From: an uncultured Chloroflexia bacterium
GTDB lineage: Bacteria > Chloroflexota > Limnocylindria > Limnocylindrales > CSP1-4
DNA: 64,000 bases
NCBI GenBank assembly: GCA_963707215.1
Contig: CAVPPB010000003.1
Location: 448,001-512,000, forward strand
Reading direction: 5' to 3'
Shown: one piece after another, positions 1 to 64,000 of the stretch
How the letters are laid out: each line of letters starts with the position of its first letter
How positions within the stretch are numbered: position 1 is the stretch's first letter
Made by a program: the position numbers and the translations under genes
Notes under the pieces: generated by a model
Told to the model about the DNA's origin: nothing
What the model saw: the letters and a program-made list of their open reading frames with translations, nothing else
Database searches by the model: none

Positions 1-292
1 CGATCCAGGCCCAGGCGATCAGCCCGACCGCGCGGAGCGGCAGGCGGACCCAGGTGGGCACGGGCCGGGCGGACCCGAGCGGGGGGACCGGCGCCGGGCG
101 ATCGCGCAGCAGGACGAAGGCGAACGAGAGGCCCACCGCGATCGCGGCCCCGGCCACGTAGACGACCAGCGGCAGCGGCGACTCGTAGCGACCCACGAGG
201 CTGTGGGCGAGCGCGGGCACGGGCAGGGCGAGGACGACCGCCAGCGTGGCCCCGGCCGCCGCCGCCCGTCGGAGCGCAACGCCGGAGGTCAC
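1..292 (-). CDS. Partial membrane protein (FedB/'fenitrothion hydrolase'-like family often found near copper genes); 3' end outside window
   Basis: Manual translation from GTG 292: signal peptide, then ALA|HSLVGRYESPLPLVVYVAGAAIAVGLSFAFV. GTGA overlap with the upstream stop at 289-291. Confidence 0.65.
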   Translation of the reverse strand, partial: MTSGVALRRAAAAGATLAVVLALPVPALAHSLVGRYESPLPLVVYVAGAAIAVGLSFAFVLLRDRPAPVPPLGSARPVPTWVRLPLRAVGLIAWAWI

Positions 293-672
293 GGCTCGAC
301 CCAAGGAGCGTCGACGATCCTGACGGCGACGTTGGATCCGTCCTCCAGCCGGTACGCGACGGCGACCGGCTGACCTGTCATGAAGTGGTCGTTCAAGTGG
401 AGCGCGTCGAACCCCCCGGACGACGTGTCGAGCGCGCCGACCCGGAAGACGATCGTCTCGCCATCCTCCGTCCGGAGCGTGAAGCCGCCGATCTCGGCCG
501 GCCCGATCGGCTCGACGGCGACGACGAGGCCCGAGGCAGAGCGCTCCCCCGCCCCGCAGCCGGCAATCATCAGGGCCACGGTCAGGGCGCCGATCGCGAT
601 CCGGCGGGTGGCCGGCGGGCGCATCCCAGGCGCCCTGGTCTCGACATCGGCGTTGGTCGCGGTGCCGCTCAC
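289..672 (-). CDS. Hypothetical lipoprotein (small beta-rich domain)
   Basis: C-terminal part of ORF 289..1305. Lipobox-like LMIAGC after a hydrophobic stretch; GTGA coupling with the copC stop (alternative ATG at 624). Confidence 0.7.
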   Translation of the reverse strand: MSGTATNADVETRAPGMRPPATRRIAIGALTVALMIAGCGAGERSASGLVVAVEPIGPAEIGGFTLRTEDGETIVFRVGALDTSSGGFDALHLNDHFMTGQPVAVAYRLEDGSNVAVRIVDAPWVEP

Positions 673-1289
673 GGGGAGGCCCGGCGTCGCGACCACCAGA
701 CGACGACGCCGGCGACCGCGGTGATGGCGATGGCGATCGGCAGCAGGACCGCCAGCGGGTCGTCCCCGCCAGCCGGCTGGGTCGGCACGGGCGTGGGGCT
801 CGGGGCCGGCGAAGGTGACGAGGCGGAGCTGGGCGACGGCATCGGCGATGCGCTGCTCGGGGACGGCTGCGGGCTGGGCGAGGGACTGGGTTCGGGCGGA
901 GCCTCGACCGTGAATGTGTACGTGTCGCGCGCGACGTGGCCGTCGGTCGCGACGGCCGTCCAGCGGACCTCGTAGGTCGCCGGATCGAGCGGCGGCAGGG
1001 CCACGATCATGGTCGTCGCATCCTCGGAGACGTCCTCCGGGCCACCCTCGGCGATCGTCGATCCGTCTGGGCCGACGACCAGGACCGACGACCGCCCGGG
1101 ATCGATCGGGCCGCTGTACGAGAGCATCAGCTCCGCGGGGGAGCCGACGACGACCTCGTCCGGTCCCGGCGACGCCGACACCACCTCGACGTCGGCCAGG
1201 GCCTGGCCGGCAACGACGAGCAGCAGCGCGGTCGCACCGGCCGTCGCGGCCACGGAACGGACGGCGGGTCGGATGGATCGGAGGGGCAC
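669..1289 (-). CDS. copC: Copper resistance protein CopC with Pro/Ser linker and C-terminal membrane anchor
   Basis: Signal peptide, SASP, L.PATYEVRWTAVATDGH..FTV motif, PS-rich linker and TM helix. GGAG upstream of GTG 1289. Confidence 0.85.
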   Translation of the reverse strand: MPLRSIRPAVRSVAATAGATALLLVVAGQALADVEVVSASPGPDEVVVGSPAELMLSYSGPIDPGRSSVLVVGPDGSTIAEGGPEDVSEDATTMIVALPPLDPATYEVRWTAVATDGHVARDTYTFTVEAPPEPSPSPSPQPSPSSASPMPSPSSASSPSPAPSPTPVPTQPAGGDDPLAVLLPIAIAITAVAGVVVWWSRRRASP

Positions 1290-1419
1290 GGCGAGCGATC
1301 TCCATGCAGACAGCGGGCTCCGGATGGAGGAGCCGCCGGTCATGGTACCGGACGACGGGCGGCAGGCCGCCCGTCGTCCGCGTGCGGTTCGAGGAGGGTT
1401 CGCTCGCGAGGCCGGTCCG

Positions 1420-2238
1420 CTATGGAGCGAGGGTCCCGAACCAGACCTGCCAGGCCAGGATCGTCTTCGCGAACAGGCTCAGGAACATGTAGGTCCGCTC
1501 GCCGAAGAGGTAGTCGCGCCAACGGCCGACCTTCCGGTACTGCAGGACCATGTTGAAGGCGAAGATGTTGAAGCTGACGAAGAGCGAGATGAAGATCGCG
1601 ATGACGAACCCGGGGATCGGCTCGGCGCCGGGCTCGGTCGCCGCCGTCAGCAGGGCGATGAAGATCACGAGCCAGGGGACGATCCCGGCGATGCAGCCGA
1701 AGATGTAGTGGTTCCACTGGATCCGCTCGCGGCCCTCGTTGGCGGACTCCATGCTCCAGCCGAACAGGTTCATCGCGGCATTCACACCGAAGATCGCGAT
1801 GAGCGTGCCGATCTCCTGGATACCGCTGAGGGTAGCGATGACGACGATCATGACGCTCGACGAGAGCGCGTACTCGACCCAGCGGGCGGGGTTCTGACCC
1901 CGGGCCAGCATCCGGTCGTACCAACCCCGGGCGGGGAAGGCGACCGCGAAGTGGGCCAGGGCGCTCAGCAGGAAGAAGATCGCGACGGCCGGGCCGATCG
2001 GCAGCTCGAAGAGCGTGCGCTGGGCCTGGACGAGCGTCTGCGCCTCGGTGTCGAAGGTCAGGTACGAGCTGACGACCGGGGCCGTCGCGATCGGGTCCCG
2101 CATCAACGACAGGGCCATGACGGCCACGAACTGGATGAAGTGAAGGGACGCCAGCGCCACGTTCCAGCGGAACAGGCTGGCGGCCTGGGGGGCGGGGATG
2201 GTGTCGGGGCCCGCGTTCGCGGGCGCGGCGGCGGTCAT
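1420..2238 (-). CDS. heR: Heliorhodopsin
   Basis: 7-TM protein with HeR signatures: LHFIQ (TM1 His), ALAHF (TM2 His), NPARWVEYALSSS, and GERTYMFLSLFAKTILAW containing the retinal-binding Lys. Confidence 0.95.
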   Translation of the reverse strand: MTAAAPANAGPDTIPAPQAASLFRWNVALASLHFIQFVAVMALSLMRDPIATAPVVSSYLTFDTEAQTLVQAQRTLFELPIGPAVAIFFLLSALAHFAVAFPARGWYDRMLARGQNPARWVEYALSSSVMIVVIATLSGIQEIGTLIAIFGVNAAMNLFGWSMESANEGRERIQWNHYIFGCIAGIVPWLVIFIALLTAATEPGAEPIPGFVIAIFISLFVSFNIFAFNMVLQYRKVGRWRDYLFGERTYMFLSLFAKTILAWQVWFGTLAP

Positions 2239-2358
2239 GGGCGAACCTCGCTGCTCGGGTGGGTGCGTCGAACCTTGTTCGATGCTTGCGCCCGTCCGGA
2301 TGGTACGCGAGGCCGCCAGGCCCGAGCCCGGAGGGACCCGGGGCACGCATCGGGCGGG

Positions 2359-2434
2359 TGGCGCCCCCGGCAGGATTCGAACCTGCGACCTTCCGCTTAG
2401 AAGGCGGCTGCTCTGTCCGCTGAGCTACGGGGAC
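2359..2434 (-). tRNA. tRNA-Arg (anticodon UCU)
   Basis: Cloverleaf GTCCCCG...CGGGGGC-G-CCA, anticodon loop CT-TCT-AA, T-loop GGTTCGAATCC. Confidence 0.95.
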
Positions 2435-2480
2435 GCGTTGACCAGTGTACGCGCGGTCTGCACGAACGCTCCGCGCCGGT

Positions 2481-4310
2481 CTAGCGCCGCCGCAGCTCCC
2501 GGAGGTTGTCGATGAGGATGAAGATCCCCAGGCCCACGAGGCCGACGAGCACGATCTCGCGCGCGTAGGTGATCGCCAGCAGGATCGCCGTCACGATGGC
2601 CAGCAGGACCACGACCCGGAGCAGGAGGGTCTCGACCCGCCGCTGGGCGAACGACTCGATCGCGAGGTAGCCGAGGCCCAGCACCATGACCGCCGGCACG
2701 ACAGGGAGCAGCCGGAACCAGAGGATGACGGCCAAGGCGATGACGAGGACCCCGACGCTCAGCGCGGCCCACGTCTCGGCGATCACCCGCCGGTTCGTCA
2801 CCTCGGGCGGCTCCGGCGACGCGGCGTGGGCCAGGTGAGCCCGCGGGTCGCCACGCCAGCCGGCGTCGTAGCGGATGAGCCAGGCGTCCGAGGCATCGAT
2901 GGCCGTCGCCAGCTCGGACGACCTCGACCGGAGCGACGCGAGTCGATCCTCACCGGCCCTCAACTCGGCCGTTCGTCGCTCCAGGTATGCATCGATCCCC
3001 TCGGCGTTGCTGAGGGCCCGGACCTCCAGATCGAGTCCCGGTAGGGAGGCAGCCAGGATGCCGGCCTCCGCCTCGACTTCGGTCCGCTCCCCGCGGAGCT
3101 GACCGATCCGGCTCTCGAGGACCACCCGGGTCCGCGACGGCGTCGGGACCTTGGCCAGCCCGACGAACCCCAGCGGGTCGTTCCACGACTGGCGGACCGC
3201 GCCGGTCCTGGTGTACTTCGGACCAGCTGGGGCCCGTTCGCCGGCCAGCCTGTCGCCGGTGTCGAGACCCCACAAGCCACGGTAGCCGTCGACCCAGGGC
3301 GTGTCGTCACCGATCAGGACCGGGCTCCACTCGACCTCCTGGCCCGGCCCGACGGCCAATCCATCACCCCTGGCGTAGTCGACGAACGGGACGCTGACCG
3401 CGCGCTGGACGGACGTCGCGATGTCGCCCGGATCCGGCTGCCCGAGCGTGTCGCGCCAAAACCGGCGGAGGGCGTCAAGCACCCCGTGGAGCAACTCCTC
3501 GCCGGGGAGCGGCAACCGCATGAGGTACTCGCCGCGCTCCAGGTAGGTGGCGTGCGAGCCTGCCCCTGGGTAGACGACCGGGTGCTCGCCCAGGAGCTCG
3601 AGCCTGGGGTCGTCCCAGCGGCGTCGCAGGTCGTCGCCTTCCTCGTCGTGGGCGGCGGCAGCGAACCAGATCGGTCGGACCTCGCCGTCCGGCAGTTCCT
3701 CGAGGATGACGAACGCCTGCTCCCAGTCGGCCTCGTGATCGTTGGCTCCGTCGAACCCCGACCGCCAGTCGTTCATCGCGTAGAAGAACAGGTACTGAAG
3801 GACCACCCAGCCGGACTCGCGGACGACCCGGCCGTGGTAGGCGATCCGTGGGTCGCGATCCCTGATCGCGTCGTACTTCATCGCCGCCGCGGCGGCCGTG
3901 CCGCCCGGGACCTTGCCCCGCACCAGGAGCGAGGCGACCGATGCGGCGTCGAGCATCCGCGCCAGCAGACCGACGCGAGCCAGCCGGCCCGGGGCGCGGA
4001 ACGTCGGCCGGTCAGAGCGGTTGTTCCAGCGTGTCAGGGCGATCGGGTCGAGAGGCTCCTGGACGAAGCGCATGAACCGGACCTGGCCGGGCGGCGTGCT
4101 GTCGAGCTCGCCGAGGCGATCGAGGGAGAGCTGGCCGACGGCAACCACGACGTCGCGCTCGCGGGCGCTCTCGCCCGACAGCAGGTCGCAATCGGCCACG
4201 TAGCCGTCGGTCGGCATGGGGAAGAACAGCTCACCTTCGGTGAACCGCAGGATCGGCTCGAACCGACGGAGCAGTGCCACGTCGGCGATGGGGTCGAGCG
4301 GGCCGGTCAC
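2481..4310 (-). CDS. Membrane-anchored protein with Vps62/NPP1-like domain, coiled coil and C-terminal TM helices
   Basis: RRFEPILRF, LQYLFFYAMNDW, NDHEADWE and GSHATY motifs, a heptad-rich segment and about 4 TM helices. GTGA overlap with the upstream gene. Confidence 0.7.
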   Translation of the reverse strand: MTGPLDPIADVALLRRFEPILRFTEGELFFPMPTDGYVADCDLLSGESARERDVVVAVGQLSLDRLGELDSTPPGQVRFMRFVQEPLDPIALTRWNNRSDRPTFRAPGRLARVGLLARMLDAASVASLLVRGKVPGGTAAAAAMKYDAIRDRDPRIAYHGRVVRESGWVVLQYLFFYAMNDWRSGFDGANDHEADWEQAFVILEELPDGEVRPIWFAAAAHDEEGDDLRRRWDDPRLELLGEHPVVYPGAGSHATYLERGEYLMRLPLPGEELLHGVLDALRRFWRDTLGQPDPGDIATSVQRAVSVPFVDYARGDGLAVGPGQEVEWSPVLIGDDTPWVDGYRGLWGLDTGDRLAGERAPAGPKYTRTGAVRQSWNDPLGFVGLAKVPTPSRTRVVLESRIGQLRGERTEVEAEAGILAASLPGLDLEVRALSNAEGIDAYLERRTAELRAGEDRLASLRSRSSELATAIDASDAWLIRYDAGWRGDPRAHLAHAASPEPPEVTNRRVIAETWAALSVGVLVIALAVILWFRLLPVVPAVMVLGLGYLAIESFAQRRVETLLLRVVVLLAIVTAILLAITYAREIVLVGLVGLGIFILIDNLRELRRR

Positions 4311-4774
4311 GGACTCGGCATCCCGCCCGACGACCGGGCCTCGGACAGCCCGACCGCCGCGCGCACATCGGTCTGGTTGAGGTAGAGCACGGTGACGACG
4401 TTGAGGGCCATCCAGAGGTGGTTCTCGGTGCCCTGGCTGTAGGTGTAGATGTCGGTCGCCAGGAAGAAGCCCGTGGTCACCATGGCCGCGAGCCAGCCCC
4501 ACCGACGGCGGCCCAGCAGCCCGAACGTCGATGCCAGCAGGGCCGCTACGACCAGGAGGATCAGCACCCCGGCGAGCGGCGTCTCCCTGAGCGACTCGAA
4601 GATGGCCGTCGGCAGCGCGATCAGGCGCCGGAGCGGCCCCGCGTCGGGCAGGATGGCACCCGCCAGGACGAGCACGAGCAGGACGGCCTTGAGGACCAGC
4701 AGCCCGGCCAGGACGAGGATGCCGAAGGGCCGCCGGCCGCTGCGCGCAGCAGCGTCACGCCCGGTGTGATCCAT
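4307..4774 (-). CDS. Small 4-TM membrane protein (DUF2127-like)
   Basis: RRPFGILVLA..., GLLGRRRWGW and YLNQTDVRAA patterns with hydrophobic helices. Confidence 0.7.
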   Translation of the reverse strand: MDHTGRDAAARSGRRPFGILVLAGLLVLKAVLLVLVLAGAILPDAGPLRRLIALPTAIFESLRETPLAGVLILLVVAALLASTFGLLGRRRWGWLAAMVTTGFFLATDIYTYSQGTENHLWMALNVVTVLYLNQTDVRAAVGLSEARSSGGMPSP

Positions 4775-4778
4775 GCGG

Positions 4779-5783
4779 CTATGGTCCACCAGCAGAGACC
4801 GGCCCGCTGCCCGCTCTCGCACGGACCGGCACCAGGACCCGCAGCGCGCGCGGTCGGCACTCGGCCTCGAGCCAGCCGACGCCGACGACGTCGCCGTCGA
4901 CCTCCACCGGTCCGTCGGATGGACCCTCGACCCGGACCGTCGCGGCTCTCAGCCGACGGGAACGCCCGCTTCCGGACGCTCCAGTCCGCTTTCGAAGGAT
5001 CGCCTCGAGCCCCCCGCGGATGCCGTCGAGCAGGCCGCTGCCCTCGACGAGGATGACGTCGAGGAGACCGTCGTCCGGGTCGATCGGGAGCGCTGGCCGC
5101 AGGAGTCCCGGGATGAGCTCGCCGCCGTTGGCGACCATCACCTGGATCGCCTCCGTCTCGATGACCTCGCCGTCGGCGGTCAGGCGGACCGGGACCCCGG
5201 TCACGTGACGGAGCATCCGGGCGCCGGTCGCGAAGTAGGCGTACCGGCCGAGACGCCGCTTGGCCGCGGCGTCGGTCGAGGCCATCAGGACGGAGTCGAA
5301 GCCGATCCCGGCCGCCACCGCGAAGATGCGCGGCTCGCTTGCGCCTCCGTCCGCGGTCCCCCACCTCGCCAGGCCGAGGTCCACCGGTCGAGGACAGGCG
5401 TCCGCGATGGCGCGGGCGGCCTTCTCGGCGCCGCGGGGCACGCCGACCGTGGCAGCGAACAGGTTGGCCGTCCCGGCGGAGACGATCCCCAGCGGGACAT
5501 CGCTGCCGGCCAGGATCGAGGCGACGTCGCGGACGGTCCCGTCGCCCCCGATGGCGACGACGAACGGCGCACCGGCCTCGACCGCGGCCGCTACCCGTTC
5601 CCGCATCTCGCGCCGCGACCCTGGGACGACGATCTCCGGCTCGCGGCCGGTCCGGGCCATGACCGACCGGCGGACCTCCGCGATGACCCGGTCGCGCCGG
5701 CGGGGGTCGTCGACGCGGGAGGCGGCCGGGTTCACGGTCACGAGCGCGCCATGGTCGCCAGGCGGGCGTGTCGGTTCGCTCAT
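4779..5783 (-). CDS. Diacylglycerol/lipid kinase family protein (YegS/DagK-like)
   Basis: NPAA, GGDGT, GTANLFA, GIGFD, DDGLLD and VEVDGD motifs. Confidence 0.92.
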   Translation of the reverse strand: MSEPTRPPGDHGALVTVNPAASRVDDPRRRDRVIAEVRRSVMARTGREPEIVVPGSRREMRERVAAAVEAGAPFVVAIGGDGTVRDVASILAGSDVPLGIVSAGTANLFAATVGVPRGAEKAARAIADACPRPVDLGLARWGTADGGASEPRIFAVAAGIGFDSVLMASTDAAAKRRLGRYAYFATGARMLRHVTGVPVRLTADGEVIETEAIQVMVANGGELIPGLLRPALPIDPDDGLLDVILVEGSGLLDGIRGGLEAILRKRTGASGSGRSRRLRAATVRVEGPSDGPVEVDGDVVGVGWLEAECRPRALRVLVPVRARAGSGPVSAGGP

Positions 5784-5925
5784 GCGGCCATCGTAGCGGC
5801 GGCTCACTGGCCCCATCGGACACCGCCGGCGGGACCCATCGGTCCGGTTGCCCCGGATGCCCTCCATCGACGAGGCTTGACCCATGACCCGACGTAGCCC
5901 TCGACACCGACCGTCCATCGTGGCC

Positions 5926-7962
5926 ATGCGTGCCATGATCTCCGGCCTCGCCCTGACCATCGCGGCGACGATCCCCTCCCCGGTGACCACGACCCAGCCG
6001 ACCCTGGCGGCCGAGGCGCCCGCCCCGATCGCGACCCCTAGGGCAGCCGGACCCGACCGCTTCTCGACGGCCGTCGAGGTGACCCGGCGACTCTTCCCGG
6101 CCGGCCCTGCCCCCGTCGTCTACCTAGCCTCCGGTGAAACGTTCGCCGATGCCCTGGCGGCCGGACCGGCGGCGGCGATCACCCGCGGAGCCGTCCTGCT
6201 GACCCTCCGTGATCGTCTTCCGTCGGTCGTCGAGGCAGAGCTCGTCCGGCTGGCGCCGGCGAAGGTCATCGTCGCTGGCGGTCCGGGCGCCATCTCCAAA
6301 TCGGTCGTGGCCAGGGTCCGGGCGGTCCTCGGTGACGGGGTCACCGTCGAGCGGCAGGCGGGACCGGACCGCTACGAGACCGCGGCCGCCGTCACCGCCG
6401 CGGCTTTCCCGACCGGCTCGACCCCCACCGTCTTCGTGGCCTTCGGCGGTGACTTCCCCGACGCCCTTGCTGCAGGGGCGGCCGCGGCCGGGATCGGCGC
6501 GCCGGTCCTGCTCACGCGGTTCGATGGTGTCCCACCTGCCACGGTCGACGAGCTCACGCGCCTGCGCCCGGAGCGGATCGTCGTCGTCGGCGGCACGGCC
6601 GTCGTCTCGGCCGCGGTCGAGCAGACGCTGGCCGCCTTCACCCCGACGGTCGAGCGGCTGGCCGGACCGGACCGGTTCGCCACGGCCGCTGCAGTCGCGG
6701 CTCGTTTCTTCCCGGCTGCCGGCACGGTGGTCGCCGCCACCGGTCTCGCCTACCCGGACGCCCTGGCGGCGGTGCCCCTTGCCGCCTCACTCGGGGCACC
6801 GATCCTGCTGGTGCGGCCGACATCGGTCCCCTCCCCGACGCGCGACCGAGTCGTCGCCACCGATCCATCCACGATCCTGGCCATCGGAGGTCCCGCCGCC
6901 GTCGCCGGGTCGACCCTCGACGAGCTGGCCGCCTGGGCGTTCGGACGTCTCACGTCGCTCCCGAGCGGGCCGGGCTACCCGAGGTACGACTCGCGCTACC
7001 ACGACGAGCGCGAGATGATCGTCGCCATCCGGGCGGCCGAGGCTCGCTACCCGCAGCTCGTACAGGTGTTCTCGATCGGCAAGAGCCACCAGGGCCGTGA
7101 TATCTGGGCCGCCAAGGTCTCCGACAACGTCGCGGTCGACGAGCCGGAGCCGGAAGTCCTTGTCGACGCGCTCCACCACGCCCGGGAGCACCTGACCGTC
7201 GAGCAGGCGATCTACCTGCTCGACGTCCTGAGTCGGGACTACGCTAGGGACGCCAGGGTGCGCTCCCTCGTCGACGCCCGCGAGACATTCATCATCTTCG
7301 CCCTCAACCCCGACGGCTGGGCCTACGACCTCACCGGAAGCCCGTACCGGGGCTGGCGCAAGAACCGCCAGCCCAACAGCGGGACCAGCTACGTCGGCAC
7401 GGATCCCAACCGGAACTACGACTACCGCTGGGCCTGCTGCGGCGGCTCGTCGGGCAACCCGGCGGCCTGGAACTACCGCGGCCCGAAGCCGTTCTCGGCA
7501 CCCGAGACGAAGGCCCTTGCCACGTTCGTGAACAGCCGCGTCGTCGATGGGCGACAGCAGATCCGGACCCACGTGACCTTGCACACGAACGGCGAGCTGA
7601 TCCTCTATCCCTACGGCTACACCAAGGCCGACGTCCCGTCGGACATGACCGTCGATGACCACGCCACCTTCGTGGCGATGGCCCGGGCGATGGCCCGGCT
7701 GAACGGCTACAAGCCCGAACAGTCGAGCGACCTCTACGTCACTGACGGCGACCAGATCGACTGGATGTACGGCCGCCACCGCATCTTCTCGTTCACCTTC
7801 GAGCTCTACCCGCCCGAGACGGTCGCCAAGCCGAACGATCACGAGCCTCCCGACGAGGTCATCGCGACCCAGAACGCCCGCAACCGTGGCGCCCTGCTCT
7901 ACCTTGTCGAGATGGCCGGCTGCCCCTACGCGGCCATCGGCAAGGCCGGCGCGTACTGCTGA
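5926..7962 (+). CDS. Secreted M14 zinc carboxypeptidase (carboxypeptidase T-like) with three N-terminal cell-wall-binding-2 repeats
   Basis: Three GxDR(F/Y)xTA...DALAA...(A/P)(V/I)LL repeats. Catalytic domain has HHARE, NPDG, WRKNR, D.NRNY, LH..GELILYPY and FTFE. Confidence 0.9.
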   Translation: MRAMISGLALTIAATIPSPVTTTQPTLAAEAPAPIATPRAAGPDRFSTAVEVTRRLFPAGPAPVVYLASGETFADALAAGPAAAITRGAVLLTLRDRLPSVVEAELVRLAPAKVIVAGGPGAISKSVVARVRAVLGDGVTVERQAGPDRYETAAAVTAAAFPTGSTPTVFVAFGGDFPDALAAGAAAAGIGAPVLLTRFDGVPPATVDELTRLRPERIVVVGGTAVVSAAVEQTLAAFTPTVERLAGPDRFATAAAVAARFFPAAGTVVAATGLAYPDALAAVPLAASLGAPILLVRPTSVPSPTRDRVVATDPSTILAIGGPAAVAGSTLDELAAWAFGRLTSLPSGPGYPRYDSRYHDEREMIVAIRAAEARYPQLVQVFSIGKSHQGRDIWAAKVSDNVAVDEPEPEVLVDALHHAREHLTVEQAIYLLDVLSRDYARDARVRSLVDARETFIIFALNPDGWAYDLTGSPYRGWRKNRQPNSGTSYVGTDPNRNYDYRWACCGGSSGNPAAWNYRGPKPFSAPETKALATFVNSRVVDGRQQIRTHVTLHTNGELILYPYGYTKADVPSDMTVDDHATFVAMARAMARLNGYKPEQSSDLYVTDGDQIDWMYGRHRIFSFTFELYPPETVAKPNDHEPPDEVIATQNARNRGALLYLVEMAGCPYAAIGKAGAYC

Positions 7963-8406
7963 CGCCGGGTGACAGCGTCGCTCGAGGGACACTGACCCAC
8001 CGCGGCGAGCGCCACACCGTAAGTACGGGATAAGCGCTGGCGCCTAGGCTCAGGCTGGCCCCAGCATGAGCGGCTCGCGGTCCGGGTACGTCCCTCTGGG
8101 GGGAACGCCCGGACGGTCGGGCGCTCGTCGCCGGGGCCGTTCGTTCGGTTGCGCGGGCACGTCACGGCCGTACGCGGACCCCACCGAGCACGGGGTCCGA
8201 CCCCGACGGGAATCGATGCCCGCCTCTCTTGGGGAAGCCCATCGGTCCCGAACCAAGGGCCCGACCGGCCCATGACCTTGCGGCGCTGCGGGACAATGGT
8301 GCCGAGGAGTCGGCGCCTGTCCGGGGCCAACCCGGCATGCGTCGATGTGCAGGCAGCCCGGGACCGGCGGATGCCCTCCGGGCCAGCTCATGGAGGAGGG
8401 CAGACG

Positions 8407-9258
8407 ATGACCTCGACCCGACGGCTCCTGGCCGTGGTGGCCGCCGTGACGATCGCGGTGGCCGCATGCAGCGATGACGGCGGCGGAGGCGACGACCTGT
8501 ACAGCCAGGTCATGGACGCCGGCAAGATCCTCATGTCGACCGATCCGCAGTATCCCCCGCAATCCGAGCTCGCGGCTGACGGCACCTACGTGGGCTTCGA
8601 CATCGACGTCGGGACCGAGATCGCGGACCGGCTGGGCGTGGAGATCGAGTTCACCACGCCGTCGTGGGACACGATCACCGCCGGCTCGTGGAGCGGTCGC
8701 TGGGACTTCAGCGTCGGCTCGATGACCATCACCTCCGCGCGCCAGGAAGTGCTCGACTTCAGCACGCCGTACTACTACACGCCGGCCCAGATGGCGGCCT
8801 CGACCGCCTCCGGCATCACGACCCTCGACGGGCTGGCTGGCAAGACGGTCTGCGTCGGTGCGGCGACCACCTACCTGGATTGGCTTAACGGGACGCTCGA
8901 CTTCGGCACGGAGTCGCCACAGACCACGCCGCCCGAGGGCGCCGAGGCGCAGACCCTCGACACCGACCGCCTCTGCGCCGAGACCTGGAAGGCCGGCCGC
9001 GAGGACTTCGAGGGCTGGCTCAGCTCGTCGACGACGGTCGATTCGGCCATCGCCGACGGTCTCCCGCTGGTCAAGGTGGGCGACCCGGTCTTCTTCGAGC
9101 CGCTGGCCGTCGCCTTCGACAAGAGCGGCCCGGATCCGACCAAGATGGTCGAGGAGGTCAACAAGATCCTCGACGAGATGCGCAGCGACGGGACCCTCAA
9201 GGGCTTCTCCGAGAAGTGGTTCGAGGGCCAGGACCTGACCGTCAAGCAGGGCGGCTGA
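8407..9258 (+). CDS. Polar amino-acid ABC transporter substrate-binding lipoprotein
   Basis: Lipobox VAAC; YPPQ, GFDIDV, MTITSAR and DFSTPYY motifs; SD GGAGGAGG. Confidence 0.92.
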   Translation: MTSTRRLLAVVAAVTIAVAACSDDGGGGDDLYSQVMDAGKILMSTDPQYPPQSELAADGTYVGFDIDVGTEIADRLGVEIEFTTPSWDTITAGSWSGRWDFSVGSMTITSARQEVLDFSTPYYYTPAQMAASTASGITTLDGLAGKTVCVGAATTYLDWLNGTLDFGTESPQTTPPEGAEAQTLDTDRLCAETWKAGREDFEGWLSSSTTVDSAIADGLPLVKVGDPVFFEPLAVAFDKSGPDPTKMVEEVNKILDEMRSDGTLKGFSEKWFEGQDLTVKQGG

Positions 9259-9269
9259 GCCGCCGATCC

Positions 9270-9302
9270 TCGACGGGGGCGCCAGACCGGCGCCCCCGTC
9301 GA
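9270..9302 (+). other. Intercistronic 14-bp stem-loop after the SBP gene (probable mRNA stabiliser or partial terminator)
   Basis: TCGACGGGGGCGCC-agacc-GGCGCCCCCGTCGA. Confidence 0.6.
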
Positions 9303-9321
9303 CGTTCCGGAGGGAGGAGCG

Positions 9322-10182
9322 ATGAGCGGCGGGACCCCGCAGGGCGGCCGGATCGTCATCGAGGAGCAGCTCGGGATCGAGCGGCACGACCCGATCGTCG
9401 ATGCGATCGCCGCCCAGCGACGTCGGCAGACCGCGCGGTTCCGGTTGACCGTGCTGATCACCTGGCTGGTGCTGATCAGCCTGATGGTCGGGGGGCTGTT
9501 CGCGGCCGGCAAGATCGATCTCGAGTTCCTCGGTGAGTGGTGGACCTACATCCTCACCGGGGCCTGGCTCACGATCGGCGTCTCGGCAGCTTCGATCGCG
9601 GTCGCCGTCGTCTTCGCTCTGCTCGGGGCGATGGGACGGCTCTCCGGCAACCCGGTGATCTACGGCCTGGCGAGCTTCTACGTCTCCCTGGTCCGGGGGA
9701 CGCCGCTGATCGTCCAGATCCTCTTCATCTTCCTGGCCCTGCCGCAGATCTGGAAGGGTTTCGCCGGGATCCCGGTGGTCGTCCTCGGGGTCTTCGCCCT
9801 GGCCTTCAACTACGGCGCCTACATGACCGAGGTCTTCCGGGCCGGCATCCAGGCCGTTCCGCGCGGCCAGCTCGAGGCAGCCGCGGCCCTCGGCATGCCA
9901 GGTCGGCTGCGCATGCAGCGGATCGTCCTGCCGCAGGCCATCCGGATCGTCATCCCGGCCATCGGCAACGAGTTCATCGCGATGATCAAGGACTCGGCAT
10001 TGGTGGCCTACATGGGCGTCCAGGAGCTTCTGTGGCGCGCCCAGCGCATCGGTCAGTCGAACTTCCGGACCCTCGAGACCCTGCTCCTGGCGGCCCTCGT
10101 GTACTGGGCCCTGACGATCGTCTTCTCGATCATCCAGGACCGACTCGAGAAGCGGATGGCCCAGAGCGACGTGAGGATCTGA
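9322..10182 (+). CDS. Polar amino-acid ABC transporter permease
   Basis: RGTPLIVQ, EVFRAGIQAVPRGQLEAAAALG (EAA motif) and IKDSAL. Confidence 0.95.
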   Translation: MSGGTPQGGRIVIEEQLGIERHDPIVDAIAAQRRRQTARFRLTVLITWLVLISLMVGGLFAAGKIDLEFLGEWWTYILTGAWLTIGVSAASIAVAVVFALLGAMGRLSGNPVIYGLASFYVSLVRGTPLIVQILFIFLALPQIWKGFAGIPVVVLGVFALAFNYGAYMTEVFRAGIQAVPRGQLEAAAALGMPGRLRMQRIVLPQAIRIVIPAIGNEFIAMIKDSALVAYMGVQELLWRAQRIGQSNFRTLETLLLAALVYWALTIVFSIIQDRLEKRMAQSDVRI

Positions 10183-10183
10183 C

Positions 10184-11023
10184 ATGACGACCGAGACCCA
10201 CGCCCGCGACCTCCGGGACGCCTATGCGACCCCGGGCCAGCTCGTCCCCCCTGGGGCGGAGCCCATCGTCCGCCTGCTCGGGGTCCAGAAGTGGTTCGGG
10301 ACGAACCATGTGCTCCGCGGCTGCACGCTCGAGGTCTACCCGCGGGAGACCATCTGCCTCATCGGCCGGTCCGGATCCGGCAAGAGCACGCTGCTCCGTT
10401 GCGCCAACTTCCTCGAGGAGCCCACCAAGGGCGTCGTCGAGATCGCCGGGATCACCGTTGAAGCGGACCCGCTCGGGAGCCGCAGCCGCGGCCATCGTGA
10501 GCAGATCCGACAGATCCGACTCAGCGCCCAGATGGTCTTCCAGGAGTTCAACCTCTTCCCCCACATGCGGGTCATCGACAACCTCATCGAGGCACCCATC
10601 CGGGTCAAGGGGGTGCCCCGCAACCAGGCGATCGCCACGGCCGAGAAGTACCTGGACAAGGTCGGCATGATCGAGAAGCGGGACGAGTGGCCTGCACGCC
10701 TGTCGGGTGGCCAGAAGCAGCGGGTCGCCATCGCCCGGGCCCTGACTATGGAGCCCGAGGTCCTCCTCTTCGACGAACCGACCAGCGCGCTGGACCCGGA
10801 GCTCGTGGGCGAGGTCCTCAAGGTCATGTCGGAGCTCGCCCACGAGGGGGCGACGATGATCGTCGTGACCCACGAGATGGCCTTCGCCAGCGAGGCCGCC
10901 GACCGCGTCTACTACATCGACGAAGGCGTCTTCGTCGAAGCAGGTCCACCCGAGCAGGTGCTCGGCGCGCCACAGGACGAGCGCACCCAGCGGTTCCTCA
11001 AGCGGCTGCTTGACAAGGTCTAG
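10184..11023 (+). CDS. Polar amino-acid ABC transporter ATP-binding protein
   Basis: GRSGSGKST, LSGGQKQR, LLFDEPTSALD and VVTHEM. Confidence 0.95.
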   Translation: MTTETHARDLRDAYATPGQLVPPGAEPIVRLLGVQKWFGTNHVLRGCTLEVYPRETICLIGRSGSGKSTLLRCANFLEEPTKGVVEIAGITVEADPLGSRSRGHREQIRQIRLSAQMVFQEFNLFPHMRVIDNLIEAPIRVKGVPRNQAIATAEKYLDKVGMIEKRDEWPARLSGGQKQRVAIARALTMEPEVLLFDEPTSALDPELVGEVLKVMSELAHEGATMIVVTHEMAFASEAADRVYYIDEGVFVEAGPPEQVLGAPQDERTQRFLKRLLDKV

Positions 11024-11046
11024 CCCGCCGCCGCGGTCCCGATGGA

Positions 11047-11072
11047 GAGGCCCGGCCGATCGGCCGGGCCTC
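11047..11072. terminator. Perfect 26-bp palindrome between convergent genes (probable bidirectional terminator)
   Basis: GAGGCCCGGCCGA|TCGGCCGGGCCTC. Confidence 0.55.
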
Positions 11073-11097
11073 GAAGCGTACGCGCGCGTGCGTGCGC

Positions 11098-11289
11098 TCA
11101 GGACCGCCGCTCCTTGCGGCGCTGGCGTGACAGGTACCAAGCGCCGATGAGCCCTGCGGCAGCACCGATGACGACCGCGATGAGGCCCTCGATGAGGAAC
11201 TCCAGGGTCCCCCCGATCTCGACGAAGTCGAGATTGAAGATGAGCATCATGACGTAGGTCACGACCGCGGTGATGAGGACGGCGTACAT
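11098..11289 (-). CDS. Small 2-TM membrane protein (63 aa)
   Basis: MYAVLITAVV...GAWYLSRQRRKERRS; SD GGAGGGAG; codon usage typical of the window. Confidence 0.7.
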   Translation of the reverse strand: MYAVLITAVVTYVMMLIFNLDFVEIGGTLEFLIEGLIAVVIGAAAGLIGAWYLSRQRRKERRS

Positions 11290-11376
11290 CCGACTCCCTC
11301 CGGACGGCGGGCGCTCGCCCGCGTGCCTCGCATCGTAGCGGTCCGTCGGAGGATCCGAGAGCGCATCGCGCGGGCT

Positions 11377-11430
11377 GGACGCTGCGCGGCCCCCGGGACG
11401 CTGCGCGGCCCCCGGGACGCTGCGCGGCCC
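11377..11430. repeat. Tandem 19-bp repeat, about 2.8 copies
   Basis: GGACGCTGCGCGGCCCCCG at 11377 and 11396, partial copy at 11415. Confidence 0.9.
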
Positions 11431-11739
11431 GTCACGCGCTCGGTGGCGGTCGCGACGGGCCGCTCGAGTCCCGGGTGGCCTCTCCGCCGGTTCAGCGGAC
11501 GGAGAGGACGGGCCCCCGACGGACGGGGTTCCGCGTTCGGCCTTCGGGCTCGAGACGAGCGTACGCCCCCATCGAGCGGACCAGCAATGGCCCTTCCGGC
11601 ACATTGACAGGCGCCATGCGCGAAGGGTCCTGCCGTGGCATAGGGAATCTGACCGGGTCGTCCCGGTCAGATTCGGATGCTACGCTCCGCGGCCCGTGCG
11701 TCAGAGCCCACCGACGCCGCCCGAGGTCCGCCCTTCCGG

Positions 11740-13149
11740 ATGTCGCGACCCGCCCTGAGAGCCGAACCGGCTCCGGCCACCGCCCGGCAGCTCAGCCTCG
11801 GCCTGCCCCACGGCCTGCCCAGGCTCGCGATCGACCCCGACTGGGGAGACCAGCCACGCCTCTGGGGACACAGCCGGCATCCCCTCTGCTCGTATCTGGC
11901 CAGCTTCCCGGCTGCCCTGGCGCATGCCTTCATCGCCCGCTACTCCAGACCCGGCGACGTCGTGATGGACCCGTTCTCCGGTCGCGGGACCGCGCCCCTC
12001 CAGGCGGCCGTGGAGGGGCGGATCGGCGTCGGGAACGACCTCAATCCCCTGGCCCATCTCCTCACGGCCGCCAAGATCGAACCGGCGTCCCGGGCCGAGC
12101 ACGCGACCCGCCTTGCGGTGCTCCGGCTGGGCTACGGGCGGACCGCTGACGAGTGGACGGCGTTGGCCGGCCGCGTCGTGGCCGATCCCGCAGCCGCGCA
12201 CGCCCTCGTCCCGGCTGCCGGCTCGCGGGGTGGGCCGGATGATGGGACCGAGCCCGTGCCGGCGGAGGTCGCCCTGTCCTTCGATGCGTGGACGCTCGGC
12301 CAGGTCCTTGCCCTTCGGTCGGCGCTCGATCTCGACGACCGCGTCGACCGGTCCCTGGCCGCGACGGTCGCCGGGATCCTCCACGGCAAGACGTCCGGCT
12401 ACCTGACGACCCTGATGCCGAACACATTCAGCATGGCCCCCGGATACGTCCGCCGGTTCGCCGCGACGACCGGGTACGAGGCTCCTCGACGCGATGCGTT
12501 CGCCCTGCTCGAGGCGAAGCTGGGCCGGCTCCACCGTGACCCGCTGCCGGCTACCCCTGGGCTCGCCCTCTCGGGCGACGCCCGCGACGCTGGCGGGCGG
12601 GCGGCAGCCGCCCTCCGGGCTCGAGGCCTCCCGGAACGGGTCCGGCTGGTCCTGACCTCGCCGCCGTACCTGCGTGTGCTCAAGTACGGCTACTACAACT
12701 GGCTCCGGACGTGGTTCCTCGGCTATGACAGCCGAGCCATCGACGCGGCCCTCGACGACGCCCACCGCCGCGTCCCGTACCTCGCCTTCCTGGGAGACGT
12801 CCTCGCCGGCCTGCGACCGGCCCTGACCGATGACGCGATCGTGGTCCTGGTCATCGGCGACGTCGAGACGGACCGCGGCCGGCGGAGCCGGGATGGGTTC
12901 GGGCTGGCCGAGGCGGTCTGGGAGGAGGCCGCCGCTCCGACCGGATACGCCCTGGCGGGCATCGCCCGCGACCGCGTCAAGGCCTCGCGGAAGGTGACCC
13001 GGGTCTGGGGGCGGGAGGCTGGTCGAGCGACCTCGACCGACGCCATCCTAGTGCTCGGGGCGACCGAGATCGGTCGACGTCGGGCCCTGGACGGGGCCGC
13101 GGTGCCAGTCGACTGGCGTTGGCCCCCGCACGGCCCCAGGATCGCCTGA
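11740..13149 (+). CDS. Orphan DNA amino-methyltransferase (probably N4-cytosine; motif I before motif IV)
   Basis: H...SYLASFP, DPFSGRGT (SAM binding), NDLNP and LTSPPY (catalytic). No endonuclease adjacent. Confidence 0.85.
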   Translation: MSRPALRAEPAPATARQLSLGLPHGLPRLAIDPDWGDQPRLWGHSRHPLCSYLASFPAALAHAFIARYSRPGDVVMDPFSGRGTAPLQAAVEGRIGVGNDLNPLAHLLTAAKIEPASRAEHATRLAVLRLGYGRTADEWTALAGRVVADPAAAHALVPAAGSRGGPDDGTEPVPAEVALSFDAWTLGQVLALRSALDLDDRVDRSLAATVAGILHGKTSGYLTTLMPNTFSMAPGYVRRFAATTGYEAPRRDAFALLEAKLGRLHRDPLPATPGLALSGDARDAGGRAAAALRARGLPERVRLVLTSPPYLRVLKYGYYNWLRTWFLGYDSRAIDAALDDAHRRVPYLAFLGDVLAGLRPALTDDAIVVLVIGDVETDRGRRSRDGFGLAEAVWEEAAAPTGYALAGIARDRVKASRKVTRVWGREAGRATSTDAILVLGATEIGRRRALDGAAVPVDWRWPPHGPRIA

Positions 13150-13268
13150 TGAGACGGATCGCGACCCCGAGACTTGCGGGAGACGATGCACCGACGGGCA
13201 TCCTCGGTCGGGCGCCGAGCCCGGGAGACGACGCGTCGGGGGCCCTCTGGTCGCGGTACGATGCGCGC

Positions 13269-13496
13269 ATGAAGCCGATGTATCAGCCGTCCGATCTGGC
13301 GGCGATGGATCCACTCGTGCTCATGAAGAACCTCGACCACGTCCGGATGACGAGCCGACGCCTGAGCTACATCCTCCAGGGGCAGGTCCACCTCTACACT
13401 CCGGAGGCGAACCAGCTCCGCGAGCAGATCGATACCTACGTGGAGGCCGAGCGCCAGATCGAGGGCGAAATGGCCCGACGGAGGATCCGGGCCTGA
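13269..13496 (+). CDS. Hypothetical helical protein (75 aa)
   Basis: MKPMYQPSDLAAMDPLVLMKNLDHVRMTSRRLSYIL...; protein-like composition; TACGAT 6 nt before the ATG. Confidence 0.7.
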   Translation: MKPMYQPSDLAAMDPLVLMKNLDHVRMTSRRLSYILQGQVHLYTPEANQLREQIDTYVEAERQIEGEMARRRIRA

Positions 13497-13593
13497 CCCC
13501 GGCGATCTGAAGCGCCTGATCGGTCGAAGTCACTGCGACCCCCTCGATGCGCGCGGGGGTCGTCCCATGTCTGCCGAGGGTCGGCGTCGACCG

Positions 13594-13953
13594 TCAGCCG
13601 GCGACCACCACCACCCGGAGATCCGGGCCGTCGACGTCGCGGACTACCTCCTCGACCGCGGGTCCGCGACCCCGACGGCGGCCTCGGTCCAGGGTCGTCC
13701 GGCGGGTCTCCTGCTCCTCGGCCACCACGCGGCGGACGAGCGACGCCAGCGCCGGCAGCTCGAACAGGCCGAAACCGATCCCGTTCCGAGCGAGCTCGTC
13801 GGGTCCCCACCCCCGGAAAGCTCCCCGGCTCGAGACGGCGCACATCTCGTCATAGAGGTCCGGCCAGCCGACGGACCGCCGGCGGTAGCAGAAACGAACG
13901 AACTCGGCAGCATCGTCGGTCAGCGGATCGGCCGCAGGCAGCCGGGGATCCAT
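13594..13953 (-). CDS. Hypothetical protein (119 aa)
   Basis: FVRFCYRRRSVGWPDLYDEMCAV...; SD AGGAGG upstream of ATG 13953. Confidence 0.7.
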   Translation of the reverse strand: MDPRLPAADPLTDDAAEFVRFCYRRRSVGWPDLYDEMCAVSSRGAFRGWGPDELARNGIGFGLFELPALASLVRRVVAEEQETRRTTLDRGRRRGRGPAVEEVVRDVDGPDLRVVVVAG

Positions 13954-14137
13954 CGATCGGGGTCCTCCTGTCCCTCTCACGCGCTCAAGGTCGGGTCGCG
14001 CGGGGCGCGCACGACCGCGACCGTCGAGATGGGGACGGTGCCGCGGCCAGGCGTCGCGCCCGACCTACCTTCGGTCCGATGCCCGGCGGAACCGTTCGTC
14101 AGATGGTAGGCCAAACCGCCGGAGTCGTGGAGGGGGT

Positions 14138-14170
14138 TCGTCCACGAACTTGTCCACCAAGTTGTCCACA
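14138..14170. promoter_or_regulatory. Three tandem DnaA-box-like 9-mers at 12-bp period
   Basis: TCGTCCACG-aac-TTGTCCACC-aag-TTGTCCACA. A minus-strand -10 TACCAT lies at 14103-14108. Confidence 0.6.
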
Positions 14171-14209
14171 TGGAACGGGCGTTCGGGCCGCCTGTCGGCG
14201 CCCGACCGC

Positions 14210-15310
14210 TCAGGGCCGCCGCTCGACACCCAGGCCGGGCCGATCGGAGAGGATCCAGCGGTGGTCATCGTCGAGCTCCAGTCCCTCGAACGGGTCGTCG
14301 GCCAACAGCAGACAGCCGTCGAGGTCGACCCATTCGGCCAGCGCGGCGACGGCGGCCGAGCCGGCGATGCCGACCGACGTCTCCTCCATGCAGCCGAGGA
14401 AGGTCCGGAAGCCGAGCTCACGCGCCCGGCCGAGCATCCGCCGGGCCGGTTCGATGCCGCCGCACTTGGCGAGCTTGACGTTGATGCCGTCGACGACGCC
14501 GACGAGCCCCTCGAGATCCTCGAGGGCCACCGCGCTCTCGTCGGCCACGATCGGCAGGGGCGAGCGTTCCTGGAGCCGGGCGAGCTGGTCCAGCCGCCGG
14601 GCCGGGAAGGGCTGCTCGATGAGCTCGACCCCAAGGCGGACCAACTCGGGCACGAGGCGCTCGGCGTCATCGGGATCCCAGCCTGTGTTGGCGTCGACCC
14701 GGATCGGTCCGTCGTAGACGGCCCTGACGGCCTCAAGGGTCCGCAGGTCGTCGGGCCCGCCGACCTTGATCTTGAGGGCGGGGAAGGCGGCCGCGCGACG
14801 GGCCCGCTCGGCGACGACCCCCGGCGCGTCGATACCGAGCGTGAAGTCGGTCGGGGGGATCGTGGCCGGGAGGTCGATCAGCCGATGGACCGGCAACCCC
14901 GTCAGGCGGCCGGCCAGATCGTGGAGGGCGATGTCGAGCGCGCACCTCGCTGCCCCGTGGCCGCGGATGGTCTCGTCGAAGGCATCGGTCGACGCGGCCA
15001 GGCCCGCCCGAGAGGTCACCGCATCGGTCGAGAGGACGCGTCCGTCCACCCGATCGAGGAGGTCCGGCAGCACGGCCGCCATCGTCGCCGGTGTCTCCCC
15101 GTAGTAGTGGTCCGGGTAGCCCTCGCCGAGCCCTTGCAGGCCGGGCCGATCCGGATGCTCGAGCTCGACCACGACGGTCGTGATCCAGCGACCGGCCCCG
15201 TGGCTTGCCCGGGCGATGACGAACGGGTCGCGGAGGTCCAGTCGCAGGATCTGCCAGTGGAGCCGCCAGCCGGCGGCCACCTCGACCTGGCCCGACCGCT
15301 CGGTCCTCAC
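14210..15310 (-). CDS. Dipeptide epimerase (L-Ala-D/L-Glu epimerase / DgcA-like, enolase superfamily)
   Basis: LKIKVG, RVDANTGW, IEQP, ADES, NVKLAKCGG and DLDG. Confidence 0.9.
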   Translation of the reverse strand: MRTERSGQVEVAAGWRLHWQILRLDLRDPFVIARASHGAGRWITTVVVELEHPDRPGLQGLGEGYPDHYYGETPATMAAVLPDLLDRVDGRVLSTDAVTSRAGLAASTDAFDETIRGHGAARCALDIALHDLAGRLTGLPVHRLIDLPATIPPTDFTLGIDAPGVVAERARRAAAFPALKIKVGGPDDLRTLEAVRAVYDGPIRVDANTGWDPDDAERLVPELVRLGVELIEQPFPARRLDQLARLQERSPLPIVADESAVALEDLEGLVGVVDGINVKLAKCGGIEPARRMLGRARELGFRTFLGCMEETSVGIAGSAAVAALAEWVDLDGCLLLADDPFEGLELDDDHRWILSDRPGLGVERRP

Positions 15311-16410
15311 CGGGCCGGCCCCGGATCGACCCAGGGCAGTGCGTCCACGGCCGAGCGGACCCGGGCCCAGAGGTCGGCCCCGCCGAAGCGGACAGGGTCG
15401 TCGCACGGCAGCCCCGTCAGCTCGGCCGTCTCGCCGATCGCCTGACGGGCCGCCCCCGGATCGGGCAGGAGAGACGTATTCACGGCCACGGCGACGACCC
15501 TCGACGGGGCGACCAGCCCGGCCACCCGCTCGTGGAGGTCGATGAACGACGGGAGGTCGGCGATGGGGAAGCGCTGGTCGGGCAGGTGCTCGAAGTCATG
15601 GTCCTCGAGCCCTGGCTTGTGCACCATGATCATGGCCTGCGGCGCACAGCCGTGGATGAGACCGAGGGTCACCGACGAGTAGGCCGGATGGTCGAGCGAG
15701 CCCTGGCCCTCCACCAGGAGCCAATCGCCGCGGGCCTCGCCCTCCTCCACGAGCCACTCGCAGGTGCCCTGGACGAAGTCGGCGACGAGCCGGTCCACGG
15801 CGACCCCCCAGCCCTCGATCATCATGCCCGTCTGGCCGGTCGGCACGAACGTGGCGGCGTCGCCGGCGTCGAGGGCCGCACGACGCAGGTCGAGGGCGAC
15901 CGACATCTTGCCGATGGCGCAATCGGTGCCGACCGTCAGGATCACCCGCTTGCCTGGTCCGTGCCGGCGCCCGACCGCGGTCTCCATCCGGGCCGGCGGT
16001 CGCCGGTAGTCGATGATGGCGACACCCCGCCGGATCGCGGCGGCAGCCAATTCGGGATCATCGCCCAGGAACGTGTGGAGACCGGAATGGATCTCCAGGC
16101 CGGCATCGATCGCCTGGAGCACCAGCGACCGCCACGATTCCGGCAAGCGGCCGCCCGTCGGAGCGATCCCGATGAGCAGCGCCGTCGGGGTAGGCGTCGA
16201 GGCCAGAGCCTCGTCGAGCGAGGCGAGGACCGGCACCCGGAACCGTTCGCCGCCGAGGCCGAGTGCCTCTCCGGCGGTCATCCCGGCTCGCTCGGAGTCG
16301 AGCACCGCGACGACCGGGTCGGTCCCGTAGCGCATGACGCCGACGGCTGTCTTGGCGTCGTGGACGCGGAGGTTCCCCTCGGCCAGGATGACCAGCCGAC
16401 GCTCGGTCAC
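15307..16410 (-). CDS. DUF1611 family protein (DgcN-like D-glutamate N-acetyltransferase)
   Basis: AKTAVG, GIAPTGGRLP, SGLH, GTDCAIGKM, TGQTG and VEGQGSLDHPAYS; SD GAGGAGG. Confidence 0.9.
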   Translation of the reverse strand: MTERRLVILAEGNLRVHDAKTAVGVMRYGTDPVVAVLDSERAGMTAGEALGLGGERFRVPVLASLDEALASTPTPTALLIGIAPTGGRLPESWRSLVLQAIDAGLEIHSGLHTFLGDDPELAAAAIRRGVAIIDYRRPPARMETAVGRRHGPGKRVILTVGTDCAIGKMSVALDLRRAALDAGDAATFVPTGQTGMMIEGWGVAVDRLVADFVQGTCEWLVEEGEARGDWLLVEGQGSLDHPAYSSVTLGLIHGCAPQAMIMVHKPGLEDHDFEHLPDQRFPIADLPSFIDLHERVAGLVAPSRVVAVAVNTSLLPDPGAARQAIGETAELTGLPCDDPVRFGGADLWARVRSAVDALPWVDPGPAR

Positions 16411-16470
16411 GACCGCCTCCTCGGGTAGGAGAACGCCCCCGGGGCGCGGTCCGGGGGCGTCGGGATGTGC

Positions 16471-16547
16471 TGGTACCGCATACCGGATTCGAACCGGTGA
16501 TCTCCGCCTTGAGAGGGCGGTGTCCTAGGCCTCTAGACGAATGCGGC
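16471..16547 (-). tRNA. tRNA-Glu (anticodon CUC)
   Basis: GCCGCAT...ATGCGGT-A-CCA, anticodon arm CCGCC-CTCTCAA-GGCGG, GGTTCGAATCC. Confidence 0.95.
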
Positions 16548-16630
16548 TCGGCTGTCCGGACACGGGGTCGGGACGGCCGGGATGATAGCAAGGGCCCCGC
16601 TCGACGGTCAACGACCCGTGCCTGGCACGC

Positions 16631-17536
16631 TCAGAGCCGGTGCGCCTCCAGGAACGCCCTGACCGCCTCTGCGACCTGGAGGTAGCTCTGCTCGCCAAGG
16701 ATCAGGCCGTAGTGGGAATGCGCCCCGAACGGCTCGTACTCTGCCCCCAGCCACTCGGCCAGACGCTCCGACGAGCCCTCGGGCACGTAGCGGTCGAGGC
16801 CGGCCCCGATGACCAGCCGTGGTATCGCGGAGATCGCCCGGCGATCCACGCTGACCCCGCCGAGGACCTGACGCCGGGCCCGGCCCGATTCGTGGGGCTT
16901 CTGCCCGAGTAGGTGCTGCACGCGCAGCACGTCGTCGAGGGTGAGGTCGCGATGGTCGCGGAGCAGGCGCTCGGGCAGCGTCGACCAGCCGATGAGCGCC
17001 CGGCCGTAGACATCCGGCACTTCGCGTAGCTGGTGCGGGCGCGCCGGGGCCCGAAGCTCCAGAGGGGGCTCGGCGCTCAGGAGGACGATCCCCGCGATCG
17101 GCAGCCGCTCGGCGGCCTTGAGGGCGAGGAGTCCACCCATACCGTGGCCCACGAGGACGGTCGAGGAGCCGAGCCGATCGATCACGGCCAGGACGTCGTC
17201 GGTGTAGGAGTCGATCGAGAGCGTCGTCGGATCGGCCGCCTGGGACCAGAAGTGGTTCCGCAGGTTGACCGCGTGGCCCTCCCAGCCACGGCCGGCGAAA
17301 TGCCGTAGCCAGCGCTCCCAGGCCCATGACCCGGCGAGCTCACCGTGGACGAAGAGGAGTGGCTTGCGTCGGGATTTGCGCTCCGGCAGCCAGGACTCGA
17401 CATAGATCCCCCGCTCGGCGAGCTCGATCTCGTCCTTCCGGACGGGTCGGGCCGGCGAGGGAGGGGCGGACGGCCGGGAGACCGACGGCTCAGTGCGCTG
17501 GCCGTTGACGGAGGACGGGTCGAGCGGGTCTGGCAT
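16631..17536 (-). CDS. Alpha/beta hydrolase-fold protein lacking the nucleophilic Ser
   Basis: LLFVHG oxyanion motif. The nucleophile elbow reads GHGMGG; C-terminal D and H are retained. Confidence 0.85.
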   Translation of the reverse strand: MPDPLDPSSVNGQRTEPSVSRPSAPPSPARPVRKDEIELAERGIYVESWLPERKSRRKPLLFVHGELAGSWAWERWLRHFAGRGWEGHAVNLRNHFWSQAADPTTLSIDSYTDDVLAVIDRLGSSTVLVGHGMGGLLALKAAERLPIAGIVLLSAEPPLELRAPARPHQLREVPDVYGRALIGWSTLPERLLRDHRDLTLDDVLRVQHLLGQKPHESGRARRQVLGGVSVDRRAISAIPRLVIGAGLDRYVPEGSSERLAEWLGAEYEPFGAHSHYGLILGEQSYLQVAEAVRAFLEAHRL

Positions 17537-17539
17537 CGG

Positions 17540-18853
17540 TCAGGACTCGTGCGGGTTGATGACGAGGCCGGTGAGGGCCTTGGGGTAGAAGTAGGTCGAC
17601 TTCTGGGGCATGACATCGCCGTCGCGGGCCACCTCGACCACCGACTCGACCGGAGTGGGATCGAGCAGGAACGCGACGTCGGTGCCACTCGACGGGTCGG
17701 CGACGGCGACGGCGGCCTCGGCCGCTGACTTCGTGTAGTGGACCCGGTCGCCGCCAGCCACGGCCGGCGGGTCGATCCCCGCCAGGTGATCGAGAGCGAC
17801 GCCGAGGACGGTGACATCGAGGCGGCGCAGGGCCGTTCCCCCGGGCGGGAGGAACGGCTCGACCGCGTCGCGGCGCACCTGGAGGATCGCCGAGGCGTGG
17901 CGGGTCAGGAGCCCGAATCGACCGCCCTGCGACGGAGCCGGGCCTGCCATCCGCTTGACGACGTCCTCGGGCGTCGCCGTCTCGACGTCGAAGAGCTCCC
18001 CTGCCCGATCGACGAGACGGCGGGAGCCCTCGTCGCCGAGGCCGCGCACGAGCCGATGGGTCGGCAGGACGGTCGGGCGCGTGGCGCCCGTTCCCAGCAC
18101 GAGGACGAGCAGGTGGTCGAACGCCGGATCCTCCTCGCACGAGCGCGTCATCCGGCGCTCGTCGCGATACCGGAGGGCCGTCTCGTAGCGATGGTGCCCG
18201 TCGGCGATGGTGACCGGACCGAGACCCGCCAGCGCACACAGCTCCTCGGCGCGATCGTCGGGCGATCCCTCGGCCGTGATCACCCAGAGCCGGTGGCGGA
18301 CATCGTCGTCGTCGATGAGGTCCACGTCACTCGGTTCCGTGGCGACGGCCTCGAGGATGCGCTCCGTGCCCTCCTGTCGCTCCTGCAGGACGACGACGGG
18401 TGAGACGTTGGCCCCGGTCGCCCGGAGCAGCCGGTAGCGATCCTCCTTGGGCCCCGAGAGGGTCCGCTCATGGGGCAGGACCCCACCGTCCCGACCCAGG
18501 GGCTCCAGCCGGAGCCGGGCGAAGAAGCCCCGCTGGGTCCGGAGCTCGGTGGCGCCGGGCACCCTGTACGTCTGCTCGTATACGTAGACGGCCGGTCGGG
18601 GGTCCTTGCGCAGCGTGCCGTCGGATCGCCACGAGGCGAACGTCCGGGCAGCCCTCCGGTAGCGGTCGTCGGGTTCGTCGCCGGGCTGCTCGACCGGCAG
18701 CTCGATGGCGACCACGTTGGCGGGATGGCGGGCCGCAAGTGTCGCGCGCGTCTCCGGGGGGATCACGTCGTAGGGCGGGCTGACCACGGTCGCCAGATCG
18801 CCGACCACCTCGGTGGCGTAGCGCAGGCCTCGGAACGGGCGGATGTCGGGCAC
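17540..18853 (-). CDS. DUF1015 family protein
   Basis: IRPFRGLRY, SPPYDVI, LPHERT, IADGHHRYET, LPTHR and MPQKSTYFYPK. Confidence 0.93.
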   Translation of the reverse strand: MPDIRPFRGLRYATEVVGDLATVVSPPYDVIPPETRATLAARHPANVVAIELPVEQPGDEPDDRYRRAARTFASWRSDGTLRKDPRPAVYVYEQTYRVPGATELRTQRGFFARLRLEPLGRDGGVLPHERTLSGPKEDRYRLLRATGANVSPVVVLQERQEGTERILEAVATEPSDVDLIDDDDVRHRLWVITAEGSPDDRAEELCALAGLGPVTIADGHHRYETALRYRDERRMTRSCEEDPAFDHLLVLVLGTGATRPTVLPTHRLVRGLGDEGSRRLVDRAGELFDVETATPEDVVKRMAGPAPSQGGRFGLLTRHASAILQVRRDAVEPFLPPGGTALRRLDVTVLGVALDHLAGIDPPAVAGGDRVHYTKSAAEAAVAVADPSSGTDVAFLLDPTPVESVVEVARDGDVMPQKSTYFYPKALTGLVINPHES

Positions 18854-19202
18854 GGTCTCCTCGTGACAGGATCGGGGGTGCGTCGCGGCCGGATGCCCGG
18901 CGGGCTCCGGCGGGTCGCCGCCGACCCATCGTACGACACGGGGCCGGGATGTCGTTCCCGGCGAACCGGCCGGCGAACCCCTGGACCTGGTCGGCGCGTC
19001 GGGTCGCTCAGGTGCGGTCGACCGGCAGCCCCCGGATGGTAGGGGGTGGCGGTTCGCCGGGAGCGCCCCGCGCAGGATCTCTCTCCTCAGCCCGCTGGAC
19101 CGTCACCGTGACGAGGACCAGGACGACCAGGCAGGATCGGTCCCATGGTCCGGGGATCGTCCCCCCGCCGCGGGCCGGGTCGCCCGATGCTAGGCTCGGG
19201 CC

Positions 19203-19694
19203 GTGCTTCCCCACGGCGCCCGACCGCGCTTGCTCGCCGCCCTCATGCTCCTCGTCATCGTCGGGGTCCTGGCCGGCTGCCGCGCCACGACCATCGTGGG
19301 CGAGCCTGACCCGACCCCGACGGACATGATCGGGCTGGCGGTCGAGCTCCAGCGACGCGGGGTCGCCGTGACCGATGTGGTCTCGGGCGATGCTGGCTGC
19401 AGTGACCCGGACCTTGTCCCCGCCTCGATCTCCTTCCGGGCCAGCGGCCTCGACCAGGTCGAGCCGGTGACCATCCGCCTGTTCATCTTCCGGAACGACG
19501 CAGCCTACCAGCGCCAGCGCGCCAAGATCGACGGCTGCGCGTCGTCGTTCATCACCGACCCGGCGACCTTCGAGGCGCTCGATGCGTCGCCCTTCGTGGC
19601 CGTGGGCCAGGGCCCGTGGGCCCCTCAGCTCAAGCTGGTGCTCAGGGAGACGCTCGAGGCGGGAGCCGGGGGTCCGGCCGGATCGAGCGGCTGA
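19203..19694 (+). CDS. Hypothetical lipoprotein
   Basis: Lipobox LAGC and two further Cys (SGDAGC, DGC). Confidence 0.75.
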   Translation: MLPHGARPRLLAALMLLVIVGVLAGCRATTIVGEPDPTPTDMIGLAVELQRRGVAVTDVVSGDAGCSDPDLVPASISFRASGLDQVEPVTIRLFIFRNDAAYQRQRAKIDGCASSFITDPATFEALDASPFVAVGQGPWAPQLKLVLRETLEAGAGGPAGSSG

Positions 19695-19748
19695 TCGCCT
19701 CGGGTCGTCGGCGGCGCCCTTCGGCGAGCGGTGCTAGGGTTCGGCCCC

Positions 19749-20522
19749 ATGGAAGGGACCGGGCCGACGCCCGAGCGAGCGTCCGCGACCGAGCGCGCCA
19801 AGGCAGCTCCCGAGGGTACCGGCCGACCCGACGTCGGGCCCGAGCCCGCCCCCGTCGGCGGTGACCGTGATCGCTCGCTGCGCCGGGCGATCCTCGTCCG
19901 CCTGCGCCGAGGCGGCGCGGCCACCCCCGACCAGCTGGCGCGCGGCCTCGGGATGAGCCGGACCGGCGTCCTGGGCCAGCTCCGTCGTCTCGAGGCCGGC
20001 GGCCTGGTGCAGCACGAGACCGAGCGCCACGGGGTCGGCCGACCGCGCCATCGCTACGACCTGACCGAGCGGGCCCAGGCCCTCTTCCCGGCCGCCTACG
20101 ACGGCCTCGCGAGGGGCCTCCTTGCGGCCATCCGACGGGTCGGCGATGACGATCTCGTCGAGCGCGTCTTCGAGGCCAGGCGCCTGGAGATCGCCGAGCG
20201 GGCCACGAGCCACCTCGAGGAGCGCCTGAACGGCGACCGCTCGACCGAGGCCCGGACGCGGGAGCTGGCCGTGTTCCAGGACACCCACGGGTACCTTGCC
20301 GACACGGTGACGGGCCCGGACGGGCGGATCCGGCTCCGCCAGCACAACTGCGCGATCCACGACATCGCGGCTGCCGAGCCGGCGGCCTGCGAGGCAGAGC
20401 TACGGCTGTTCCGCGAGCTCCTGGGGGAGGACGTAGTCCGGGAGTCGCACATCGCGTCCGGCGACCGGGCATGCGTCTACCGCGTCGGCGATCGGACCGG
20501 AGCGGAGACCGAGGAAGCCTGA
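19749..20522 (+). CDS. Winged-helix transcriptional regulator, SufR-like
   Basis: N-terminal HTH and GRPRHRY; C-terminal HNC...C..E...C putative Fe-S ligands. Confidence 0.85.
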   Translation: MEGTGPTPERASATERAKAAPEGTGRPDVGPEPAPVGGDRDRSLRRAILVRLRRGGAATPDQLARGLGMSRTGVLGQLRRLEAGGLVQHETERHGVGRPRHRYDLTERAQALFPAAYDGLARGLLAAIRRVGDDDLVERVFEARRLEIAERATSHLEERLNGDRSTEARTRELAVFQDTHGYLADTVTGPDGRIRLRQHNCAIHDIAAAEPAACEAELRLFRELLGEDVVRESHIASGDRACVYRVGDRTGAETEEA

Positions 20523-20551
20523 CGGCGACCCGTCCGGTCACGGGACCGGGG

Positions 20552-21607
20552 TCAGGCCTCCTCTCGCTCGACCACCTCCCGGGCGGCCGGTTCGAGGTCC
20601 GGCAACGGGACATCGGACACGTTCGGGACGAAGCTGGAGGCGAGGGCCGTCTGTGCGGCCCGGGCCTGTTCGTCGACCGTCAGGATCCCGAGTCGGCCGA
20701 GCGTCGCCATCTCGTCGCGGATGTAGGTCTTGAGCATCTCGGGCCCATCGGTGCTGATCGTGAAGCGAACGTCGTTGCGGCGGAACTGATCGAAGATCCA
20801 GCGGAACTCGTCCCATCCGGATACGACGCCGGTATTCAGGTTCGAGGAGGGGCAGATCTCGAGGACGATCCCCCGCTCGCGGATCATCGCCATCGCCCGC
20901 GGGTCGTAGGCCGCCTTGACGCCATGGCCGATCCGGTCCGGCTCAAGGAGCTCCACGACCCGGGCGACCTCGTCCACCGCCCCGGCCTCGCCGGTATGGA
21001 CGGTGATACCGAGCCCGAACTGGCGGGCCCGGCGGAAGAGCCGCCGGTAGTCGGCGACCCGGAAGGTGGCCGATTCGGGCCCGGCGATGTCGATGCCGAC
21101 GACGCCGCGGTCCCGCCAGGCGATCGCCTTCTCGGTGATGATCTCGTTCAGTTCGAAGGGGAAGGCCCTGTCGAGGCAGAAGATGAGGCCCGGCTTGACC
21201 GGGTACTCCAGTGTGGCCCGGTCCATCCCGCGCAGGGCGGCGGCGATGATGTGGTCGAGATCCTGCTCTCCACCGCGGTTCCGCTTCATCGGGTTGAAGC
21301 GGAGCTCCATCGTCGTGATGTTGTTCTTCCGGTACGCGCCGCCGATGACCTCGTAGACCGATCGCTCCACCGCCGTCGGTGAGGACTGGATCAGCTCCGT
21401 CCAGTGGAACAGCTGGAGGTACGCGTCGAAGCTCTTGGCCCGCCGGGGCGAGACCGTGATCATGTCGCGGAAGGCCCAATAGTCGCGCGTCGGCAGCTTG
21501 ATGCCCTGGGCGTGCGCGATGCTCCACATGATCGCCGGCGTCACAGCGCCGCCGAGATGGCAGTGCAGTTCGGCGAGGGGGATCTTGCGAGGAAGGTTGC
21601 GGCGCAT
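20552..21607 (-). CDS. add: Adenosine deaminase family protein
   Basis: AELHCHLGG, HTGE, RIGHG, CPSSN and STD motifs. Confidence 0.88.
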   Translation of the reverse strand: MRRNLPRKIPLAELHCHLGGAVTPAIMWSIAHAQGIKLPTRDYWAFRDMITVSPRRAKSFDAYLQLFHWTELIQSSPTAVERSVYEVIGGAYRKNNITTMELRFNPMKRNRGGEQDLDHIIAAALRGMDRATLEYPVKPGLIFCLDRAFPFELNEIITEKAIAWRDRGVVGIDIAGPESATFRVADYRRLFRRARQFGLGITVHTGEAGAVDEVARVVELLEPDRIGHGVKAAYDPRAMAMIRERGIVLEICPSSNLNTGVVSGWDEFRWIFDQFRRNDVRFTISTDGPEMLKTYIRDEMATLGRLGILTVDEQARAAQTALASSFVPNVSDVPLPDLEPAAREVVEREEA

Positions 21608-21627
21608 GGGACCGGAGCATACCCCGG

Positions 21628-23454
21628 TCAGTCGATGCAGAACCCGTAGGTCGACGAGCCCCCGGTCGTGCTGACCGTCACCGCGTAGCGACCGGACCCC
21701 CAGCCCCGCGGCGCGTCGGGCGCGAGGACGGCGAGGCCGGGCACTGGGCCGAGCGAGGAGCGGACGTCGACGGGTCGCGACCGCGCATAGGCCCCGATCA
21801 CCCTGACGTCAACGCTGGTGATCGCCCCGGACGGGCCGGTCACCACCCCGATCGGGCGTCGAGTGCCGGCGAGCCCCAGGCCGATCCGGCAGTCGGGGTC
21901 GAGCCCGGCCGCCTCCGTCGGTGTCGCCACCGGGACCTGGGCGGCGAGCCGGATGGCGAACCCGGACGGCGGAAGCCGGAGCGGCTCGATGCTCCCCGCC
22001 ACCACGCCCGATCCGCCGACGTGCCGAGCCCAGGCCCGCGTAGAGCTCAGCAGGACCGGCGTCGAGGTCACCTGGCCGCCAAGGAGGTCCACGTGATAGC
22101 TGGCCGACCGGGCGGTGCCGTCGGCCTCGCGCCAGCGGGCATCGAGACGGTAGACGCCGGGAGCCCAGGCCTGCCCGTCCGGCGCATCGACGACGGCCCA
22201 TGGCGAACCGCCTGCCGGGCCGGCATGGAGTCCCTGGCGGGTCGCTTCGCGAGGTCCGGCGGGACCGACCAGCGCGACCGCGCGGAGACGTGGCTCGGCC
22301 GAACCGTCGGGGAAGCGGATCCCGAATCCGGCCACCCCGGGGATCCGGAGCGTGGCGAGCCGGGGTAGCTCGTCGGGACCCTCACCGGCGACCGCGGAGA
22401 GCCAGGCACGTCGCTCGCCGAGCGCCGGGCCGACCCGCACACCGAGCCCGACGACCTCCGAGCCGACGACCATGAATGGTTCGGGTCGCGTGGGCTGCCG
22501 GTCGGGTCCCCGATCGAGCGGCTCGGGCGCATCGGCTCGGACCGACTCGGCGGGGCCCGGTGATGCGGGAACCGGCACCGGCCAGCCATCCGGAGTGCCG
22601 GGACCGGCGTCGATCCTCACACCGAACCGGATGACCTCGCCGGCGGTGAGCACGTCGATCCGGTAGTAGCCGGCCGGCCAGGACGGCATCGTCCGGCCGT
22701 TGACCGTCGGGGGCACGAAGTACCAGTCTCCCGACCCGATGTCGCCCGCGGGTCGGGCGCCGTCCAGCCGCTCGAGGACGCCGTAGGACACTCGCCACAG
22801 CCGGACATCGAGCGGCGCCTCATCTCCCGGACTGGTCAGGGCGATGAGACGGATCGGCGCGTCCGTCGCCGGGACGGCCATGACGCCGCGGACACCCGCC
22901 CGGCGTTCGAGACGACCAGGCGCACCCTGGCTGGGATCGCGAGCCGGATACCAGCGCTCAACGACCCATCGACCGTCGCCGAAGGCGATCCGGTCGACCT
23001 CCGGTGCCGGTCCGTCGACCCCTGGACCTCCCTGGCCTGCCGCCGCCATGGCCGCCGGATCGACGACGACGCGCAGACCCCATCCGTCCCGCGGCGGCAT
23101 CACGATCGCCAGCGCCGGCCAGGTCGGGACATCGAACGGCGCCAGCTCCACCGTCGTCGCGGCCGCAGCGGCGGGGGTCGGGCTCGGCGCCGCGGCGGAG
23201 TCGGGCGTCGACGCCGGGTCACTCGGGGCGGTCGCCTCCCAGGGCTTGACGACGGCGAGGGCGACGAAGGCGAGGGCGAGGATCGCGGCCAGGATCGCCC
23301 GGTCGGGCAGACGTCGCCGCCTGCCCAGCGGGGCGACGTCGACCTGCAGGGACCGGGTGATCAGCTGGTCCTGGATCGGTTCATCCTGACCGGGGCCCAC
23401 CTCGACCGGGCCGGGCCCGGGCCCCACGGGTGGGCCTCCACGTGGTCCCCTCAT
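21628..23454 (-). CDS. Single-pass membrane protein with repeated extracellular beta-domains (paralog B)
   Basis: VAPLGRRRRLPDRA-TM-VVKPW and three W..G.Y(R/A) repeats. ATGA overlap with paralog A. Confidence 0.7.
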   Translation of the reverse strand: MRGPRGGPPVGPGPGPVEVGPGQDEPIQDQLITRSLQVDVAPLGRRRRLPDRAILAAILALAFVALAVVKPWEATAPSDPASTPDSAAAPSPTPAAAAATTVELAPFDVPTWPALAIVMPPRDGWGLRVVVDPAAMAAAGQGGPGVDGPAPEVDRIAFGDGRWVVERWYPARDPSQGAPGRLERRAGVRGVMAVPATDAPIRLIALTSPGDEAPLDVRLWRVSYGVLERLDGARPAGDIGSGDWYFVPPTVNGRTMPSWPAGYYRIDVLTAGEVIRFGVRIDAGPGTPDGWPVPVPASPGPAESVRADAPEPLDRGPDRQPTRPEPFMVVGSEVVGLGVRVGPALGERRAWLSAVAGEGPDELPRLATLRIPGVAGFGIRFPDGSAEPRLRAVALVGPAGPREATRQGLHAGPAGGSPWAVVDAPDGQAWAPGVYRLDARWREADGTARSASYHVDLLGGQVTSTPVLLSSTRAWARHVGGSGVVAGSIEPLRLPPSGFAIRLAAQVPVATPTEAAGLDPDCRIGLGLAGTRRPIGVVTGPSGAITSVDVRVIGAYARSRPVDVRSSLGPVPGLAVLAPDAPRGWGSGRYAVTVSTTGGSSTYGFCID

Positions 23455-25253
23455 CCGCGCCTCGCGGCCTCGTCCGAGAACGCCCTCAGGGAGCTCGCCG
23501 CGGCCGGGACATCGGCCCGCGCGCCGGGCCCGGGCCCCAGACAGACGACATGCCGGAGCTCCAGGCCGTCGGGGCCACCGAGCACGATCCGGTAGTGGCC
23601 GACCTGCCACCCTCCCGGATCGACCGGCGTCATGACGGCCAGCCCCGGGACCGGGTCGATCGAGGCTCGCACGGGAACCGGCAGTGTCCGGCCGCCGACG
23701 AAGAGGCGCTCGACCGTGACACGGTCCACCGGCTCGTCGACGCGGTGGGCCACCCCAAGGATGGCCTGGATCGAATCCGCCATGACCCCTCCGGCGCGAC
23801 AGCGTCCGCCCTGGGCCTCCACGGTCTCGACGGCGCTGCCCGGCTCCTGTGGCAGGAGCCGGATCGCCGCGGCCGCCGGCCCGCCTTCGAGCGGCTCGAC
23901 GGTCCCGACCACGAGCCCCTGCCCGCCGGCGTGGCGGGCCCAGCCGCGGACTGCGGCCAGCAGCCGGGGCGTCGCCGCCGCGGGACCCGGATCGAGATCG
24001 ACGTGGTACGCGGCGGTGATGGCCCGACCTCCCGGCTCCGACCAGCCGACGTCGATGCGATAGGTACCCGCCAGCCACCCGCCCTTCCCCTGCGGTGAGA
24101 GCACGACCACCCGGCCACCATCAGGGTCGACGACCATGCGACTGGCGATCTCCGCCGGGACCCCACCGATCCGCGTCGCCCGGAGTGACGTCACCTCGGT
24201 GCCGGGTGGCAGGGCAACCCCCAGGGCGGCGACGTCGGGCTGACGCACGGGGGCCAGGGTCGCGGGCTCGTCCGGACGCTCGCCCGCCCGAGCCCCGAGC
24301 CATGCCTCGTAGGGCTCGAGCGGGGCCCTGAGGACCGTGGGCAGTCCCACGACGATCGATCCGGCCACGCCGACGGGGATCGGCGCCGACATCGGATCGA
24401 GAACCGTGGCAGGCAGGGTCGCGCTCGAGCTCCGCTGCTGGCCCGGGGTGATCCGGTCCGCCCGGGCCGTCCAGCGGAGCGACGAGTCCGAAAGCTTCGG
24501 ACCCGGGATCGACACGTCGATCCAGGCGATCCGGTCGGCCAGGAGCAGCTCGAAGCGGTAGGTGCCCTGGGTCCAGGCGGGGTCCTCCCCGATCAGGATC
24601 TCCGGCGAGACGAGCAGTGACTCGCCGGTCCCAGGATCCCCGCGAAGGCGCTGGACCGCGACCCGGATCGGCTCCTCCGTCCAGCGGACGCGCCGCCAGA
24701 CGCGAACGTCCAGGGGGGCCTCGTCGTTCGGGGTGGTGATCGCCAGCATCCGGACCGGCGTGGTCCCGCCGACCCGGACCAGCCCGCCGGGCTGGGCGGG
24801 CGTCCAGCCCACCGCGAGGCGGGTGTCGTCGGAGAGGCGGATGACGGGAACCGAAGACGTCGGGGCGTCGCTCAGGACCCGCACGCCCCAGGCCCCGTGA
24901 GGATCGAGCTGGGCGATCACCTCCGTCCAGGTGGGCAGCCGGGTCCGGCCGAGGAGCGGCCTGGGCGGCTCGCTGCGCACAGGGATCGACTCCAAGGACG
25001 CCGACGGCTCGGCTTCCGAGGTCTCGATGAACGCCGACCGGTCGGCTGGATCCGCCCAGGGCTTGACGACCGCAAGGCCGACGACGAGGGCGGCGATCGC
25101 CCCCAGCGCGAGGGCCCGGTCGGGGAAGCGCCGACGTCGGCCGACGGGCGCCACGGCGAACACCGCCGGTCCCGGCCGACGCTCGTCCTCGATCGTCGGC
25201 CCGGATGGCTCGGAGGGATCAGCCGGCCGCCGGAACGACCCGTCCATGGGCAT
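23451..25253 (-). CDS. Single-pass membrane protein with repeated extracellular beta-domains (paralog A)
   Basis: VAPVGRRRRFPDRA-TM-VVKPW; WTQGTYR, WLAGTYR and WQVGHYR repeats. Confidence 0.7.
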   Translation of the reverse strand: MPMDGSFRRPADPSEPSGPTIEDERRPGPAVFAVAPVGRRRRFPDRALALGAIAALVVGLAVVKPWADPADRSAFIETSEAEPSASLESIPVRSEPPRPLLGRTRLPTWTEVIAQLDPHGAWGVRVLSDAPTSSVPVIRLSDDTRLAVGWTPAQPGGLVRVGGTTPVRMLAITTPNDEAPLDVRVWRRVRWTEEPIRVAVQRLRGDPGTGESLLVSPEILIGEDPAWTQGTYRFELLLADRIAWIDVSIPGPKLSDSSLRWTARADRITPGQQRSSSATLPATVLDPMSAPIPVGVAGSIVVGLPTVLRAPLEPYEAWLGARAGERPDEPATLAPVRQPDVAALGVALPPGTEVTSLRATRIGGVPAEIASRMVVDPDGGRVVVLSPQGKGGWLAGTYRIDVGWSEPGGRAITAAYHVDLDPGPAAATPRLLAAVRGWARHAGGQGLVVGTVEPLEGGPAAAAIRLLPQEPGSAVETVEAQGGRCRAGGVMADSIQAILGVAHRVDEPVDRVTVERLFVGGRTLPVPVRASIDPVPGLAVMTPVDPGGWQVGHYRIVLGGPDGLELRHVVCLGPGPGARADVPAAASSLRAFSDEAARRG

Positions 25254-26292
25254 CCACCGTCGCCTGTCGGCGCAACGCTCGGAGCTCCGCCCCAGGGATC
25301 TGGTCCCGGGCGTGGTAGCTCGACCTCACGAGCGGACCCGACTCGACGTGGAGGAAGCCCATCGCCAGCGCGCGCGATCGCAGCTCGGCGAACTCCTCGG
25401 GGCGGTAGTACCGCTCCACCGGGAGGTGCGCCGAGGACGGCTGCAGGTACTGGCCGACCGTGAGGATGTCGCAGTCGACCGAACGCAGATCGCGGAATGT
25501 CGCCAGGAGCTCGTCGAGCTCCTCGCCGAGACCGACCATCACCGAGCTCTTCGTATGGACGGCCGCCCCGGATGCACGGGCCATCGACTTGGCACGCGCC
25601 AGGACCTCCAGGGAGCGGTCGTAGCGAGCCCGCTTCCGGACCGGCTTCTGGAGCCGCTCCACGGTCTCGACGTTATGGTTCAGGATGTCCGGGGCGGCGT
25701 CCATGACCGCCCGTAGCGGGGCCTCGTGGCCGTCGAAGTCCGGGATGAGCACCTCGACGCCCATGCCCGGGCCGCTGGCACGCAGCTGGCGGATCGTCTC
25801 GGCGAAGACGCTCGCCCCGCCATCGGGCAGGTCGTCCCGGGCGACGCTGGTCACGACGACGTGCTCGAGCCCCAGGGCGGCGACGGCCTCGGCCACCCGG
25901 CGCGGCTCGTCGTCGTCGAACCAGGTCGGCCGGCCGGTCTTGACGGCGCAGAAGCCGCAGGCCCGGGTGCAGGTGTCACCGAGGATCATGATCGTCGCCG
26001 TACGCTGGTCCCAGCACTCCCCGACGTTGGGGCAGTGGGCCTCCTCGCAGACGGTGTTCAGCTCGAGCCCGCGGAGCAGCCGCTTGAGGTCGTGGTACGT
26101 CTCGCCGGCCGGCAGCTTGGCCCGGATCCACTCGGGATGACGGCGGACCGGGTGGGCCGTCGCGGTGCCGCTGTCACGGCGGGCGCCGGCCACGAGGTCC
26201 AGGGCCGCTCCCCCGCCGATGGCGATCGAGAGGGCCTCGGCCGAGGGCGGGTGATGCCCCTGGGGCTGGATGATCGGCAGCTCGCGGGCCAT
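25219..26292 (-). CDS. lipA: Lipoyl synthase
   Basis: CEEAHCPNVGEC, CTRACGFC and RSSY motifs. Confidence 0.97.
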   Translation of the reverse strand: MARELPIIQPQGHHPPSAEALSIAIGGGAALDLVAGARRDSGTATAHPVRRHPEWIRAKLPAGETYHDLKRLLRGLELNTVCEEAHCPNVGECWDQRTATIMILGDTCTRACGFCAVKTGRPTWFDDDEPRRVAEAVAALGLEHVVVTSVARDDLPDGGASVFAETIRQLRASGPGMGVEVLIPDFDGHEAPLRAVMDAAPDILNHNVETVERLQKPVRKRARYDRSLEVLARAKSMARASGAAVHTKSSVMVGLGEELDELLATFRDLRSVDCDILTVGQYLQPSSAHLPVERYYRPEEFAELRSRALAMGFLHVESGPLVRSSYHARDQIPGAELRALRRQATVDAHGRVVPAAG

Positions 26293-26296
26293 GGGC

Positions 26297-27658
26297 CTAG
26301 AAGATGGCCGTGTCCGGGCCGATCGACTCGAGCGCCGTCTTGACGTCGCGCAGGAAGTAGCCGGCCTGGGCTCCGTCGTTGGCCCGATGATCGACGCCGA
26401 TGACCATGTTCATGATCGGCCGGATCGCGATGACGTCGCCGTCGTCGGTCTCGACGACGACCGGCCGCTTGCGGATGACCTCCATGGTCAGGATGGCGAC
26501 CTCGGGCACGTTGATGATCGGCATCGTCATGTTCGAGCCGAACCAGCCGGTGTTGTCGACGGTGAACGTCCCGCCGCCGAAGTCGTCGACCCGCAGCTTG
26601 CCGACCCTCGCTCGCGCGGCTACATCGGCGATGGCCCGGTTGATGCCGCTGATGCTGAGCTGGTCGACGTCGCGGACCACGGGCACGATGAGCCCGTCGT
26701 CCACCGCCACCGCGACACCGACGTTGACCCGCCGCTTGGCGACGAGGCCCTGGTCGGTCCAGTGGGCGTTGAACGTCTGGTGCCGTTTGAGGGCCTCCAC
26801 GGCCGCCTTGATGACGAAGGGCACGTAGCTCAGCGAGATGCCCTCGCGGGCCTGGTACTCGCGCTTGGCGGACTCCCGCAGCCGGACCAGGTTCGTGACA
26901 TCCACTTCGACCTGGACGTAGGCATGCGGCACGGCCAGCGCCCGGGTCATCTGGGCGGCGATGCCCTTGCGCATCTGGGTGAGCGGGACGAGGACCTCGT
27001 CGGCGCCCTCGGGGAAGACGATGGTCGGGCCCTCGGCCGGCGGGGCGGTCGGGGCGGGACGGGCGGCTCCCGGGTGGGCGGCTCGCGCGCCTCCCGGCGA
27101 CTGGGCGCCGACGGGCTGGCCCGTTCGCCGCGCCTCCACGAGGTCGGTGACGTCGTCGCGGGTGATCCGCCCGCCACCACCCGTGCCAACGACCTCCTGT
27201 GGCGAGAGGCCGTGCTCGCGCAGGAGCCGGCGGACGGCAGGGGTCATCCGCGCGTCGGCGCTGCCGGGCGCCATGGCGGGCGCAGAGACCTCGGCGGTCG
27301 TGGGCGCGGTGGTCCCCGGCTCGGGCTGCGGCTCGGGCGCGCTCGGGGTCTCGGCGGTCGGCGTCGCGGCGGCCGGGGTTTCGGCGGGACGCGTCGCGGC
27401 GGTCGCGGCGACATCGCCCGCGTCGGCGGTCTCGATGACGGCGATCTCGGCGTCGTTGGGGACCGTCGCCCCCTCCTCGACGAGGATCTCGGTCAGCGTC
27501 CCCTCGAACGGCGAGGGCACCTCGGCGTTGACCTTGTCGGTGATGACCTCGACGAGCGGCTCGTACTTGTCGACGTGGTCGCCGGGCTGCTTGAGCCACT
27601 TGCCGATCGTCCCCTCGGCCACGCTCTCGCCGAGCTGGGGCATCGTCACCTTCGCCAC
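26297..27658 (-). CDS. 2-oxoacid dehydrogenase E2 (dihydrolipoamide acyltransferase)
   Basis: Lipoyl domain TDKV, E3-binding TPAVRRL...GRITRDD, catalytic DHRANDG. Confidence 0.95.
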   Translation of the reverse strand: MAKVTMPQLGESVAEGTIGKWLKQPGDHVDKYEPLVEVITDKVNAEVPSPFEGTLTEILVEEGATVPNDAEIAVIETADAGDVAATAATRPAETPAAATPTAETPSAPEPQPEPGTTAPTTAEVSAPAMAPGSADARMTPAVRRLLREHGLSPQEVVGTGGGGRITRDDVTDLVEARRTGQPVGAQSPGGARAAHPGAARPAPTAPPAEGPTIVFPEGADEVLVPLTQMRKGIAAQMTRALAVPHAYVQVEVDVTNLVRLRESAKREYQAREGISLSYVPFVIKAAVEALKRHQTFNAHWTDQGLVAKRRVNVGVAVAVDDGLIVPVVRDVDQLSISGINRAIADVAARARVGKLRVDDFGGGTFTVDNTGWFGSNMTMPIINVPEVAILTMEVIRKRPVVVETDDGDVIAIRPIMNMVIGVDHRANDGAQAGYFLRDVKTALESIGPDTAIF

Positions 27659-27928
27659 GGGACCACCTCCGGGGACGCTGCGGGGCGTCGTCTCGCTGCC
27701 ATCGCAGCCTAGTCTGCCGCATCCGTGGTCGAGGCGCCGTGGCGCGGCTCGCCGCGACCCCGACCGACGACTCAGCGCCTGAACGACGCCCGCGTGGCGA
27801 CCCGACGGCCGATCACGGCTGCCAGCGCCGAAACCCCGAGCGTCCGCGGGACCACACCGACGGCCATCCAGAAGATGGTCCGGTAGAACGAGCCGCCGCT
27901 CGCTGCCTGGCGCGCGAGGAGGACCAGC

Positions 27929-27994
27929 CGGATGGCCCCGAACCCGGTCGCCAGGCCCGACACGCCCACGAGTCGGATGGCCCCGAACCCGGTC
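27929..27994. repeat. 21-bp direct repeat (45-bp period) in a degenerate membrane-ORF remnant
   Basis: CGGATGGCCCCGAACCCGGTC at 27929 and 27974; reads TGFGAIRLV twice on the minus strand. Confidence 0.85.
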
Positions 27995-28279
27995 TGGACG
28001 GTGCGGGCGTGGTGTCACCGGCCGCGCGGACCGCTGTGCGGGCTCCTGTCTCTGCCAGGTTTCCGCCACCAGTCGCACTACGGCCACCCTAGGCCACGAC
28101 CAGCGGGTCCGACGCGCTGGATCGGGTCGGTCCGAGCGTGGACACAGGTCATCAGCGGATGCCGGTGACTCCCCACCGACGATGACGCAGCTCCCAGCGG
28201 CATCTCGCAGGGCGGGGTCGCTGGGGACGGACGGCGGGTGCGCGGACGGAGCGCGGGGATGGCCGGCCCCTCCGCTGCC

Positions 28280-29263
28280 TCAGTAGGCGGCGAGCTTGCG
28301 GATCGCCTCTGCGATGCGCTCCGGGCTGACCATGAACCAGGCCTCGAGGCCGTGGTTGTAGGGCATCGCCGGGACGTCGGGGCCGGCGACCCGGGTCACC
28401 GGCCCGTCGAGGTACTCGAAGGCCTCTTCGGCGACGATCGCCGCGACCTCGGCGCCGTAGCCGCCGAATCGGTTGTCTTCGTACACGATGAGGCACTTGC
28501 CGGTCTTGCGGACCGAGCCGAGCAGCGTCTCGCGGTCGAGCGGTCGCAGGGTCCGCAGGTCGACCACCTCGACGTCGATCCCCTCCTCGGCGACCCGGTC
28601 GGCCGCCTCGAGAGCGTAGTGGACCATCAGGCCGTAGGCGACGACGGTCACCCGTCCGCCGGCCCGGGGGATGGCCGCCCGGCCCAACGGCACGACGTAG
28701 TCGCCATCCGGCACCTCGCCCCGGACGCTCCGGTAGAGCTTCTTGTGCTCGAAGTACAGGACCGGATCATCGTCTCGGATCGCAGCCCGCAGCAGGCCCT
28801 TGGCATCGTGCGGCGTCGACGGGATGACGACCTTCAGCCCCGGCACGTGGGTGAAGAACGCCTCGACCGACTGGCTGTGGTAGAGCGCCCCGTGGACCCC
28901 GCCGCCGTAGGGTGCCCGGATGGTGATCGGCACGCCGATCCCGTTGTTGGTCCGATAGCGCATCCGGGCGGCCTCGGACACGATCTGGTTGAAGGCCGGG
29001 AAGATGAAGTCGGCGAACTGGATCTCGGCGACCGGACGCAGACCGTTGACCGACGCGCCGATGGCCGTCCCGACGATCATCGACTCGGTCAACGGCGTGT
29101 CGATGACCCGGTCGTCGCCGAACTCGGCCCACAGCCCGTCGGTGGCCAGGAAGACGCCGCCCTTCTTCCCGACGTCCTCGCCCAGGACGATGACCGACTC
29201 GTCGTGGCGCATCTCCTCGGCCATGGCGTCGCGGATGGCCTCGATGTACGTCCGGACGGCCAT
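28280..29263 (-). CDS. 2-oxoacid dehydrogenase E1 beta subunit (branched-chain type)
   Basis: GEDVGKKGGVF, DTPLTES, EIQFADF and GALYHSQS. Confidence 0.95.
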   Translation of the reverse strand: MAVRTYIEAIRDAMAEEMRHDESVIVLGEDVGKKGGVFLATDGLWAEFGDDRVIDTPLTESMIVGTAIGASVNGLRPVAEIQFADFIFPAFNQIVSEAARMRYRTNNGIGVPITIRAPYGGGVHGALYHSQSVEAFFTHVPGLKVVIPSTPHDAKGLLRAAIRDDDPVLYFEHKKLYRSVRGEVPDGDYVVPLGRAAIPRAGGRVTVVAYGLMVHYALEAADRVAEEGIDVEVVDLRTLRPLDRETLLGSVRKTGKCLIVYEDNRFGGYGAEVAAIVAEEAFEYLDGPVTRVAGPDVPAMPYNHGLEAWFMVSPERIAEAIRKLAAY

Positions 29264-30321
29264 CAGCCGGCGCCCCCGCTCGTTCGCCATGGCGGCGTCC
29301 AGTCGGCCGGCCCCTCGTCCGCGTACACCCACCAGGCAGCGCTCTCGGGCGCCGGCTCGGGCTGCGCCTGGGCCCAGTCGGTGGCGTCGTCGACGGCCGC
29401 CCGGACCTCGGTCGCGATCGTCGCCTCGAGCTCGTCGACCAGGACGCCGCCCGCGCGCAGCTGATGGCGGAACCGAGGCAGCGGATCGAGCGATCGCTCC
29501 TCGGCCAGCTCCTCGGCGCTGCGGTACTTCGTCTGCTGGTCGTCGGAGGAGTGGGCCGTCAGGCGGGCGACCTTCGCCTCGAGGATCGTGGGGCCCTCCC
29601 CCGCCCGGGCCCGCTCGACCGCCTCGCGAGCCGCCGCATACGAGGCGAGCACGTCGGTCCCGTCGACCACCACGCCCGGGATGCCGTAGCCGGACGCGCG
29701 GGAGGCGACGTCGGGCACCGAGAGCTCCTTCTCGGCCGGCACGCTGATGGCGTAGCCGTTGTTCTCGATGACGAGGATGAAGGGCAGCCGGTGGATGGCC
29801 GCGAAGTTGAGGCCCTCGTGGACGTCGCCCTGGTTGCTGCTCCCCTCCCCCATGATCGCCACCGCCACCTGGTCGGTCCGCCGGACCTTGGCCGCCAGGG
29901 CGATCCCGACCGCATGCAGGATCTGGGTCCCGACCGGCGAACTGACCGACAGGAGGTGACGGTCCGGATGCCCGTAGTGGCCCGGCATCTGGCGGCCACC
30001 ACCCGACGGATCGGCGGCCTTGGCCAGCTGGGTCAGCATGATCTCTCGGGCGGTCATGCCCATCGCCAGGCAGGTCGCGATCGAGCGGTAGAACGGGGCC
30101 ACCCAGTCATGGTCGCGGCGCAGCGCCCGGGCGATCCCCGCCTGGGCGCCTTCGTGACCCTGGCCGCTGATGACGAAGGGGGCCTGGCCGGCCCGGTTGA
30201 GCACCCACATCCGCTCGTCGAGCGCCCGGGCCAGGGCCATCAACCGGTAGAGGTCGAGCAGGTCGCCCGGAGCGAGGTCCGCCGCCTCGCCGGGTCGGTC
30301 CGGTCGCCCAGCCGTGGCCAT
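29263..30321 (-). CDS. 2-oxoacid dehydrogenase E1 alpha subunit (BkdAA-like)
   Basis: PFVISGQGHE, GRQMPGHY, TPP motif GEGSSNQGD...ENN, and HSSDD. Confidence 0.93.
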   Translation of the reverse strand: MATAGRPDRPGEAADLAPGDLLDLYRLMALARALDERMWVLNRAGQAPFVISGQGHEGAQAGIARALRRDHDWVAPFYRSIATCLAMGMTAREIMLTQLAKAADPSGGGRQMPGHYGHPDRHLLSVSSPVGTQILHAVGIALAAKVRRTDQVAVAIMGEGSSNQGDVHEGLNFAAIHRLPFILVIENNGYAISVPAEKELSVPDVASRASGYGIPGVVVDGTDVLASYAAAREAVERARAGEGPTILEAKVARLTAHSSDDQQTKYRSAEELAEERSLDPLPRFRHQLRAGGVLVDELEATIATEVRAAVDDATDWAQAQPEPAPESAAWWVYADEGPADWTPPWRTSGGAG

Positions 30322-30353
30322 GGGCCCCTCCTTGCTCGTCCCCTCGTCCGCGA

Positions 30354-31799
30354 TCAGAAGTTGATCGACCGCCCGTCGACGGCCATCGCCGCCTCGCCGA
30401 CGATCTCCGAGAGCGTCGGATGGGGATGGGTCGTCGCGCCGATCTCCTCGGGCGTGGCCTCTAGGTAGAGGGCCAGGGACGACTCAGCGATGAGGTCCGT
30501 CGCGTGCGGGCCGACGATGTGGACGCCGAGGGTGTCGCCGCTCTCCGGGTCGCCGATCACCTTGCAGAAGCCCTCGTACTCGCCGCCGATGATGGCCTTG
30601 GCGATCGCCTGGAATGGGACCTTGCCTACCTTGTAGGCACGGCCCTGCTCCTGGCACTCGCGCTCGGTCAGCCCGACCGATGCGATCTCCGGCCGGCAGT
30701 ACGTCGCCCGCGGCTGGGCCGTGTAGTCCATCCCGTGGACGTCACGATCGCCGGCGATCGTATGGGCGGCGATGATGCCCTCGTGGGCGGCCGTGTGAGC
30801 CAGCCACAGCCCGCCGACGATGTCGCCGATGGCGTAGAGATGCGGCTCGCGGGTCCGCAGGTGATCGTCGACCTTCACGATGCCCTTCTCGACGACGGCC
30901 CGGGTGGTCTCGAGGCCGACGTCCTCGACGTTGGCGGCACGGCCGGTGGCCACGAGCAGCCGATCAGCGGTGAGCGCCTCGGGCTCCTTGCCCTCCGGGC
31001 CGACCCTGACGGTGACCCCGTCCTTGTCGACCTCGACCGCGGCTGGGTCGAACCGGGCGTCGGTGACGACCCCGATGCCCCGCTTCTCGAAGCTGCGCTT
31101 GAGCACCGCGCTGACCTCGTCGTCCTCGAGCGGGACGATCCGCGGCAGGTACTCGAGCAGGGTCACCTTGACCCCGAGGTCGTGGTAGAGCGAGGCGAAC
31201 TCGACGCCGACGGCGCCCGGCCCCGACGACGATGATGCTGCGCCGGCAGGCTGTCCTCGCGGAGGCAGTCGTCCGAGGTCACGATCCGTTCGCCGTCGGG
31301 CTGGAGCCCGGCAGCGACTTCGCCCGCGAGCCGGTCGCCAGGATCACGTCCGTCGCCTCCAGCACCCGCTCGCCGCCGGCGCCCGGCGTCCCGTCCTCGC
31401 CGTGGAGGGCCGACCCGGACCCTGGTCGGTCCGTCGAGCCGACCTCGGCCCGCTACCCAGGTCACGTCGTTCTTCTTGACGAGCGATCTGGACGCCGTTC
31501 CACATCCGGTTCACGACCTGGTCGCGTCGCTTGGCGATCACCGCGTAGTCGACGGTCGGCTCGCCATCGACGCCGACCCCGAAGTCGCCGGCGTGGCGGA
31601 CCCGATCGGCGACCGCGGCCGACTCGAGCAGGGCCTTCGTCGGGATGCAGCCGCGATGGAGGCAGGTGCCGCCGATCTTGTCCTCGTCGACGAGGGCGAC
31701 ACGCAGGCCGAGCTGGGCGGCCCGGAAGGCGGCCGAGTAGCCGCCGGTGCCGGCACCGAGGACGACGACGTCGTAGGAGTTGGACGAGCCGACGGCCAT
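30354..31799 (-). CDS. lpdA: Dihydrolipoyl dehydrogenase E3, with about 5 single-base frameshifts at ~31215-31495 (probably sequencing errors)
   Basis: GAGTGG and GGTCLHRGCIPTK in ORF 31344..31817; HPHPTLSE in ORF 30354..31166. The intervening sequence can be rebuilt across frames. Confidence 0.9.
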
Positions 31800-32026
31800 G
31801 GTCAGCGAGCCTCGCACCGGGTGCCGACCGACGGCCGGCGGGGGATGGGGAGCATCCGCCCGATGGTACGGCCGGCCCCGGGCCGGCGCAAACCTGCGCC
31901 GGGCCGGGGCCGAGAGGTGGCGCCGACGGCCCCACCCCCGCCCGCGGTCTTGGGCGGTCGATCGGCCGATGCTATCCTCGGCCGGCCCGCTGCCGGCGGG
32001 CCCGTCGCTGGACCGAGCCGAGACCG

Positions 32027-32680
32027 ATGGACCTCCCGACGCTCCTGCGCGATGCCCTGCTCGTCGTGGTCGCGTACCTGGTGGGATCGATCCCGGTCGG
32101 CGTCCTGGTGGCCCGTGCCGCCGGCGGACCGGATCCGCGGACGATCGGCTCGGGTAGGACCGGCGGGACCAACGCCCTCCGCGCCCTCGGTCGACGCTGG
32201 GCCATGGTCGTCGTGATCGGCGATCTCGCCAAGGGCGCCCTGCCGGTCCTTCTCGCTCGGGCGGTCACCGACGACCCGGTCATCGAATCGATCTGCGGCC
32301 TGGCCGCCGTCATCGGGGCGGTCCGCTCCATCTACCTGCGCTTCGCCGGCGGCCGTGGCGTCGGGGCGGGCGTCGGGACGATGCTCGTCATCCAGCCGCT
32401 CGCCGTGCTCCTTGCGGCACCCGTGTTCGTGGGCGCCGTGGTCCTGTCCGGCTACGTCTCGCTCGGCTCGCTGCTTGGTTCGGCCGCCATGATCCCGGCG
32501 ACCGTCCTCCTGTGGTTCATCTCGGGTGGATCGGTCCCGATCGTCTACATCGCCTACGTCACGGCTGGCGTCGCCATCATCTGGCTGGCCCACGCCGACA
32601 ACATCAGTCGCCTCCGCCACGGCGAAGAGCGCAAGCTCGACGTGGGACTCCTGGCAGGCCGGCACCGACCCGGGTCCTGA
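32027..32680 (+). CDS. plsY: Glycerol-3-phosphate acyltransferase PlsY
   Basis: YLVGSIP, GSGRTGGTN, DLAKG, FAGGRGVG and HADNISRL..GEE. Confidence 0.93.
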   Translation: MDLPTLLRDALLVVVAYLVGSIPVGVLVARAAGGPDPRTIGSGRTGGTNALRALGRRWAMVVVIGDLAKGALPVLLARAVTDDPVIESICGLAAVIGAVRSIYLRFAGGRGVGAGVGTMLVIQPLAVLLAAPVFVGAVVLSGYVSLGSLLGSAAMIPATVLLWFISGGSVPIVYIAYVTAGVAIIWLAHADNISRLRHGEERKLDVGLLAGRHRPGS

Positions 32681-32741
32681 AGCACGGAGGAGCGCCCCGT
32701 GAAACGCTCGGCAGGGTCGTCGGATCCGCCCGGGAACGGCA

Positions 32742-32770
32742 CGAGGCCCGGGCACTGGGCCCGGGCCTCG
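32742..32770. terminator. 12-bp stem-loop between convergent genes
   Basis: CGAGGCCCGGGC-actgg-GCCCGGGCCTCG. Confidence 0.55.
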
Positions 32771-32792
32771 GTGATGGGTCGCGGGGAGCGGC

Positions 32793-33158
32793 TCAGGCGC
32801 CGCGCATCGACCGGAAGCAGTCGGAGCAGTACACCGGCTTGCCGTTGGTCGGCTTGAAGGGCAGGCGCGCCTCGTTGCCGCAGTTCGAGCAGGTCGCGGT
32901 ATAGGTCGGCCGCGGGCCGCGGTCGCTGTATCCGCCGCTCGAGTAGCCGCCGCCGGCAGAGTAGCCGCCGCCGGCAGAGTAGCCGCCGCCGGCAGAGTAG
33001 CCGCCGCCGGAGTCGCGCTGGGCCTTGCGGGCGGCCCGGCAGCTGGGGCACCGACGAGGCTCGGAAAAGCCGCGCTCGGCGTAGAACGCCTGATCCCGCT
33101 CGGTGAAGACGAACGACTGGCTGCAGTCGCTGCAGGTCAGGGTGCGGTCCTGGTACAC
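32793..33158 (-). CDS. Zinc-ribbon plus CxxC-x17-CxxC domain protein with Gly/Tyr/Ser-rich linker
   Basis: CSDC...F..RGF..PRRCPSC, then CSNC...PFKP...PVYCSDCF; SD AGAGGAG. Confidence 0.92.
   Translation of the reverse strand: MYQDRTLTCSDCSQSFVFTERDQAFYAERGFSEPRRCPSCRAARKAQRDSGGGYSAGGGYSAGGGYSAGGGYSSGGYSDRGPRPTYTATCSNCGNEARLPFKPTNGKPVYCSDCFRSMRGA
32941..33010 (-). repeat. 18-bp coding tandem repeat (GGGYSA), about 4 copies
   Basis: GAGTAGCCGCCGCCGGCA at 32941, 32959 and 32977, partial at 32995. Confidence 0.9.
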
Positions 33159-33343
33159 GAAAACTCCTCTACTCGGTAGCCGCGATCCGCTCGTTTTCTC
33201 GCGATCACCGTGAGAGGAGCCGAGTGCGTCGACAGGCTAGCCATTCCTGACCGCGGGCGTTTCCCGCGGCGTGCAGCGGAGCATACGGCGCCGTCGTGGC
33301 CTGCACAAGTGGTTTCCTGCCCGTCCGATGGTCCGGTCCTGGG

Positions 33344-33583
33344 TCAGGATCGACGGGTCGCCGCTCGCCAGAGGACCGATGCGGTCCCGACGACCAGCAC
33401 GATGATGGCCAGCGGGGTATCGAGGACGACGCTCCGGAGGTCGCCGGGCAGCAGATCCGTCAGCAGGGCCGCCCCGAGGACGACCGCCACCACGAGCAGC
33501 CCCACGAGGAGGACCTCGGGCCACCCGGGCGCCCGACCCGTGGCGTCGGCGGGCCGGCCATCGTCACCAGGAGCCTGGCTCAC
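33344..33583 (-). CDS. Small 2-TM membrane protein
   Basis: Two hydrophobic helices; GTGA coupling with nnrE. Confidence 0.7.
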   Translation of the reverse strand: MSQAPGDDGRPADATGRAPGWPEVLLVGLLVVAVVLGAALLTDLLPGDLRSVVLDTPLAIIVLVVGTASVLWRAATRRS

Positions 33584-34395
33584 GTCCGATCGGCCTCGGT
33601 CGGGACCCCGATCGGCGCGACGAGCACGCGACCGGCAAGCGCCCGGCCGACCCTCGTCTGCAGGCCGGTCTTGGGACGGTGGAAGGTGATCGTCAGGTCG
33701 GCCCGGACCACCGGGTCGGATGCCTCGCCCGACGAGAGGTCGACGGCGGTGGGAGTGTCGACGGCGGCGATCGGGACCCCGGCTTCGCGAGCTCGACCGA
33801 TGAGCTCCACCGCGCTGCGGATCGGTTCGCGCAGGACGCCCCGCACGCCCGTCCCGAGGAGCGCATCGACGACCACTGACGATCGTTCGACGCCCTGCGA
33901 CAGGATGGCGACGTCACGGGCCACCGGGGCGTGGATCCGGGCCACCCGGGGAACCGCGGCAAGGCGCTCCCAGTTCCGGATCGCGTCCGGCGTGGTGGGG
34001 CGTGCCTCGGTCGCCACGAGGACCGCGGCGACGTCGATCCCTCCCCGGGCGAGGACCCGGGCAGCGACGAGACCGTCGCCGCCGTTGTTGCCGGGCCCGC
34101 AGAGGATGAGGATCGGCCCCCTGCCGAGTCGTCCGGTGGCCTCCGCCAATGCCCGGACCGCCGCCGCGACGGCGGTCCCCGCGTGCTCCATCAGCCGCTC
34201 GCCCGGGACCCCGAGAGCCTGGGCGCGCCGATCGGCCCCGGTCATCCCCTCGGCCGAGATGGGTGCCCTGGCCGCAGCCTCGGCCCAGCGCCGACGAAGG
34301 GCGCCCAGGTCGAGCCGCAGCAGCTCGGGATCGTCGGCAGGGAGCGGGGCGGGTCCGGACGCTGAGTCCCGGTCCGGGTCGGAGTGCTCGGGCAT
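33580..34395 (-). CDS. nnrE: NAD(P)HX epimerase (stand-alone YjeF_N)
   Basis: LMEHAG, CGPGNNGGDG, DALLGTG, AVDTPT and TITF. Confidence 0.9.
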   Translation of the reverse strand: MPEHSDPDRDSASGPAPLPADDPELLRLDLGALRRRWAEAAARAPISAEGMTGADRRAQALGVPGERLMEHAGTAVAAAVRALAEATGRLGRGPILILCGPGNNGGDGLVAARVLARGGIDVAAVLVATEARPTTPDAIRNWERLAAVPRVARIHAPVARDVAILSQGVERSSVVVDALLGTGVRGVLREPIRSAVELIGRAREAGVPIAAVDTPTAVDLSSGEASDPVVRADLTITFHRPKTGLQTRVGRALAGRVLVAPIGVPTEADRT

Positions 34396-34427
34396 CGGGC
34401 ACAGCGTATCGCGTGCCGCAGGTGGGC

Positions 34428-35438
34428 TCACCGGGAGCTCGTCGGCAGGCGGACGACGAGCGGCTCGCCATGCCTCCGCTCGACGAGCCCGTCCCGAGCG
34501 AGCCCCTCGAGGGCCGACTCGACGGCAGCCGGGGGATGCTCGCCGATCGGCCCGCTGAGCCGCGCCCACTCGCCGTCCGGCAGGTCGCGCAACCGGTCGA
34601 CGATCCTCCCCCGCAGCCAGCGGTTGGAGCTGCGGAAGGGCACGGCGCCCTCCCGTGCAGCCGACGCTCGGCCGCGCACTGGTCGCTCCGGCCCGCCCGA
34701 CGCCCGATCGGCCTGGTCGGCTCCGGTGGCCGCCGTCCGACACCAGGGCCGGAGCGGGCAGCCCGGGCAGTCGGGCGCGGTGGACCGGCAGACCCTGGCC
34801 CCGAGATCCATCATCGCGTGCGTCCAGGCGCCGGGTCGCTCAGGAGGGACCAGCAGGTCCGCGAGCGCCTGCAGGCGACGGGGCGACGGGGCCGTCCCGG
34901 GACCGACGAGCCGGGAGATGACCCGGCGGACGTTCGTATCGACGGCCCCGACGGGTGAGCCATAGGCGATCGCGGCGATCGCCCGGGCCGTGTACGGACC
35001 GACGCCCGGAAGGCGCTCCAGCTCAAGGACCGTCGAGGGCACCCGGCCGCCGTGCTCGTCGACGATCGCGCTGGCAGCTTGCTGGAGGGCCAGGGCCCGG
35101 CGGTTGTAGCCCAGGCCGCGCCAGGCCCGAAGGACCTCGGCCGGCGATGCCGCAGCAAGCGTGGCCGGATCGGGGAAGCGGATCATGAAGGCGACCCAGG
35201 CTTCGCCGGCACGGGCGGCCTGCGTCTGCTGGGCCATCGCCTCCGATACCAGGACCGCCCACGGGTCGGCCGTCCCACGGAACGGCAGCGCTCGGTCGTC
35301 GGGCCGGTGCCAGCCCAGCAGTGCCCGACGGATGGGAACGACGGCCAGGGCGTCTCCAGCGGCGGTGTCGCCACCCGCGCGGGACGACATCGGCCGGAGG
35401 CCGGACGGCGACCGCGGCACGGCACGTCGGGCAGGCAT
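34428..35438 (-). CDS. mutY: A/G-specific adenine glycosylase (short form, no Nudix-like C-terminal domain)
   Basis: VSEAMAQQT, WRGLGYNRRA, LPGVGPYTA, VDTNV and the C-x6-C-x2-C-x5-C Fe-S motif. Alternative start at 35390. Confidence 0.9.
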   Translation of the reverse strand: MPARRAVPRSPSGLRPMSSRAGGDTAAGDALAVVPIRRALLGWHRPDDRALPFRGTADPWAVLVSEAMAQQTQAARAGEAWVAFMIRFPDPATLAAASPAEVLRAWRGLGYNRRALALQQAASAIVDEHGGRVPSTVLELERLPGVGPYTARAIAAIAYGSPVGAVDTNVRRVISRLVGPGTAPSPRRLQALADLLVPPERPGAWTHAMMDLGARVCRSTAPDCPGCPLRPWCRTAATGADQADRASGGPERPVRGRASAAREGAVPFRSSNRWLRGRIVDRLRDLPDGEWARLSGPIGEHPPAAVESALEGLARDGLVERRHGEPLVVRLPTSSR

Positions 35439-35489
35439 CGCGGTCGAGCCTAGCAGGTACCCTGCTGTCCACAGCGGGAGGGCGATGAG

Positions 35490-36407
35490 ATGCGATTCGG
35501 GGCCGCGTTCTGGGTCCAGCGGACCGACTGGCCGAGCCTGCGCGATGCGGTGCTCGAGGCCGAGGCGGCCGGCTTCGATTCCCTCTGGATCGACGACCAC
35601 CTCCTGTGCGATGAGGGCGACTGGACCTCGGGCAAGCTCGAGGGCTGGGGCGTCGCCTCGGCACTCGCTTCCCTGACCGCGCGGGCCACGATCGGGCACC
35701 TCGTCGTGGCCAACACCTTCCGCAACCCCGGGATCACGGCCAAGCAGGCCGTGACCCTCGACCACCTGAGCGGCGGGCGAGCCGTGCTGGGCATCGGCGG
35801 CGCCTGGTTCGAGCGCGAGCACGAGGCATTCGGGATCGAATTCGGGAGCGGCTTCGGCGAGCGGCTCGATCGGCTCGCCGAGGCGGTCGAGATCATCAGC
35901 CGGCTCCTGGCCGGCGAGCGCCTCCACTACGACGGACGCTTCTACTTGATGCGAGACGCCCTCTGCGCGCCCGGTCCGATCCAGCCGAAGCTGCCTATCC
36001 TCATCGGTGGTTCCGGACCGAGGAAGACGCTGCCGCTGGTCGCTCGCTATGCCGACCTCTGGAACGCCTATGGCACGCCTGCCGAGCTGGCCGCGAAGGA
36101 CGCTCTGCTGCAGGAACGGTGCGCCGACATCGGGCGGGATCCATCCACGATCGAGCGCATGGTCAACCACAACGTCGTGATCCGCGACGATCCGGCCTCG
36201 GCGGAGGCCGCCTGGGACGAGTGGGTGCGGACCGGGGTCGATGCCGAGGAGCGCGTCCTCATCGGCGGTCCCCCCGTCCGCATCGCGGAGGCCCTCCGTC
36301 CGTACGTCGAGGTCGGCTTCGACCACGTCGTCTGGATCCTCCGCTCCCCTTGGGACCTGGAGACGATCCGTCGCCTGCCAGAGGTCCGGGCCGCCCTCGA
36401 GCCCTGA
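35490..36407 (+). CDS. LLM-class (probably F420-dependent) oxidoreductase
   Basis: GFDSLWIDDH, NTFRNP, LDHLSGGR..LGIG and ILIGGSG...ARYADLWN. Confidence 0.9.
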   Translation: MRFGAAFWVQRTDWPSLRDAVLEAEAAGFDSLWIDDHLLCDEGDWTSGKLEGWGVASALASLTARATIGHLVVANTFRNPGITAKQAVTLDHLSGGRAVLGIGGAWFEREHEAFGIEFGSGFGERLDRLAEAVEIISRLLAGERLHYDGRFYLMRDALCAPGPIQPKLPILIGGSGPRKTLPLVARYADLWNAYGTPAELAAKDALLQERCADIGRDPSTIERMVNHNVVIRDDPASAEAAWDEWVRTGVDAEERVLIGGPPVRIAEALRPYVEVGFDHVVWILRSPWDLETIRRLPEVRAALEP

Positions 36408-36551
36408 CGAGCCGCGCGATCTCACGCGGCGGTGCGCCCACGCACCGCCCGCCGGATGCCCCGTCGCCGCCGGGCCATCGGTCCCGGGACGGCGGGCCGT
36501 CCGGCCCGGCCCTACGGGACCCCTCGGCAGCATCCCGCTCCGGTGGTTGCG

Positions 36552-36591
36552 GTGAAGATTTCGAGCGATTTGACGCGCTTGAGCGGGTCGA
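36552..36591 (+). promoter_or_regulatory. Array of five (T/G)(T/C)GA-N5 direct repeats at exact 9-bp period (candidate operator)
   Basis: GTGA 36552, TCGA 36561, TTGA 36570, TTGA 36579 and TCGA 36588, just upstream of SD GGAGG (36611). Confidence 0.5.
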
Positions 36592-36620
36592 CCGCTCGGC
36601 GGACCGACGCGGAGGCAGCC

Positions 36621-37337
36621 TTGGCGCCGACCGGCCAGCATCCCGCCACCCCCGATCAATGGCTGTCCATCCGCGAGGCGGCCGACCTGATCGGCGTCTC
36701 GCCGGCCACCCTGCGACGCTGGAGCGACGCTGGGGAGATCGAGGCCTTCACGACCCCCGGCGGCCACCGCCGCTTCTCGCGCCGAGCCGTCGAGGCGATG
36801 CTCCCGGCGGCCGAGGGCACCCGGTCTGTCCGCGAGATGGGCGTCACCCCAGAACGACTGGCGCGGATCTACCACCGCCTGGCCAACCGCATGGTCGCCG
36901 ACACACCCTGGGCAAGGGCACTCGACAGCGCGCAGCGAGGGCCCTACCGCGAGCATGGCCGGCGGATCGGCAGCGCGCTCGTCTACTACCTCGATGCTCC
37001 CGACGAAGTGTCGCGGGAGGCGGCCATCGTCATCGCCGAAGAGGCCTGTCGCGAGTACGGCCGGCTGGCGGCCGAGGACGGTTCCGGCCTCGCCGAAGCG
37101 ATCGAGCTGTTCATGCGCTTCCGGATGGTCTTCCTCCGGGAGATGACCTCGCTGGCCCGGCGACACGCCCTCGACATCGTCGAGGCGACGAGCCTCCTCG
37201 AGTCCACCCACCGAGCCTTCGATCGCCTGCTCCATGCGATCCTCGTCGCCTACCAGGCGAACGCGTCCCCGGCCATCGCGGCCTCGCCCACGGACGAGCC
37301 CAGCGTCCCGGCCTCGAACGGGCGGGGTCCGCGATGA
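36621..37337 (+). CDS. Excisionase/BldC/MerR-like HTH regulator with C-terminal globin-like helical sensor domain
   Basis: WLSIREAADLIGVSPATLRRW...TPGGHRRF; all-helical C domain (YGRLAAEDG..LAEAIELF). TTG start with GGAGG 5 nt upstream. Confidence 0.8.
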   Translation: MAPTGQHPATPDQWLSIREAADLIGVSPATLRRWSDAGEIEAFTTPGGHRRFSRRAVEAMLPAAEGTRSVREMGVTPERLARIYHRLANRMVADTPWARALDSAQRGPYREHGRRIGSALVYYLDAPDEVSREAAIVIAEEACREYGRLAAEDGSGLAEAIELFMRFRMVFLREMTSLARRHALDIVEATSLLESTHRAFDRLLHAILVAYQANASPAIAASPTDEPSVPASNGRGPR

Positions 37338-38545
37338 CCGACCTGCTCGAGCGCCCCGTCGAGGGCGCGACACCCGCCGGGCTGCAGGCCCCCTGGCGGC
37401 GCTCCACCGTCGTGGCCTTCGTGGCCCACGCCCGTGACGTCGCCAGCCCGGATCGGGAAGCCTTCGCCGAGCGTCTGGCCGCCGAGGCCCCGAGCGAGGG
37501 CGCGATCGTCGTCCACACCTGCCACCGCGTCGAGCTCTACGTCGCCCCGGCCGCATGGGGCGAGCGGCCGCTGCCGTCACTGCCCGACGGCACCCGGACG
37601 CTCGACGACGTCGCCGCCGCCCGTCACCTGATCGAGGTCGCCTGCGGGCTCGACAGCGCCGTGATCGGCGAGGACCAGATCCTGCACCAGCTCCGCGAGA
37701 CCGTCGCCGAGCGCCACTCGACCTTCCCCCTTGAGCCGGTCCTCGACCGGCTCTTCCAGGCGGCGCTCCACGCCGGCCGCCAGGCCCACACCTGGTTCAG
37801 TGGCTCCCACAGGTCCCTGGCCGACGTCGCCCTCGACCTCGTCGAGGAGCGGACCGGCGCGCTCCATGACCGTCCGATCCTGGTCGTCGGGGCCGGCCGG
37901 ATGGGGCGCCTTGCCGCCTTCGCGGCGTCGCGCCGCGGCGGCCACGTCCACATCAGCAATCGACACGAGGACCGGGCCGAGGCCCTGGCCCACGACACCG
38001 GCGGTCGCGTGGTGCCGTGGGGAGGCGTCCCCCTCGACCCGGCTCCGGCGGGCATCGTGCTCGCCATCGGCGGCGCATGGCAGGTCGACCGAGAGGGCTT
38101 GACGGAGCTGCTCGAGGGCAGCGCCGTCGTGGTCGACCTGTCATCGCCGGCCGCCATCGGAGACGACGTCCAGGCGGCCCTGGCCGGACGCTACGTGTCC
38201 GTCGACGAGCTGGCCGAGACACCCGAGGCGACGCTCCCCGGCCGCCTGCGTCGACGGCTCGACACGCTCGTGTCGGAGACCGGCCGAGAGTACTGCCAGT
38301 GGCTCCGGAGCCGCGAGAGCGCACCGGCGATCCGGGCGATGGCCGCCGCGGCCGAGGAGCGCCGGCGAGCCGAGGTCGGCTGGCTCCTTCGCCGGCTGCC
38401 CGACCTGGCCGACGATGAGCAGGCGCTCGTCGAGCAGATGACCCACCGACTCGTTGCGAGCCTGCTCCACGCCCCCTTCTCGGCGCTGAACGCCGATGCC
38501 GACGGGGAGCTCGAGCGGGCCGCCCGAGAGCTGTTCGCACTGTGA
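37334..38545 (+). CDS. hemA: Glutamyl-tRNA reductase
   Basis: TCHRVELY, GLDSAVIGEDQIL, VVGAGRMG and the C-terminal LLHAP dimerisation domain. Confidence 0.9.
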   Translation: MTDLLERPVEGATPAGLQAPWRRSTVVAFVAHARDVASPDREAFAERLAAEAPSEGAIVVHTCHRVELYVAPAAWGERPLPSLPDGTRTLDDVAAARHLIEVACGLDSAVIGEDQILHQLRETVAERHSTFPLEPVLDRLFQAALHAGRQAHTWFSGSHRSLADVALDLVEERTGALHDRPILVVGAGRMGRLAAFAASRRGGHVHISNRHEDRAEALAHDTGGRVVPWGGVPLDPAPAGIVLAIGGAWQVDREGLTELLEGSAVVVDLSSPAAIGDDVQAALAGRYVSVDELAETPEATLPGRLRRRLDTLVSETGREYCQWLRSRESAPAIRAMAAAAEERRRAEVGWLLRRLPDLADDEQALVEQMTHRLVASLLHAPFSALNADADGELERAARELFAL

Positions 38546-40263
38546 CCGCCATGCGTCCCCTCCGCCTCGGCACGCGCGGCAGCGCCCTGGCGCTCGCCCA
38601 GTCTGGCACGGTGGCCGACGCGCTTCGCGCGCTGGGCGCCAAGGTCGAGATCGTCCGCATCCGGACCGAGGGCGACCAGCGGCCGCCGGACACGGCCTGG
38701 GGCGAAGGGGCCTTCGTGGGTGCGCTCGAGCAGGCTCTCCTCGACGGGACGGTCGACCTCGCCGTCCACAGCGCCAAGGACGTCCCGACCACCGAGGACC
38801 CCCGGCTGACCATCGCCGCCTTCCCGGGCCGGGAGGATCCGCGGGACGCCCTGGTGATCGGCGGCGCCGGCGGCTCGCTGGAGTCCCTCCCGGACGGTGC
38901 CAGGGTCGGGACCGACAGTCCCCGCCGATCGGCCTTCCTGCTGGCCCGACGACCGGACCTGCGGCTCCATCCGCTCCACGGCAACGTCGACACGCGGCTC
39001 CGCCGGCTCGCGTCGGGCGAGACCGACGCCCTGGTCCTGGCCGTGGCCGGGCTCACCAGGCTCGGTCTCGCCGAGCGGATCTCGGAGGTCCTCCCGCCTG
39101 AGACCGTGCCGCCGGCCCCCGGTCAAGGCTCGCTGGCGATCCAGTGCCGGTCCGACGACCAGGCGACCCTTGCCTGGGTCCGACGTCTCGACGACGCGGA
39201 CACCCGGGCTGCGGTCGAGGCCGAGCGGACGTTCCTGCGCGCCAGCGGCGGCGGCTGCCGGGCGCCCATCGGCGCGCTGGCCGAGGTCCGCGACGGGACC
39301 CTGACGCTCTCCGCCGGCTCGGCCGGGCCGACCTGGCCGGATGCCGAGCAGCCGGGTGGGCGGGCACCCGTGGTGGCCCGAGGCGAGGTCGCGGGGCCGG
39401 TCGGCGACCGCCTGGCGCTGGCTGCCTCGCTGGCGGTCCGCCTTGCCGACGAGCTCGCGAGCCACCTGCCGCCCGAGCCCGCCAGCCGAGCGCTCCATCG
39501 TGCGGCCCCGCGCGTCCTCGTGACCCGGGCGGTCGAGCAAGCCGGCCCGCTGGTCGCCGCCCTGGAGGAGCGCGGCCTGGACGTGGTCGCCGTCCCGACG
39601 ATCGAGCTCCGCCCCGCGATCCCGGGCGGCGAGCTCGACGACGCCGTCGCAGGCCTCGGCGAGTACCGCTGGGTCGTCGTCACCTCGGCCAACGGTGCCA
39701 GCGCGATCCTCGACGCCGCCGGACGCGTGGGCATCGATCCCGCCGTCGGCCGATGGGCCTCCGTCGGCAGGACCACGACCGCGGTCCTGGCTGGCAGCGG
39801 CATCGAGGTCGCCCTGACGCCGGGCAGGTCAAGCGGCGACGGTCTGGCCGACGAGCTCCCGATCTCGGCCGGCGAGCGCGTCCTGCTGGCCCGGGCCGAC
39901 ATCGCCGACGGGCGCCTGCCGGCGCGGCTGCGCGAACGAGGCGCGGTCGTCGACGAGGTCGTGGCCTACCACACCGTCGAGTCGCCCGAGGCGTCCCGGG
40001 ACCCGCTCCGCCGGGCTCTCGCCGAGGCCCGGTTCGACGCCCTGGTCTTCACCAGCGGATCGACCATCCGCGGTCTCCTGGCGCTCCTCTCACCGCAGGA
40101 GCGGCGCATCGTCCTCCGCGCGCTCGCCTGCTGCATCGGCCCCACCACTGCCCGCGAGGCCCGCGAGGCCGGCTTCGGGCGGATCGTCGAGGCGCCGATG
40201 CAGACCGCCACCGCCCTGGCCGACACGATCGTCGGCGCCGTCCGAGACGAGGTACCCGCATGA
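38542..40263 (+). CDS. hemC: Fused hydroxymethylbilane synthase / uroporphyrinogen-III synthase (HemC-HemD)
   Basis: [25 protein letters not shown] and GGGC; then VLVTRA, TSANG, AYHT, FTSGST and CIGPTT. Confidence 0.93.
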
Positions 40264-41300
40264 GCAGCAAGGTGATGGAGCGGCCCGCGCTCCTCGGTGA
40301 TCAGGCCCATGTCCCGGACCCGGCCCATCGGCTCCGCCGCCTCCGCCGGTCGCCCCAGCTGCGGGCGCTGGTCCGGGAGACGCGACCGGATCCACGCCAG
40401 CTGATCGCTCCCCTGTTCGTGCAGCCCGGACGGGCGGTCCGCGACCCCATCTCCTCGCTTCCTGGCGTCTCCCGGCTCTCCCCGGACGAGGCCGTCGCGG
40501 AGGCCCGTCGGCTTGCCGCGCTGAGGGTCGGCGGGATCATCCTGTTCGGCCTGCCGGAGGGCAAGGACGGCGACGGGAGCGGCGCCTGGATCGCCGATGG
40601 GATCATCCAGGACACGCTGGCCCGCCTCCGCGACGAGGACCCCGACCTGGTCCTCGTCGCCGACACCTGCCTCTGCGAGTACACCGACCACGGCCACTGC
40701 GGACCGCTCCTGGCCGACGGCCGGGTCGACAACGACGCCGCCATCGCCCTGCTGGCCGAGACCGCCGTCTCGCAGGCACGGGCCGGGGCCGACATCGTCG
40801 CGCCGAGCGCGATGATGGACGGTCAGGTGGCGGCCATCCGGGCCGGCCTGGACAGCGCCGGCTTCCCCGACACGGCCATCCTGGCCTATGCCGCCAAGAC
40901 GGCTTCGGCCTTCTACGGTCCGTTCCGCGAGGCGGCCGACTCGGCCCCCGCCTTCGGCGATCGGCGCGGCTACCAGCTGGACCCGGCCAACCGGCGCGAG
41001 GCGATGCGCGAGATGACCGTCGACCTCGACGAGGGCGCCGACGCGCTCCTGGTCAAGCCGGCGATGCCGTCGCTCGACATCCTGGCGGCAGCTCGAGCGC
41101 GCTTCGAGGTCCCGATCGCGGCCTACCAGGTGAGCGGCGAGTACGCCCAGATCGAGGCCGCCGCTCGGCTCGGCTGGATCGACCGCCGCCGGACCCACCT
41201 CGAGGCGCTGACCTCGATCGTCCGGGCCGGGGCGGGGATGGTCATCACCTATGCGGCCGCGGATCTCGCCGCCTGGCTGCGGGACGGGATCGAGGCGTGA
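40260..41300 (+). CDS. hemB: Porphobilinogen synthase
   Basis: [34 protein letters not shown] and YQVSGEY. Confidence 0.96.
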
Positions 41301-42583
41301 CCGTGACCACCAACGGCCGGCAGGCGACCCTCGTGGCGGCGGCCGAGGACCTCTTCCCGGGCGGGGTGAACAGCCCGGTCCGCGCGTTCCGCTCGGTGGG
41401 TCGGCGACCGATCGTCCTCGAGGCGGGCTCCGGGCCGAGGGTCAGGGACGCCGACGGGCACTGGTACGTCGACTTCATCGGCGCCTGGGGACCGGCCATC
41501 CTGGGGCACGCCAACCCCGCGGTCATCGAGGCGGTCCGGGCGGCGGCCCTCGACGGGTTCGCCCTCGGGGCGACGTCGCCGCGCGAGGTCGCCCTCGGCG
41601 CGGCCATCCGGTCGGCGATGCCGTCCCTGGAACGGCTCCGGTTCACCTCCTCGGGAACCGAGGCAGCCATGAGCGCGCTTCGGGTCGCGAGGGGGGCCAC
41701 CGGCAGGGACCTCGTCCTCAAGTTCGCCGGCGGCTACCACGGCCACTCCGACAGTCTCCTCGTCGAGGCGGGGTCGGGCGTCGCCACCCTGGCCCTCCCC
41801 GGCAGCGCCGGAGTCCCGGCCGCCATGGCCGCCGGGACCATCGTCGTGGAGTTCAACGACCTCGAGGCGGTCCGAGCGGCCTTCGCGACCTATCCGGGCC
41901 GCATCGCGGCCGTCATCGTCGAGCCGGTGGCGGCGAACGTCGGGGTGATCCCGCCGGCGCCCGGCTTCCTGGAGGGCCTCCGCGAGGTCACGGCGGCGGA
42001 CGGCGCCCTGCTCGTCTTCGACGAGGTCATCACCGGCTTCCGGGTCGCCCACGGCGGGGCGCAGGCCCGCTTCGGCATCAGGCCGGACCTGACCGTCCTC
42101 GGCAAGATCATCGGTGGCGGGATGCCGATCGGGGCCTACGGCGGGCGCCACGAGCTGATGGACCTGGTCGCCCCGGTGGGGCCCGTTTACCAGGCCGGGA
42201 CGCTGTCCGGGCATCCGATCACGATGGCAGCCGGCACGGCCACCCTGGCCATGCTCGACGGCTCCGTCTACGAGCGGCTCGAGGCAAGCGGGGCGAGGCT
42301 GGAGGCGGAGCTCGCCGACGCGGCAGAGACGGCAGGGCGGACGATCGCCATCACTCGCGTCGGGGCGCTCCTCACCGTCTTCTTCCGGCCGACCCGACCC
42401 GTCTCGAGCGCCGAGGCGATGGCCTCCGACCGGGACGCCTTCGCCCGCTTCTTCGGGGCGATGCTGGACCGCGGCATCCTCCTGCCGCCGTCGCCGTTCG
42501 AGGCCTGGTTCATCTCCCTCGCCCATGACGGCGCCGCCCTCGACGAGACGATCGCGGCGGCCCGGGAGGCCTTCGCGGCATGA
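41297..42583 (+). CDS. hemL: Glutamate-1-semialdehyde 2,1-aminomutase
   Basis: [32 protein letters not shown] and YQAGTLSG. Confidence 0.97.
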
Positions 42584-43674
42584 GCGGTGACGCGACGATG
42601 GCTGCGCCGATCAGCGGGAGCCCGACCGATCGCCGCGCCGAGCCTCGGGCGACGCGCTACCTCCGGGCCACCCGCCGCGAGCCGGTCGACACGACACCGG
42701 TCTGGTTCATGCGCCAGGCCGGCCGGGCCCTGCCCGAGTTCCGGGCCGTCCGGAAGACCGCCTCGCTGGTCGAGATCACCCGCGACCCGGCCCTCTGCGC
42801 CGAGGTGACCCTGCAGCCGGTCCGTCGGCTGGGGGTCGACGCTGCGATCCTCTTCGCGGACATCACCACCCCGCTGGCCGGGCTCGACGTGGCCTTCGAC
42901 ATCAAGCCCGGGGTGGGCCCGGTCATCGATCGGCCGGTCCGCACCCCGGCCGATCTCGCGGCCCTCCGCCCCTTCGAGCGGGATGCCCTCAAGCCGCTCT
43001 TCGAGGCCATCAGCCTCATCCGCGCCGAGAGCCCGGTCCCCCTCATCGGCTTCGCCGGCGCGCCGTTCACCCTTGCCTGCTACCTGGTCGAAGGCGGTCC
43101 CTCGCGGCAGTTCCTGCGGACCCGGACCCTGATGCGCTCGGAGCCGGCCCTGTGGACCGGGCTGATGGACCGGCTCGTCGCCATGACGATCGAGTACCTG
43201 GGTGCCCAGGTCGAGGCCGGCGCCCAGGCCGTCCAGCTCTTCGACTCCTGGGTCGGCGACCTCGGGCCGCGCGACTACGAGCGCCACGTCGCGCCGTGGA
43301 TGCGGCAGCTCTTCGACGGCCTGGTCCCGCTCGGGGTGCCGACCACCCATTTTGGCGTCGGGACCGCGGGGCTGCTGGCCCTCCAGGCCGCTGCCGGCGG
43401 CGACGTCATCGGGCTCGACTGGCACGTGACGCTGGCGGACGGCTGGGGGCTGGTCGGCGACCGCGCGGTCCAGGGCAACCTCGACCCGTCACTGCTCCTC
43501 GGCCCGTTCGAGGACGTCGCCGAAACGTCGCGCTGGATCCTGGACCAGGCCGCCGGCCGGCCCGGCCACGTCTTCAACCTGGGGCACGGCGTGCTGCCCG
43601 ACACCGACGCCGACGACCTCCGCCGGCTCGTCGACCTCGTCCACGACCACCGCCCGCCAAGGAGCGTCCCATGA
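42580..43674 (+). CDS. hemE: Uroporphyrinogen decarboxylase
   Basis: PVWFMRQAGR, DAAILFADI, QLFDSW, QGNLDP and FNLGHG. Confidence 0.97.
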   Translation: MSGDATMAAPISGSPTDRRAEPRATRYLRATRREPVDTTPVWFMRQAGRALPEFRAVRKTASLVEITRDPALCAEVTLQPVRRLGVDAAILFADITTPLAGLDVAFDIKPGVGPVIDRPVRTPADLAALRPFERDALKPLFEAISLIRAESPVPLIGFAGAPFTLACYLVEGGPSRQFLRTRTLMRSEPALWTGLMDRLVAMTIEYLGAQVEAGAQAVQLFDSWVGDLGPRDYERHVAPWMRQLFDGLVPLGVPTTHFGVGTAGLLALQAAAGGDVIGLDWHVTLADGWGLVGDRAVQGNLDPSLLLGPFEDVAETSRWILDQAAGRPGHVFNLGHGVLPDTDADDLRRLVDLVHDHRPPRSVP

Positions 43675-44627
43675 CCACCGACCCCCGACCGGCCGTGCTC
43701 CTCATGGCCTACGGCAGCCCCGATCGGCTCGACCAGGTCGAGGCGTACTACACCGACATCCGCCGCGGCAACCCGCCCCCACCCGAGCTGCTCGAGGAGC
43801 TCCTCGAGCGATACCGCGCGATCGGTGGCGGCTCGCCGCTCTCCGGGATCGTCGAGCGCCAGCGAGCCGCCCTCGAGGCCGAGCTCGCCCGACGCGGCAG
43901 CCCGGTCCCCGTCTACGCCGGCATGCGCCACATCGAGCCGCGGATCGGGGCGATGGTGGGCCGGATGGTCGACGACGGGATCGACGGGTTCGTGGCCATC
44001 GCCCTGGCACCTCAGCGCTCCTCGAACGCCGCCGGCTACCGCCGGGCTGTCGAGGGGCGACTCGCCGACGCGGAGGGCGGGCCGAGCTACCGGATCGTCG
44101 GATCGTGGCACGACGAGCCCTGCTTCATCGAGGCCCTCGCCGCGGCGACCCGGACGGCGCTCGAGCGGACCGCCGACCCGACGACGGCCCGGGTGATCTT
44201 CACCGCCCACAGCCTGCCGACCCGCGTCGTCGCGGAGGGAGACACCTATCCGCAGGAGCTGGCCCGAACGGCCGCCCTCGTGGCCGATCGGCTCCACCTC
44301 GACCGCTACGAGTTCGCTTTCCAGAGCGCCGGGAGGACCGGCGAGCCCTGGCTCGGTCCGGACCTCCGGGACGAGCTGCGGCGACTCGCCAAGGACGGCG
44401 TCTGCGAGGTCGTCGTCTGCCCGGTGGGTTTCGTGGCCGATCACCTCGAGGTGCTCTACGACATCGACATCGAGGCGCGCGCGGTCGCCGATGAGCTCGG
44501 CCTCCGCCTGGAGCGGGCGCCCTCGATGAACGACGACCCGACCTTCATCGCCGGCCTGGCCGACGTCGCCGAGCGGGCGCTCGGCGAGCTGCCGTCCGGC
44601 ACCACCACGGGCGCCGGGGTCGCCTGA
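43671..44627 (+). CDS. hemH: Coproporphyrin ferrochelatase (CpfC/HemH, monoderm type)
   Basis: LLMAYGSP, FTAHSLP, QSAG...PWLGP and GFVADHLEVLYDID. Confidence 0.95.
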   Translation: MTTDPRPAVLLMAYGSPDRLDQVEAYYTDIRRGNPPPPELLEELLERYRAIGGGSPLSGIVERQRAALEAELARRGSPVPVYAGMRHIEPRIGAMVGRMVDDGIDGFVAIALAPQRSSNAAGYRRAVEGRLADAEGGPSYRIVGSWHDEPCFIEALAAATRTALERTADPTTARVIFTAHSLPTRVVAEGDTYPQELARTAALVADRLHLDRYEFAFQSAGRTGEPWLGPDLRDELRRLAKDGVCEVVVCPVGFVADHLEVLYDIDIEARAVADELGLRLERAPSMNDDPTFIAGLADVAERALGELPSGTTTGAGVA

Positions 44628-44630
44628 GCC

Positions 44631-45839
44631 ATGACGACAGGAACCAGGCCGACGATGGCCGCGCAGACCGCTCACGTACCGACGCACCCCGGTGGACATC
44701 CCGGTGGTCACCCGGGCGGACATCCGGGCGGGCACCCGGCTGCCGTCGGGGCGGTCAAGCCGGACGGCTACGTCTACGGCCGCGCTCCGATGCTGGTCTA
44801 CTGGGAGACGACCCTCTCCTGCGGCCTCACCTGCCGCCACTGCCGGGCCACGGCGATGCCGGAGCGGAGCCCCGAGGAGCTGACCAGCGAGGAAGGCTTC
44901 GGGCTGCTCGATCGGATCCTGGGCTTCGGGCGTCCCTTCCCCCACGTGGTCTTCACCGGCGGGGATCCCCTTCGGCGCCCGGATCTCGAGACCCTCGTCG
45001 AGGCCGCCACCGAGCGCGGCATCGGCGCCTCGCTGGCGCCGGCGGCGACCGACGAGCTGACGCTGGAGCGGCTGGCCCGCCTGAAGGCGGCCGGCATCCA
45101 GACGATGTCGCTCTCGATCGACGGGTCGGACGCCGAGCGCCACGATGGCTTCCGGGGCGTTCCCGGCACCTTCGACAAGACGCTCCTGGCGGCCCGCTGG
45201 GCCCACGAGGTCGGCTTGCCGCTCCAGATCAACACCCTCATCACCGACGAGACGCTGTCCGACCTGCCGGCGGTCTACGAGCTGATGACGACGCTCGGGA
45301 TCATCCGCTGGAGCCTCTTCTACCTGATCAGCGTCGGCCGGGGTACCGACCTGCGCGAGATCACGGCGGCCGACTCCGAGCGCCTCAACGGCTGGTTCTA
45401 CGACCTGTCCAGGGAGGCCCCGTTCATCATCAAGACGACCGAGGCGACCCATTACCGGCGGGTCGCCATCCGGCGGATGACCGCGGACGGTCTCGACGAG
45501 GACGCCATCGCCGCGACCTCGGTGGGGCGCGGGTTCGGGGTCCGCGACGGCAACGGGATCATGTTCGTGGCTCACGATGGCTGGGTCTACCCGTCCGGCT
45601 TCCTGCCCGTGCGGACCGGCAACGTCCGGACCGACGACATCGTCGAGCTCTATCGGCAGCACCCCGTCTTCACCGGCCTCCGCGACGTCAGCGCCTTCAA
45701 GGGCCGCTGCGGGCGCTGCGAGTACGCCGAGGTCTGCGGCGGGTCGCGGGCCCGGGCCTTCGCCTGGACGGGCGACTACCTCGAGTCCGATCCGCTCTGC
45801 CCGTACGTGCCGCCGTCGGCGCCCGGCGCGGAGCACTGA
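44631..45839 (+). CDS. Radical SAM/SPASM protein (AhbD/NirJ-like, TIGR04053-type) with N-terminal HPGG repeats
   Basis: WETT..CGLTCRHCRA, FTGGDP, C-terminal CGRC...CGGSRARA...DPLC. Confidence 0.88.
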   Translation: MTTGTRPTMAAQTAHVPTHPGGHPGGHPGGHPGGHPAAVGAVKPDGYVYGRAPMLVYWETTLSCGLTCRHCRATAMPERSPEELTSEEGFGLLDRILGFGRPFPHVVFTGGDPLRRPDLETLVEAATERGIGASLAPAATDELTLERLARLKAAGIQTMSLSIDGSDAERHDGFRGVPGTFDKTLLAARWAHEVGLPLQINTLITDETLSDLPAVYELMTTLGIIRWSLFYLISVGRGTDLREITAADSERLNGWFYDLSREAPFIIKTTEATHYRRVAIRRMTADGLDEDAIAATSVGRGFGVRDGNGIMFVAHDGWVYPSGFLPVRTGNVRTDDIVELYRQHPVFTGLRDVSAFKGRCGRCEYAEVCGGSRARAFAWTGDYLESDPLCPYVPPSAPGAEH

Positions 45840-45861
45840 GCGGACCGGCCGGGACCCATCG

Positions 45862-47591
45862 ATGACCGTCCTCGTCGTCGGCGGAGGCATCACCGGTCTG
45901 GCGACTGCCCATGCCCTGGGCGCCGCCGGGGTGCCGACGCTGCTCGTCGAGGGGTCCGACCGGCTCGGCGGCAAGGTCCGGACCGACCGGACCGAGGGGT
46001 TCCTGGTCGAGTCCGGGCCGGACTCCTTCATCAGCTATCGGCCGGCCGGCCTGGAGCTGTGTCGCGAGCTCGGCCTGGCCGAGGCGGTCATCCGGCCGGT
46101 CGAGCCGCGGACGGTGACGGTCCGGATCGGCGAGCGGTTCGTTCGCCTGCCCGACGGGATGGGCCTGGTCCTGCCGACCCGGATGCGGCCGTTCGTGACC
46201 AGCCGGATGTTCTCGCCGCTGGAGAAGGCCAGGATGGGCCTGGACCTCGTCCTGCCGCGTCGACTCGACGGCACCGACGTCGCCGTCGGGCCCTTCCTTC
46301 GGGGTCGTCTCGGCGGCGCCCTCGTGGAGCGCCTGGCCGGCCCGCTCATCGGCGGCGTCTACGGCACGCCGATCGACGAGCTCAGTCTCGACGCCGTCGT
46401 CCCCCAGCTCCGCGAGGCCGAGCGCGACCACCGCAGCCTGCTGCTGGCCAGCCTGGCCCAGGGGCGGGCTCGGCGCAGGTCCGGCGCGCCGGCCGGCTCC
46501 CCGTTCGTCAGCCTCGCCGGCGGACTCGGCCAGCTCACCGACGCCCTGGTGGCGACGCTCTGGGACTCGCCCCAGGTGGCCCTTCGCACGGGCACGAGCG
46601 TCGTCGGCCTGGAGCGCTCCGGCGGGCACCTGGCCGCGATCCTGGCCGGCGCCGAGCGGCTGGAGGTGGACGGCGTCGTGCTGGCGTCGCCCGCGGCCGT
46701 CTCGGCCGACCTCGTCGAGGACCTCGCGCCGGACGCAGCGACCCACATCCGCTCGATCCCCCACGGCTCGACCGGCGTGGTGACCGTCGCCTACCGCGCC
46801 GACCAGCTGCCCGGTCCCCTCGTGGGGCACGGCTTCCTGGTCGCCGAGGGCGAGCCGCTCGCCATCAGCGCCTGCACCTGGTCCTCGAACAAGTGGCCGG
46901 ACCGGGCGCCCGAGGGCCACGTCCTCCTGCGGGCCTTCATCGGGTCGCCGGGCGAGCGCCTTCTCGGCCGGCCCGACCGACGACGTGCTGGCGGCCGTCC
47001 GGCGGGACCTCGAGGTGACGATGGGCGTCCACGGGGCAACCGGTCCTCGCCCGCGTGTCGCGCTTCAGCGAGTCGATGCCCCACTACACGGTCGGCCACC
47101 TGGGGCGGGTCGCGGCCGCCGACGACGCCCTCGCTGCAGTGCCGGGCCTGGTTCTGGCCGGCGCCGCCTTCCGGGGCGTCGGCATCCCCGACTGCATCGC
47201 CGGGGGCCGCGGCGCCGCCAGGGCCATCCAGGCCCACCTCGGCGGCGGCGCGACCCGGTCGACGGCCGCGACGGGGACGGGGATCGCCACGGGCGCCAGC
47301 CGCGGCCGCGATGGTGGCACTCCCGACGGCAGAGCCCCGACACCGCTCGACTCCCTGCCCGTGGGCGCCACCGGCACGGTCGCCGTCGTGGCGAGCGCCC
47401 ATCGCGACGAGCTCGCCTCCGAGGGTCTCCGCCCCGGCGTCCGGGTCGGCCTGGAGGCCGCGGCGCCCGTCGGCGGACCGCTGGTGATCTCGGTGGGGCG
47501 GGCTCGCGTCGCCGTGGCCCGCTCGGTCGCCAGGACGGTCCTCGTCGCCCCGAGTGAGCGGATCTCGGACGGCGCCCCGGCCGACCCGTGA
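45862..47591 (+). CDS. hemY: Coproporphyrinogen III oxidase (HemY/CgoX) fused to a C-terminal FeoA domain; two frameshifts at ~46978 and ~47030-47040
   Basis: VVGGGITGL, ESGPDSF, CTWSSNKWP. ORF 47055..47591 carries MPHYTVGH...GVGIPDCI followed in frame by LDSLPVG...GLRPGVRV...APVGGPLVISVGRARVAV (FeoA). Confidence 0.85.
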
Positions 47592-49576
47592 TCGCCCTGC
47601 ACCCCGGCCACCGTCCGCCCGCCGGGGAGGACCAGGCGAGCCCGGATCGCCCACTGTCCATCGCCTTCGTGGGGCGCCCGAACGTCGGCAAATCCACGTT
47701 CGTCTCGCGGGCCGGCGGGCGCTACGTCGAGACGGTCAACGCGCCAGGCACGACCGTCACCGCCGAGCGGGTCCCGGTCCGGCTGGGCGGTCAGGCCGTG
47801 GAGCTCGTGGACCTGCCCGGAACCCGGTCGCTCGTCGACACGCCGGCCGGCAGCGATCCGTTCTGGGCCCAGCTGCTGGGGACCCAGCCCGACGCCATCG
47901 TGGTCGTCGCCGACGCCGGCGACCTGGCCCGGCACCTGCCGCTGGTGCTGGCCTGCCGGGATCTCGGCCTGCCGGTCGTGCTCGCCGCGAACCTCGCCGA
48001 CGAGGCTGCCGAGGCGGGCATCGAGCTCGACGAGACGGCGCTCTCGCAGCTGCTCGTGGCGCCGGTCCACCTGACGGTCGGGCGGACCGGGCACGGGGTC
48101 GACGCGGTCATGGCCGACGCCGTGCGCCTGGCCTCCCGGCGTCGAGCCGTCCGCGAGGGCACCGCCGAGCCACGGGGTACCGTCCCGGCCCAGCCGTACC
48201 CGCCGTCGCTCGACGCACACCTGGCGGCGACCGCCCGTGACCTGGGCCACAGCCACTCGCTGGGAGCCGCGACGGTCGATGCGACCAGCATGGAGCCCTT
48301 CGTCGCCGATCGGACGATCTCGCCACGAGGTGCGGCCTCGATCCGCCTCGCCGACCTGTTGGAGCCGGAGCGCTGGCGGATCGGCGCCGAGTGGGCCGAC
48401 CGCGTGGAGTCGCGACGCGCCGTACGGGCACCCCGGCGCGAGGCCCTGACCCGACTCGCAACGGTGCCATGGCCCGGGCTGCCGCTCTTCCTCGCCGTCG
48501 CCCTCGGCTCGTTCGCCGCCATGGTCGTCGTGGGGGGCTGGCTCTCGGCCCTCCTGGCGGAGGTCTGGGCGGCGACGATCTCGCCGCTGCTGACCACGAT
48601 CATCGGGACGCTGGTGCCCCTGCCGGCGCTCGCCTCGGCGCTCGAGTGGGCGCTCGACGGCGGGCTCCTGGCGATGGTCTCGGTCGGCATCCCCTACGTG
48701 CTCGTCTTCTACGTGATCCTGGCCGCCCTCGAGGACTCCGGCTACCTGACCAGCGCGGCCGTCCTCCTCGACCGCGTCTTCAACGTCCTGGGCCTGCCCG
48801 GCCGAGCGGCGATCCCGCTCCTGAGCGCGGCCGGATGCAACGTGCCGGCCGTCTACGGCACCCGGGTGCTCCCGACGCAGCGCGAACGGCTCCTCGGCGG
48901 CTTCCTGGTCACCCTGACTCCCTGCTCCGCCCGGTCGGCCGTGGTCATCGCCGCCCTGGCCCCGGTCGCGGGGATCGGCGCGGCCTTCGCCGCCTTCGCC
49001 GTGGTGCTGGCGCTCACGCTGGGGGCCGGCCTGGCCGCCAACGCGGTCGTGCCCGGACGCCAACCGGCCCTCGTCCTCGAGCTGGCACCCCTCCGGACGC
49101 CGGTGCCGGCCAACGTCGCCCGCAAAGCCTGGCGGCGCTTCCGCTCCTTCGTCCTCGTCGCCACGCCGATCATGGTCGTCGGCTCGTTCGTCGTCGGGCT
49201 GCTCTACGAGAGCGGCCTGTGGGCAGACCTCGCGACGCTGGTCGAGCCCGTCACGATGGGCCTGCTGGGGCTGCCGGCGATCGCCGGGATCGCCATCGCC
49301 TTCGCCTTCCTGCGCAAGGAGCTGGCGCTCCAGTTGCTGGTCGCGCTCGCCATCGTCCAGTACGGCGCCGCCATGGCCGAGCCGGGCGCCTTCCTCTCGC
49401 CGGCCCAGCTGTTCGTCTTCGCGATCGTCACGTGCGTGTCGATCCCCTGCGCGGCGACCCTGGCGGCGCTGGCCGGCGAGTTCGGACGCCGCACCGCACT
49501 CGCCATGAGCGCCGCGACCGTGGGGCTGGCCCTCGGGGCCGGCGCCATCGTGGCCCGCGTCCTCGCGATCGCCTGA
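47588..49576 (+). CDS. feoB: Ferrous iron transporter FeoB
   Basis: GRPNVGKS, NAPGTTV, DLPG and NLAD G-motifs; LEDSGY, GCNVPA, PCSAR and IPCAAT in the membrane domain. Confidence 0.95.
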   Translation: MIALHPGHRPPAGEDQASPDRPLSIAFVGRPNVGKSTFVSRAGGRYVETVNAPGTTVTAERVPVRLGGQAVELVDLPGTRSLVDTPAGSDPFWAQLLGTQPDAIVVVADAGDLARHLPLVLACRDLGLPVVLAANLADEAAEAGIELDETALSQLLVAPVHLTVGRTGHGVDAVMADAVRLASRRRAVREGTAEPRGTVPAQPYPPSLDAHLAATARDLGHSHSLGAATVDATSMEPFVADRTISPRGAASIRLADLLEPERWRIGAEWADRVESRRAVRAPRREALTRLATVPWPGLPLFLAVALGSFAAMVVVGGWLSALLAEVWAATISPLLTTIIGTLVPLPALASALEWALDGGLLAMVSVGIPYVLVFYVILAALEDSGYLTSAAVLLDRVFNVLGLPGRAAIPLLSAAGCNVPAVYGTRVLPTQRERLLGGFLVTLTPCSARSAVVIAALAPVAGIGAAFAAFAVVLALTLGAGLAANAVVPGRQPALVLELAPLRTPVPANVARKAWRRFRSFVLVATPIMVVGSFVVGLLYESGLWADLATLVEPVTMGLLGLPAIAGIAIAFAFLRKELALQLLVALAIVQYGAAMAEPGAFLSPAQLFVFAIVTCVSIPCAATLAALAGEFGRRTALAMSAATVGLALGAGAIVARVLAIA

Positions 49577-49652
49577 CCCCGGCGACCGACCGCGCCACGG
49601 GTCACCCCCGCACCACCGGACGCCCCCGTCCACGAGCCACCGCTACGGCCGC

Positions 49653-50651
49653 TCAGGCCTCCGGATCGAGAGCCGCCCGGGACCAGAGCTCGGCCGCGAT
49701 GAGCTCCACGACGGTGACCTCGACGAGGGTCCGGACCAGCGGGTCGTCGGCGCCGGGCAGGGGGATGACCAGGGCCGCCCCGTCGACCGGCGGCCCGACG
49801 ACCAGGACCTCGCCCGAACGCGAGCGCACCGTCTCGACCAACGACCGGTCGTAGGCCGTGCCCGAGAGCAGGACCATCCGGGCGCCCGGCAGAGCCGTGT
49901 AGACGCCGACGTGCGCCCAGTCGCCGGCATCCCAGGCCGTCGCCGCAAGGCGAGGGCCCTCGCGGAGCATCAGGGCCGCCTGCTCGGCGGCTCCTGGCCG
50001 CGAGGCATCGCCAACGACGTGGATCGTCTCGGCTCCATCGAGGAGATCGGCGGCCGGACCGAGCCAGCCCGCCGAGCCCGCCGTGAGCCGCTCGAGGGCG
50101 TCGACGGCCGGGCGGAGGGAGGCCACGGTCGGATCGCTGCCGGCCACCCGACCTGCCGCCAGGAGCAGCGTCGCAAGCGTCGCCAGATGGGTCCGGCAGG
50201 CGACCCCCCCTGCTTCGGGCCCGGCCAGCAGCGGCAGGACGGCATCGGCGGCATCGGCCAGCCGGGAGGTCGGCTGCTCGGTGACCGCGATGACCGGCGA
50301 GGTACCACGGTGCCGCTCGGCCGCGGCCACGGTCTCAGCGGTCCCGCCCGAGGCCGAGATGGCGACGACGATCCGGCGCGGATCCGGCGGAGCGGGCGTC
50401 GGCGTCGACGCCCACTCGACCAGGACCTCGCCGCCGCCAGCCACGATCCGGGCGGCGACCGTCAGGGCGGCGAACCGCGACGAGCCCATCCCGACGAACA
50501 ACAGTGGCGGTCGGTCGCGCCCCGCCAGGACCGACTCGAGCATCGTCGACGGCTCACCGTGCCCCTCCCAGGCATCGAGCAGGCGGGCCAGCGCGGACGG
50601 CTCGTCGAGAACGTCGCGGCGCAGGGCCGCGGCCCGGTCGATGGCCCTCAC
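49653..50651 (-). CDS. Double-SIS-domain sugar-phosphate isomerase/deaminase family protein
   Basis: FVGMGSS, AISASGGTAET and AEQAALMLREG. Confidence 0.85.
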   Translation of the reverse strand: MRAIDRAAALRRDVLDEPSALARLLDAWEGHGEPSTMLESVLAGRDRPPLLFVGMGSSRFAALTVAARIVAGGGEVLVEWASTPTPAPPDPRRIVVAISASGGTAETVAAAERHRGTSPVIAVTEQPTSRLADAADAVLPLLAGPEAGGVACRTHLATLATLLLAAGRVAGSDPTVASLRPAVDALERLTAGSAGWLGPAADLLDGAETIHVVGDASRPGAAEQAALMLREGPRLAATAWDAGDWAHVGVYTALPGARMVLLSGTAYDRSLVETVRSRSGEVLVVGPPVDGAALVIPLPGADDPLVRTLVEVTVVELIAAELWSRAALDPEA

Positions 50652-50667
50652 GCCCGGTTCCGGGAGG

Positions 50668-52161
50668 TCACCCAGCGCCGTCCATGGTCACGAGGAGGCT
50701 CCGGAGACCCTCGGTAGGCGCCCAGATCCACGACGGCAGGTAGGCAGCAGCGTAGGTGAACTCGTAGCACTCCTTCTCCAGCTCGAATGCCTCCAGCAGG
50801 TCGAGGTCGAGGTCGACCGGCGCTCCGCCTTCGGCCAGGCCTGCCGCGTACGCCTCCAGGAAGCGTTCGCGCGAGCGTCGCAGCCAGGCATCGGGGTCGA
50901 GCGCGCCCGACGGGCGATCTCGACCTTCCACGGGCGAGCCAGCGCCCGAAGGCGCGTCGGGCCGTTCCGCGACCTCCCGGCGCATCGCGCTCCGTCCGAC
51001 GTGGTCGAGCGAGCGGAGCATCGAAGCCACGTCCCGAAGCGGCGACCCGAGCTGCCGACGATCCTCGACCGGGCGCGTGGGCTCGCCCTCGAAGTCGATG
51101 ATCGACCAGCCATCGGGCAGGCGGAGCAGCTGGCCCAGGTGGAGGTCCCCGTGGATCCGGGTCAGCAGCGGGGGCGTCGCGAGGGCCTCGTAGACGGTGA
51201 AGCGCTCGAGGATCCGGGGGGCCGCGTCGCGGAGCTCGGCGCGGAGGGATCCGTCGACGGCGTCGATAGCCATGCGCAGCTCCCGGCTGGCTGCTGCGCG
51301 CCACTCCCGTAGCTCGTCCCGGGTCGCCGGCCGCGGCTCGAAACCCTCGATGCGGGCGGCGGCCAGGGTCGCGTGGAGCCCGGCAGTGAGCCGGCCGAGT
51401 TGGGCGGCTTCCTCGGTCGCGTACTCGAGCGCGACAGCGCCCGGCGCCGCGTACCAGGCGGCCAGGCGATCCGCGGTCGTCTCGTAGGCGTCCTCCCCGT
51501 CGCCCAGGAACTCGCTCAACGTGGCGACGGTCGTCAGGCCGGCCCGCGAGACCATCTCGACGAAGCCCGCCAGGCGCGGGACCGCCTCGAAGCCCGCCTC
51601 CTCGGAGAGATAGGCGGGCAGCTCCAGGTCTGGGTTCAGGCCGGGCTGCGCTCGACGGTACAGCTTGAGGAGCAGGCGCTCGCCGAGGACCACCGACGTG
51701 TTCGACTGGTCGCGACCCAGGGGCGCCTCCGCCAACACGGCCACCGCAGCCGGCCCGCCCGGCACGAGCGCGTCCAGGGCCGGTGCCGGACGGCAGACCA
51801 GCGCCGCGTCCGGCCCCCTCGCGCCACCGACGCCACTCGCGGCGGGCCTCGGCAGGCTGGGGATGGTCCGCCCCTCCGCGGTCGCGCGTGCCAGGCCGGC
51901 CCACGCGCCGTCACCTTCGCCAGCCTCGCGATAGGCGTCCCCGTCACGGGCCAGGACCAGGAGGTAGCGGTCGCGTCCGGCCCCCATGTCGACGCCAACG
52001 ACCACGAGGGCGCCTCCGTCGCCGAGGTCGAACGCCTCGTCGAGCTCGAGCGGGCCCGCCGGCTGACCCGCCGACCCGAACCAGCGCCGCCCGGCCAGCT
52101 CGGTCGGGTCGATCCCGGCCACCGCGGCCTCGATGGCCAGCCGGATCGCCTCCGACGTCAT
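50668..52161 (-). CDS. Maltokinase/glucosamine-kinase-like phosphotransferase
   Basis: RWF N-terminus, DQSNTSV, KLYR, RIHGDLHLGQ, IDFEGEP, RDVASMLRS and EKECYE. Confidence 0.85.
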   Translation of the reverse strand: MTSEAIRLAIEAAVAGIDPTELAGRRWFGSAGQPAGPLELDEAFDLGDGGALVVVGVDMGAGRDRYLLVLARDGDAYREAGEGDGAWAGLARATAEGRTIPSLPRPAASGVGGARGPDAALVCRPAPALDALVPGGPAAVAVLAEAPLGRDQSNTSVVLGERLLLKLYRRAQPGLNPDLELPAYLSEEAGFEAVPRLAGFVEMVSRAGLTTVATLSEFLGDGEDAYETTADRLAAWYAAPGAVALEYATEEAAQLGRLTAGLHATLAAARIEGFEPRPATRDELREWRAAASRELRMAIDAVDGSLRAELRDAAPRILERFTVYEALATPPLLTRIHGDLHLGQLLRLPDGWSIIDFEGEPTRPVEDRRQLGSPLRDVASMLRSLDHVGRSAMRREVAERPDAPSGAGSPVEGRDRPSGALDPDAWLRRSRERFLEAYAAGLAEGGAPVDLDLDLLEAFELEKECYEFTYAAAYLPSWIWAPTEGLRSLLVTMDGAG

Positions 52162-52255
52162 GCCCCGACCTCGGCCGCCGGGCAGACGTGACCCGGCCGC
52201 CAGCCACGAGGGCCGGCGGCCGGGATGGGCAGCGGTCTGACGATCAAGCCGAGGA

Positions 52256-53701
52256 TCAGGCCTCGGTGTTGATCATGACGTTCTTGACGAACGTGTAGTC
52301 CTCCAGAGCGTACATCGAGCCGTCCTTGCCCCAGCCCGACTCCTTGACGCCGCCGTGCGGGGTCTCGGAGGTCAGGGTGAAGTGCTCGTTGATCCAGACC
52401 GTGCCGAACTCGAGCGCCTTGGCGACCCGCATGGCCCGGCCGATGCTGCCGGTGAAGAGCGAGGAGGCCAGGCCGAACTTCACGTCGTTGGCCCACGCGA
52501 CGGCCTGCTCCTCGTCGGAGAAGCGCTGGACCGTGACGACCGGTCCGAAGACCTCGTCCTGGATGATCTCGGAGCCCTGGTCGGGACCGGCGATGAGCGT
52601 CGGCTCGTAGTACGCACCGACCCTGGCCGGTCGCTTGCCGCCCACGACGAGCTCGACGCCGGGGGCCTCGACGGCACGCCCGACCATGCCCTCGACCTTG
52701 TCGGCCTGGGCCCCGGCGATGAGCGAGCCCATGTCGAGCTCCTCGCTCTCGGCCGGGTCGCCCCACTTGATCGAGCGGACCTGATCGGCGAGCTTGTCGA
52801 CGAACGCGTCGTAGACCTTTGGGCCGGCGATGACGCGGCAGGCGGCCGTGCAGTCCTGGCCCGAGTTCCAGAACCCGGCCGACTTGATGGTCTCGGCCGC
52901 GAGGTCGAGGTCCGCGTCGTCGAAGATGATGACCGGCGCCTTGCCGCCGAGCTCCAGGTGGAGCCGCTTCACGGTGTCCGAGGCGAGGCGGGCCACGTGC
53001 TTGCCGGTCACGGTGTCGCCGGTGATCGAGATCATCCGGACCTTCGGGTGGGTGATCAGGAAGTCGCCCATCTCCGCGCCGGCGCCGGACAGGACGTTGA
53101 GGACGCCCGGCGGCAGGAACTCGGCCGCGATCTCGGCGAAGGCCAGGGCCGTCAGCGGGGTCCGGGCCGACGGCTTGAGGACCACCGTGTTCCCCGTCGC
53201 GAGGGCCGGCCCGAGCTTCCAGGCCGCCATGTACATCGGGTAGTTCCACGGGGCGATCGAGGCGACCACGCCGATCGGGTCGCGCCGGAACAGCGAGGTG
53301 TGGCCGGCCAGGTACTCCGTGACGGCCTTACCCTCCATCTGGCGGCAGGCCCCGGCGAAGAAGCGGAACAGGTCGACGCAGACCGCCATCTCGTCGATCG
53401 CGTAGGCGGTCACCTTGCCGGCGTTGCGGCTCTCGAGCTGGCCGAGCTCCTCGCCCTTCGCCTCGAGGGCGTCGGCGATCTTCAGGAGGGTCAGGCTGCG
53501 GTCCTGCGGAGTCGACTTGCCCCAGGTCTCGAAGGCCTTCGCAGCAGCCTCGACCGCCCGGTCGACATCCTCGGCGCCACTCTTGGGCACCCGGGCGATG
53601 ACCTGGTCCTGGGCCGGATTGACGACGTCGAGCGTCTCCCCGCTCGCGCTGGCGACGAACTCGCCGCCGATGAACTGCTTGTACTCGATGACGTCCGTCA
53701 C
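52256..53701 (-). CDS. Aminoaldehyde dehydrogenase (gamma-aminobutyraldehyde dehydrogenase family)
   Basis: PWNYP, LELGGKAP, NSGQDCTAACR, EVFGPV and PHGGVKESGWGKDGSMYALEDY. Confidence 0.88.
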   Translation of the reverse strand: MTDVIEYKQFIGGEFVASASGETLDVVNPAQDQVIARVPKSGAEDVDRAVEAAAKAFETWGKSTPQDRSLTLLKIADALEAKGEELGQLESRNAGKVTAYAIDEMAVCVDLFRFFAGACRQMEGKAVTEYLAGHTSLFRRDPIGVVASIAPWNYPMYMAAWKLGPALATGNTVVLKPSARTPLTALAFAEIAAEFLPPGVLNVLSGAGAEMGDFLITHPKVRMISITGDTVTGKHVARLASDTVKRLHLELGGKAPVIIFDDADLDLAAETIKSAGFWNSGQDCTAACRVIAGPKVYDAFVDKLADQVRSIKWGDPAESEELDMGSLIAGAQADKVEGMVGRAVEAPGVELVVGGKRPARVGAYYEPTLIAGPDQGSEIIQDEVFGPVVTVQRFSDEEQAVAWANDVKFGLASSLFTGSIGRAMRVAKALEFGTVWINEHFTLTSETPHGGVKESGWGKDGSMYALEDYTFVKNVMINTEA

Positions 53702-53792
53702 TGCGGATGTCCTCCTCTGGTCTCGTCCGAGGGACTGGTGGCGGGCATTGTGCGCCCCCCGGCCGGTGCGGGGGAAGCCCGACGCGACCGAC

Positions 53793-53854
53793 GCGACGCG
53801 CGGGTCGAGCTCCGCTCTAGGCGACGCGCGGGTCGAGCTTCGCTCTAGGCGACG
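53793..53854. repeat. 28-bp tandem duplication spanning the glycosyltransferase stop codon
   Basis: GCGACGCGCGGGTCGAGCT(C/T)CGCTCTAG twice, followed by GCGACG. Confidence 0.9.
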
Positions 53855-55158
53855 ATCGGCTCGCCGGTCAGCGCCAGCCGCTCGATCAGGCCGGCTGCCT
53901 TGACCGTCCCCGGATCGGCCTGGAGGCGCGCCGAGATCGCCCGCAGTCGGGCCGCCATGGCCGCGTCGCCGACCAACCGGTCGATGGCCCCGGTGAGCTG
54001 ATCGTCCTCGAAGGCGTACGTCGGCAGCCGGACCCCGAAGCCGAGCTCGTCGACCCGCTGGGCGTTGTCGTACTGGTCCCAGAACAGCGGCAGCACGATC
54101 ATCGGCTTGCCGAAGTGGAGGGCCTCGGTCGTCGTGTTGTTGCCGCCGTGGGTGATGACCAGGTCGACCAGCGGCAGGATCGTCGGCTGAGGCAGGAACT
54201 CGGCCCCCACCATGTTGTCAGCCAGCTCGAAGAGGTCGTGCTGGGGGCCCTTGCTGACGATGTAGCGGTGCGAGGTCCGGCCCAGCACGTCGACGAGCCG
54301 CTTCATCAGGTCCACGTCGGCGGAGCCGAGCGATCCCAGCGACAGGTAGATGAGCGCGCCCGGACCGTCGCGGTGGTGCTCCGGGATGTCCCAGTGGGCC
54401 TCGGTACCGCGCACGGCCGAGTCCAGGCGATGCCACGTGGGAGCCAGCGGCTCGCGGCGGGCGTAGTCGGCCTCCGCCGGGTAGAGGTACAGGTTCAGGT
54501 AGTCCGAGGCGTTGATGAACTCGGGCCCGAGCGGGCCGGTGGGCAGCCCCGGCGTGCCGGCCTCGCGAGCGAAGGCGTCGAAGTCCGCCCACATCTCGCC
54601 GTGGCTGCGAGCGTACTCGGCCCGGAAGTCGTCCCAGCCGGCCCGGTCGCCGGCCGCGTAGCCAGAGAAGACGGGCGGCACGTCGGCGTCCAGGATCTCG
54701 GCCGGGTTGCAGCTGACGATCCTGGCCCAGGGCACCCCGGCCGTCATCGTGGCCGGGAAGCAGACGACGTTGTCCTCGACGATGACGTCGGGCCGGACCT
54801 CGTCGAAGATCTCCTTGAGCCGCGGCTCCACGTACTTCGCGCCGTCGATCAGCGCCTGCCAGGTGGGCTGGATGAACGTGGTGAGCTGCTCGATGGTCGG
54901 CTTGCGGAACTCCGGCGCCGTGTCCCGGATGAAGTCCTTCCAGAACTGACCGGGGACCTCGGGCTCCTCGGGGGGCGGTCCCAGGCGCATGAGACGCTCC
55001 TCGAAGCCGTAGGCCTCGAGCCGCCCAGCGAACGATTCCTCGACGATGAAGACGACCCGGTGGCCCCGCTGGCGGAGCACGTCGCCGATGCCGACGCAGT
55101 TGTTCGTCGGGCCGTAGGCACCCTCGGGGAAGAACACGATCGTCCGGCGCTCGGTCAC
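53845..55158 (-). CDS. GT1 family (MGT/UGT-like) glycosyltransferase
   Basis: IYLSLGSLG, then the FLPQ...VITHGGNNT..EAL..GKP...PLFWDQ signature. Confidence 0.92.
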   Translation of the reverse strand: MTERRTIVFFPEGAYGPTNNCVGIGDVLRQRGHRVVFIVEESFAGRLEAYGFEERLMRLGPPPEEPEVPGQFWKDFIRDTAPEFRKPTIEQLTTFIQPTWQALIDGAKYVEPRLKEIFDEVRPDVIVEDNVVCFPATMTAGVPWARIVSCNPAEILDADVPPVFSGYAAGDRAGWDDFRAEYARSHGEMWADFDAFAREAGTPGLPTGPLGPEFINASDYLNLYLYPAEADYARREPLAPTWHRLDSAVRGTEAHWDIPEHHRDGPGALIYLSLGSLGSADVDLMKRLVDVLGRTSHRYIVSKGPQHDLFELADNMVGAEFLPQPTILPLVDLVITHGGNNTTTEALHFGKPMIVLPLFWDQYDNAQRVDELGFGVRLPTYAFEDDQLTGAIDRLVGDAAMAARLRAISARLQADPGTVKAAGLIERLALTGEPIVA

Positions 55159-55299
55159 GGGACCCCTCCGTCTCGTCCGGCCGCATCCGGCTGCGGCGTC
55201 CTGCAACGGTCAGGGTAGCGCGGCGTCAGACTGGAGGACGGCTGGAGGCCACCGGGAGATGACCCGGTCGCCAGGGCCGTCGCTCGAAAGGAGGCCGAC

Positions 55300-55953
55300 G
55301 TGGGATCGGCCCCGGCCGGGCCTGGCCAGGCCCCTGATCCGAGCGGGGTCAGCGGGCTCGCTCTCGGCCGCGTGGACTCGCGTGTGGGCGCCTGGCTCAT
55401 CGACAGCGAGATCGTGGGCCTCGTCACCATGGTCCCGTGGGTGGCATTGGCCGGCCTCCTGGACCCCGCCGCCACGACGGTGTACCTGGGCCTGACCTTC
55501 ACGGCTGCGAGCTTCGTCTACTTCGTCCTGTTCTGGACGTCCGACCGGCGCGCGACCCCCGGTATGCGCTTCTTCCGCCTCCGGATCGGCCACGCCTTCG
55601 ACGGGGCCGTCCTCGCGCCGTCGCTGGCGGCCCGGCGCTGGCTGGCGCTCGGCGGACCGATCCCGCTCCTCTACGGCCTCCCGGGCCTCGCCTGGGCGGC
55701 CTGGGTCGCTGTCCTCGCGTGGGGGACGGTGCTGCTGGTCGCCACGGCGCGGAGCCCCGCCCGCCAGGGACCCCACGATCGGATCGCTGGCTCGGTCATC
55801 GTCGGTCCCGCGGGCTGGACCCGCAGCCCCTTCGCCTGTCTCGTCGTCCTCCTGCTGATGGTCGCCCTCCCTGTCCTCGTCCTGCTGGCCGCGGCCCTGC
55901 TCTTCGCGTCTCTCCAGGGGCTCGTCCCAGGGATCGGCGAGGCGGTCGGGTAG
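55300..55953 (+). CDS. RDD family membrane protein
   Basis: RVGAWLID, ATPGM...LR and RQGPHDRIAGS; SD AGGAGG. Confidence 0.85.
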   Translation: MGSAPAGPGQAPDPSGVSGLALGRVDSRVGAWLIDSEIVGLVTMVPWVALAGLLDPAATTVYLGLTFTAASFVYFVLFWTSDRRATPGMRFFRLRIGHAFDGAVLAPSLAARRWLALGGPIPLLYGLPGLAWAAWVAVLAWGTVLLVATARSPARQGPHDRIAGSVIVGPAGWTRSPFACLVVLLLMVALPVLVLLAAALLFASLQGLVPGIGEAVG

Positions 55954-56006
55954 GGCCTGGCCCCCCTTGCCACACCCACACCTCGTGGACTCGACCTCGC
56001 GGGCCC

Positions 56007-56852
56007 TTAGCGACCGGCGCGTCGGGCCGCCCTGTGCCACGGGATGACCAGCCGCTCAGCCAAGCCGACGGCCGCGAACAGCCCCACCGAGACGACCGCC
56101 GTCAGCAGGATGGCGGCGAACACCAGGTCCGTGCGGAAGGCGTTCTGACTCACCTGCATCCAGATGCCCAGTCCCTCGATCGCTCCCACGTACTCGCCGA
56201 AGACGGCCCCGATGACCGCGTACGGCACGGCGATCCGGAGCCCGGTGAAGAGCCCCGGCAGGGCGGCCGGCCAGCGGAGCAGGCGGAGCTCCTGACGGCG
56301 GCTCGCTCCCAGGGTGCGCATGAGGTCGCTGGCGTCGGCCGGGGTCGCGGCGAAGGCGTCCAGCAGCGAGACGACGATCGGGAAGAACGAGACCAGGACG
56401 ATCACCACGACCTTGGGGGCCAGCCCGAAGCCGAACCAGACGACCAGGAGTGGAGCGATCGCCACGATCGGGATCGTCTGCGATCCGACGAGGAGCGGAT
56501 AGACCGCCCGCCTGACGGCTGCCACCCGATCCATGGCCAGGGCGGCCGCCACGGCGAGGACCAGGGCGACCGCGAAGCCGACGAGCGCCTCGGTCAGGGT
56601 GACCGCGGCGTGGCGCAGCGCCGTGTCCCGGAAGTCCCAGAGCGCCCCCAGGATCCGCGACGGCGCCGGAAGCACGATCGGGCTGACCCCGCTGACGGCG
56701 ACCCCGATCTCCCATGCCACGAGCAGCACCCCGACGAGCGCGACCGCGGGCAGCAGCCGCACCCAGCCCGTGCCGGCTCCGGACCCACCGGGGTCCTCGG
56801 CGCCAGGGTCCGGCTGGTCGTCGGGTGGCCCGGGGGGCGTCGGTGGCGTCAC
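56007..56852 (-). CDS. ABC transporter permease, NitT/TauT family (ThiX-like)
   Basis: LPAPS, QTIPIVAIAPLLVVWFGFG and GAVFGEYVG...GLG. Confidence 0.9.
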   Translation of the reverse strand: MTPPTPPGPPDDQPDPGAEDPGGSGAGTGWVRLLPAVALVGVLLVAWEIGVAVSGVSPIVLPAPSRILGALWDFRDTALRHAAVTLTEALVGFAVALVLAVAAALAMDRVAAVRRAVYPLLVGSQTIPIVAIAPLLVVWFGFGLAPKVVVIVLVSFFPIVVSLLDAFAATPADASDLMRTLGASRRQELRLLRWPAALPGLFTGLRIAVPYAVIGAVFGEYVGAIEGLGIWMQVSQNAFRTDLVFAAILLTAVVSVGLFAAVGLAERLVIPWHRAARRAGR

Positions 56853-57928
56853 GGCCGCTCCGGCAGGAATGCGTCGGTGAACAGGGCGTCGGGATCGGGC
56901 GCCTCGGCCAGCGGCCGGCCATCCGGCCCGGTCAGAAGGTCCTCCTCGAACAGGAAGGTCGTGTACGCCGCCCACATCTCGGCGGTCTGGGTGCCGACCC
57001 GTCCATCGGCGTCGGCAAGATAGCCGCCCTCCACGAGGAAGACCTGGCTGGCGAGCGGAAGGCCGGGGTCGGCCTCGAACACGCCCTGGTTCTCGGCGAT
57101 GAGGTCCGCGACCGAAGCCTCCGGGTCCTCGATGGCCGCCTCGTAGCCACGCTCGGTCGCCTCGACGAAGCGGCTGGCCACGTCCGGCTCCTCGTCGAGC
57201 CAGCGGGCGTCGCAGGCGATGACGACCTGGTAGAACTCGGGGACGCCGTGGTCGCTGAAGCGGAAGGTCCGCAGCTCGATCCCCCGTCGCTCGGCCTCGA
57301 CGCCCTCCCAGGCGCTGAAGCTGATCGAGAAGTCCGCACGGCCGGCGTACAGCGCCTCGTAGGCCGCGCTGTCGAGGGTCACGGTCGTGAACTCCCCCAC
57401 CCCGCCGTCGGCCCGGATCATCGCCCGAAGGGTCGGCTCCTCGTTGGGGTAGCCGAAGCCCGCGTAGACCCGACCGTCGAGGTCGCGGGGCCGCTCGATG
57501 TCGCCCGATGCGAGCACGGCGACCTCCGAAGCGGTCCGCTGGAGCACGGCCATGACCGAGACCACTGGCGCACCGGCTGCGGCCGCGAACGTCAGCGCGT
57601 CCTGGAAGCTGATGCCGCACTCCGCCTGACCTGCGGTCATCAACGCCTCGGGCGTGGTCCCCGTGTAGGGAAGGATCTCGAGGTCGATGCGTGCCACGTC
57701 GTACCAACCCCGGGCCAGGGCGACGTACAGGCCGGTGTGGTTGGTGTTGGGGGTCCAGTCGAGGGCGAAGCGCACGGTCGCCGGCGCCTCGGGGGGTGCC
57801 GAGGACGCGGGCGTGGCGCTCGGGGTCGCGCCCGTGCCGCAGCCGGCGACGAGGGCGACGATCAGGGCGGCCGACATCGCCCCCGGGCGACCGGAGCGGG
57901 TCGGGCTGGCGACGGGTGGATGCAGCAT
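56849..57928 (-). CDS. ABC substrate-binding lipoprotein, NMT1/THI5 family (ThiY-like)
   Basis: Lipobox VAGC, LDWTPNTNHTGLYVA and GISFQ; lies downstream of a TPP riboswitch. Confidence 0.9.
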   Translation of the reverse strand: MLHPPVASPTRSGRPGAMSAALIVALVAGCGTGATPSATPASSAPPEAPATVRFALDWTPNTNHTGLYVALARGWYDVARIDLEILPYTGTTPEALMTAGQAECGISFQDALTFAAAAGAPVVSVMAVLQRTASEVAVLASGDIERPRDLDGRVYAGFGYPNEEPTLRAMIRADGGVGEFTTVTLDSAAYEALYAGRADFSISFSAWEGVEAERRGIELRTFRFSDHGVPEFYQVVIACDARWLDEEPDVASRFVEATERGYEAAIEDPEASVADLIAENQGVFEADPGLPLASQVFLVEGGYLADADGRVGTQTAEMWAAYTTFLFEEDLLTGPDGRPLAEAPDPDALFTDAFLPERP

Positions 57929-57992
57929 GACGACTCTCTCGAGATAGCGACGCCGCCCCGGGTCCCGGGACGGCGGTCGAGTCATGCTGGCC

Positions 57993-58085
57993 TGCTCCCT
58001 ACGCCGGTACGAACCGGATCAGGTTGGCGGGTCTGTGGCGGGGCCACACTCTCAGCGCGTCGTCGCGCTCCCCGGAGGCGGTATT
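57993..58085 (-). ncRNA. TPP riboswitch
   Basis: Minus strand reads GGGGAGC...GCTGAGA...ACCC..AACCTGATCCGG....TACCGGCGTAGGGAG. Confidence 0.95.
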
Positions 58086-58101
58086 CGGTTGTCCTTCGAT
58101 T

Positions 58102-59020
58102 CTACACCGGCCCGGCGGAGGGTTCGACGAGCACAGTCTCCGCGCGTGATCCGTTGGCCAGGGGCACCGGGCGGCCGGAGACGGCCCGGCCGCCAGCCGG
58201 TCCCCCACCCAGGCGACCAGGTCGGCGACGATCTGCCGGCCCGTCCGGCTCGTTGAGGCTCTCGTGGCGCAGGCCCGGGAGCACCCGCCGGGTCACCCCA
58301 TCGAGCCGTCCCAGCGCTTCGGTCGAGGTGACCGGCACGACGGGGTCCGTCCGAGCCGTGGATGACCAGGGTCGGCATCGGCATCCGCTCCAGCGTCGCG
58401 AGCCGCTCGCTCACCCGTCGCTGGGCATCGAAGCCGATCCGGGCGAGGTGGACCGTCCCGGCCTGACGGATGAGCGGGTCGGCGGCGTCAGCGGCCGCCT
58501 GGGCCGGGTCGCACGAGACATCCTGCGGGCGGATCCCGGACGGCAGGCGCAGCCGCGGCAGCAGTGGATCGAGCCATGGCGCCGCCCGATGCTTCCAGGG
58601 AGCAAGGCTGTCCGCGAGGCTCGGGGCGGACAGGATCAGCAGATCGCTCGTCGGGCGTCCGCTGGTGGCCTGGTCGAGGGCGATGAGGCCGCCCATCGAA
58701 TGGCCCAGCATCACGACCGGGCGATCGCCCGCGGCGGCGCGCAGTCGCTCCAAGGCCTCGTCGACGTCGTCGAGGAGGCTCTCCCAGCGCTCGATGTGGC
58801 AGGGGGTCCCACCCGAAGCACCGAAACCGCGATGGTCCCAGCCGTGGACGTGGATCCCGGCGGCGGCGAGGATCGAGCCGGTTCGCTCGTAGCGGCCGCT
58901 GTGCTCGCCCAGCCCATGGACCAGCAGCATCCCGGCCCAGGGCGGCGCCGACGGCGCCCAGGCACGGGTCCGCAGGGTGATCCCGTCGCGGGAGGTGACC
59001 GAACCGATCTCCGATGGCAT
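58102..59020 (-). CDS. Lysophospholipase/monoacylglycerol lipase-like alpha/beta hydrolase; C-terminal frameshifts, 3' end uncertain
   Basis: VHGLGEHSGRY, DHRGFG, GHSMGG and IHGSD. The catalytic RHESLNE lies in another frame (ORF 58102..58338). Confidence 0.8.
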
Positions 59021-59076
59021 CCTTCGCCTCGCATGCCGGCCGCGCGGCCGTCGGCGGCATCGTAGCGGAGCGGACG

Positions 59077-59883
59077 ATGGTGGACTGGCTCGAGGTCGGC
59101 GACCGGGTCTTCGTCCGGCGCTACCGCTTCTACGACCAGGGGATCGGGGCGATCCTGTCCGAGGCCGGTGTCGCGATCGTCGACACCCGGACGACGCCGG
59201 CGCAGGCCCGCGAGGTCCTGGCCGACCTGCGGACGCTGACCGACCTGCCCGTCACGGTCGTCATCGACACCCACCACCACCACGACCACGCTTTCGGAAA
59301 CTCGGTCTTCCGGCCGGCGGTCATCTGGGGCCACGCTCGCTGCGCGACCCGCCTGATCGAGACGGCCGCGGCCCAGATCCGATCGGTGAGCGAGGAGATC
59401 CCCGGGCTGGCCGAGGAGCTCCGCGACATCGTCGTCGACCCGCCCGACCGGACCTTCGAAGAGACCGCCTACGTCGACCTCGGCGGGCGGCGGCTGGAGC
59501 TCCGCTACCTGGGCCGCGGGCACACTGACGACGACATCGTCGTGCTCGTCCCCGACGCCGGGGTGCTCTTCGCCGGTGACCTCCTCGAGAACGGGGCCCC
59601 GCCGTGGTTCGGGGACGGCTACCCGCTCGACTGGCCGGAGACCGCCAGCCGGCTGCTGGACCTGGTCCACGGGCCGGTCGTGCCGGGTCACGGCGACGTC
59701 GGCGACCGCTCGTTCGTCGAGGACCAGCTGGCAGCCTTCCTCGCGGTAGCCGAGGCGGGCCGACGCGTCCACCGGGGCGAGGTCGGCCTGGACGACGCGG
59801 TCGCCGCGGGACCGTTCGGGCCGGCGGCCTCTCGCGAGCCGATCGAGCGGGCGGTCGCCCAGCTGCGGGGCGAGCTCGACTGA
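59077..59883 (+). CDS. Metallo-beta-lactamase-fold hydrolase (cyclase-like subgroup)
   Basis: THHHHDHAFGN, GHTDDD, FAGDL and VPGHG. Confidence 0.9.
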   Translation: MVDWLEVGDRVFVRRYRFYDQGIGAILSEAGVAIVDTRTTPAQAREVLADLRTLTDLPVTVVIDTHHHHDHAFGNSVFRPAVIWGHARCATRLIETAAAQIRSVSEEIPGLAEELRDIVVDPPDRTFEETAYVDLGGRRLELRYLGRGHTDDDIVVLVPDAGVLFAGDLLENGAPPWFGDGYPLDWPETASRLLDLVHGPVVPGHGDVGDRSFVEDQLAAFLAVAEAGRRVHRGEVGLDDAVAAGPFGPAASREPIERAVAQLRGELD

Positions 59884-59945
59884 GGGCGGGTCCCCGTGGA
59901 CCCGGTGGCGGCGCTCGTGGCCGGGGCGCTGCGGAGCGACCTGGA

Positions 59946-60950
59946 CTAGCCGCCGACCCGGACCACCCAGCGACCCCTGGCATCGCCGGCGACGATCGCA
60001 TCGAGCGCCGGTTCGACCGTGTCGAGGGACACCTCGGTCACATCCTGGCCCAGGGCCCGCGGGCGCAGATCGTCGCCCAGCCTCGCCCAGAGCGCGCGTC
60101 GCGTCTCGATCGGCATGGCTACCGAGTCCATCCCCAGGAGCCCGACGCCGCGGAGGATGAACGGCAGGACCGTCGTCGAGAAGGCAGCCCCGCCGGCGTT
60201 GCCGCAGGCCGCGACCGCGGCTCCGGGCGCCAGGGTCCGCAGGATGTACGGCATCGTCGGTGCGCCGACCGCGTCGATGGCCCCGGCCCAGCGCCCCGAC
60301 TCCAGCGGTCGGGCGCTCTCGGCGGTCACCTCCTCGCGGGTCAGGATGCCGGCAGCCCCCAGCTCGCGGAGCCGGTCGGCCTCGTCCGCCTTGCCGGTCG
60401 CCGCCCAGACCTCGTAGCCCAGCGGCGTCAGGATCGCGACCGCCGAGCGACCCACGCCACCGGCGGCGCCGGTCACGAGCACCGGACCCGCGGCCGGCGT
60501 CAGCCCACGTCCCTCGAGCGCGGCGACGCCCATCGCTGCCGTGAACCCGGCCGTGCCGATCGCCATGGCCTCGCGGGCCGAGAGGCCGTCCGGCAGCGGC
60601 ACGGCCCAGCCGGCCGGGATCCGCTGGTACTCGCCGTAGCCGCCGTGCCGCGACACGCCGAGCTCGTAGCCGTTGGCGAGGACCTCCGAGCCGACGGGGA
60701 AGGTCGGGTCGGCCGAGCCGACCACCTCGCCGGCCAGGTCGATCCCGGGGATGAGCGGGCTGATCCGGGCGACCTTGCCGTCGAAGCGGGTCGCCAGGCC
60801 GTCCTTGAAGTTGACCCCGGACCAGGCGACCCGGACCTCGACCTCGCCGTCGGGCAGGTCGGCCGGTGACAGCGTCCGGAGGCCCCGCTCGACCCGGTCC
60901 TCGAGGCGCTCGGCGACGTAGGCGCGGAAGGTCTCGGGGATGGCGCTCAT
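59946..60950 (-). CDS. acuI: Acryloyl-CoA reductase AcuI/YhdH family oxidoreductase
   Basis: [31 protein letters not shown] and PFILRGV.LLGMDSV. Confidence 0.85.
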
Positions 60951-61378
60951 GGTCGCTCCTCCTGCGCGGCCAGGATCTCGGCCCGGCGCGAGTGCTCCTT
61001 CGGGATGACGGTCGTCCCGACCGCCCGGCAGGTGACGACGGGCTCGGCGAGGACGTCGGCGGCCGATGGTGACAGGTCATAGCGGCTGGCGATGACCTTG
61101 CGAGCCTCGAACTCGACCGTCCGGCTGGTGTTGCCGATGCGGACGATCCGGCCGGTCACCTCCAGGAAGTCGCCGGCGTGGACCGGCGCCAGGAACTCGA
61201 TCCGGTCGTAGCCGACGAAGAGGCCTTCGTCGCCGTCGGTGACGATCGCCAGCTCGGTGATGACGTCCCCGAAGAGCTCGAGGGTCCGGGCCCCGGCCAC
61301 CAGGTTCCCGCCGTAGTGGACGTCCTCCTGGCCCATCCGGACCCGCAATGTCGCGGTGATCGGCTCCTCGTTCGTCAT
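60947..61378 (-). CDS. kal: Hotdog-fold beta-aminoacyl-CoA ammonia-lyase (Kal / beta-alanyl-CoA ammonia-lyase family)
   Basis: RM...D.HYGGNLV.GA, FGDV.TEL, DGDEGLF, FLAPV.AGD, GNTSR, FEARKVI and SAADVL.EP. Confidence 0.85.
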
Positions 61379-61463
61379 CGTCGTCCCTCCTGGCCGGTCC
61401 ATCCGGCTCGATCGTGCGCCGGCAGAGCCGGTCCCGGTGTCATCTTCGAGCGGGCCGCCGCGA

Positions 61464-63551
61464 TCACCCGCCGTCCCTCAGGATGACGAGCCCGTCGACG
61501 GCGATCGTCCGATCGCGGCCGACGAGGATCGGGTTGAGGTCGATGGCCGCGACGCGGGGATGATCGACGCCGAACGCGGCCAGACCGCAGATCGCGTCGA
61601 GCACGCCTTCCTCCGGGATCGCTCCCCCGCGGGCGGTCCGGAGCATCCGGCCGACGACCGTCTCGTCGAGCATCCGGCGAGCCTCGTCCCGGTCGATGCG
61701 GCCCACCCGCACGGCGACCTGGTCCAGGTACTCGGTCCAGATGCCGCCGAGGCCGACAAGGACGACCGGCCCGAACTGGGGGTCGCGCTGGAAGCCGGCG
61801 ATGAGCTCGACCTCGCCCTCGAGCATCTCGGCGACGAGCAGGCGACCCGGGTGCCCCAGGGCTGCGAGCCGCTCGAGGATGGAGGCGGCAGCGTCGCGGA
61901 CCCGATCGGCCGTCCCCAGGCCGACCCGCACCAGGCCCTGCTCGCTCTTGTGGGCGATCTCGGGGCCGACCGCCTTGACGACGACCGGGTAGCCGAGCGA
62001 CTCGGCCGCCCGGACGGCCGCCTCGACGTCCTCCACGATGACGCGCCGGGGCACCGGGATGCCGTACCGAGCGGCTGCCTGGAGGGACGCGTCCTCGTCG
62101 AGCTGCGAGGCACCTCGTCCGATGGCGTCGTCCAGCTCGGGGAGGGCGATCGGCGCCGCGTCCGGGGCCAGGCCCTCCCCCGGCCACTCGGTCCGTCCGG
62201 CGATCTTGGCGATGGCGTCGAGGCCCACCCAGGCGCCGCGAAGGAGCGGGATCCCCTCGGCGTGGCAGAAGGCCGAGAGCTCTGGCGCCGGATCCTGGCT
62301 CGACGGGCTCAGGTAGATGGGGGTCTTGCCGCTGCGTCGGGCGGCGGCGGCGAGGTAGGCGGCGAGGTCGCGGCCCAGCTGGAGCTCGAAGGAGCCGCAG
62401 GTGGTCTGCTGGTCGATCGACATGACCAGGACGTCGCCGTCCTCGGCCGCGGCGGTCTCCAGCGCCTCCGGGTAGATGACCTGGTAGTCGTCCGTCCCCC
62501 AGGGGTCCATCGGGTTGGCGACGTGGAACTGCGGCCAGCGCTCCCGGAGCCGGGCGATCCCGGCGTCGCTCATCGGCGGCAGCTCGATCCCGAGATCCTC
62601 GGCCAGGTCCGCCAGCAGATTCGCCTCGCCGCCGGAGTTGGTGACGACGTGGGCGCGCCGGCCGAGCCGGGTCCGACCGGCCCCCAGCAGCTCGCCGACG
62701 GTGGTCAGCTCGTCGAGGTCGGCGCAGAGGATGGCCCCGACCTGGCGGAGGGCAGAGGCGGCGACCCGGGCGCTGCCGGCGAGCTTGCCGCTGTGGGCGC
62801 GGATCCCCTCCTGGGCGATGGCCGAACGACCGACCTTGCACACGGCCAGCGTCTTGTCGGCCTCGGCGAGGACCCGGGCGGCGTCCAGGAAGCCGAGCGG
62901 GTCGCCGAAGCCCTCCACGAAGGCCAGCACCGCGTCGGTCTCGGGGTCCTCGGCGAAGAAACGGACGTAGTCGGCCAGGCCCGTCCCGGCCTCGGCGCCG
63001 CACGAGACGATCGTCGAGATCGGCACCCTGCCCCCGTTGTTGACGAACGCCTCCACGATGGCGCCGCTCTGGGCGACGATGCCGACCCGCCCGCGGCGCA
63101 CGTGCGGCGGCACGGTGCCGATGTACGGCGCCGCCCCTGTGACCAGGTCGACGAAGCCCATGCAGTTCGGTCCCACCACCGCGACGTCCCGCTCGACCGC
63201 CAGCCGGCGGAGACCGGCGGCCAGCTCCGTCGCCGCGTAGCCGGAGTCGGTGAAGCCCCCACCGGGGACGACGACGGCTCGTGCCCCCACGTCGACGGCC
63301 CGAGTGGCGGTCTCGAGGACGCGCTCGGTGGCCAGCTGGATGAGCACGACGTCCGGTGCCTCATCGAGGGCCTCGAGCGAAGCGACCGCAGCCACCGCAG
63401 CGACGTCGGCGTACTTCGGGTTGACCGGCAGCAGGCGTCCCGTGTAGCCGAGCCGGCGGCAGTTCTCGAGGGCGACCCGCCCGACGAACGTCCGGGGAGT
63501 CGCCCCGACGACCGCGACCGAGCGCGGGCGCAGGACGGGAGTCAGATCCAT
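61464..63551 (-). CDS. NDP-forming acyl-CoA synthetase (fused alpha-beta acetate--CoA ligase family)
   Basis: [20 protein letters not shown], phospho-His [21 protein letters not shown] and IDLNP; SD AGGAGG. Confidence 0.92.
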
Positions 63552-63735
63552 CGCTCGGGCCTCCTGCTCGCCGTCGCGGTCGCCGATGGCGCTGCCGCGC
63601 CGGCCTGCCGCAACGGTACCGCCCCGCCAGCGACCGCGGCCTCCCGGTCGCGACGGGCGGTCGTGGTCGACGCTCGATCCATGGCTCGCCGGGTGGCTTG
63701 ACGACGACGGATGCGTCAGGCATCCTCCGTCGACC

Positions 63736-63801
63736 ATGACCCGAATGGCTCGTCGCATGTTCATGCCCTGGCGGCCCCGCCGCGTGGAGGACGGGGTCTA
63801 G
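63736..63801 (+). CDS. Candidate leader peptide MTRMARRMFMPWRPRRVEDGV (alternative start 63745)
   Basis: Lies just after TTGACG-N17-CATCCT (63698-63726) and before a terminator. Confidence 0.5.
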   Translation: MTRMARRMFMPWRPRRVEDGV

Positions 63802-63843
63802 GTCTCCGGAGGCTTTCAGCCGGGGACCCGGACCGGTCCCGGG

Positions 63844-63881
63844 GCCGCAGGATCCGACCGCATCGGACCTGCGGCTTTTCT
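63844..63881 (+). terminator. Intrinsic terminator, probably the terminator of an attenuator
   Basis: GCCGCAGG-a-TCCGA-ccgca-TCGGA-CCTGCGGC followed by TTTTCT. Confidence 0.75.
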
Positions 63882-64000
63882 GTACCTCCCACACGACGCG
63901 ACGGACGCCGCACCTCTCCCCCGGATCCGCGCCGGATCCCCGTGCCCGCACGGGCACGACGGGACGATCACCGTCTCCCGACCGCCCCGCCCGAACGAGA

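Follow-up and report, generated by a model that had tools for sequence, protein, structure and literature searches.

A candidate coproporphyrin-type heme operon with its own BldC-like regulator and linked ferrous-iron import genes in an uncultured Chloroflexota bacterium

Gene content and order of the hem-feo string

The window, i.e. the whole 64,000-nucleotide stretch of DNA that was analysed, carries a string of ten genes on the + strand between positions 36621 and 49576, in the order regulator, hemA, hemC-D, hemB, hemL, hemE, cpfC, radical-SAM gene, hemY::feoA and feoB (Table 1). The sequence-only reading had listed ten co-directional genes in this order, and all of them were recovered from the open reading frame list and with Pfam and NCBIfam. 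Gaps do not exceed 22 nt and most junctions are ATGA or GTGA overlaps. The string ends with feoB, since the gene directly after it (49653-50651) lies on the - strand. In a scan of positions 35400-50000 no promoter-like site came to light, nor a sigma-70-like promoter upstream of the regulator gene, and the + strand showed no terminator-like site. The spacing of the genes is the one ground on which we infer a single transcript of all ten, starting upstream of the regulator. The host is a soil or sediment bacterium of an uncultured Chloroflexota lineage.

Table 1. Features of the string and of its upstream region (bits, Pfam; cut-offs, family models)
Feature	Position	Strand	Basis
Candidate operator, three direct repeats GATTTCGAGC GATTTGACGC GCTTGAGCGG, 10-nt period	36557..36586	+	read from sequence
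Regulator, 238 aa, TTG start	36621..37337	+	HTH_17 48.1 bits, MerR 40 bits
Regulator/hemA junction, ATGA	37334-37337	+	read from sequence
hemA, glutamyl-tRNA reductase	37334..38545	+	GlutR_N 82 bits, GlutR_dimer 67.5 bits; TIGR01035 176.6, below cut-off 209.55
hemA/hemCD junction, GTGA	38542-38545	+	read from sequence
Fused hemC-hemD, hydroxymethylbilane synthase and uroporphyrinogen-III synthase	38542..40263	+	Porphobil_deam 234.4 bits (aa 7-209), HEM4 168.4 bits (aa 337-560); TIGR00212 286.8, above cut-off 164
hemCD/hemB junction, ATGA	40260-40263	+	read from sequence
hemB, porphobilinogen synthase	40260..41300	+	ALAD 433 bits; NF006762 442.2, above cut-off 297
hemB/hemL junction, GTGA	41297-41300	+	read from sequence
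hemL, glutamate-1-semialdehyde 2,1-aminomutase	41297..42583	+	TIGR00713 545.5, above cut-off 527.3
hemL/hemE junction, ATGA	42580-42583	+	read from sequence
hemE, uroporphyrinogen decarboxylase	42580..43674	+	URO-D 385.7 bits; TIGR01464 373.3, above cut-off 302.95
hemE/cpfC junction, ATGA	43671-43674	+	read from sequence
Ferrochelatase	43671..44627	+	Ferrochelatase 270.2 bits; TIGR00109 217.4, above cut-off 124.6
cpfC/radical-SAM junction, 3-nt gap		+	read from sequence
Radical SAM/SPASM enzyme, AhbD relative	44631..45839	+	TIGR04053 449.7, above cut-off 395
Radical-SAM/hemY junction, 22-nt gap		+	read from sequence
hemY (CgoX-type oxidase) fused via variable linker to FeoA domain	45862..47591	+	Pfam: Amino_oxidase 141.6 bits (45862-46980), FeoA 47.2 bits (47022-47588)
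hemY-feoA/feoB junction, GTGA	47588-47591	+	read from sequence
feoB, ferrous-iron transporter	47588..49576	+	FeoB_N 109.4 bits, Gate 89.3 bits (2 stretches), FeoB_C 29.7 bits; TIGR00437 293.6, below cut-off 315.65

The ten-gene order was also seen in G001, a congener in which it is spread over separate contigs, and in G041 and G202, each from another genus. The sequence-only reading had proposed to check the synteny of the regulator with hem genes: among the 75 regulator-homologue loci with at least 1 kb downstream, a hem gene follows the homologue directly in 69. These loci belong to the Chloroflexota "Limnocylindria" and to some Actinomycetota, and in a quick tree the hem-linked regulators form three clades tracking operon type (support 96, 95 and 83).

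The enzymes leading from glutamyl-tRNA to coproheme are shared with the Gram-positive coproporphyrin hem clusters (HemA/L/B/C/D/E, CgoX, CpfC, ChdC), as is the adjacency of a CgoX-type HemY and a ferrochelatase; that the latter is a coproporphyrin ferrochelatase (CpfC) is read from its context only. In contrast to those clusters, an AhbD-like radical-SAM gene stands here in the stead of chdC, all steps are gathered in one string with a regulator and Feo, and the host is a member of the Chloroflexota, while a 2024 review, in its section 5, covers Bacillota and Actinomycetota only (PMC10991733).

The radical-SAM enzyme and the last step of the pathway

In the genome carrying the window (G000) no match was found for ChdC (PF06778; the control search matched 7 of 14 reference genomes), HemF or AhbAB (PF17805), nor was a true HemN detected, the best HemN score being 98.7 against a cut-off of 325. 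These absences are provisional, since the completeness of the genome is 84.8%. Because none of the four was found, the single TIGR04053 gene product of the genome is likely to be an O2-independent coproheme decarboxylase acting in place of ChdC. Of the characterised families, AhbD of the siroheme-dependent pathway is much the closest to it (TIGR04545 298.4, E 8e-89), followed by NirJ2 (E 7.5e-52), and the enzyme shares with AhbD a visible CxxxCxxC motif and a Cys-rich C-terminus. It differs from AhbD in belonging to the sister family TIGR04053, in scoring below the AhbD equivalog cut-off of 500 and in an N-terminal (GHPG)n tail, which is kept in relatives. According to a 2026 review, AhbD is present in coproporphyrin-pathway organisms which lack the other Ahb enzymes (PMC13564367), and deletion of ahbD in Haloferax is described as impairing anaerobic growth alone, with rescue by protoheme (PMC5746218).

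Among 61 genomes of the family ChdC was found in 25 and the radical-SAM gene in 18; 12 hold both, thus the two are not simple alternatives, and six carry the radical-SAM gene with no ChdC found (G000, G001, G004, G015, G018 and G042). Operons of the ChdC type carry chdC internally, beside hemB (4 of 4 examined: G024, G003, G002 and G019), while in the radical-SAM-type operons the radical-SAM gene follows cpfC. The twelve genomes with both genes could also mean that the radical-SAM enzyme acts on another tetrapyrrole step or substrate, heme being made by an unrecognised enzyme or the pathway stopping at coproheme. The score below the AhbD cut-off, the unexplained His-Pro-Gly repeat tail and the uncharacterised state of TIGR04053, a family without assigned function on which our literature search found no paper, fit such a role as well. 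Nevertheless we regard it as distinctly improbable in view of the closeness to AhbD, the six genomes without a detected ChdC, the other Ahb enzymes that were not found, and the place of the gene between cpfC and hemY in all radical-SAM-type operons seen. For the likely decarboxylase it should be added that CgoX requires O2 and radical-SAM enzymes are O2-labile, which makes the two an odd pairing.

The oxidase fusion and the linkage of Feo genes

The fused hemY-feoA gene had been recognised by the sequence-only reading, which overlooked that its frame is broken twice in the assembly: single surplus bases near 46981 and near 47038/9, 57 nt apart, shift the frame from 1 to 2 to 0. In the congener G001 the open reading frame is continuous and both extra bases are absent. 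Likewise, in four short-read metagenome assemblies, whose contigs share about 97.5% identity with the window and do not represent the same strain, the base at 46981 is absent in 4 of 4 runs and that at 47038/9 in 3 of 3 covering runs. Because of these absences the two breaks are probably assembly errors. A real pseudogene in this strain, leaving the encoded pathway broken at the oxidase step, would agree with the two insertions as deposited, with the unbroken state of the other nine genes, and with the comparison contigs coming from similar, not identical strains. We consider it unlikely: besides the congener and all covering public contigs, which lack both insertions, long-read-type relatives show many split tblastn matches of like kind (e.g. 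L052, L060 and L109), and the coding-type third-position G+C is maintained downstream in the FeoA frame.

At least 44 protein clusters contain the CgoX::FeoA fusion (44 of 120 among the matches listed, PF01593 plus PF04023), with identities of 47-100% to the query, and it occurs in no fewer than three genera (g1, g26 and g46). The structural model of the fusion gives the linker (aa 462-487) a pLDDT under 50; block means in the FeoA domain (aa 490-560) are mostly 83-91, with one block of 75. In common with known FeoAB(C) systems, FeoB comprises a G-domain, two Gate domains and FeoB_C, and an SH3-like FeoA is encoded directly upstream; unlike in those systems, FeoA here forms the C-terminal domain of an oxidase of the heme pathway, and the genes lie inside or beside a hem operon. 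Our literature search found no paper on the CgoX::FeoA fusion or on a hem-feo operon. The gathering of the heme genes, the one feoB and the regulator in a single string, with a heme enzyme joined to a part of the importer, suggests a direct wiring of iron uptake to heme synthesis.

The sequence-only reading had also expected feoB to be syntenic with hem genes. This holds for 12 of 21 radical-SAM-type loci and for none of 22 ChdC-type loci. The earlier interpretation stands as to the type and the synteny of the regulator, and in part as to feoB, whose linkage belongs to one operon type only. Two independent layouts occur. Divergent feoB, 455-709 nt from the regulator, was found at 10 of the 20 radical-SAM-type loci for which 3 kb or more of upstream sequence is available (0 of 22 ChdC-type loci), whereas the window, G001, G041, G202 and G217 have the gene at the 3' end. 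As to the nine other radical-SAM-type loci, six genomes are without any FeoB match. The tie of feoB to heme is not universal: in two relatives, G009 and G014, a feoB 58-60% identical has no hem gene within the 20 kb examined. Furthermore, the feoB of the string is the only one matched in G000 and must therefore serve general iron needs too.

It could be supposed from these data that Feo is a general iron importer standing next to the hem operon by chance, and that CgoX::FeoA arose from a lost stop codon between neighbours and is functionally meaningless. The single feoB, the nine loci without an adjacent one, the two genomes with a similar feoB away from hem genes, and the fusion linker, whose length and sequence vary and for which disorder is predicted, all suit this explanation. 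Chance is nonetheless a rather poor candidate in our estimation, because the linkage appears in two different layouts and two regulator clades and is absent from the 22 ChdC-type loci, because the fusion is kept down to 47% identity across the clusters and genera named above, and because orthologous feoB and a radical-SAM-type operon, when present in one genome, are adjacent in all resolved cases (G226 being a contig edge).

The regulator, its candidate operator and a working model

The regulator start had been placed at GTG 36552, which adjoins the candidate operator; TTG 36621 is most likely the start, with GGAGG 6 nt upstream, and the resulting 238-aa form equals the protein-database entry P0001 and agrees at its N-terminus with 31 homologues. 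A BldC/MerR-type winged HTH (aa 14-61) is followed by a predicted sensor-globin-like domain (aa ~67-216). The claim that the regulator is neither Fur nor DtxR was borne out by Pfam, NCBIfam and structure and profile matches: the HTH is 40% identical to BldC (TM 0.80, rmsd 1.0 over 48 columns) and the PDB profile match to BldC 6ama has an E of 4.8e-10. Streptomyces BldC, a small MerR-like protein, is nevertheless a 68-residue single domain, to which about 150 aa of sensor domain are added here, and the BldC subfamily profile scores 47.7, below its cut-off of 77. Fur-family and DtxR-type genes are present elsewhere in G000, so their products may be co-regulators of the hem string.

Three direct repeats lie 35-64 nt upstream of the start codon; a general repeat-finding program run on the window did not report them. 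Related loci have RRTT[TC][GC] repeats at the matching place, and of the 91 upstream windows 58 contain GATTTG, for which 0.005 occurrences per window would be expected. Repeat pairs upstream of regulators are spaced by 9 nt (29 pairs), 10 nt (17) or 18 nt (9), with 0 pairs in the antisense and 1 pair in the distal control. A genome-wide scan for the tandem pattern returned 8 matches, one of them the operon's own site. BldC is described as binding 9-bp direct repeats of the form AATTXXXX(C), natural sites including GATTTCCCC and CATTTGCAC (PMC5859096), and the candidate sites resemble these as AT-core direct repeats with 9-10-nt spacing. By this analogy the regulator would bind its repeats head-to-tail and thereby control its own operon.

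The globin part of the earlier HTH-globin assignment gained support from structure comparison of the AF2 model (pLDDT 82.3). VIA Z scores were 14.2 to 3pmc, 12.0 to 9fb1, about 10-12 to RsbR and 10-11 to DosC, BpeGReg and AfGcHK, and 8.7-14.2 to sensor globins overall with 120-136 residues aligned, values to be read with the caveat that helical models may reach Z about 14 through arrangement alone. Foldseek with the regulator model returned nothing at E 0.001 or better, and the sensor domain had no significant sequence match to the Pfam globin or RsbR families (RsbRD_N matched 1 of 32 members, E 0.073). The predicted fold is common to heme-binding (DosC, BpeGReg, AfGcHK, HemAT) and non-heme sensor globins (RsbR N-domain, pXO2-61, Rv2242 N-domain), from which the regulator differs in having its output HTH N-terminal to the sensor and no invariant histidine (none among 32 homologues). 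Since that histidine is missing and the nearest structural neighbours (3pmc, 9fb1 and RsbR) are non-heme members of the fold, classical heme ligation is unlikely in the modelled domain and any ligand is a guess.

The same matches (3pmc, Rv2242 N-fragment, RsbR-type) and the missing histidine would be expected if the regulator controlled the operon while its sensor domain responded not to a tetrapyrrole but, for example, to a redox signal, to a partner protein, or to a fatty acid or an acyl-CoA. A paralogous regulator clade moreover precedes unrelated genes (an unknown 350-aa protein, EamA, a hydrolase and an NTP-transferase), and pXO2-61-type domains bind fatty acids. A fatty-acid-binding globin sensor is mentioned in PMC8717448. 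We consider such a signal possible, if doubtful: the order with hemA is tightly conserved (69 of the 75 loci), heme and bilins too are ligands of globin-like folds (matches at Z 8-11 include globin-coupled sensors, phycobiliproteins and photocobilins), and near-invariant R82, R86, R110, R166, R168, R180 and R181 (homologue-alignment numbering) would suit propionates.

As a whole, the locus is best explained, in our view with moderate confidence, as one complete operon for heme b synthesis by the coproporphyrin-dependent route, with its own regulator, a radical-SAM decarboxylase and coupled Feo import, the hemY breaks being assembly errors. The ten genes would be transcribed together under a regulator bound to its repeats in the manner of BldC. 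The sensor-globin-like domain of this regulator may take a small ligand of hydrophobic or carboxylate character, for which heme or a porphyrin intermediate is the most plausible choice. The TIGR04053 enzyme would convert coproheme to heme b without O2, and FeoB with the CgoX-borne FeoA domain would import Fe2+ for insertion by CpfC and for the Fe-S enzyme. If this is true, iron supply would track porphyrin supply, up and down, chiefly in habitats that are low in oxygen and rich in Fe2+.

What is new is the regulator family together with the linkage of Feo to hem operons, and to these the earlier suggestion of an undescribed system applies; it does not extend to every part, since reviews already note a radical-SAM step in a coproporphyrin-pathway organism. 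A hem cluster with its own regulator is known from Streptomyces (rex-hemACD), and no iron transporter is known to lie within this cluster or that of Leptospira HemKR. HemKR is likewise described as a dedicated regulator encoded with heme-synthesis genes (PMC11426443); a two-component system or Rex serves in those clusters, in contrast to the BldC-like HTH with a globin-like sensor found here.

The heme gene string and its last step

The sequence-only reading had described ten genes on one strand, mostly joined by start-stop overlaps, and this description was correct according to the Pfam and NCBIfam assignments and the directly read junctions. Since the G+C content of the window is about 74%, long spurious open reading frames are plentiful, and the genes listed in the table below were chosen by third-position G+C together with Pfam and NCBIfam matches. 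ATGA or GTGA overlaps were found at six junctions and between hemY-feoA and feoB; the two other gaps measure 3 and 22 nt. A consensus scan of 35400-50000 revealed no promoter-like site and, on the + strand, no terminator-like site, and Rfam gave no match at E <=1 in 34000-50500, thus no known leader RNA or other RNA element was recognized there. The operon is real and conserved. The string would form a single transcription unit, autoregulated through BldC-like repeats, which would make heme b by the coproporphyrin route with an O2-independent last step and would import its own Fe2+. Two flanking open reading frames, at 50668-52161 (-) and 33296-34558 (+), have no Pfam match at E <=1e-5, and the latter may not be a real gene, given the G+C-rich sequence.

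Genes of the heme-Feo string and its neighbors (positions in the window)
Feature	Position	Strand	Evidence or remark
Luciferase-like gene, upstream	35490-36407	+	213 nt from the operon
Regulator	within 36432-49576	+	Pfam HTH_17 48.1 bits, MerR 40 bits
hemA	within 36432-49576	+	GlutR_N 82 bits, GlutR_dimer 67.5 bits
hemC-hemD, fused	within 36432-49576	+	Porphobil_deam 234.4 bits, HEM4 168.4 bits
hemB	within 36432-49576	+	ALAD 433 bits
hemL	within 36432-49576	+	TIGR00713 545.5 bits
hemE	within 36432-49576	+	TIGR01464 373.3 bits
Ferrochelatase	within 36432-49576	+	TIGR00109 217.4 bits (cut-off 124.6)
Radical SAM/SPASM protein	44631-45839	+	TIGR04053 449.7 bits (cut-off 395)
hemY	within 36432-49576	+	TIGR00562 188.4 bits (cut-off 97.85), first 373 codons
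FeoA domain	within 36432-49576	+	Pfam 47.2 bits
feoB	ends 49576	+	FeoB_N 109.4, Gate 89.3, FeoB_C 29.7 bits
SIS-domain gene, downstream	49653-50651	-	convergent with the operon

A CgoX-type HemY is present: its N-terminal part matches TIGR00562 and its C-terminal part positions 395-465 of NF008845, models which do not separate CgoX from PgoX. Likewise, the TIGR00109 ferrochelatase was assigned as CpfC by its context, the models used not telling CpfC from PpfC. The genome of the window (G000; 3.26 Mb in 5 contigs, 84.8% complete) has no match to the coproheme decarboxylase ChdC (PF06778; the control search was positive in 7 of 14 genomes), to HemF (PF01218) or to the siroheme decarboxylase AhbA/B (PF17805), and no true HemN either, the best TIGR00538 score being 98.7 against a cut-off of 324.95. 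Only one strong match to radical SAM genes of the NirJ/Ahb kind was found in G000, and the siroheme-dependent (Ahb) pathway, for which AhbA/B and AhbC were sought, was not detected in it. These absences leave a route from glutamyl-tRNA to coproporphyrinogen, followed by oxidation by HemY and iron insertion by the ferrochelatase, with the final decarboxylation left to the radical SAM enzyme.

This enzyme is closest to AhbD (298.4 bits, E 8e-89), below the equivalog cut-off of 500 for TIGR04545. It belongs to TIGR04053, an unnamed sister family of AhbD, with a score above the cut-off, the CxxxCxxC motif in the form CGLTCRHC and a Pfam Radical_SAM match of 66.1 bits; a literature search on the term TIGR04053 found no paper. 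We infer that it is probably a coproheme decarboxylase. The distribution in 61 genomes of the same family was also considered: ChdC is present in 25 and the radical SAM gene in 18, while six (G000, G001, G004, G015, G018 and G042) have the radical SAM gene without ChdC. A simple complementarity of the two enzymes is ruled out by the 12 genomes which possess both. The operons themselves are of two types. In the ChdC type (checked in G024, G003, G002 and G019) chdC lies inside the operon and adjoins hemB, in three cases in the hemB-hemL interval, and the radical SAM gene is missing, while in the radical-SAM type cpfC is followed by the radical SAM gene and hemY. That AhbD can serve organisms of the coproporphyrin pathway which lack the other Ahb enzymes has already been published (PMC13564367; PMC5095920), and the loss of ahbD in Haloferax is described as impairing only anaerobic growth, which is restored by protoheme (PMC5746218). 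The enzymology of the operon therefore belongs to a familiar kind, and the substitution in it is of a type already described.

Several minor features of these operons were recorded. The first ~45 codons of the radical SAM protein encode a tail of four to five His-Pro-Gly-Gly (HPGG) repeats, which precedes the TIGR04053 match, and a similar (GHPG)n tail of variable length occurs in nearly all operon-linked homologues of the related loci; it could bind metal or heme. The arrangement with chdC adjoining hemB was seen in L017, L019, L022 and L023 (from G003, G024, G002 and G019, respectively) and in L082, L085, L101 and L102. In several ChdC-type operons another UroD-like gene, with 46-49% identity to hemE, immediately precedes cpfC, and the family genome scan found no HemY match in G003 and G024. 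L061, L071, L111, L119 and L020 (G007) have a second ferrochelatase-like gene, located either past the divergent feoB or 5' of the regulator; it is ~34-35% identical in L020 and L119, and in G007 it adjoins a copy of chdC downstream of the operon.

The regulator family and its candidate operator

The regulator gene proposed by the sequence-only reading is real and its start was corrected: translation most likely begins at TTG 36621, giving 238 amino acids. The database protein P0001 is 100% identical to this form, the N-terminus from TTG 36621 aligns with 31 homologues, and a GGAGG stands 6 nt upstream. The family comprises 1044 proteins at E <=1e-5 among 8000 candidates scored; the best 120 of these are 211-270 amino acids long, and no name given to them is more specific than "excisionase family DNA binding protein".

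The N-terminal 60 residues form a BldC-type winged helix-turn-helix (HTH; profile to BldC 6ama, E 4.8e-10). Foldseek placed it on BldC 6ama and 6amk with TM 0.78-0.83, rmsd 0.9-1.1 and 38-40% identity; over 48 columns the values for BldC are TM 0.80, rmsd 1.0 and 40% identity. Its NF033787 score of 47.7 is below the BldC subfamily cut-off of 77. Unlike BldC, a small single-domain protein which has no effector domain, the 238-residue regulator carries a folded C-terminal domain of ~150 residues. Classical MerR regulators carry a coiled-coil dimerisation helix behind the HTH and act on a palindrome within a long-spacer promoter. Here the Pfam MerR match (cut-off 28.2) covers only the HTH; the helix after it is short (residues 54-60), and neither a palindromic site nor a sigma-70-like promoter was found at the operon.

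The ~150 C-terminal residues have no Pfam family; RsbRD_N matched one of 32 members, at E 0.073. An AlphaFold2 model built from 32 sequences (pLDDT 82.3) was compared by VIA-align with 48,161 chains, and in this predicted structure residues 67-216 align with sensor globins. As helical models may reach a Z of ~14 by arrangement alone, the following values are to be read with that in mind: Z 14.2 for pXO2-61 (3pmc; rmsd 2.2, 132 of 132 residues), 12.0 for the Rv2242 N-fragment, 11.8 for a Moorella stressosome sensor (3zta), 11.0 for DosC, 10.3 for BpeGReg and AfGcHK, and 10.2 for the RsbR N-domain (2bnl) and GsGCS. Of these reference structures, 3pmc, 3zta and 2bnl represent the non-heme sensor globins. 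Since the heme-binding globin-coupled sensors DosC, BpeGReg, AfGcHK and GsGCS align over 128-136 of its residues, the model has the features expected of a sensor-globin fold. Foldseek against the PDB gave no match at E <=0.001, and the fold assignment, coming from VIA-align, is likely rather than certain. The label "HTH-globin" given to this gene in the sequence-only reading is therefore right at the level of the predicted fold. Heme-binding globin-coupled sensors have a conserved proximal histidine, whereas the sensor part of the regulator contains no invariant or near-invariant histidine in the alignment of the homologues (A1), the only invariant one, H49, sitting in the HTH wing; classical heme ligation is thus unlikely. 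The ESM Atlas returned for the sensor domain only HTH-bearing Chloroflexota clusters of the same kind (0.82-0.86, guide value 0.9). HTH_17-globin architectures are mentioned for another globin family in a photoglobin survey (PMC8717448), and our literature search for an HTH-globin regulator of hem genes found no description.

The suggested synteny of the HTH-globin gene with hem genes was borne out in other genomes. One genome per species was scanned with the two most conserved peptides of the family as probes; of the 516 confirmed stretches the best 80 (79 loci) were kept. Most of these carry the title Chloroflexota, Candidatus Limnocylindria or Limnocylindrales, and eight are Actinomycetota, including Dermatophilaceae, Micrococcales and Phycicoccus. 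Among the 75 loci that extend 1 kb or more beyond the regulator, 69 have hemA, hemCD or hemB directly 3' of it; the six loci without a hem gene directly after the regulator are L056, L097 and L105-L108. Among the other relatives in the family of the window, the regulator-hem order was present in 9 of 17 fetched regions; seven regions hold a distinct paralogue that lacks hem genes in its vicinity, and the fetched L031 has no downstream sequence. The paralogue (L025-L030, L032) is followed by a conserved protein of ~350 amino acids without Pfam match and, further 3', by an EamA transporter, an alpha/beta hydrolase and an NTP-transferase (nucleotidyl transferase).

A quick maximum-likelihood search set the paralogue (support 100) apart from three hem-linked clades, which follow the operon type: the window with the other operons that carry feo at the 3' end and the Actinomycetota (support 96), the remaining radical-SAM-type operons (95), and the ChdC-type operons (83). 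The typical regulator-hem order was also met in L043, L049, L074 and L080, from metagenome-assembled genomes (MAGs) whose titles name Verrucomicrobiia, Methylomirabilota or Sulfomarinibacteraceae. In the quick tree the regulators of these four loci fall inside the Chloroflexota sequences, and the contigs may be mis-binned. In L034, L035, L037 and L038, some of them actinomycetotal, the gene 5' of the regulator has apparent repeated Cys-x-x-Cys-His motifs as in multi-heme cytochromes c, read by eye from the DNA only.

Immediately 5' of the regulator start codon, direct repeats are found in the related loci, for example GGTTTGGGG, GATTTGGGA and GGTTTCGCG, which in the window read GATTTCGAGC, GATTTGACGC and GCTTGAGCGG at 36557-36586. 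GATTTG occurs in 58 of 91 upstream segments of 130 nt, where 0.005 per segment is expected, and these segments account for 68 of the 116 occurrences counted over both strands of the loci (2.8 Mb). After three duplicate genomes were dropped, pairs of RRTT[TC][GC] were counted in 88 segments: 29 pairs are spaced by 9 nt, 17 by 10 nt and 9 by 18 nt, the antisense strand gave no pair, and segments 200-340 nt upstream gave one. Thirteen of 28 radical-SAM-type loci have a further candidate site ~190 nt upstream. Across the genome the tandem pattern matches eight times, including the site of the operon itself at 36557. A repeat finder returned no direct-repeat family in 36400-36660, such short and degenerate repeats being beyond its reach; the candidate operator comes from our own pattern counts.

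BldC is described as binding head-to-tail to 9-bp direct repeats AATTXXXX(C), with natural sites including GATTTCCCC and CATTTGCAC (PMC5859096); the candidate repeats resemble these in being enriched at spacings of 9-10 nt. In many loci they sit between a TAnnAT-like hexamer and the start codon, a position that points to an autoregulatory operator, and we treat the repeats as a candidate for one.

Feo genes and the CgoX::FeoA fusion

All three FeoB domains (FeoB_N, Gate and FeoB_C) and the adjoining FeoA domain score above their Pfam cut-offs; with TIGR00437 feoB reaches 293.6, just below the cut-off of 315.65. It is the sole feoB match in G000, which also encodes Fur-family proteins (3 matches) and DtxR-type proteins (2 matches over the cut-off); either kind may act on the operon as well.

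Two layouts connect Feo genes to these operons. The 3' layout of the window recurs in the same-genus genome G001, where hemY::feoA and feoB follow one another on one contig and regulator-hemA-hemCD lies on another, in G041 of another genus with the whole order from regulator to feoB, and in G202 of a third genus from cpfC to feoB, up to the contig end. In G153 the fusion is followed by a feoB fragment of only 30 residues, and in G217 feoB begins ~360 nt beyond the end of the fetched hemY locus. The divergent layout, with feoA-feoB on the 5' side of the regulator, was seen in 10 of the 20 radical-SAM-type loci that reach 3 kb or more upstream, the feoB match ending 455-709 nt from the regulator; divergent feoA-feoB was found likewise in G018 and in the short locus L099. 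With both layouts counted, Feo genes adjoin the operon in 12 of 21 radical-SAM-type loci. Among the other nine, six come from genomes without a FeoB match at E <=1e-20, and one from a genome whose FeoB, located elsewhere, is no more than 31% identical; in another, feoB sits at the edge of a contig. The last, L062, is an additional hem operon of the genome that also contains L063, where feoAB is divergent. No feoB was found upstream of the ChdC-type operons in 22 loci with at least 3 kb upstream. In G009 and G014, which have no ChdC, radical SAM or HemY match, a 58-60% identical feoB has no hem gene within 20 kb, so Feo is not exclusively a heme accessory. The linkage of feoB to hem genes put forward in the sequence-only reading thus holds for the radical-SAM-type loci in the above proportion, and fails for the ChdC-type loci and for G009 and G014. 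The occurrence of two layouts in different regulator clades argues for selection and not for the inheritance of an accident, and the restriction of the link to radical-SAM operons suggests a low-oxygen setting in which Fe2+ would be the available iron species.

The hemY-feoA gene named in the sequence-only reading is present, with its frame broken twice in this assembly. The oxidase frame runs to ~46980, ~19 codons (..DDVLAAVRRDLEVTMGV..) follow in the next frame, and the remainder, including the FeoA domain, is in a third frame with its stop at 47591. By comparison with G001, in which the C-terminal half of the oxidase, the linker and FeoA form a single open frame whose end overlaps feoB, single extra bases are present in the window near 46981 and near 47038. 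Comparison of 46300-47700 with Logan contigs of four estuary metagenome runs, which are not of the same strain (the longest pieces differ at ~2.5% of positions), showed that the base at 46981 is missing in all four runs and that at 47038/47039 in all three covering runs. We consider the breaks to be probably assembly errors; a real loss is the clearly less probable alternative.

Searching with the C-terminal half from G001, we found amine-oxidase and FeoA Pfam domains together in 44 of the best 120 protein clusters. Within these 120 the complete-looking fusions have 552-598 amino acids, beside a few shorter partial calls, with identities of 47-100%; where named, the fusion clusters are only called protoporphyrinogen oxidase, and they come from Chloroflexota or Limnocylindrales MAGs. 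Six further clusters (222-294 amino acids) contain FeoA only, apparently because the gene was called in truncated form. The family scan gave matches that run through the FeoA part in G001, G153, G202, G188 and G041. G200 was left uncounted, its alignment reaching residue 561 through a stop and tblastn with the FeoA part finding nothing. The oxidase and the FeoA domain are conserved in the alignment, while the linker varies in length and sequence. In the AlphaFold2 model of the 567-residue G001-type protein, linker residues 462-487 have pLDDT below 50 and the FeoA domain (~490-560) has 10-residue block means mostly of 83-91, with one of 75, a prediction which fits a tethered, independently folded FeoA domain.

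Literature searches found no description of a FeoA-oxidase fusion or of a hem-feo (feoB-ferrochelatase) operon. Table 3 of a review on the regulation of the coproporphyrin pathway lists only HemX, HrrSA/ChrSA, DtxR, PerR, IdeR and SpxA1, and the same 2024 review states that further regulatory schemes probably remain to be found (PMC10991733). The regulator family and the Feo coupling, especially the CgoX::FeoA fusion, appear to be undescribed and directly testable. A conserved regulator family in two phyla, whose sensor domain and operator are predicted, gives a testable handle on how bacteria adjust the supplies of iron and porphyrin to each other. That an accessory domain of iron transport is naturally fused to a heme enzyme strongly hints at a physical or regulatory coupling, and the ChdC-type and radical-SAM-type operons offer a natural comparison inside one bacterial family.

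We infer that FeoA-CgoX may dock on FeoB. A joint reading, which in our estimation is rather unlikely, would go further: the FeoA domain would tether to the membrane channel FeoB the oxidase CgoX, which forms coproporphyrin, and via CgoX also the ferrochelatase. Fe2+ would on import go straight into coproporphyrin, bypassing the free iron pool, and control of the entire module would lie with a novel class of tetrapyrrole-sensing regulators, in which a non-heme globin fold would read heme or coproporphyrin and the BldC-like HTH would polymerise on direct repeats. In mitochondria, mitoferrin and ferrochelatase form a complex; the FeoB-FeoA-CgoX-ferrochelatase tether, if real, would by analogy be its bacterial counterpart. 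Such coupling, if real, would show how toxic free porphyrin and free Fe2+ stay in step, and would supply parts for engineering heme production.

In L052, L063, L089 and other divergent loci feoA is preceded by a conserved TTGGTCCCT and, after ~17 nt, by CCTACTG, which ends a few bases 5' of the feoA ATG; this spacing suggests a leaderless feoA transcript. In three loci a TCAAGG-N3-CCTTGA palindrome lies between TTGGTCCCT and CCTACTG, possibly as a site for another regulator.

Follow-up and report, generated by a model that had tools for sequence, protein, structure and literature searches.

The window (the whole stretch of 64,000 nucleotides that was analyzed) contains a cluster of eight genes, all on the plus strand, in which a putative regulator gene is followed by seven genes for heme synthesis; throughout the cluster, neighboring genes overlap by 4 nt or 1 nt or are separated by gaps of no more than ~10 nt. 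The first heme gene is hemA (glutamyl-tRNA reductase; 37334–38545; GlutR_N, 4.8e−23, and GlutR_dimer, 1.4e−18). It is followed by a hemC-hemD fusion (hydroxymethylbilane synthase and uroporphyrinogen-III synthase; 38542–40263), in which the NCBIfam hemC model matches residues 7–261 (1.4e−85) and HemD models match residues 320–568, and by hemB (ALA dehydratase; 40272–41300, with an approximate start codon; Pfam ALAD, 7.9e−130). The next gene, hemL (glutamate-1-semialdehyde aminomutase; 41297–42583), was assigned by its position and its similarity to genes in related hem clusters rather than by a family scan; using tblastn, genes that are 62–85% identical to it are found after hemB in related loci. 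The cluster continues with hemE (uroporphyrinogen decarboxylase; 42580–43674; Pfam URO-D, 2.5e−115) and a ferrochelatase of the hemH/cpfC type (43674–44627; Pfam Ferrochelatase, 2.6e−80; NCBIfam hemH, 217 bits, above its cut-off). The last gene (44631–45839) encodes a radical SAM/SPASM protein of the TIGR04053 family (NCBIfam, 449.7 bits; cut-off 395) that is related to the heme b synthase AhbD (298 bits with the AhbD model, under its cut-off of 500).

The regulator gene (36621–37337, stop codon included) was delimited by translation and by its homologues; it encodes a protein of 238 aa, occurs as a single copy in its own genome, and has an identical 238-aa entry in the protein collection (P0002). 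We place its TTG start codon at 36621 and not at the in-frame GTG/TTG codons farther upstream because a Shine-Dalgarno sequence, GGAGG, can be read 5 nt to its 5′ side (36611–36615). The TGA of the regulator (37335–37337) shares the sequence ATGA with the ATG of hemA (37334–37336), that is, the two genes overlap by 4 nt, in agreement with the translational coupling to hemA that had been claimed from the sequence. A long ORF on the opposite strand (34428–37580) also covers the regulator; it was rejected as a high-GC artefact, the plus-strand frame being the one that owns 1240 homologues (E ≤ 1e−3 in a search of the protein collection).

Residues 14–61 (36660–36803) form a winged helix-turn-helix (HTH) of the BldC/MerR/excisionase type, matched by Pfam HTH_17 (E = 1.1e−12) and MerR (2.9e−10). 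An excisionase/BldC-like HTH was part of the original prediction, and both motifs on which it had relied, TLRRW and TPGGHRRF, are present in the translation. The NCBIfam model for BldC-type HTH domains (NF033787) matches the same residues, and these only (E = 7.2e−13; 48.2 bits, under the 77-bit cut-off); the family profile matches the BldC structures 6ama (E = 1.2e−9) and 6amk (4.1e−9), and the modeled HTH superimposes on BldC with Z = 7.8 and an rmsd of 1.8 over 52 aa (VIA-align). The profile also matches CarH (5c8d, E = 1.2e−3), Thermus LitR (3whp), and a cobalamin-binding protein (8jbs, E = 6.5e−9). Sequence and model together thus assign the N-terminal winged HTH to the BldC/CarH/excisionase branch of the MerR-like domains. 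In classical MerR proteins the wing is followed by a long coiled-coil dimerization helix and a C-terminal effector pocket; in contrast, the model of the regulator has no coiled coil, the HTH leading through a low-confidence linker (residues 62–76; 36804–36848; pLDDT 64 in the block 61–70) into a helical bundle.

As described in excerpts of the BldC report (PMC5859096), BldC has four named DNA-contact residues (K26, R30, K36, and H46), and its protomers contact AATT-N4-C direct repeats by means of R30 and H46. In the profile alignment, R33 of the regulator aligns with R30 and H49 with H46, and these are conserved in 93% and 99% of the hem-linked rows, respectively; thus, the family retains the recognition-helix Arg and the GGHRR wing motif with its minor-groove His. 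The other two contact residues are not conserved (K26 is replaced by A29 and K36 by E39). The architectures also differ: BldC is a single domain of 68 residues that oligomerizes head-to-tail through the HTH alone and governs a large developmental regulon in Streptomyces, whereas the regulator has 238 residues, with a helical sensor domain of 140 aa after the HTH, and an exact repeat (vide infra) that occurs once in the genome.

The hem association from which the original prediction started recurs among the homologues. We scored a locus as hem-linked if a hem gene of the same orientation starts no more than 250 nt downstream. Among the closest loci (the best 80 of at least 564 matching loci), 74 of 79 are hem-linked, with hemA as the linked gene in 65, hemCD in seven, and hemB in two, although these counts overstate independence because most of the loci belong to related Chloroflexota; two of the five misses are contig ends. 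A more distant sample of 20 members, drawn from 19 family codes within the phylum, has 12 with a hem or AhbD-like gene downstream and eight without one. At locus L035, and also at L001 and L020 of one assembly, hemB-hemL and hemA-hemCD form sub-operons of their own, each headed by a paralogue, so the linkage outlasts rearrangement of the pathway genes. A tree was calculated for 132 rows, of which 129 could be labeled: 104 are hem-linked, and both branches of the deepest split contain such members; the 25 unlinked rows include a solid clade of nine that adjoin peptidase genes. Members from Actinomycetota are located between a multiheme cytochrome c/cytochrome c maturation cluster and hemA.

Of 301 genomes sampled from the phylum, 119 carry the family (78 of 172 genera); a hemA match is present in 99 of these 119 genomes, as compared with 91 of the 182 genomes that lack the family, and absent from the other 20. 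These 20 genomes, together with the eight unlinked distant members and the 25 unlinked tree rows, indicate that the tie between the family and heme does not hold in all lineages. We nevertheless consider it likely that the protein encoded in the window is a dedicated regulator of its hem operon.

The remainder of the regulator was modeled with AlphaFold2 (mean pLDDT 84.4), which gives helices at residues 77–94, 96–100, 103–125, 129–152, 157–181, and 186–215. The all-helical domain of ~150 aa that had been proposed is therefore present, as a predicted five-helix domain of 140 aa (residues 77–215; 36849–37265). Its globin-like character had been judged by eye, and a VIA-align search of 48,161 chains with the model points to the same fold. 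The top match is pXO2-61 (Z = 14.5, rmsd 2.2, 132 of 132 residues), followed by other non-heme globins, i.e., the N-terminal domain of MabR (12.2) and MtR (11.7), with RsbR-N at 9.6. Heme sensor globins also are matched (DosC, 11.0; AfGcHK, 10.5; BpeGReg and GsGCS, both 10.2; 129–135 aligned residues; HemAT, 8.7), as are phycobilisome ApcE (Z ~10) and photocobilin globin domains (9.3 and 8.5). The assignment rests on VIA-align because a Foldseek search of the PDB returned nothing at E ≤ 0.001, its best matches (E ~0.009) being CarH and BldC through the HTH. The C-terminal domain was matched by no Pfam or NCBIfam family, and a search of the protein Atlas returned nothing beyond the family's own clusters (scores ≤0.85). 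On the confident model we assign it to the non-heme type of globin-like sensor, with five helices that would correspond to A, B, E, G, and H. When two copies of the domain were submitted for prediction as a homodimer, the score was 0.47 (control, 0.36), a difference that counts neither way on dimerization. Longer proteins that contain the sensor domain (P0250, P0253, P0178, and three others) have no additional domain in Pfam, so no fusion points to a ligand.

Column conservation was calculated for residues 66–217 in 129 family members. The residues conserved family-wide are W97, R106, R110, G113, A139, Y146, G147, F164, F167, R168, D201, and L204, of which W97, R110, Y146, R168, and D201 are invariant in the domain. 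The original prediction had drawn attention to several His and Tyr residues and a single Cys; the composition is correct (five His, six Tyr, and one Cys in residues 66–238), but the His and Cys residues are not conserved: H112 is replaced by R, Y, or other residues in homologues and C142 by A, S, or M, and in residues 66–217 of the 129 members every His or Cys column stays below 90%. Binding of heme by the single Cys or by individual His residues was therefore ruled out as a candidate mechanism. Also, the F helix is absent from the model, in which helix E (129–152) leads to helix G (157–181) by a loop of four residues. The lack of both an F helix and a conserved His or Cys makes classic heme ligation unlikely.

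The conserved residues, and the carboxylate-binding Arg of RsbR-type globins (below), suggest that the sensor domain would bind a small anionic ligand by the invariant R168 together with R106, R110, Y146, D201, and W97, in a putative Arg-lined pocket that is deduced from helical periodicity only. Y84 and E174 are each present in 90 of the 104 hem-linked members and in seven and eight, respectively, of the 25 unlinked members; this contrast, which is confounded by phylogeny, hints at a context-specific pocket. Hypothetically, the pathway itself would supply the ligand, either as an intermediate or as an end product (heme b, coproheme, a porphyrin, or a bilin), and contacts to the carboxylates and stacking against the ring, not a His-Fe bond, would hold it in place. 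Our assignment of the ligand as a tetrapyrrole is tentative, and tetrapyrrole feedback control is a reasonable hypothesis.

The best-surviving alternative accepts the regulator of the hem operon and assigns its domain another signal, such as a fatty acid or acyl-CoA, another carboxylate or phosphate metabolite, or redox or stress, or allows it only to oligomerize the HTH; we consider this unlikely. It draws on the fold, since the best matches (pXO2-61, MabR-N, MtR, and RsbR-N) are non-heme sensors, on the lack of a conserved His or Cys in the domain, and on the members of the family that are found in contexts unrelated to heme. RsbR-N, pXO2-61, and pXO1-118, the best structural matches, have no heme-ligating His. 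In RsbR-type globins, according to PMC8717448, the place of the proximal His is taken by a conserved Arg that binds the carboxylate of the ligand, reported to be a fatty acid; the invariant Arg of our family may correspond to this residue, and the ligand of the closest structural relatives (pXO2-61/RsbR type) is a fatty acid and not a tetrapyrrole. Similarly, N-MabR is described as a dimer without a known ligand (PMC11617747). In opposition, even deeply separated branches of the family are located beside hem, cytochrome c maturation, PucC, and ChuX genes, placements for which a pathway-related signal is the simplest explanation, and Y84 and E174 are retained mainly in the hem-linked members, a pattern confounded by phylogeny.

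The resemblance to the RsbR and MabR proteins also has limits. The outputs of RsbR-type globins are STAS domains in stressosomes or the inhibition of sporulation kinases, whereas the output of the regulator is an HTH. Pfam RsbRD_N (PF14361) does not match the regulator at E ≤ 1, leaves the gene unmatched in the genome at E ≤ 10, and matches none of 61 aligned family members at E ≤ 0.01; some homologues have weak precomputed PF14361 matches, and the same genomes contain true PF14361 genes at other loci. An hhalign comparison with RsbRD_N gives a probability of only 27% (E = 6.8e−4), with 89 collinear columns in which R168 and D201 are located on a conserved R and D. MabR (Rv2242), of the PucR type, is a transcription factor with a non-heme globin-like sensor (Z = 12.2), and its crystal structure, according to excerpts of the report (PMC11617747), has no F helix and pairs helices B/E and G/H. 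MabR, however, has its globin domain at the N terminus, ahead of a GGDEF-like domain and a PucR HTH, and its target is the fatty acid synthase II operon; the regulator differs from it in the order of its domains, the class of its HTH, and its genomic context.

A second alternative, which we regard as improbable, is a light-responsive regulator, that is, a photoglobin-like domain with a bilin or porphyrin and a CarH/LitR-like HTH that would stop the synthesis of phototoxic tetrapyrroles in light. The HTH profile does match CarH, LitR, and 8jbs, photocobilin globin domains (five helices) give Z = 9.3 and 8.5, and photoglobins are found with HTH_17 and MerR outputs (PMC8717448). However, coupling to B12 is a hallmark of photoglobins, and no B12-binding domain was found in the protein (Pfam, E ≤ 1), in the operon in the window, or in the scanned neighbors; the NCBIfam CarH model gives 19 bits (cut-off 400), and the regulator has neither the B12-binding four-helix bundle nor the Rossmann domain of CarH and LitR. 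As given in excerpts of PMC8717448 and PMC10979010, an Asp in the third helix of photoglobins and phycocyanin holds the pyrroles of the bilin; judged by column conservation, this Asp is not conserved in helix 129–152 of the regulator, in which only A139, Y146, and G147 reach 90%. In addition, phycobiliproteins and photocobilins rank under the RsbR-type matches, and photoglobin and photocobilin genes are found in light and signaling contexts, whereas the regulator is found with hem genes. The photocobilin globin domain, which binds biliverdin non-covalently (PMC10979010), is nevertheless the precedent for a non-heme globin domain that binds a tetrapyrrole in this manner, and as such it speaks for the reading that we prefer.

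A classical globin-coupled sensor, with His-ligated heme that responds to gas or redox as in HemAT, DosC, and AfGcHK and an HTH as its output, is very improbable. The sensor-globin topology is shared with these proteins and BpeGReg (Z = 8.7 to 11.0), heme sensor globins reaching Z of 10–11 over ~130 residues, and Foldseek lists such globins with a probability of 1.0 but with E-values of 0.05–0.2. These proteins bind heme by the proximal His of helix F, and the regulator has neither this helix for a proximal ligand nor a conserved His; H112 and C142 vary, and the only His in the majority at a fixed position of the helix core, H211 (66 of 104), is at the extreme end of helix H. The higher fold scores also go to non-heme globins.

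Returning to the reading that we prefer, that is, a hem-operon regulator with a tentative tetrapyrrole ligand, a candidate operator for its HTH is located upstream of the gene (plus strand, 36557–36576). It was found by pattern search and by comparison of the regions upstream of homologues, and it consists of the tandem direct repeats GATTTCGAGC and GATTTGACGC, each of which fits ATTT-N4-C; the second repeat ends (36576) 45 nt before the start of the regulator. The motif GATTT-N5-GATTT (36557–36571) occurs once in the 64-kb window when both strands are searched (zero expected) and once in the 3.26-Mb assembly (zero for the reversed control). Repeats of G[AG]TT[TC] spaced by 9–11 bp are found upstream of 54 of 79 homologues (from the best 80 of at least 564 loci), as compared with a mean of 0.29 and a maximum of two in 200 shuffles. 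Distant members also have upstream repeats, usually just past a −10 element that resembles TGnTAnAAT. Members that are not linked to hem genes have the repeats, too; thus, the repeats mark autoregulation of the family and not control of heme synthesis as such. In the window, a scan for consensus promoters and terminators (36300–37500) found nothing, including no sigma-70-like promoter beside the repeats. Inverted repeats in a GC-rich segment (36428–36521) were dropped as an operator because they are not conserved upstream of homologues.

The candidate operator resembles the BldC protomer site, AATT-N4-C in the excerpts of PMC5859096, in being an AT-rich direct repeat with a 9–10-bp period. From these sequence comparisons, binding of the HTH to the repeats in the manner of BldC appears probable; its site would be tandem direct repeats with an AT-rich core, (T/G)AGATTT, and a period of 9–10 bp. 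The least probable alternative, in which the repeats act in the mRNA leader as an RNA element or translation signal and the HTH protein has other targets, would explain their location, past a −10-like element but ahead of the start codon and so probably in the 5′ UTR, and the overlap of the second repeat with the GGAGG ribosome-binding site in one clade, but we give it little weight because Rfam has no match in 36300–36800 at E ≤ 1, the repeat unit and its helical period of 9–10 bp fit BldC-type DNA sites (PMC5859096), the repeats accompany the regulator gene whatever gene comes next, and those in the window (36557–36576) are apart from the ribosome-binding site (36611–36615).

Taken as a whole, the explanation that we favor, and that we regard as somewhat probable, is an autoregulated one-component transcription regulator for the heme (tetrapyrrole) operon that it heads. 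The repeats of the family, which follow a −10-like element and precede the regulator's own start codon, suggest repression by their position, so that the entire regulator-hemA-hemCD-hemB-hemL-hemE-hemH-radical SAM transcript would be autoregulated; binding of the ligand to the sensor domain would change occupancy of the DNA. The family is probably a previously undescribed switch for hem operons in many Chloroflexota and some Actinomycetota.

Bacterial heme synthesis is regulated by Rex, located upstream of hemACD in Streptomyces, and by PerR, Fur, Irr, and HrrSA/ChrSA; these resemble the regulator in task, being located at the hemA operon or acting on it, but belong to unrelated protein families. 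To our knowledge, none of them joins a BldC-type HTH to a globin-like domain. A literature search found no published description of the regulator family and no account of the transcriptional control of heme or tetrapyrrole synthesis in Chloroflexota, the accounts being of a few model bacteria; Chloroflexota is a large and mostly uncultured phylum of soils and sediments. It is possible, if doubtful, that the family represents a new class of globin-fold tetrapyrrole sensor, with an Arg/Tyr-lined pocket, no His-Fe bond, and feedback on the whole pathway by a BldC-type HTH. Were this so, it would be the main dedicated regulator of heme synthesis in Chloroflexota, shared by transfer with some Actinomycetota, and the globin fold would be tied to controlling the synthesis of its own classical cofactor.

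Whatever the ligand, the family provides a compact, testable system: a small protein, a short candidate operator with a single occurrence in the genome, one operon, and few candidate ligands. A tetrapyrrole ligand would establish a new, His-independent manner in which a globin fold reads porphyrins and a new output for sensor globins, the BldC-type HTH, and might provide a small biosensor part for heme or porphyrins; any other ligand would reveal which signal these organisms couple to heme synthesis. The family profile retrieves 592 representative clusters at E ≤ 1e−3, and the sources that give its members a name label them only as 'excisionase family DNA binding protein' or 'helix-turn-helix domain-containing protein'.

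The regulator gene runs from TTG at position 36621 to TGA at 37335–37337 (+ strand of the window) and encodes 238 residues. A Shine-Dalgarno sequence (GGAGG, 36611–36615, +) lies 5 nt ahead of this TTG; because of this spacing and because a 238-residue protein on record (P0002) is identical to the product, we took this codon as the start over the in-frame GTG/TTG codons upstream. Residues 14–61 match the Pfam families HTH_17 (E 1.1e-12), MerR (2.9e-10), and MerR_1 as well as the NCBIfam BldC-type HTH (E 7.2e-13; 48 bits, less than the 77-bit cut-off); the remaining 170 residues match nothing in Pfam or NCBIfam. The stop codon overlaps the ATG of hemA (ATGA, 37334–37337, +), and the original prediction of an HTH joined to a helical domain and translationally coupled to hemA was right wherever it could be checked. 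The gene is single-copy in its own genome. Directly 5′ of it, 35490–36407 encodes a TIGR03560-type F420-dependent luciferase-like oxidoreductase (226.8 bits; cut-off 231.4), and a similar gene also flanks the regulator, on either strand, in five homologue loci (L029, L046, L056, L057, L071). An ORF of 121 aa at 32793–33158 (−) has two CxxC...CxxC zinc-ribbon-like halves with GGGYSA repeats between them.

The hemA gene (37334–38545, +) is identified by its Pfam matches (GlutR_N, Shikimate_DH, and GlutR_dimer) and is followed on the same strand by a hemC–hemD fusion (38542–40263; one ORF, 573 aa), hemB (ending at 41300), hemL (41297–42583), hemE (42580–43674), a ferrochelatase gene (43674–44627), and, as the last gene of the cluster, that for a radical SAM/SPASM protein of the TIGR04053 family related to the heme b synthase AhbD (44631–45839); neighbors share 4 nt or 1 nt or are separated by gaps of about 10 nt or less. 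The radical SAM protein scores 449.7 bits with TIGR04053 (cut-off 395) and 298 bits, under the cut-off, with the AhbD model. No homologue of ChdC/HemQ (PF06778) was found in the assembly (84.8% complete), and the radical SAM protein may be an oxygen-independent coproheme decarboxylase that acts after a CpfC-type ferrochelatase. With this gene order, the cluster headed by the regulator leads from glutamyl-tRNA to an end product that is probably heme b. The hemC–hemD fusion recurs in most related loci (several distant loci have two separate matches), and radical SAM homologues (41–46% identity) lie directly 3′ of the regulator in L122 and L124.

The predicted association of the homologues with hem genes held in both close and distant relatives. 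Species-representative genomes hold at least 564 matching loci; among the best 79, a hem gene starts on the regulator's strand no more than 250 nt downstream in 74 (hemA in 65, hemCD in 7, hemB in 2); of the five without one, two end at a contig edge. These loci are mostly from Chloroflexota, many labelled Limnocylindria. We also sampled 20 weaker matches from 19 different family codes with 6 kb on each side: a hem or AhbD-like gene follows within 1.1 kb in 11, hemA lies 3.7 kb downstream behind NirDL-like and ChdC genes in one more, and the other eight lack any such gene. Two of these eight adjoin PucC-type transporters (L134, 3838–5804; L130, 4680–6026); in L134, the MFS neighbor is joined by a ChuX/HutX heme-utilization gene, with hemA–hemC 2.7 kb away on the other strand. 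These surroundings are other tetrapyrrole-handling contexts. A nine-member clade of a sister family is found among peptidase genes.

The association also persists through rearrangement. In L035, one of two paralogues (906–1505 and 6001–6609) heads hemB–hemL and the other hemA–hemCD; the same split, with one paralogue per hem sub-operon, occurs in L001 and L020 (one assembly). In L093/L145 and L098, the paralogues are divergent and only one of each pair heads hem genes (hemA–hemCD–hemB–hemL–hemE in L145). Seven of the best 79 loci are of Actinomycetota type (L005–L007, L010, L012, L026, L079), five of them with hemA after the regulator; in L026, genes for ResB, CcsA, a thioredoxin-like protein, and then a multiheme cytochrome c precede the regulator. 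Overall, the Actinomycetota regulator stands between hemA and a multiheme cytochrome c gene that follows cytochrome c maturation genes. Copies from this phylum (Dermatophilaceae, Micrococcales, Phycicoccus) group as a single clade (SH-aLRT 99) nested within a Chloroflexota clade near the window protein, and their hemA products are 54–57% identical to that of the window; this suggests inter-phylum transfer, perhaps of the regulator and hemA together.

Across 301 sampled genomes of the phylum, the C-terminal helical domain (C-domain) occurs in 119 (78 of 172 genera); as related genomes are not independent samples, the nominal P value for co-occurrence with hemA carries no weight here. The regulator and hemA are both present in 99, the regulator alone in 20, hemA alone in 91 (including five unpublished genomes, G038, G227, G173, G272, and G145), and neither in 91. 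Where checked, the copies in the 20 carriers without a glutamyl-tRNA reductase match (e.g., G009, G022, G034, G070, G160, G293, G124, G285, and G208) are those that are not hem-linked. Among the 30 best-scoring places in the phylum, viewed with 1.5-kb flanks, 16 have an adjacent hem gene, two hold two divergent copies each, and 12 have no hem gene. In a quick maximum-likelihood tree of 132 family members (129 labelled by context and three at contig ends; LG+G4, SH-aLRT only, many long branches in the distant rows), the 104 hem-linked members of the 129 fall to either side of the midpoint, and the label changes 12–14 times, with at least eight changes forced by starred branches. As read from this tree and these neighborhoods, the heme-gene association is old and recurrent and outlasts rearrangement, yet it is not universal.

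A C-domain profile (77 sequences) searched against 1.84 billion representatives identified 592 proteins with E≤1e-3, of which 233 reach E≤1e-10. Nearly all of the 150 matches listed are fragments or proteins of 200–270 residues with the domain at about 65–220, and no extra Pfam domain was seen in the few longer ones; among the matches listed, the C-domain is therefore essentially confined to one architecture. Some homologues bear a precomputed RsbRD_N (PF14361) annotation. PF14361 matches neither the regulator nor any of 61 aligned members (E≤0.01), and a genome scan gave nothing at the regulator gene (E≤10); true RsbRD_N genes occur at other loci in the phylum (15 matches in 12 of 151 genomes). 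An hhalign comparison of the two profiles (probability 27%, E 6.8e-4, 89 collinear columns) aligns R168 and D201 with the Arg and Asp conserved in RsbRD_N, so a distant relationship, short of membership, is possible.

The AlphaFold2 model (61 homologues in the alignment; mean pLDDT 84.4) has a winged HTH, a lower-confidence linker, and a helical bundle with five long helices (77–94, 103–125, 129–152, 157–181, 186–215) and a short one (96–100). With the family profile, PDB matches are HTH relatives only (BldC, E 1.2e-9; 8jbs, a cobalamin-binding protein, 6.5e-9; CarH; LitR), and Foldseek with the model gave nothing at E≤0.001. In a VIA-align search of 48,161 chains, globin-like domains dominate the list over residues 66–217: pXO2-61 (Z 14.5, rmsd 2.2, all 132 residues), the MabR N-domain (12.2), MtR, the Moorella RsbR-like protein (11.7), the heme sensor globins DosC, AfGcHK, BpeGReg, and GsGCS (10–11), phycobilisome ApcE and allophycocyanin (about 10), RsbR-N (9.6), and photocobilin globin domains (9.3 and 8.5), where chance Z for helical bundles can reach about 13. 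We accept the globin-like assignment because the top Z exceeds 13, the whole domain is covered, and essentially all strong rows share one fold; the predicted globin-like sensor fold is thus supported, as is the hem linkage. Only four residues join helix 129–152 to helix 157–181, so the F helix is absent; N-MabR likewise is described as having no F helix, its helices being labelled B, E, G, and H (available text of PMC11617747). In the model, the C-domain is a truncated, non-heme kind of globin fold. A C-domain dimer prediction yielded no verdict and carries no weight in this reading.

Twelve C-domain columns are at least 90% conserved in the 132 family members (W97, R106, R110, G113, A139, Y146, G147, F164, F167, R168, D201, L204). 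By residue number, conserved Arg, Tyr, Trp, and Asp are spaced at helical intervals along helices B, E, G, and H (106/110/113; 132/139/146/150; 164/167–168/171/174; 192/196/201/204). Y84 and E174 are each present in 90 of 104 hem-linked members versus 7 and 8, respectively, of 25 unlinked ones, a contrast that is suggestive but confounded by phylogeny. A carboxylate-bearing ligand would suit the conserved Arg residues and, because of the pathway context, heme, coproheme, or a porphyrin would be the first candidates; a photocobilin five-helix globin is reported to bind a tetrapyrrole with neither a covalent nor an Fe–His bond (available text of PMC10979010). A fatty acid, which the nearest structural relatives of the C-domain are reported to bind (available text of PMC8717448), would by analogy be a candidate as well. 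A light-sensing, photoglobin-like role is possible, but the protein has neither a B12 partner nor the Asp on helix 3; the photoglobin architectures described in that text include HTH_17, but in B12-coupled signalling contexts. Canonical His-ligated heme sensing, suggested by the sensor globins in the fold list, is unlikely and disfavored, as none of the C-domain columns holds a conserved His or Cys in the 132 members (H112 and C142 of the window protein are variable).

A tandem direct repeat (typically ...TAGATTTGAGTAGATTTTG...) is common to the regions upstream of the homologues and usually lies directly after a TGnTAnAAT-like −10 element and directly before the start codon; the repeat was not part of the original prediction and is newly found here. 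Within 160 nt upstream, GATTTG is present at 55 of the 79 loci, where their coding background predicts 0.2, and adjacent G[AG]TT[TC] cores spaced by 9–11 bp are present at 54 of the 79 versus a mean of 0.29 and a maximum of 2 in 200 shuffles (spacings of 9 bp 26 times and 10 bp 36 times). The repeat is missing from the Actinomycetota loci because their regulator gene directly adjoins the coding sequence before it. In the window, the candidate operator is GATTTCGAGC GATTTGACGC (36557–36576, +); this site occurs once in the 64 kb, and the core pattern occurs once in the 3.26-Mb assembly (reversed control, 0 matches). No Rfam family matches this region, and a scan of it found no sigma-70 consensus promoter. 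Because repeats precede both hem-linked (L119, L121, L123–L125, L133) and unlinked (L130, L138, L141–L143) distant members, they belong to the promoter of the family itself.

BldC is described as binding head-to-tail on direct repeats with the protomer site AATT-N4-C, His46 reading a narrowed AT minor groove and Arg30 a G–C pair (available text of PMC5859096). Both window repeats fit ATTT-N4-C, and R30 and H46 of BldC align with R33 and H49 of the regulator; unlike BldC K26 and K36, the regulator has A29 and E39. The HTH is close to invariant in the family (G25, T30, R32, W34, G47, G48, R50, and R51, 100%; H49, 99–100%). The most economical reading is that the protein would regulate the heme operon and its own expression in response to a ligand, probably as a repressor, with two or more protomers binding the repeats head-to-tail and a non-heme-type globin domain as the sensor.

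We found no description of this family in the papers searched (outside subscription journals and supplements). Searches for glutamyl-tRNA reductase with the excisionase family, or HTH_17 with hemA, gave nothing; those for hemA, MerR, globin, and heme biosynthesis gave only erythroid and other unrelated work; and the RsbRD papers listed, by title and abstract, concern stressosomes or unrelated topics. Known modules newly combined, together with a conserved candidate operator, define a widespread, unnamed regulator family, and the system is directly testable. In L020, about 45–85 nt before regulator codon 14, four perfect 13-bp tandem copies (GTGAGGTTCGGGC) replace the usual 9–10-bp repeats; its close relative L052 has one copy.

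What the first reader, a model, noticed from the sequence alone, without database searches (positions are those of the whole stretch)
45862..47591. Coproporphyrinogen oxidase (HemY/CgoX) fused to FeoA
Seen: the HemY C-terminal motif (MPHYTVGH...GVGIPDCI) continues in frame through a ~40-aa Gly/Thr/Ala linker into a complete FeoA-like domain, whose stop overlaps the feoB start. I find no stop codon in any plus-strand frame between ~47240 and ~47340, so a single indel would not easily split the two. Established: FeoA partners the FeoB GTPase; the fusions I know are to FeoB or DtxR-type regulators. Inference: the enzyme that makes coproporphyrin III may be tethered to the Fe2+ importer, forming a membrane metabolon that feeds ferrochelatase. 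Caveat: two upstream frameshifts show this region is error-prone.
Basis: partly seen in the sequence, partly recalled or inferred. Interest (0 to 1): 0.8.

Follow-up and report, generated by a model that had tools for sequence, protein, structure and literature searches.

The report
Heme enzyme fused to FeoA
In a group of uncultured Chloroflexota, a heme-synthesis oxidase (HemY/CgoX) is fused to FeoA, the small partner of the ferrous-iron importer FeoB, which ties iron uptake to heme making, although this window's copy has two single-base frame breaks.

Summary
From 47019 to the TGA at 47589-47591, one open frame carries the HemY C-terminus, a 33-residue Gly/Thr/Ala linker and a FeoA domain (Pfam 47.3 bits, cut-off 23). 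The stop overlaps the feoB GTG at 47588.

The fusion is real and recurrent:
- 36 of 48 close "longer" FeoA relatives list Amino_oxidase plus FeoA.
- 8 of 25 genome loci, all Chloroflexota/Limnocylindrales MAGs, carry it in one frame. Seven of the eight have feoB next, and the conserved order is cpfC-rSAM-hemY::feoA-feoB.
- The FeoA part is under purifying selection; the linker is nearly neutral.

In the window, feoB closes a tightly packed run of heme genes from hemA onwards.

The window's copy has two extra bases, at about 46977 and 47037. These are probably assembly errors, because lpdA shows a similar cluster of frame changes.

Docking on FeoB and iron channelling to ferrochelatase remain inference. 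I found no paper describing this architecture. Verdict: a new domain architecture built from known families, of moderate interest.

The parts
45862..46977 (+). hemY (CgoX/PgoX family), N-terminal and middle part, read in frame 1. It starts at ATG 45862 with the FAD-binding motif VVGGGITGL.
   Evidence: Pfam Amino_oxidase E 8.9e-41, profile positions 1-340 of 443. 76.6% identical to the L003 gene over 368 aa.
46978..47037 (+). Short hemY segment that reads correctly only in frame 2 (DDVLAAVRRDLEVTMGVHG). It is bounded by two single extra bases, at 46977/46978 and at 47037.
   Evidence: DNA alignment with L001 and L003 shows two 1-base gaps in the relatives. The frame HMM switches at 46978 and 47033. 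G+C phase plot.
47038..47240 (+). HemY C-terminal segment in frame 0 (MPHYTVGH ... GVGIPDCI ... AIQAHL).
   Evidence: NCBIfam NF008845 protoporphyrinogen oxidase, profile positions 395-465 of 468. My own HemY HMM ends at residue 74 of the 47019 piece.
47241..47339 (+). Linker of 33 residues (GGGATRSTAATGTGIATGASRGRDGGTPDGRAP). 79% of it is Gly/Ala/Pro/Ser/Thr, and it holds no in-frame start codon.
   Evidence: Linkers in 21 sequences are 13-39 aa and are not conserved. dN/dS is 0.61-1.47.
47340..47570 (+). FeoA domain, fused in frame to HemY.
   Evidence: Pfam PF04023, 47.3 bits against a cut-off of 23. The profile of 11 such domains finds only FeoA chains in the PDB: 10 hits, best 3mhx at 2e-8.
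47588..49576 (+). feoB (G-domain, Gate, FeoB_C). Its GTG start overlaps the TGA stop of hemY::feoA (47589-47591).
   Evidence: Pfam FeoB_N 1.6e-31, Gate 2.7e-25, FeoB_C 5.2e-7. The TIGR00437 score of 293.6 is below its cut-off of 315.65. 81% identical to the L001 FeoB.
37334..45839 (+). Upstream heme genes in the same orientation: hemA (~37334-38545), hemC-hemD fusion (38542-40263), hemB (40260-41300), hemL (41297-42583), hemE (42580-43674), ferrochelatase cpfC (43671/43677-44627), and a radical SAM/SPASM protein TIGR04053 (44631-45839).
   Evidence: Pfam and NCBIfam hits. hemA was read from the translation. 4-nt start/stop overlaps follow from the ORF coordinates.

Best explanation
hemY::feoA encodes one bifunctional polypeptide, about 575 aa once the two extra bases are discounted. 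It consists of a complete FAD-dependent HemY-family porphyrinogen oxidase (by context the coproporphyrinogen III oxidase CgoX), a 13-39 residue flexible, non-conserved linker, and a FeoA SH3-like module.

Shown here:
- The fusion is real. It is confined to a clade of Chloroflexota (Limnocylindrales-like MAGs) and has been kept over considerable divergence.
- The FeoA module keeps the FeoA family motifs and evolves under purifying selection.
- It is the only FeoA found next to the feoB that follows it with a 4-nt overlap.
- The pair closes a run of heme genes that contains ferrochelatase.

Inferred:
- The FeoA module does the usual FeoA job. The published function is nucleotide-dependent binding to the N-terminal G-domain of FeoB and stabilising its GTP-bound state.
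- FeoB activity would then be made in fixed proportion to the heme pathway.
- As a by-product or by selection, HemY would be held at the Fe2+ entry site.

The two frame breaks in this window's copy are most likely consensus errors of the assembly rather than biology.
For: Architecture:
- 12 of 69 hits list PF01593+PF04023 and cover 89-96% of the 190-aa query at 43-68% identity.
- 36 of 48 hits to the FeoA profile list both domains.
- With my own HMMs, of 49 proteins 32 are full HemY+FeoA, 16 are fragments with a partial HemY plus FeoA, and 1 is something else.

Genomes:
- 8 of 25 loci have the HemY C-part and FeoA in one open frame.
- In all 7 loci with upstream sequence, cpfC and the radical SAM gene precede hemY, and hemE precedes them in 5. 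feoB follows in 7 of 8.
- The 4-nt stop/start overlap occurs in the window and in 6 of 7 loci.

FeoA identity:
- Pfam score above cut-off.
- The profile finds 10 PDB chains, all FeoA or FeoA-like, and no DtxR.
- 15 of 28 columns that are near-invariant in the fused domains hold the same near-invariant residue in 8 separate FeoAs of related MAGs.
- dN/dS for FeoA is 0.23-0.43 in the four closer pairs, against 0.21-0.31 for the HemY C-terminus and 0.61-1.47 for the linker.
- There is only one FeoA domain in the 64-kb window and one in each of L001-L008 (six-frame hmmsearch).

HemY is complete. P0001 matches the solved oxidase 3i6d over query residues 3-453 and chain residues 8-462 of 470, at E 3e-87, so FeoA is an addition and not a replacement.

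Origin: all 32 full fusions fall in one group of 34 on the HemY tree, SH-aLRT 88.

Published FeoA function: passages of PMC8980893.

Frame breaks are probably errors:
- Each is a single extra base relative to two relatives.
- lpdA in the same window changes frame about four times within ~400 nt.
- The related loci L004, L005 and L013 also show broken conserved genes.
Against: - In this window the gene is interrupted twice. If the two extra bases are real, translation from 45862 runs out of frame to 47487 and no fusion protein is made.
- L005 keeps an intact fusion, but only about 50 codons of feoB remain, followed by an unrelated hydrolase-like ORF.
- P0013 has an internally shortened FeoA domain, scoring 28 bits against 80-117 for the others.
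- P0014 (498 aa, no FeoA) nests inside the fused clade, next to the closest relatives of the window's gene, with support 100/95. The AU test rejects fused rows as an exclusive clade. So the FeoA part can be lost or truncated.
- The FeoB tree does not resolve a single origin. The careful tree needs 2 changes, only 32% of bootstrap trees need 1, and AU p is 0.026, although the quick tree grouped the fused rows at SH-aLRT 89.
- Only 64 kb of the window and 6-16 kb of each locus were examined, so a separate feoA elsewhere in these genomes is not excluded.
- There is no structure, no binding data and no expression data.
- From chemistry: HemY-type oxidases make H2O2, which is an awkward neighbour for incoming Fe2+ (my inference).
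- Some proteins and loci are the same genes, judging by matching contig lengths (P0223/L002, P0232/L006, P0235/L004), so the counts are not all independent.
Confidence: 0.65

Rival explanations
1. The fusion is real, but the FeoA-like module no longer serves FeoB. Instead it acts within HemY as a regulatory, oligomerisation or membrane-targeting SH3-like domain, much as the FeoA-like C-terminal domain of DtxR-type regulators acts inside its own protein.
For: - Pfam's FeoA family also covers the C-terminal domain of DtxR-type regulators. L016 and L020 in my scan are such proteins.
- L005 keeps the fusion although feoB is reduced to a remnant.
- The fused domains have 13 near-invariant columns that the separate FeoAs do not share.
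Against: - The domain profile finds only FeoA chains in the PDB and no DtxR-family chain at E <= 0.01.
- feoB follows in 7 of 8 loci, with a 4-nt overlap in 6 of 7 loci that have it.
- No other feoA was found beside these feoB genes.
- PMC8749426 (passages) reports that every bacterial Feo operon it identified has a feoA or a FeoA-like domain.
Confidence: 0.12
2. In this particular genome the gene is a pseudogene. The two extra bases are real mutations, the fusion protein is not made, and the FeoA domain is silent. This concerns the window's copy only, not the family.
For: - Two +1 changes lie 60 nt apart and do not restore the frame.
- A coarse G+C-phase scan found no other same-strand frame switch without a stop in the 64 kb.
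Against: - Apart from the two bases, the gene is well conserved: 67.8% identity to L001 over the C-part plus FeoA, and dN/dS of 0.25 and 0.38 for window versus L001.
- The G+C codon-phase signal is intact in all three segments.
- lpdA, a core gene, has a denser cluster of frame changes. The finer scan lists further candidates. This points to local consensus errors.
Confidence: 0.2
3. The apparent fusion is an artefact. A sequencing error removed the hemY stop or shifted the frame, and hemY and feoA are really separate genes.
For: The region demonstrably contains indel errors or mutations, and long open frames come cheaply at 72.8% G+C.
Against: - The same in-frame architecture occurs in 8 independent loci and in dozens of protein clusters from four sources. 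Linker lengths differ and none has a stop or a Met.
- The ATG at 47311 is in the wrong frame.
Confidence: 0.02

Closest known systems
Natural FeoA-FeoB fusions (e.g. Bacteroides fragilis FeoAB; PMC8980893, passages read; also PMC8749426)
   Same: FeoA is tethered covalently by a linker to another protein of the same pathway. FeoA is the SH3-like module that meets the FeoB G-domain. There is no feoC.
   Different: Here FeoA is fused to the C-terminus of the upstream heme enzyme, not to the N-terminus of FeoB. FeoB remains a separate ORF in another frame.
Stand-alone FeoA of feoAB operons, including those of related Chloroflexota MAGs (L009-L013, L015, L019, L021)
   Same: The same family motifs (L..G....V...L...G...G...P.GGP...GRAR.A), 36-52% identity (tblastn best segment against the window's FeoA piece), and feoB directly downstream.
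   Different: Those are small separate genes with no hemY within the 8-kb flanks.
HemY-family oxidases with solved structures (3i6d, 3lov, 2ivd; the depositors name all three protoporphyrinogen oxidase; I recall 3i6d as the Bacillus subtilis enzyme now called CgoX)
   Same: The full-length match ends where the solved enzyme ends: query 3-453 against chain 8-462 of 470, E 3e-87. It has the FAD motif and the C-terminal motifs.
   Different: None of these carries a C-terminal extension. The fusion adds about 100 residues.
DtxR/IdeR/MntR-type regulators with a FeoA-like C-terminal SH3 domain
   Same: The Pfam FeoA family domain sits at the C-terminus of a larger protein (L016 and L020).
   Different: The N-terminal part is a DNA-binding regulator, not an enzyme. 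The fused domain here resembles true FeoA and not the regulator domain.
Mitochondrial heme metabolon (ferrochelatase with PPOX and with the iron importer mitoferrin/ABCB10; PMC9133952, passages read)
   Same: The HemY homologue, ferrochelatase and the iron importer are brought together. Direct hand-over of iron to ferrochelatase has been proposed.
   Different: That is a non-covalent complex of unrelated transporters, shown by experiment. Here there is only a gene fusion and gene order, and no evidence for a complex.

Membership tests
HemY / CgoX-PgoX oxidase (Pfam PF01593 Amino_oxidase; NCBIfam TIGR00562) | Family model score above the curated cut-off over the full length | tested here: met
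   The intact homologue P0001 scores 260.2 on TIGR00562 against a cut-off of 97.85. In the window, the N-part scores 141 bits on PF01593 against 19.8, and the C-part matches profile positions 395-465 of 468.
HemY / CgoX-PgoX oxidase (Pfam PF01593 Amino_oxidase; NCBIfam TIGR00562) | N-terminal dinucleotide (FAD) binding motif GxGxxG | tested here: met
   VVGGGITGL follows directly after the start at 45862. NAD_binding_8 matches at 1.8e-11.
HemY / CgoX-PgoX oxidase (Pfam PF01593 Amino_oxidase; NCBIfam TIGR00562) | One uninterrupted reading frame in this window | tested here: not met
   Two single-base frame changes at about 46977 and 47037. Relatives are intact.
HemY / CgoX-PgoX oxidase (Pfam PF01593 Amino_oxidase; NCBIfam TIGR00562) | Substrate: coproporphyrinogen III (CgoX) or protoporphyrinogen IX (PgoX) | not testable with these tools
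   Only context is available. The operon has ferrochelatase and an AhbD-like radical SAM gene. No Pfam match to a coproporphyrinogen decarboxylase (HemF/HemN) was seen among the ORFs scanned. The best solved relative is 3i6d.
FeoA (Pfam PF04023) | Family model score above the gathering cut-off | tested here: met
   47.3 bits against 23, profile positions 2-73 of 74. PF04023 is precomputed for 12 of 69 hits and 47 of 48 hits.
FeoA (Pfam PF04023) | Encoded directly upstream of feoB | tested here: met
   Window. 7 of 8 fused loci. 4-nt overlap in 6 of 7 loci.
FeoA (Pfam PF04023) | Small stand-alone protein of about 75-85 residues | tested here: not met
   The domain is the C-terminal part of a roughly 575-aa protein, and there is no in-frame start in the linker.
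FeoA (Pfam PF04023) | SH3-like beta-barrel fold | not tested
Only sequence-profile matches to solved FeoA chains are available.
FeoA (Pfam PF04023) | Binds FeoB and is needed for Fe2+ uptake | not testable with these tools
   This needs experiment. The published basis is in PMC8980893 and PMC8749426 (passages).
FeoAB fusion proteins | FeoA domain and FeoB in one polypeptide | tested here: not met
   There is a stop at 47589-47591, and feoB is in another frame.
DtxR-type metalloregulator | N-terminal HTH and dimerisation domains before the FeoA-like domain | tested here: not met
   The N-terminal part is Amino_oxidase. There is no DtxR chain among the PDB profile hits.

The most novel reading that the evidence does not exclude
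HemY::FeoA docks through its FeoA module on the G-domain of FeoB and, together with the ferrochelatase encoded two genes upstream, forms a bacterial heme metabolon. Fe2+ entering through FeoB would be handed to CpfC just where coproporphyrin III is released. FeoA gating of the FeoB GTPase would match iron import to porphyrin supply. This would be a covalently wired bacterial counterpart of the mitoferrin-ferrochelatase-PPOX complex of mitochondria.
Probability: 0.2. Interest if true: 0.8.

Novelty: new variant of a known kind. Interest (0 to 1): 0.55.

Why it matters
How ferrous iron reaches ferrochelatase in bacteria is an open question. [quoted passage not shown] It does not mention Feo at all.

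A conserved gene fusion is the classical genomic sign that two functions work together. Here it links the enzyme just before ferrochelatase to the accessory protein of the main Fe2+ importer, in an operon that runs from hemA to feoB.

That yields a concrete, clonable system in which to test:
- whether iron import and heme synthesis are physically coupled;
- what FeoA does to FeoB when it is anchored to a 50-kDa enzyme.

The sequences are already in public databases. Where a source names them, the full-length ones are called protoporphyrinogen oxidase and some fragments Fe2+ transport system protein FeoA, so neither name flags the combined architecture.

Tried and rejected
- **Complex prediction** (FeoB residues 1-292 as alignment A2, with the FeoA domain alignment A1 as partner). 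After many queue refusals the job ran. The verdict was 'no answer', with scores 0.00 and 0.00 against a mark of 0.32, and the controls were not folded.
There is therefore no model, no fold search, and no view of whether FeoA packs on HemY.
The only organism names for the protein hits are the few given.
- **The search of protein representatives** gave 3617 hits at E <= 1e-3, but only about 6-8 representatives span both domains and most are fragments. Full-length fusions are apparently absorbed into general HemY clusters, so this search gives no useful family size.
- **FeoB phylogeny as a test of a single origin.** The quick tree grouped the 8 fused rows (SH-aLRT 89). The careful tree has an unresolved backbone and the AU test gives p 0.026 against that grouping. 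I do not use it as support. Rows left out: L005, L009, L013, L015, L016, L018, L020, L022. Rows left out: those same eight plus L014 and L017.
- **Is the P0014 tail an out-of-frame FeoA?** tblastn against all frames of the loci and the window found no such match. Why P0014 lacks FeoA stays open.
- **Promoter and terminator consensus scan of 36800-50200** found nothing, which is uninformative in this G+C-rich DNA.
- **First coarse frame scan** suggested that the hemY breaks were the only ones in the window. Searches corrected this.
- **Literature.** (FeoA with protoporphyrinogen oxidase/fusion, coproporphyrinogen/Chloroflexi, and HemY; Limnocylindria with heme) found no description of the fusion. 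I saw search listings only, except for passages of PMC8749426, PMC10740692, PMC10991733, PMC8980893 and PMC9133952. [quoted passage not shown] 1A and external tables, which I could not see), so the architecture may be counted there without being named.
Full report
**What is in the sequence**

The window has 72.8% G+C. A plus-strand gene starts at ATG 45862 with MTVLVVGGGITGL, the same N-terminus as its relatives. It matches Pfam Amino_oxidase (E 8.9e-41) up to about 46971.

The reading frame then changes twice.
- Frame 1 is correct up to about 46977.
- Frame 2 is correct for about 60 nt, reading DDVLAAVRRDLEVTMGVHG.
- Frame 0 is correct from about 47038 onward.

A DNA alignment with two relatives shows exactly two single extra bases in the window: CCCGAC[C]GACGAC at 46977/46978 and GGGG[C]AACC at 47037. 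A frame HMM built on codon-position G+C puts the switches at 46978 and 47033.

Frame 0 is open from 47019 to the TGA at 47589-47591. It contains, in order:
- the HemY C-terminus (MPHYTVGH...GVGIPDCI), which matches NCBIfam protoporphyrinogen oxidase profile positions 395-465 of 468;
- a 33-residue linker, 47241-47339;
- a FeoA domain, 47340-47570, scoring 47.3 bits on Pfam PF04023 against a cut-off of 23.

The feoB ORF begins at GTG 47588, inside the GTGA that holds the stop.

**Is it more than chance?**

It is weak in DNA of this composition, where even antisense frames stay open for 918 codons. Better evidence is the following.
- Third-position G+C stays highest in frame 0 through the linker: 0.88-0.90 against 0.70-0.82.
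- The linker has no Met, Val or Leu, so it holds no in-frame ATG, GTG or TTG.

**Relatives**

Protein searches:
- The 190-aa frame-0 piece, searched against longer proteins, returned 69 hits. The best 12 (553-596 aa; sources NCBI, JGI, ENA, Logan) list both PF01593 and PF04023. They cover 89-96% of the query at 43-68% identity.
- A profile of 11 FeoA parts (A1) returned 48 longer proteins. Of these, 36 list both domains, 10 list FeoA only, one lists patatin plus FeoA, and one (P0013) lists no FeoA.
- I re-examined 49 proteins with my own HMMs. 32 are full-length HemY+FeoA, 16 are fragments with a partial HemY followed by FeoA, and one is different.

One scan of species-representative genomes with A1 gave 25 loci.
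- In 8 loci (L001-L008) the HemY C-part and FeoA lie in one open frame. All 8 are Chloroflexota MAGs, four of them titled Candidatus Limnocylindrales.
- In 8 loci (L009-L013, L015, L019 and L021) a separate FeoA-like ORF precedes feoB, and no hemY lies within the flanks. All are Chloroflexota MAGs except L009, which is titled Myxococcales.
- L023 has feoB with only a 27-residue FeoA-like match.
- 6 loci are feoA-feoB pairs from other phyla.
- 2 loci are DtxR-type regulators.

The window's FeoB is 81% identical to that of L001. The window therefore most likely comes from a member of the class Limnocylindria (taxonomy).

The counts overlap for that reason.

**Anatomy of the family**

- In 21 sequences the linker is 13-39 residues long. 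It is 42-88% Gly/Ala/Pro/Ser/Thr, is not conserved, and holds no Met.
- The HemY part is complete. P0001 aligns with the solved oxidase 3i6d from residue 3 to 453, against chain positions 8-462 of 470 (E 3e-87). FeoA is an appendage and replaces nothing.
- The profile of the fused FeoA parts finds ten PDB chains, all FeoA or FeoA-like (3mhx at 2e-8; 2lx9, 6e55 and others), and no DtxR-family chain.
- Of 28 columns that are nearly invariant in nine fused domains, 15 hold the same nearly invariant residue in eight separate FeoAs.
- Pairwise Nei-Gojobori estimates over five pairs give dN/dS of 0.23-0.43 for FeoA (0.74 for the most distant pair), 0.21-0.31 for the last 70 codons of HemY, and 0.61-1.47 for the linker. 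Synonymous sites are strongly biased here, so these ratios are rough. The ordering is still clear: two constrained domains joined by a nearly free tether.
- A six-frame search with the clade's own FeoA HMM finds one FeoA domain in the 64-kb window and one in each of L001-L008.

**Context**

In the window the genes run in one direction:
- a MerR-type gene (to 37337);
- hemA (~37334-38545);
- a hemC-hemD fusion (38542-40263);
- hemB, hemL, hemE and the ferrochelatase cpfC;
- a radical SAM/SPASM protein of family TIGR04053 (449.7 bits against a cut-off of 395); it also scores 298 bits on the AhbD 'heme b synthase' model, below that model's cut-off of 500;
- hemY::feoA;
- feoB.

 Several neighbours overlap by 4 nt (ATGA/GTGA), as the ORF coordinates show.

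In all seven related loci that have upstream sequence, cpfC and the radical SAM gene precede hemY, and hemE precedes them in five. feoB follows in seven of eight. The fusion gene and feoB overlap by 4 nt in the window and in six of seven loci. Fe2+ import is thus written into the heme operon of this clade.

**Origin**

On a quick HemY tree of 88 rows, all 32 full fusions fall in one group of 34 (SH-aLRT 88). Two rows without FeoA nest inside that group:
- P0016 is a 422-aa fragment from a 1383-nt contig.
- P0014 is 498 aa long and has a linker-like tail.

A careful tree of 41 rows confirms P0014 next to P0001 and P0002 (support 100/95). As expected, the AU test rejects 'fused only' as a clade. 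This fits one gain followed by loss or truncation.

The FeoB tree does not help. The quick version groups the fused rows. The careful one is unresolved and nominally rejects that grouping, with p 0.026 and a log-likelihood difference of 1.6.

**The frame breaks**

A first coarse scan suggested that the hemY breaks were unique in the window. That was wrong. The lpdA gene (minus strand, about 30357-31817) changes frame about four times between 31150 and 31560. The finer scan lists further unverified candidates. The related loci L004, L005 and L013 also contain frame-broken conserved genes.

Apart from the two bases, the window's gene is well conserved and keeps its codon-phase signal. I therefore put about 0.8 on consensus error and about 0.2 on a real, recent pseudogene. 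Only the reads can decide.

**How it most likely works**

Shown:
- one polypeptide made of a complete HemY-family oxidase, a flexible tether and a conserved FeoA module;
- a gene that is encoded immediately before feoB, overlaps it, and sits in a run of heme genes that includes ferrochelatase.

Established elsewhere (passages read):
- FeoA is an SH3-like protein that interacts with the N-terminal domain of FeoB in a nucleotide-dependent way and stabilises its GTP-bound form (PMC8980893).
- Every bacterial Feo operon identified in one survey had a feoA or a FeoA-like domain, and FeoA and FeoB are both needed for uptake in Shewanella oneidensis (PMC8749426).

Inferred:
- The fused module is the FeoA of the adjacent FeoB.
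- FeoB would then be activated in fixed proportion to the heme pathway.
- HemY would be held at the iron entry site.

It is unproven. It has a precedent in mitochondria, where ferrochelatase interacts with PPOX and with the iron importer mitoferrin (PMC9133952).

Points against:
- L005 keeps the fusion beside a mere remnant of feoB.
- P0013 and P0014 show that the FeoA part can decay.
- A peroxide-producing oxidase is an odd neighbour for Fe2+ (my inference).

**Comparison and novelty**

The nearest known things are:
- FeoA-FeoB fusions;
- stand-alone FeoA;
- DtxR-type regulators with a FeoA-like domain;
- ordinary HemY enzymes.

The protein passes the family tests for HemY and for FeoA. It fails 'small stand-alone protein'. 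It is neither a FeoAB fusion nor a DtxR regulator.

Searches for FeoA together with protoporphyrinogen oxidase/fusion, coproporphyrinogen/Chloroflexi, and HemY, and for Limnocylindria with heme, found no description of this architecture (listings only).
- The review of CgoX/PgoX evolution contains neither 'fusion' nor 'FeoA' (PMC10740692).
- The review of regulation of the coproporphyrin pathway contains neither 'Feo' nor 'fusion', and it calls iron delivery to CpfC an open matter (PMC10991733).
[quoted passage not shown] I could not see its figure or external tables, so the architecture may be tallied there.

The sequences are public. Where a source names them, they are called protoporphyrinogen oxidase, or Fe2+ transport system protein FeoA for some fragments. 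I rate this a new variant of known kinds, of moderate interest (0.55).

**What could not be done**

- The single complex-prediction job gave no answer and is listed only among the things tried.

Noticed in passing
window 30357-31817 (-): The dihydrolipoamide dehydrogenase gene (lpdA) is split. The N-terminal and C-terminal parts are in the same frame, but the stretch of about 31150-31560 between them changes frame about four times. This is a second local cluster of indels in the window.
   Followed up: partly
window 790, 892, 1297, 4939, 32795, 33525, 44744, 58237, 58349, 61378: These are further same-strand frame switches with no nearby stop, flagged by the codon-phase HMM. Some are probably ordinary gene boundaries. 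The one at 33525 lies below a YjeF_N-only ORF (33583-34839, minus strand) that lacks the usual kinase half.
   Followed up: partly
window 44631-45839 (+); also L002, L004-L008: The radical SAM/SPASM protein in the heme operon belongs to TIGR04053 and resembles AhbD 'heme b synthase' below that model's cut-off. It may replace ChdC/HemQ as coproheme decarboxylase. Its N-terminus carries HPGG repeats (HPGGHPGGHPGGHPGGHP), which recur in the relatives.
   Followed up: partly
window 38542-40263 (+): Porphobilinogen deaminase and uroporphyrinogen-III synthase (hemC and hemD) form one 573-aa ORF. This is a second gene fusion in the same operon.
   Followed up: no
window 36543-37337 (+): A MerR-family regulator gene ends 4 nt into the hemA start. 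It may belong to, or control, the heme/feoB operon.
   Followed up: no
window 1423-2346 (-): A heliorhodopsin gene (Pfam PF18761, E 7.9e-93) lies next to a tRNA-Arg at 2359-2434.
   Followed up: no
L005 8261-9344: The fusion gene is intact here, but only about 50 codons of feoB follow it. An alpha/beta-hydrolase-like ORF comes next. This is either a feoB deletion or a misassembly.
   Followed up: partly
proteins P0014, P0013, P0251: P0014 (498 aa) sits inside the fused clade but ends in a linker-like tail without FeoA. P0013 has an internally shortened FeoA. P0251 (322 aa, from a 1392-nt contig) lists patatin plus FeoA, which may be another FeoA fusion.
   Followed up: partly
window 57978-58084 (-): A TPP riboswitch (65.3 bits against a gathering score of 54.3) lies upstream of an NMT1/THI5-like gene at 56852-57985.
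   Followed up: no
L004, L005, L013: Related MAG loci also show frame-broken conserved genes: the radical SAM gene and hemY in L004, hemE in L005, and feoB in L013. Indel errors therefore seem common in assemblies of this clade.
   Followed up: no
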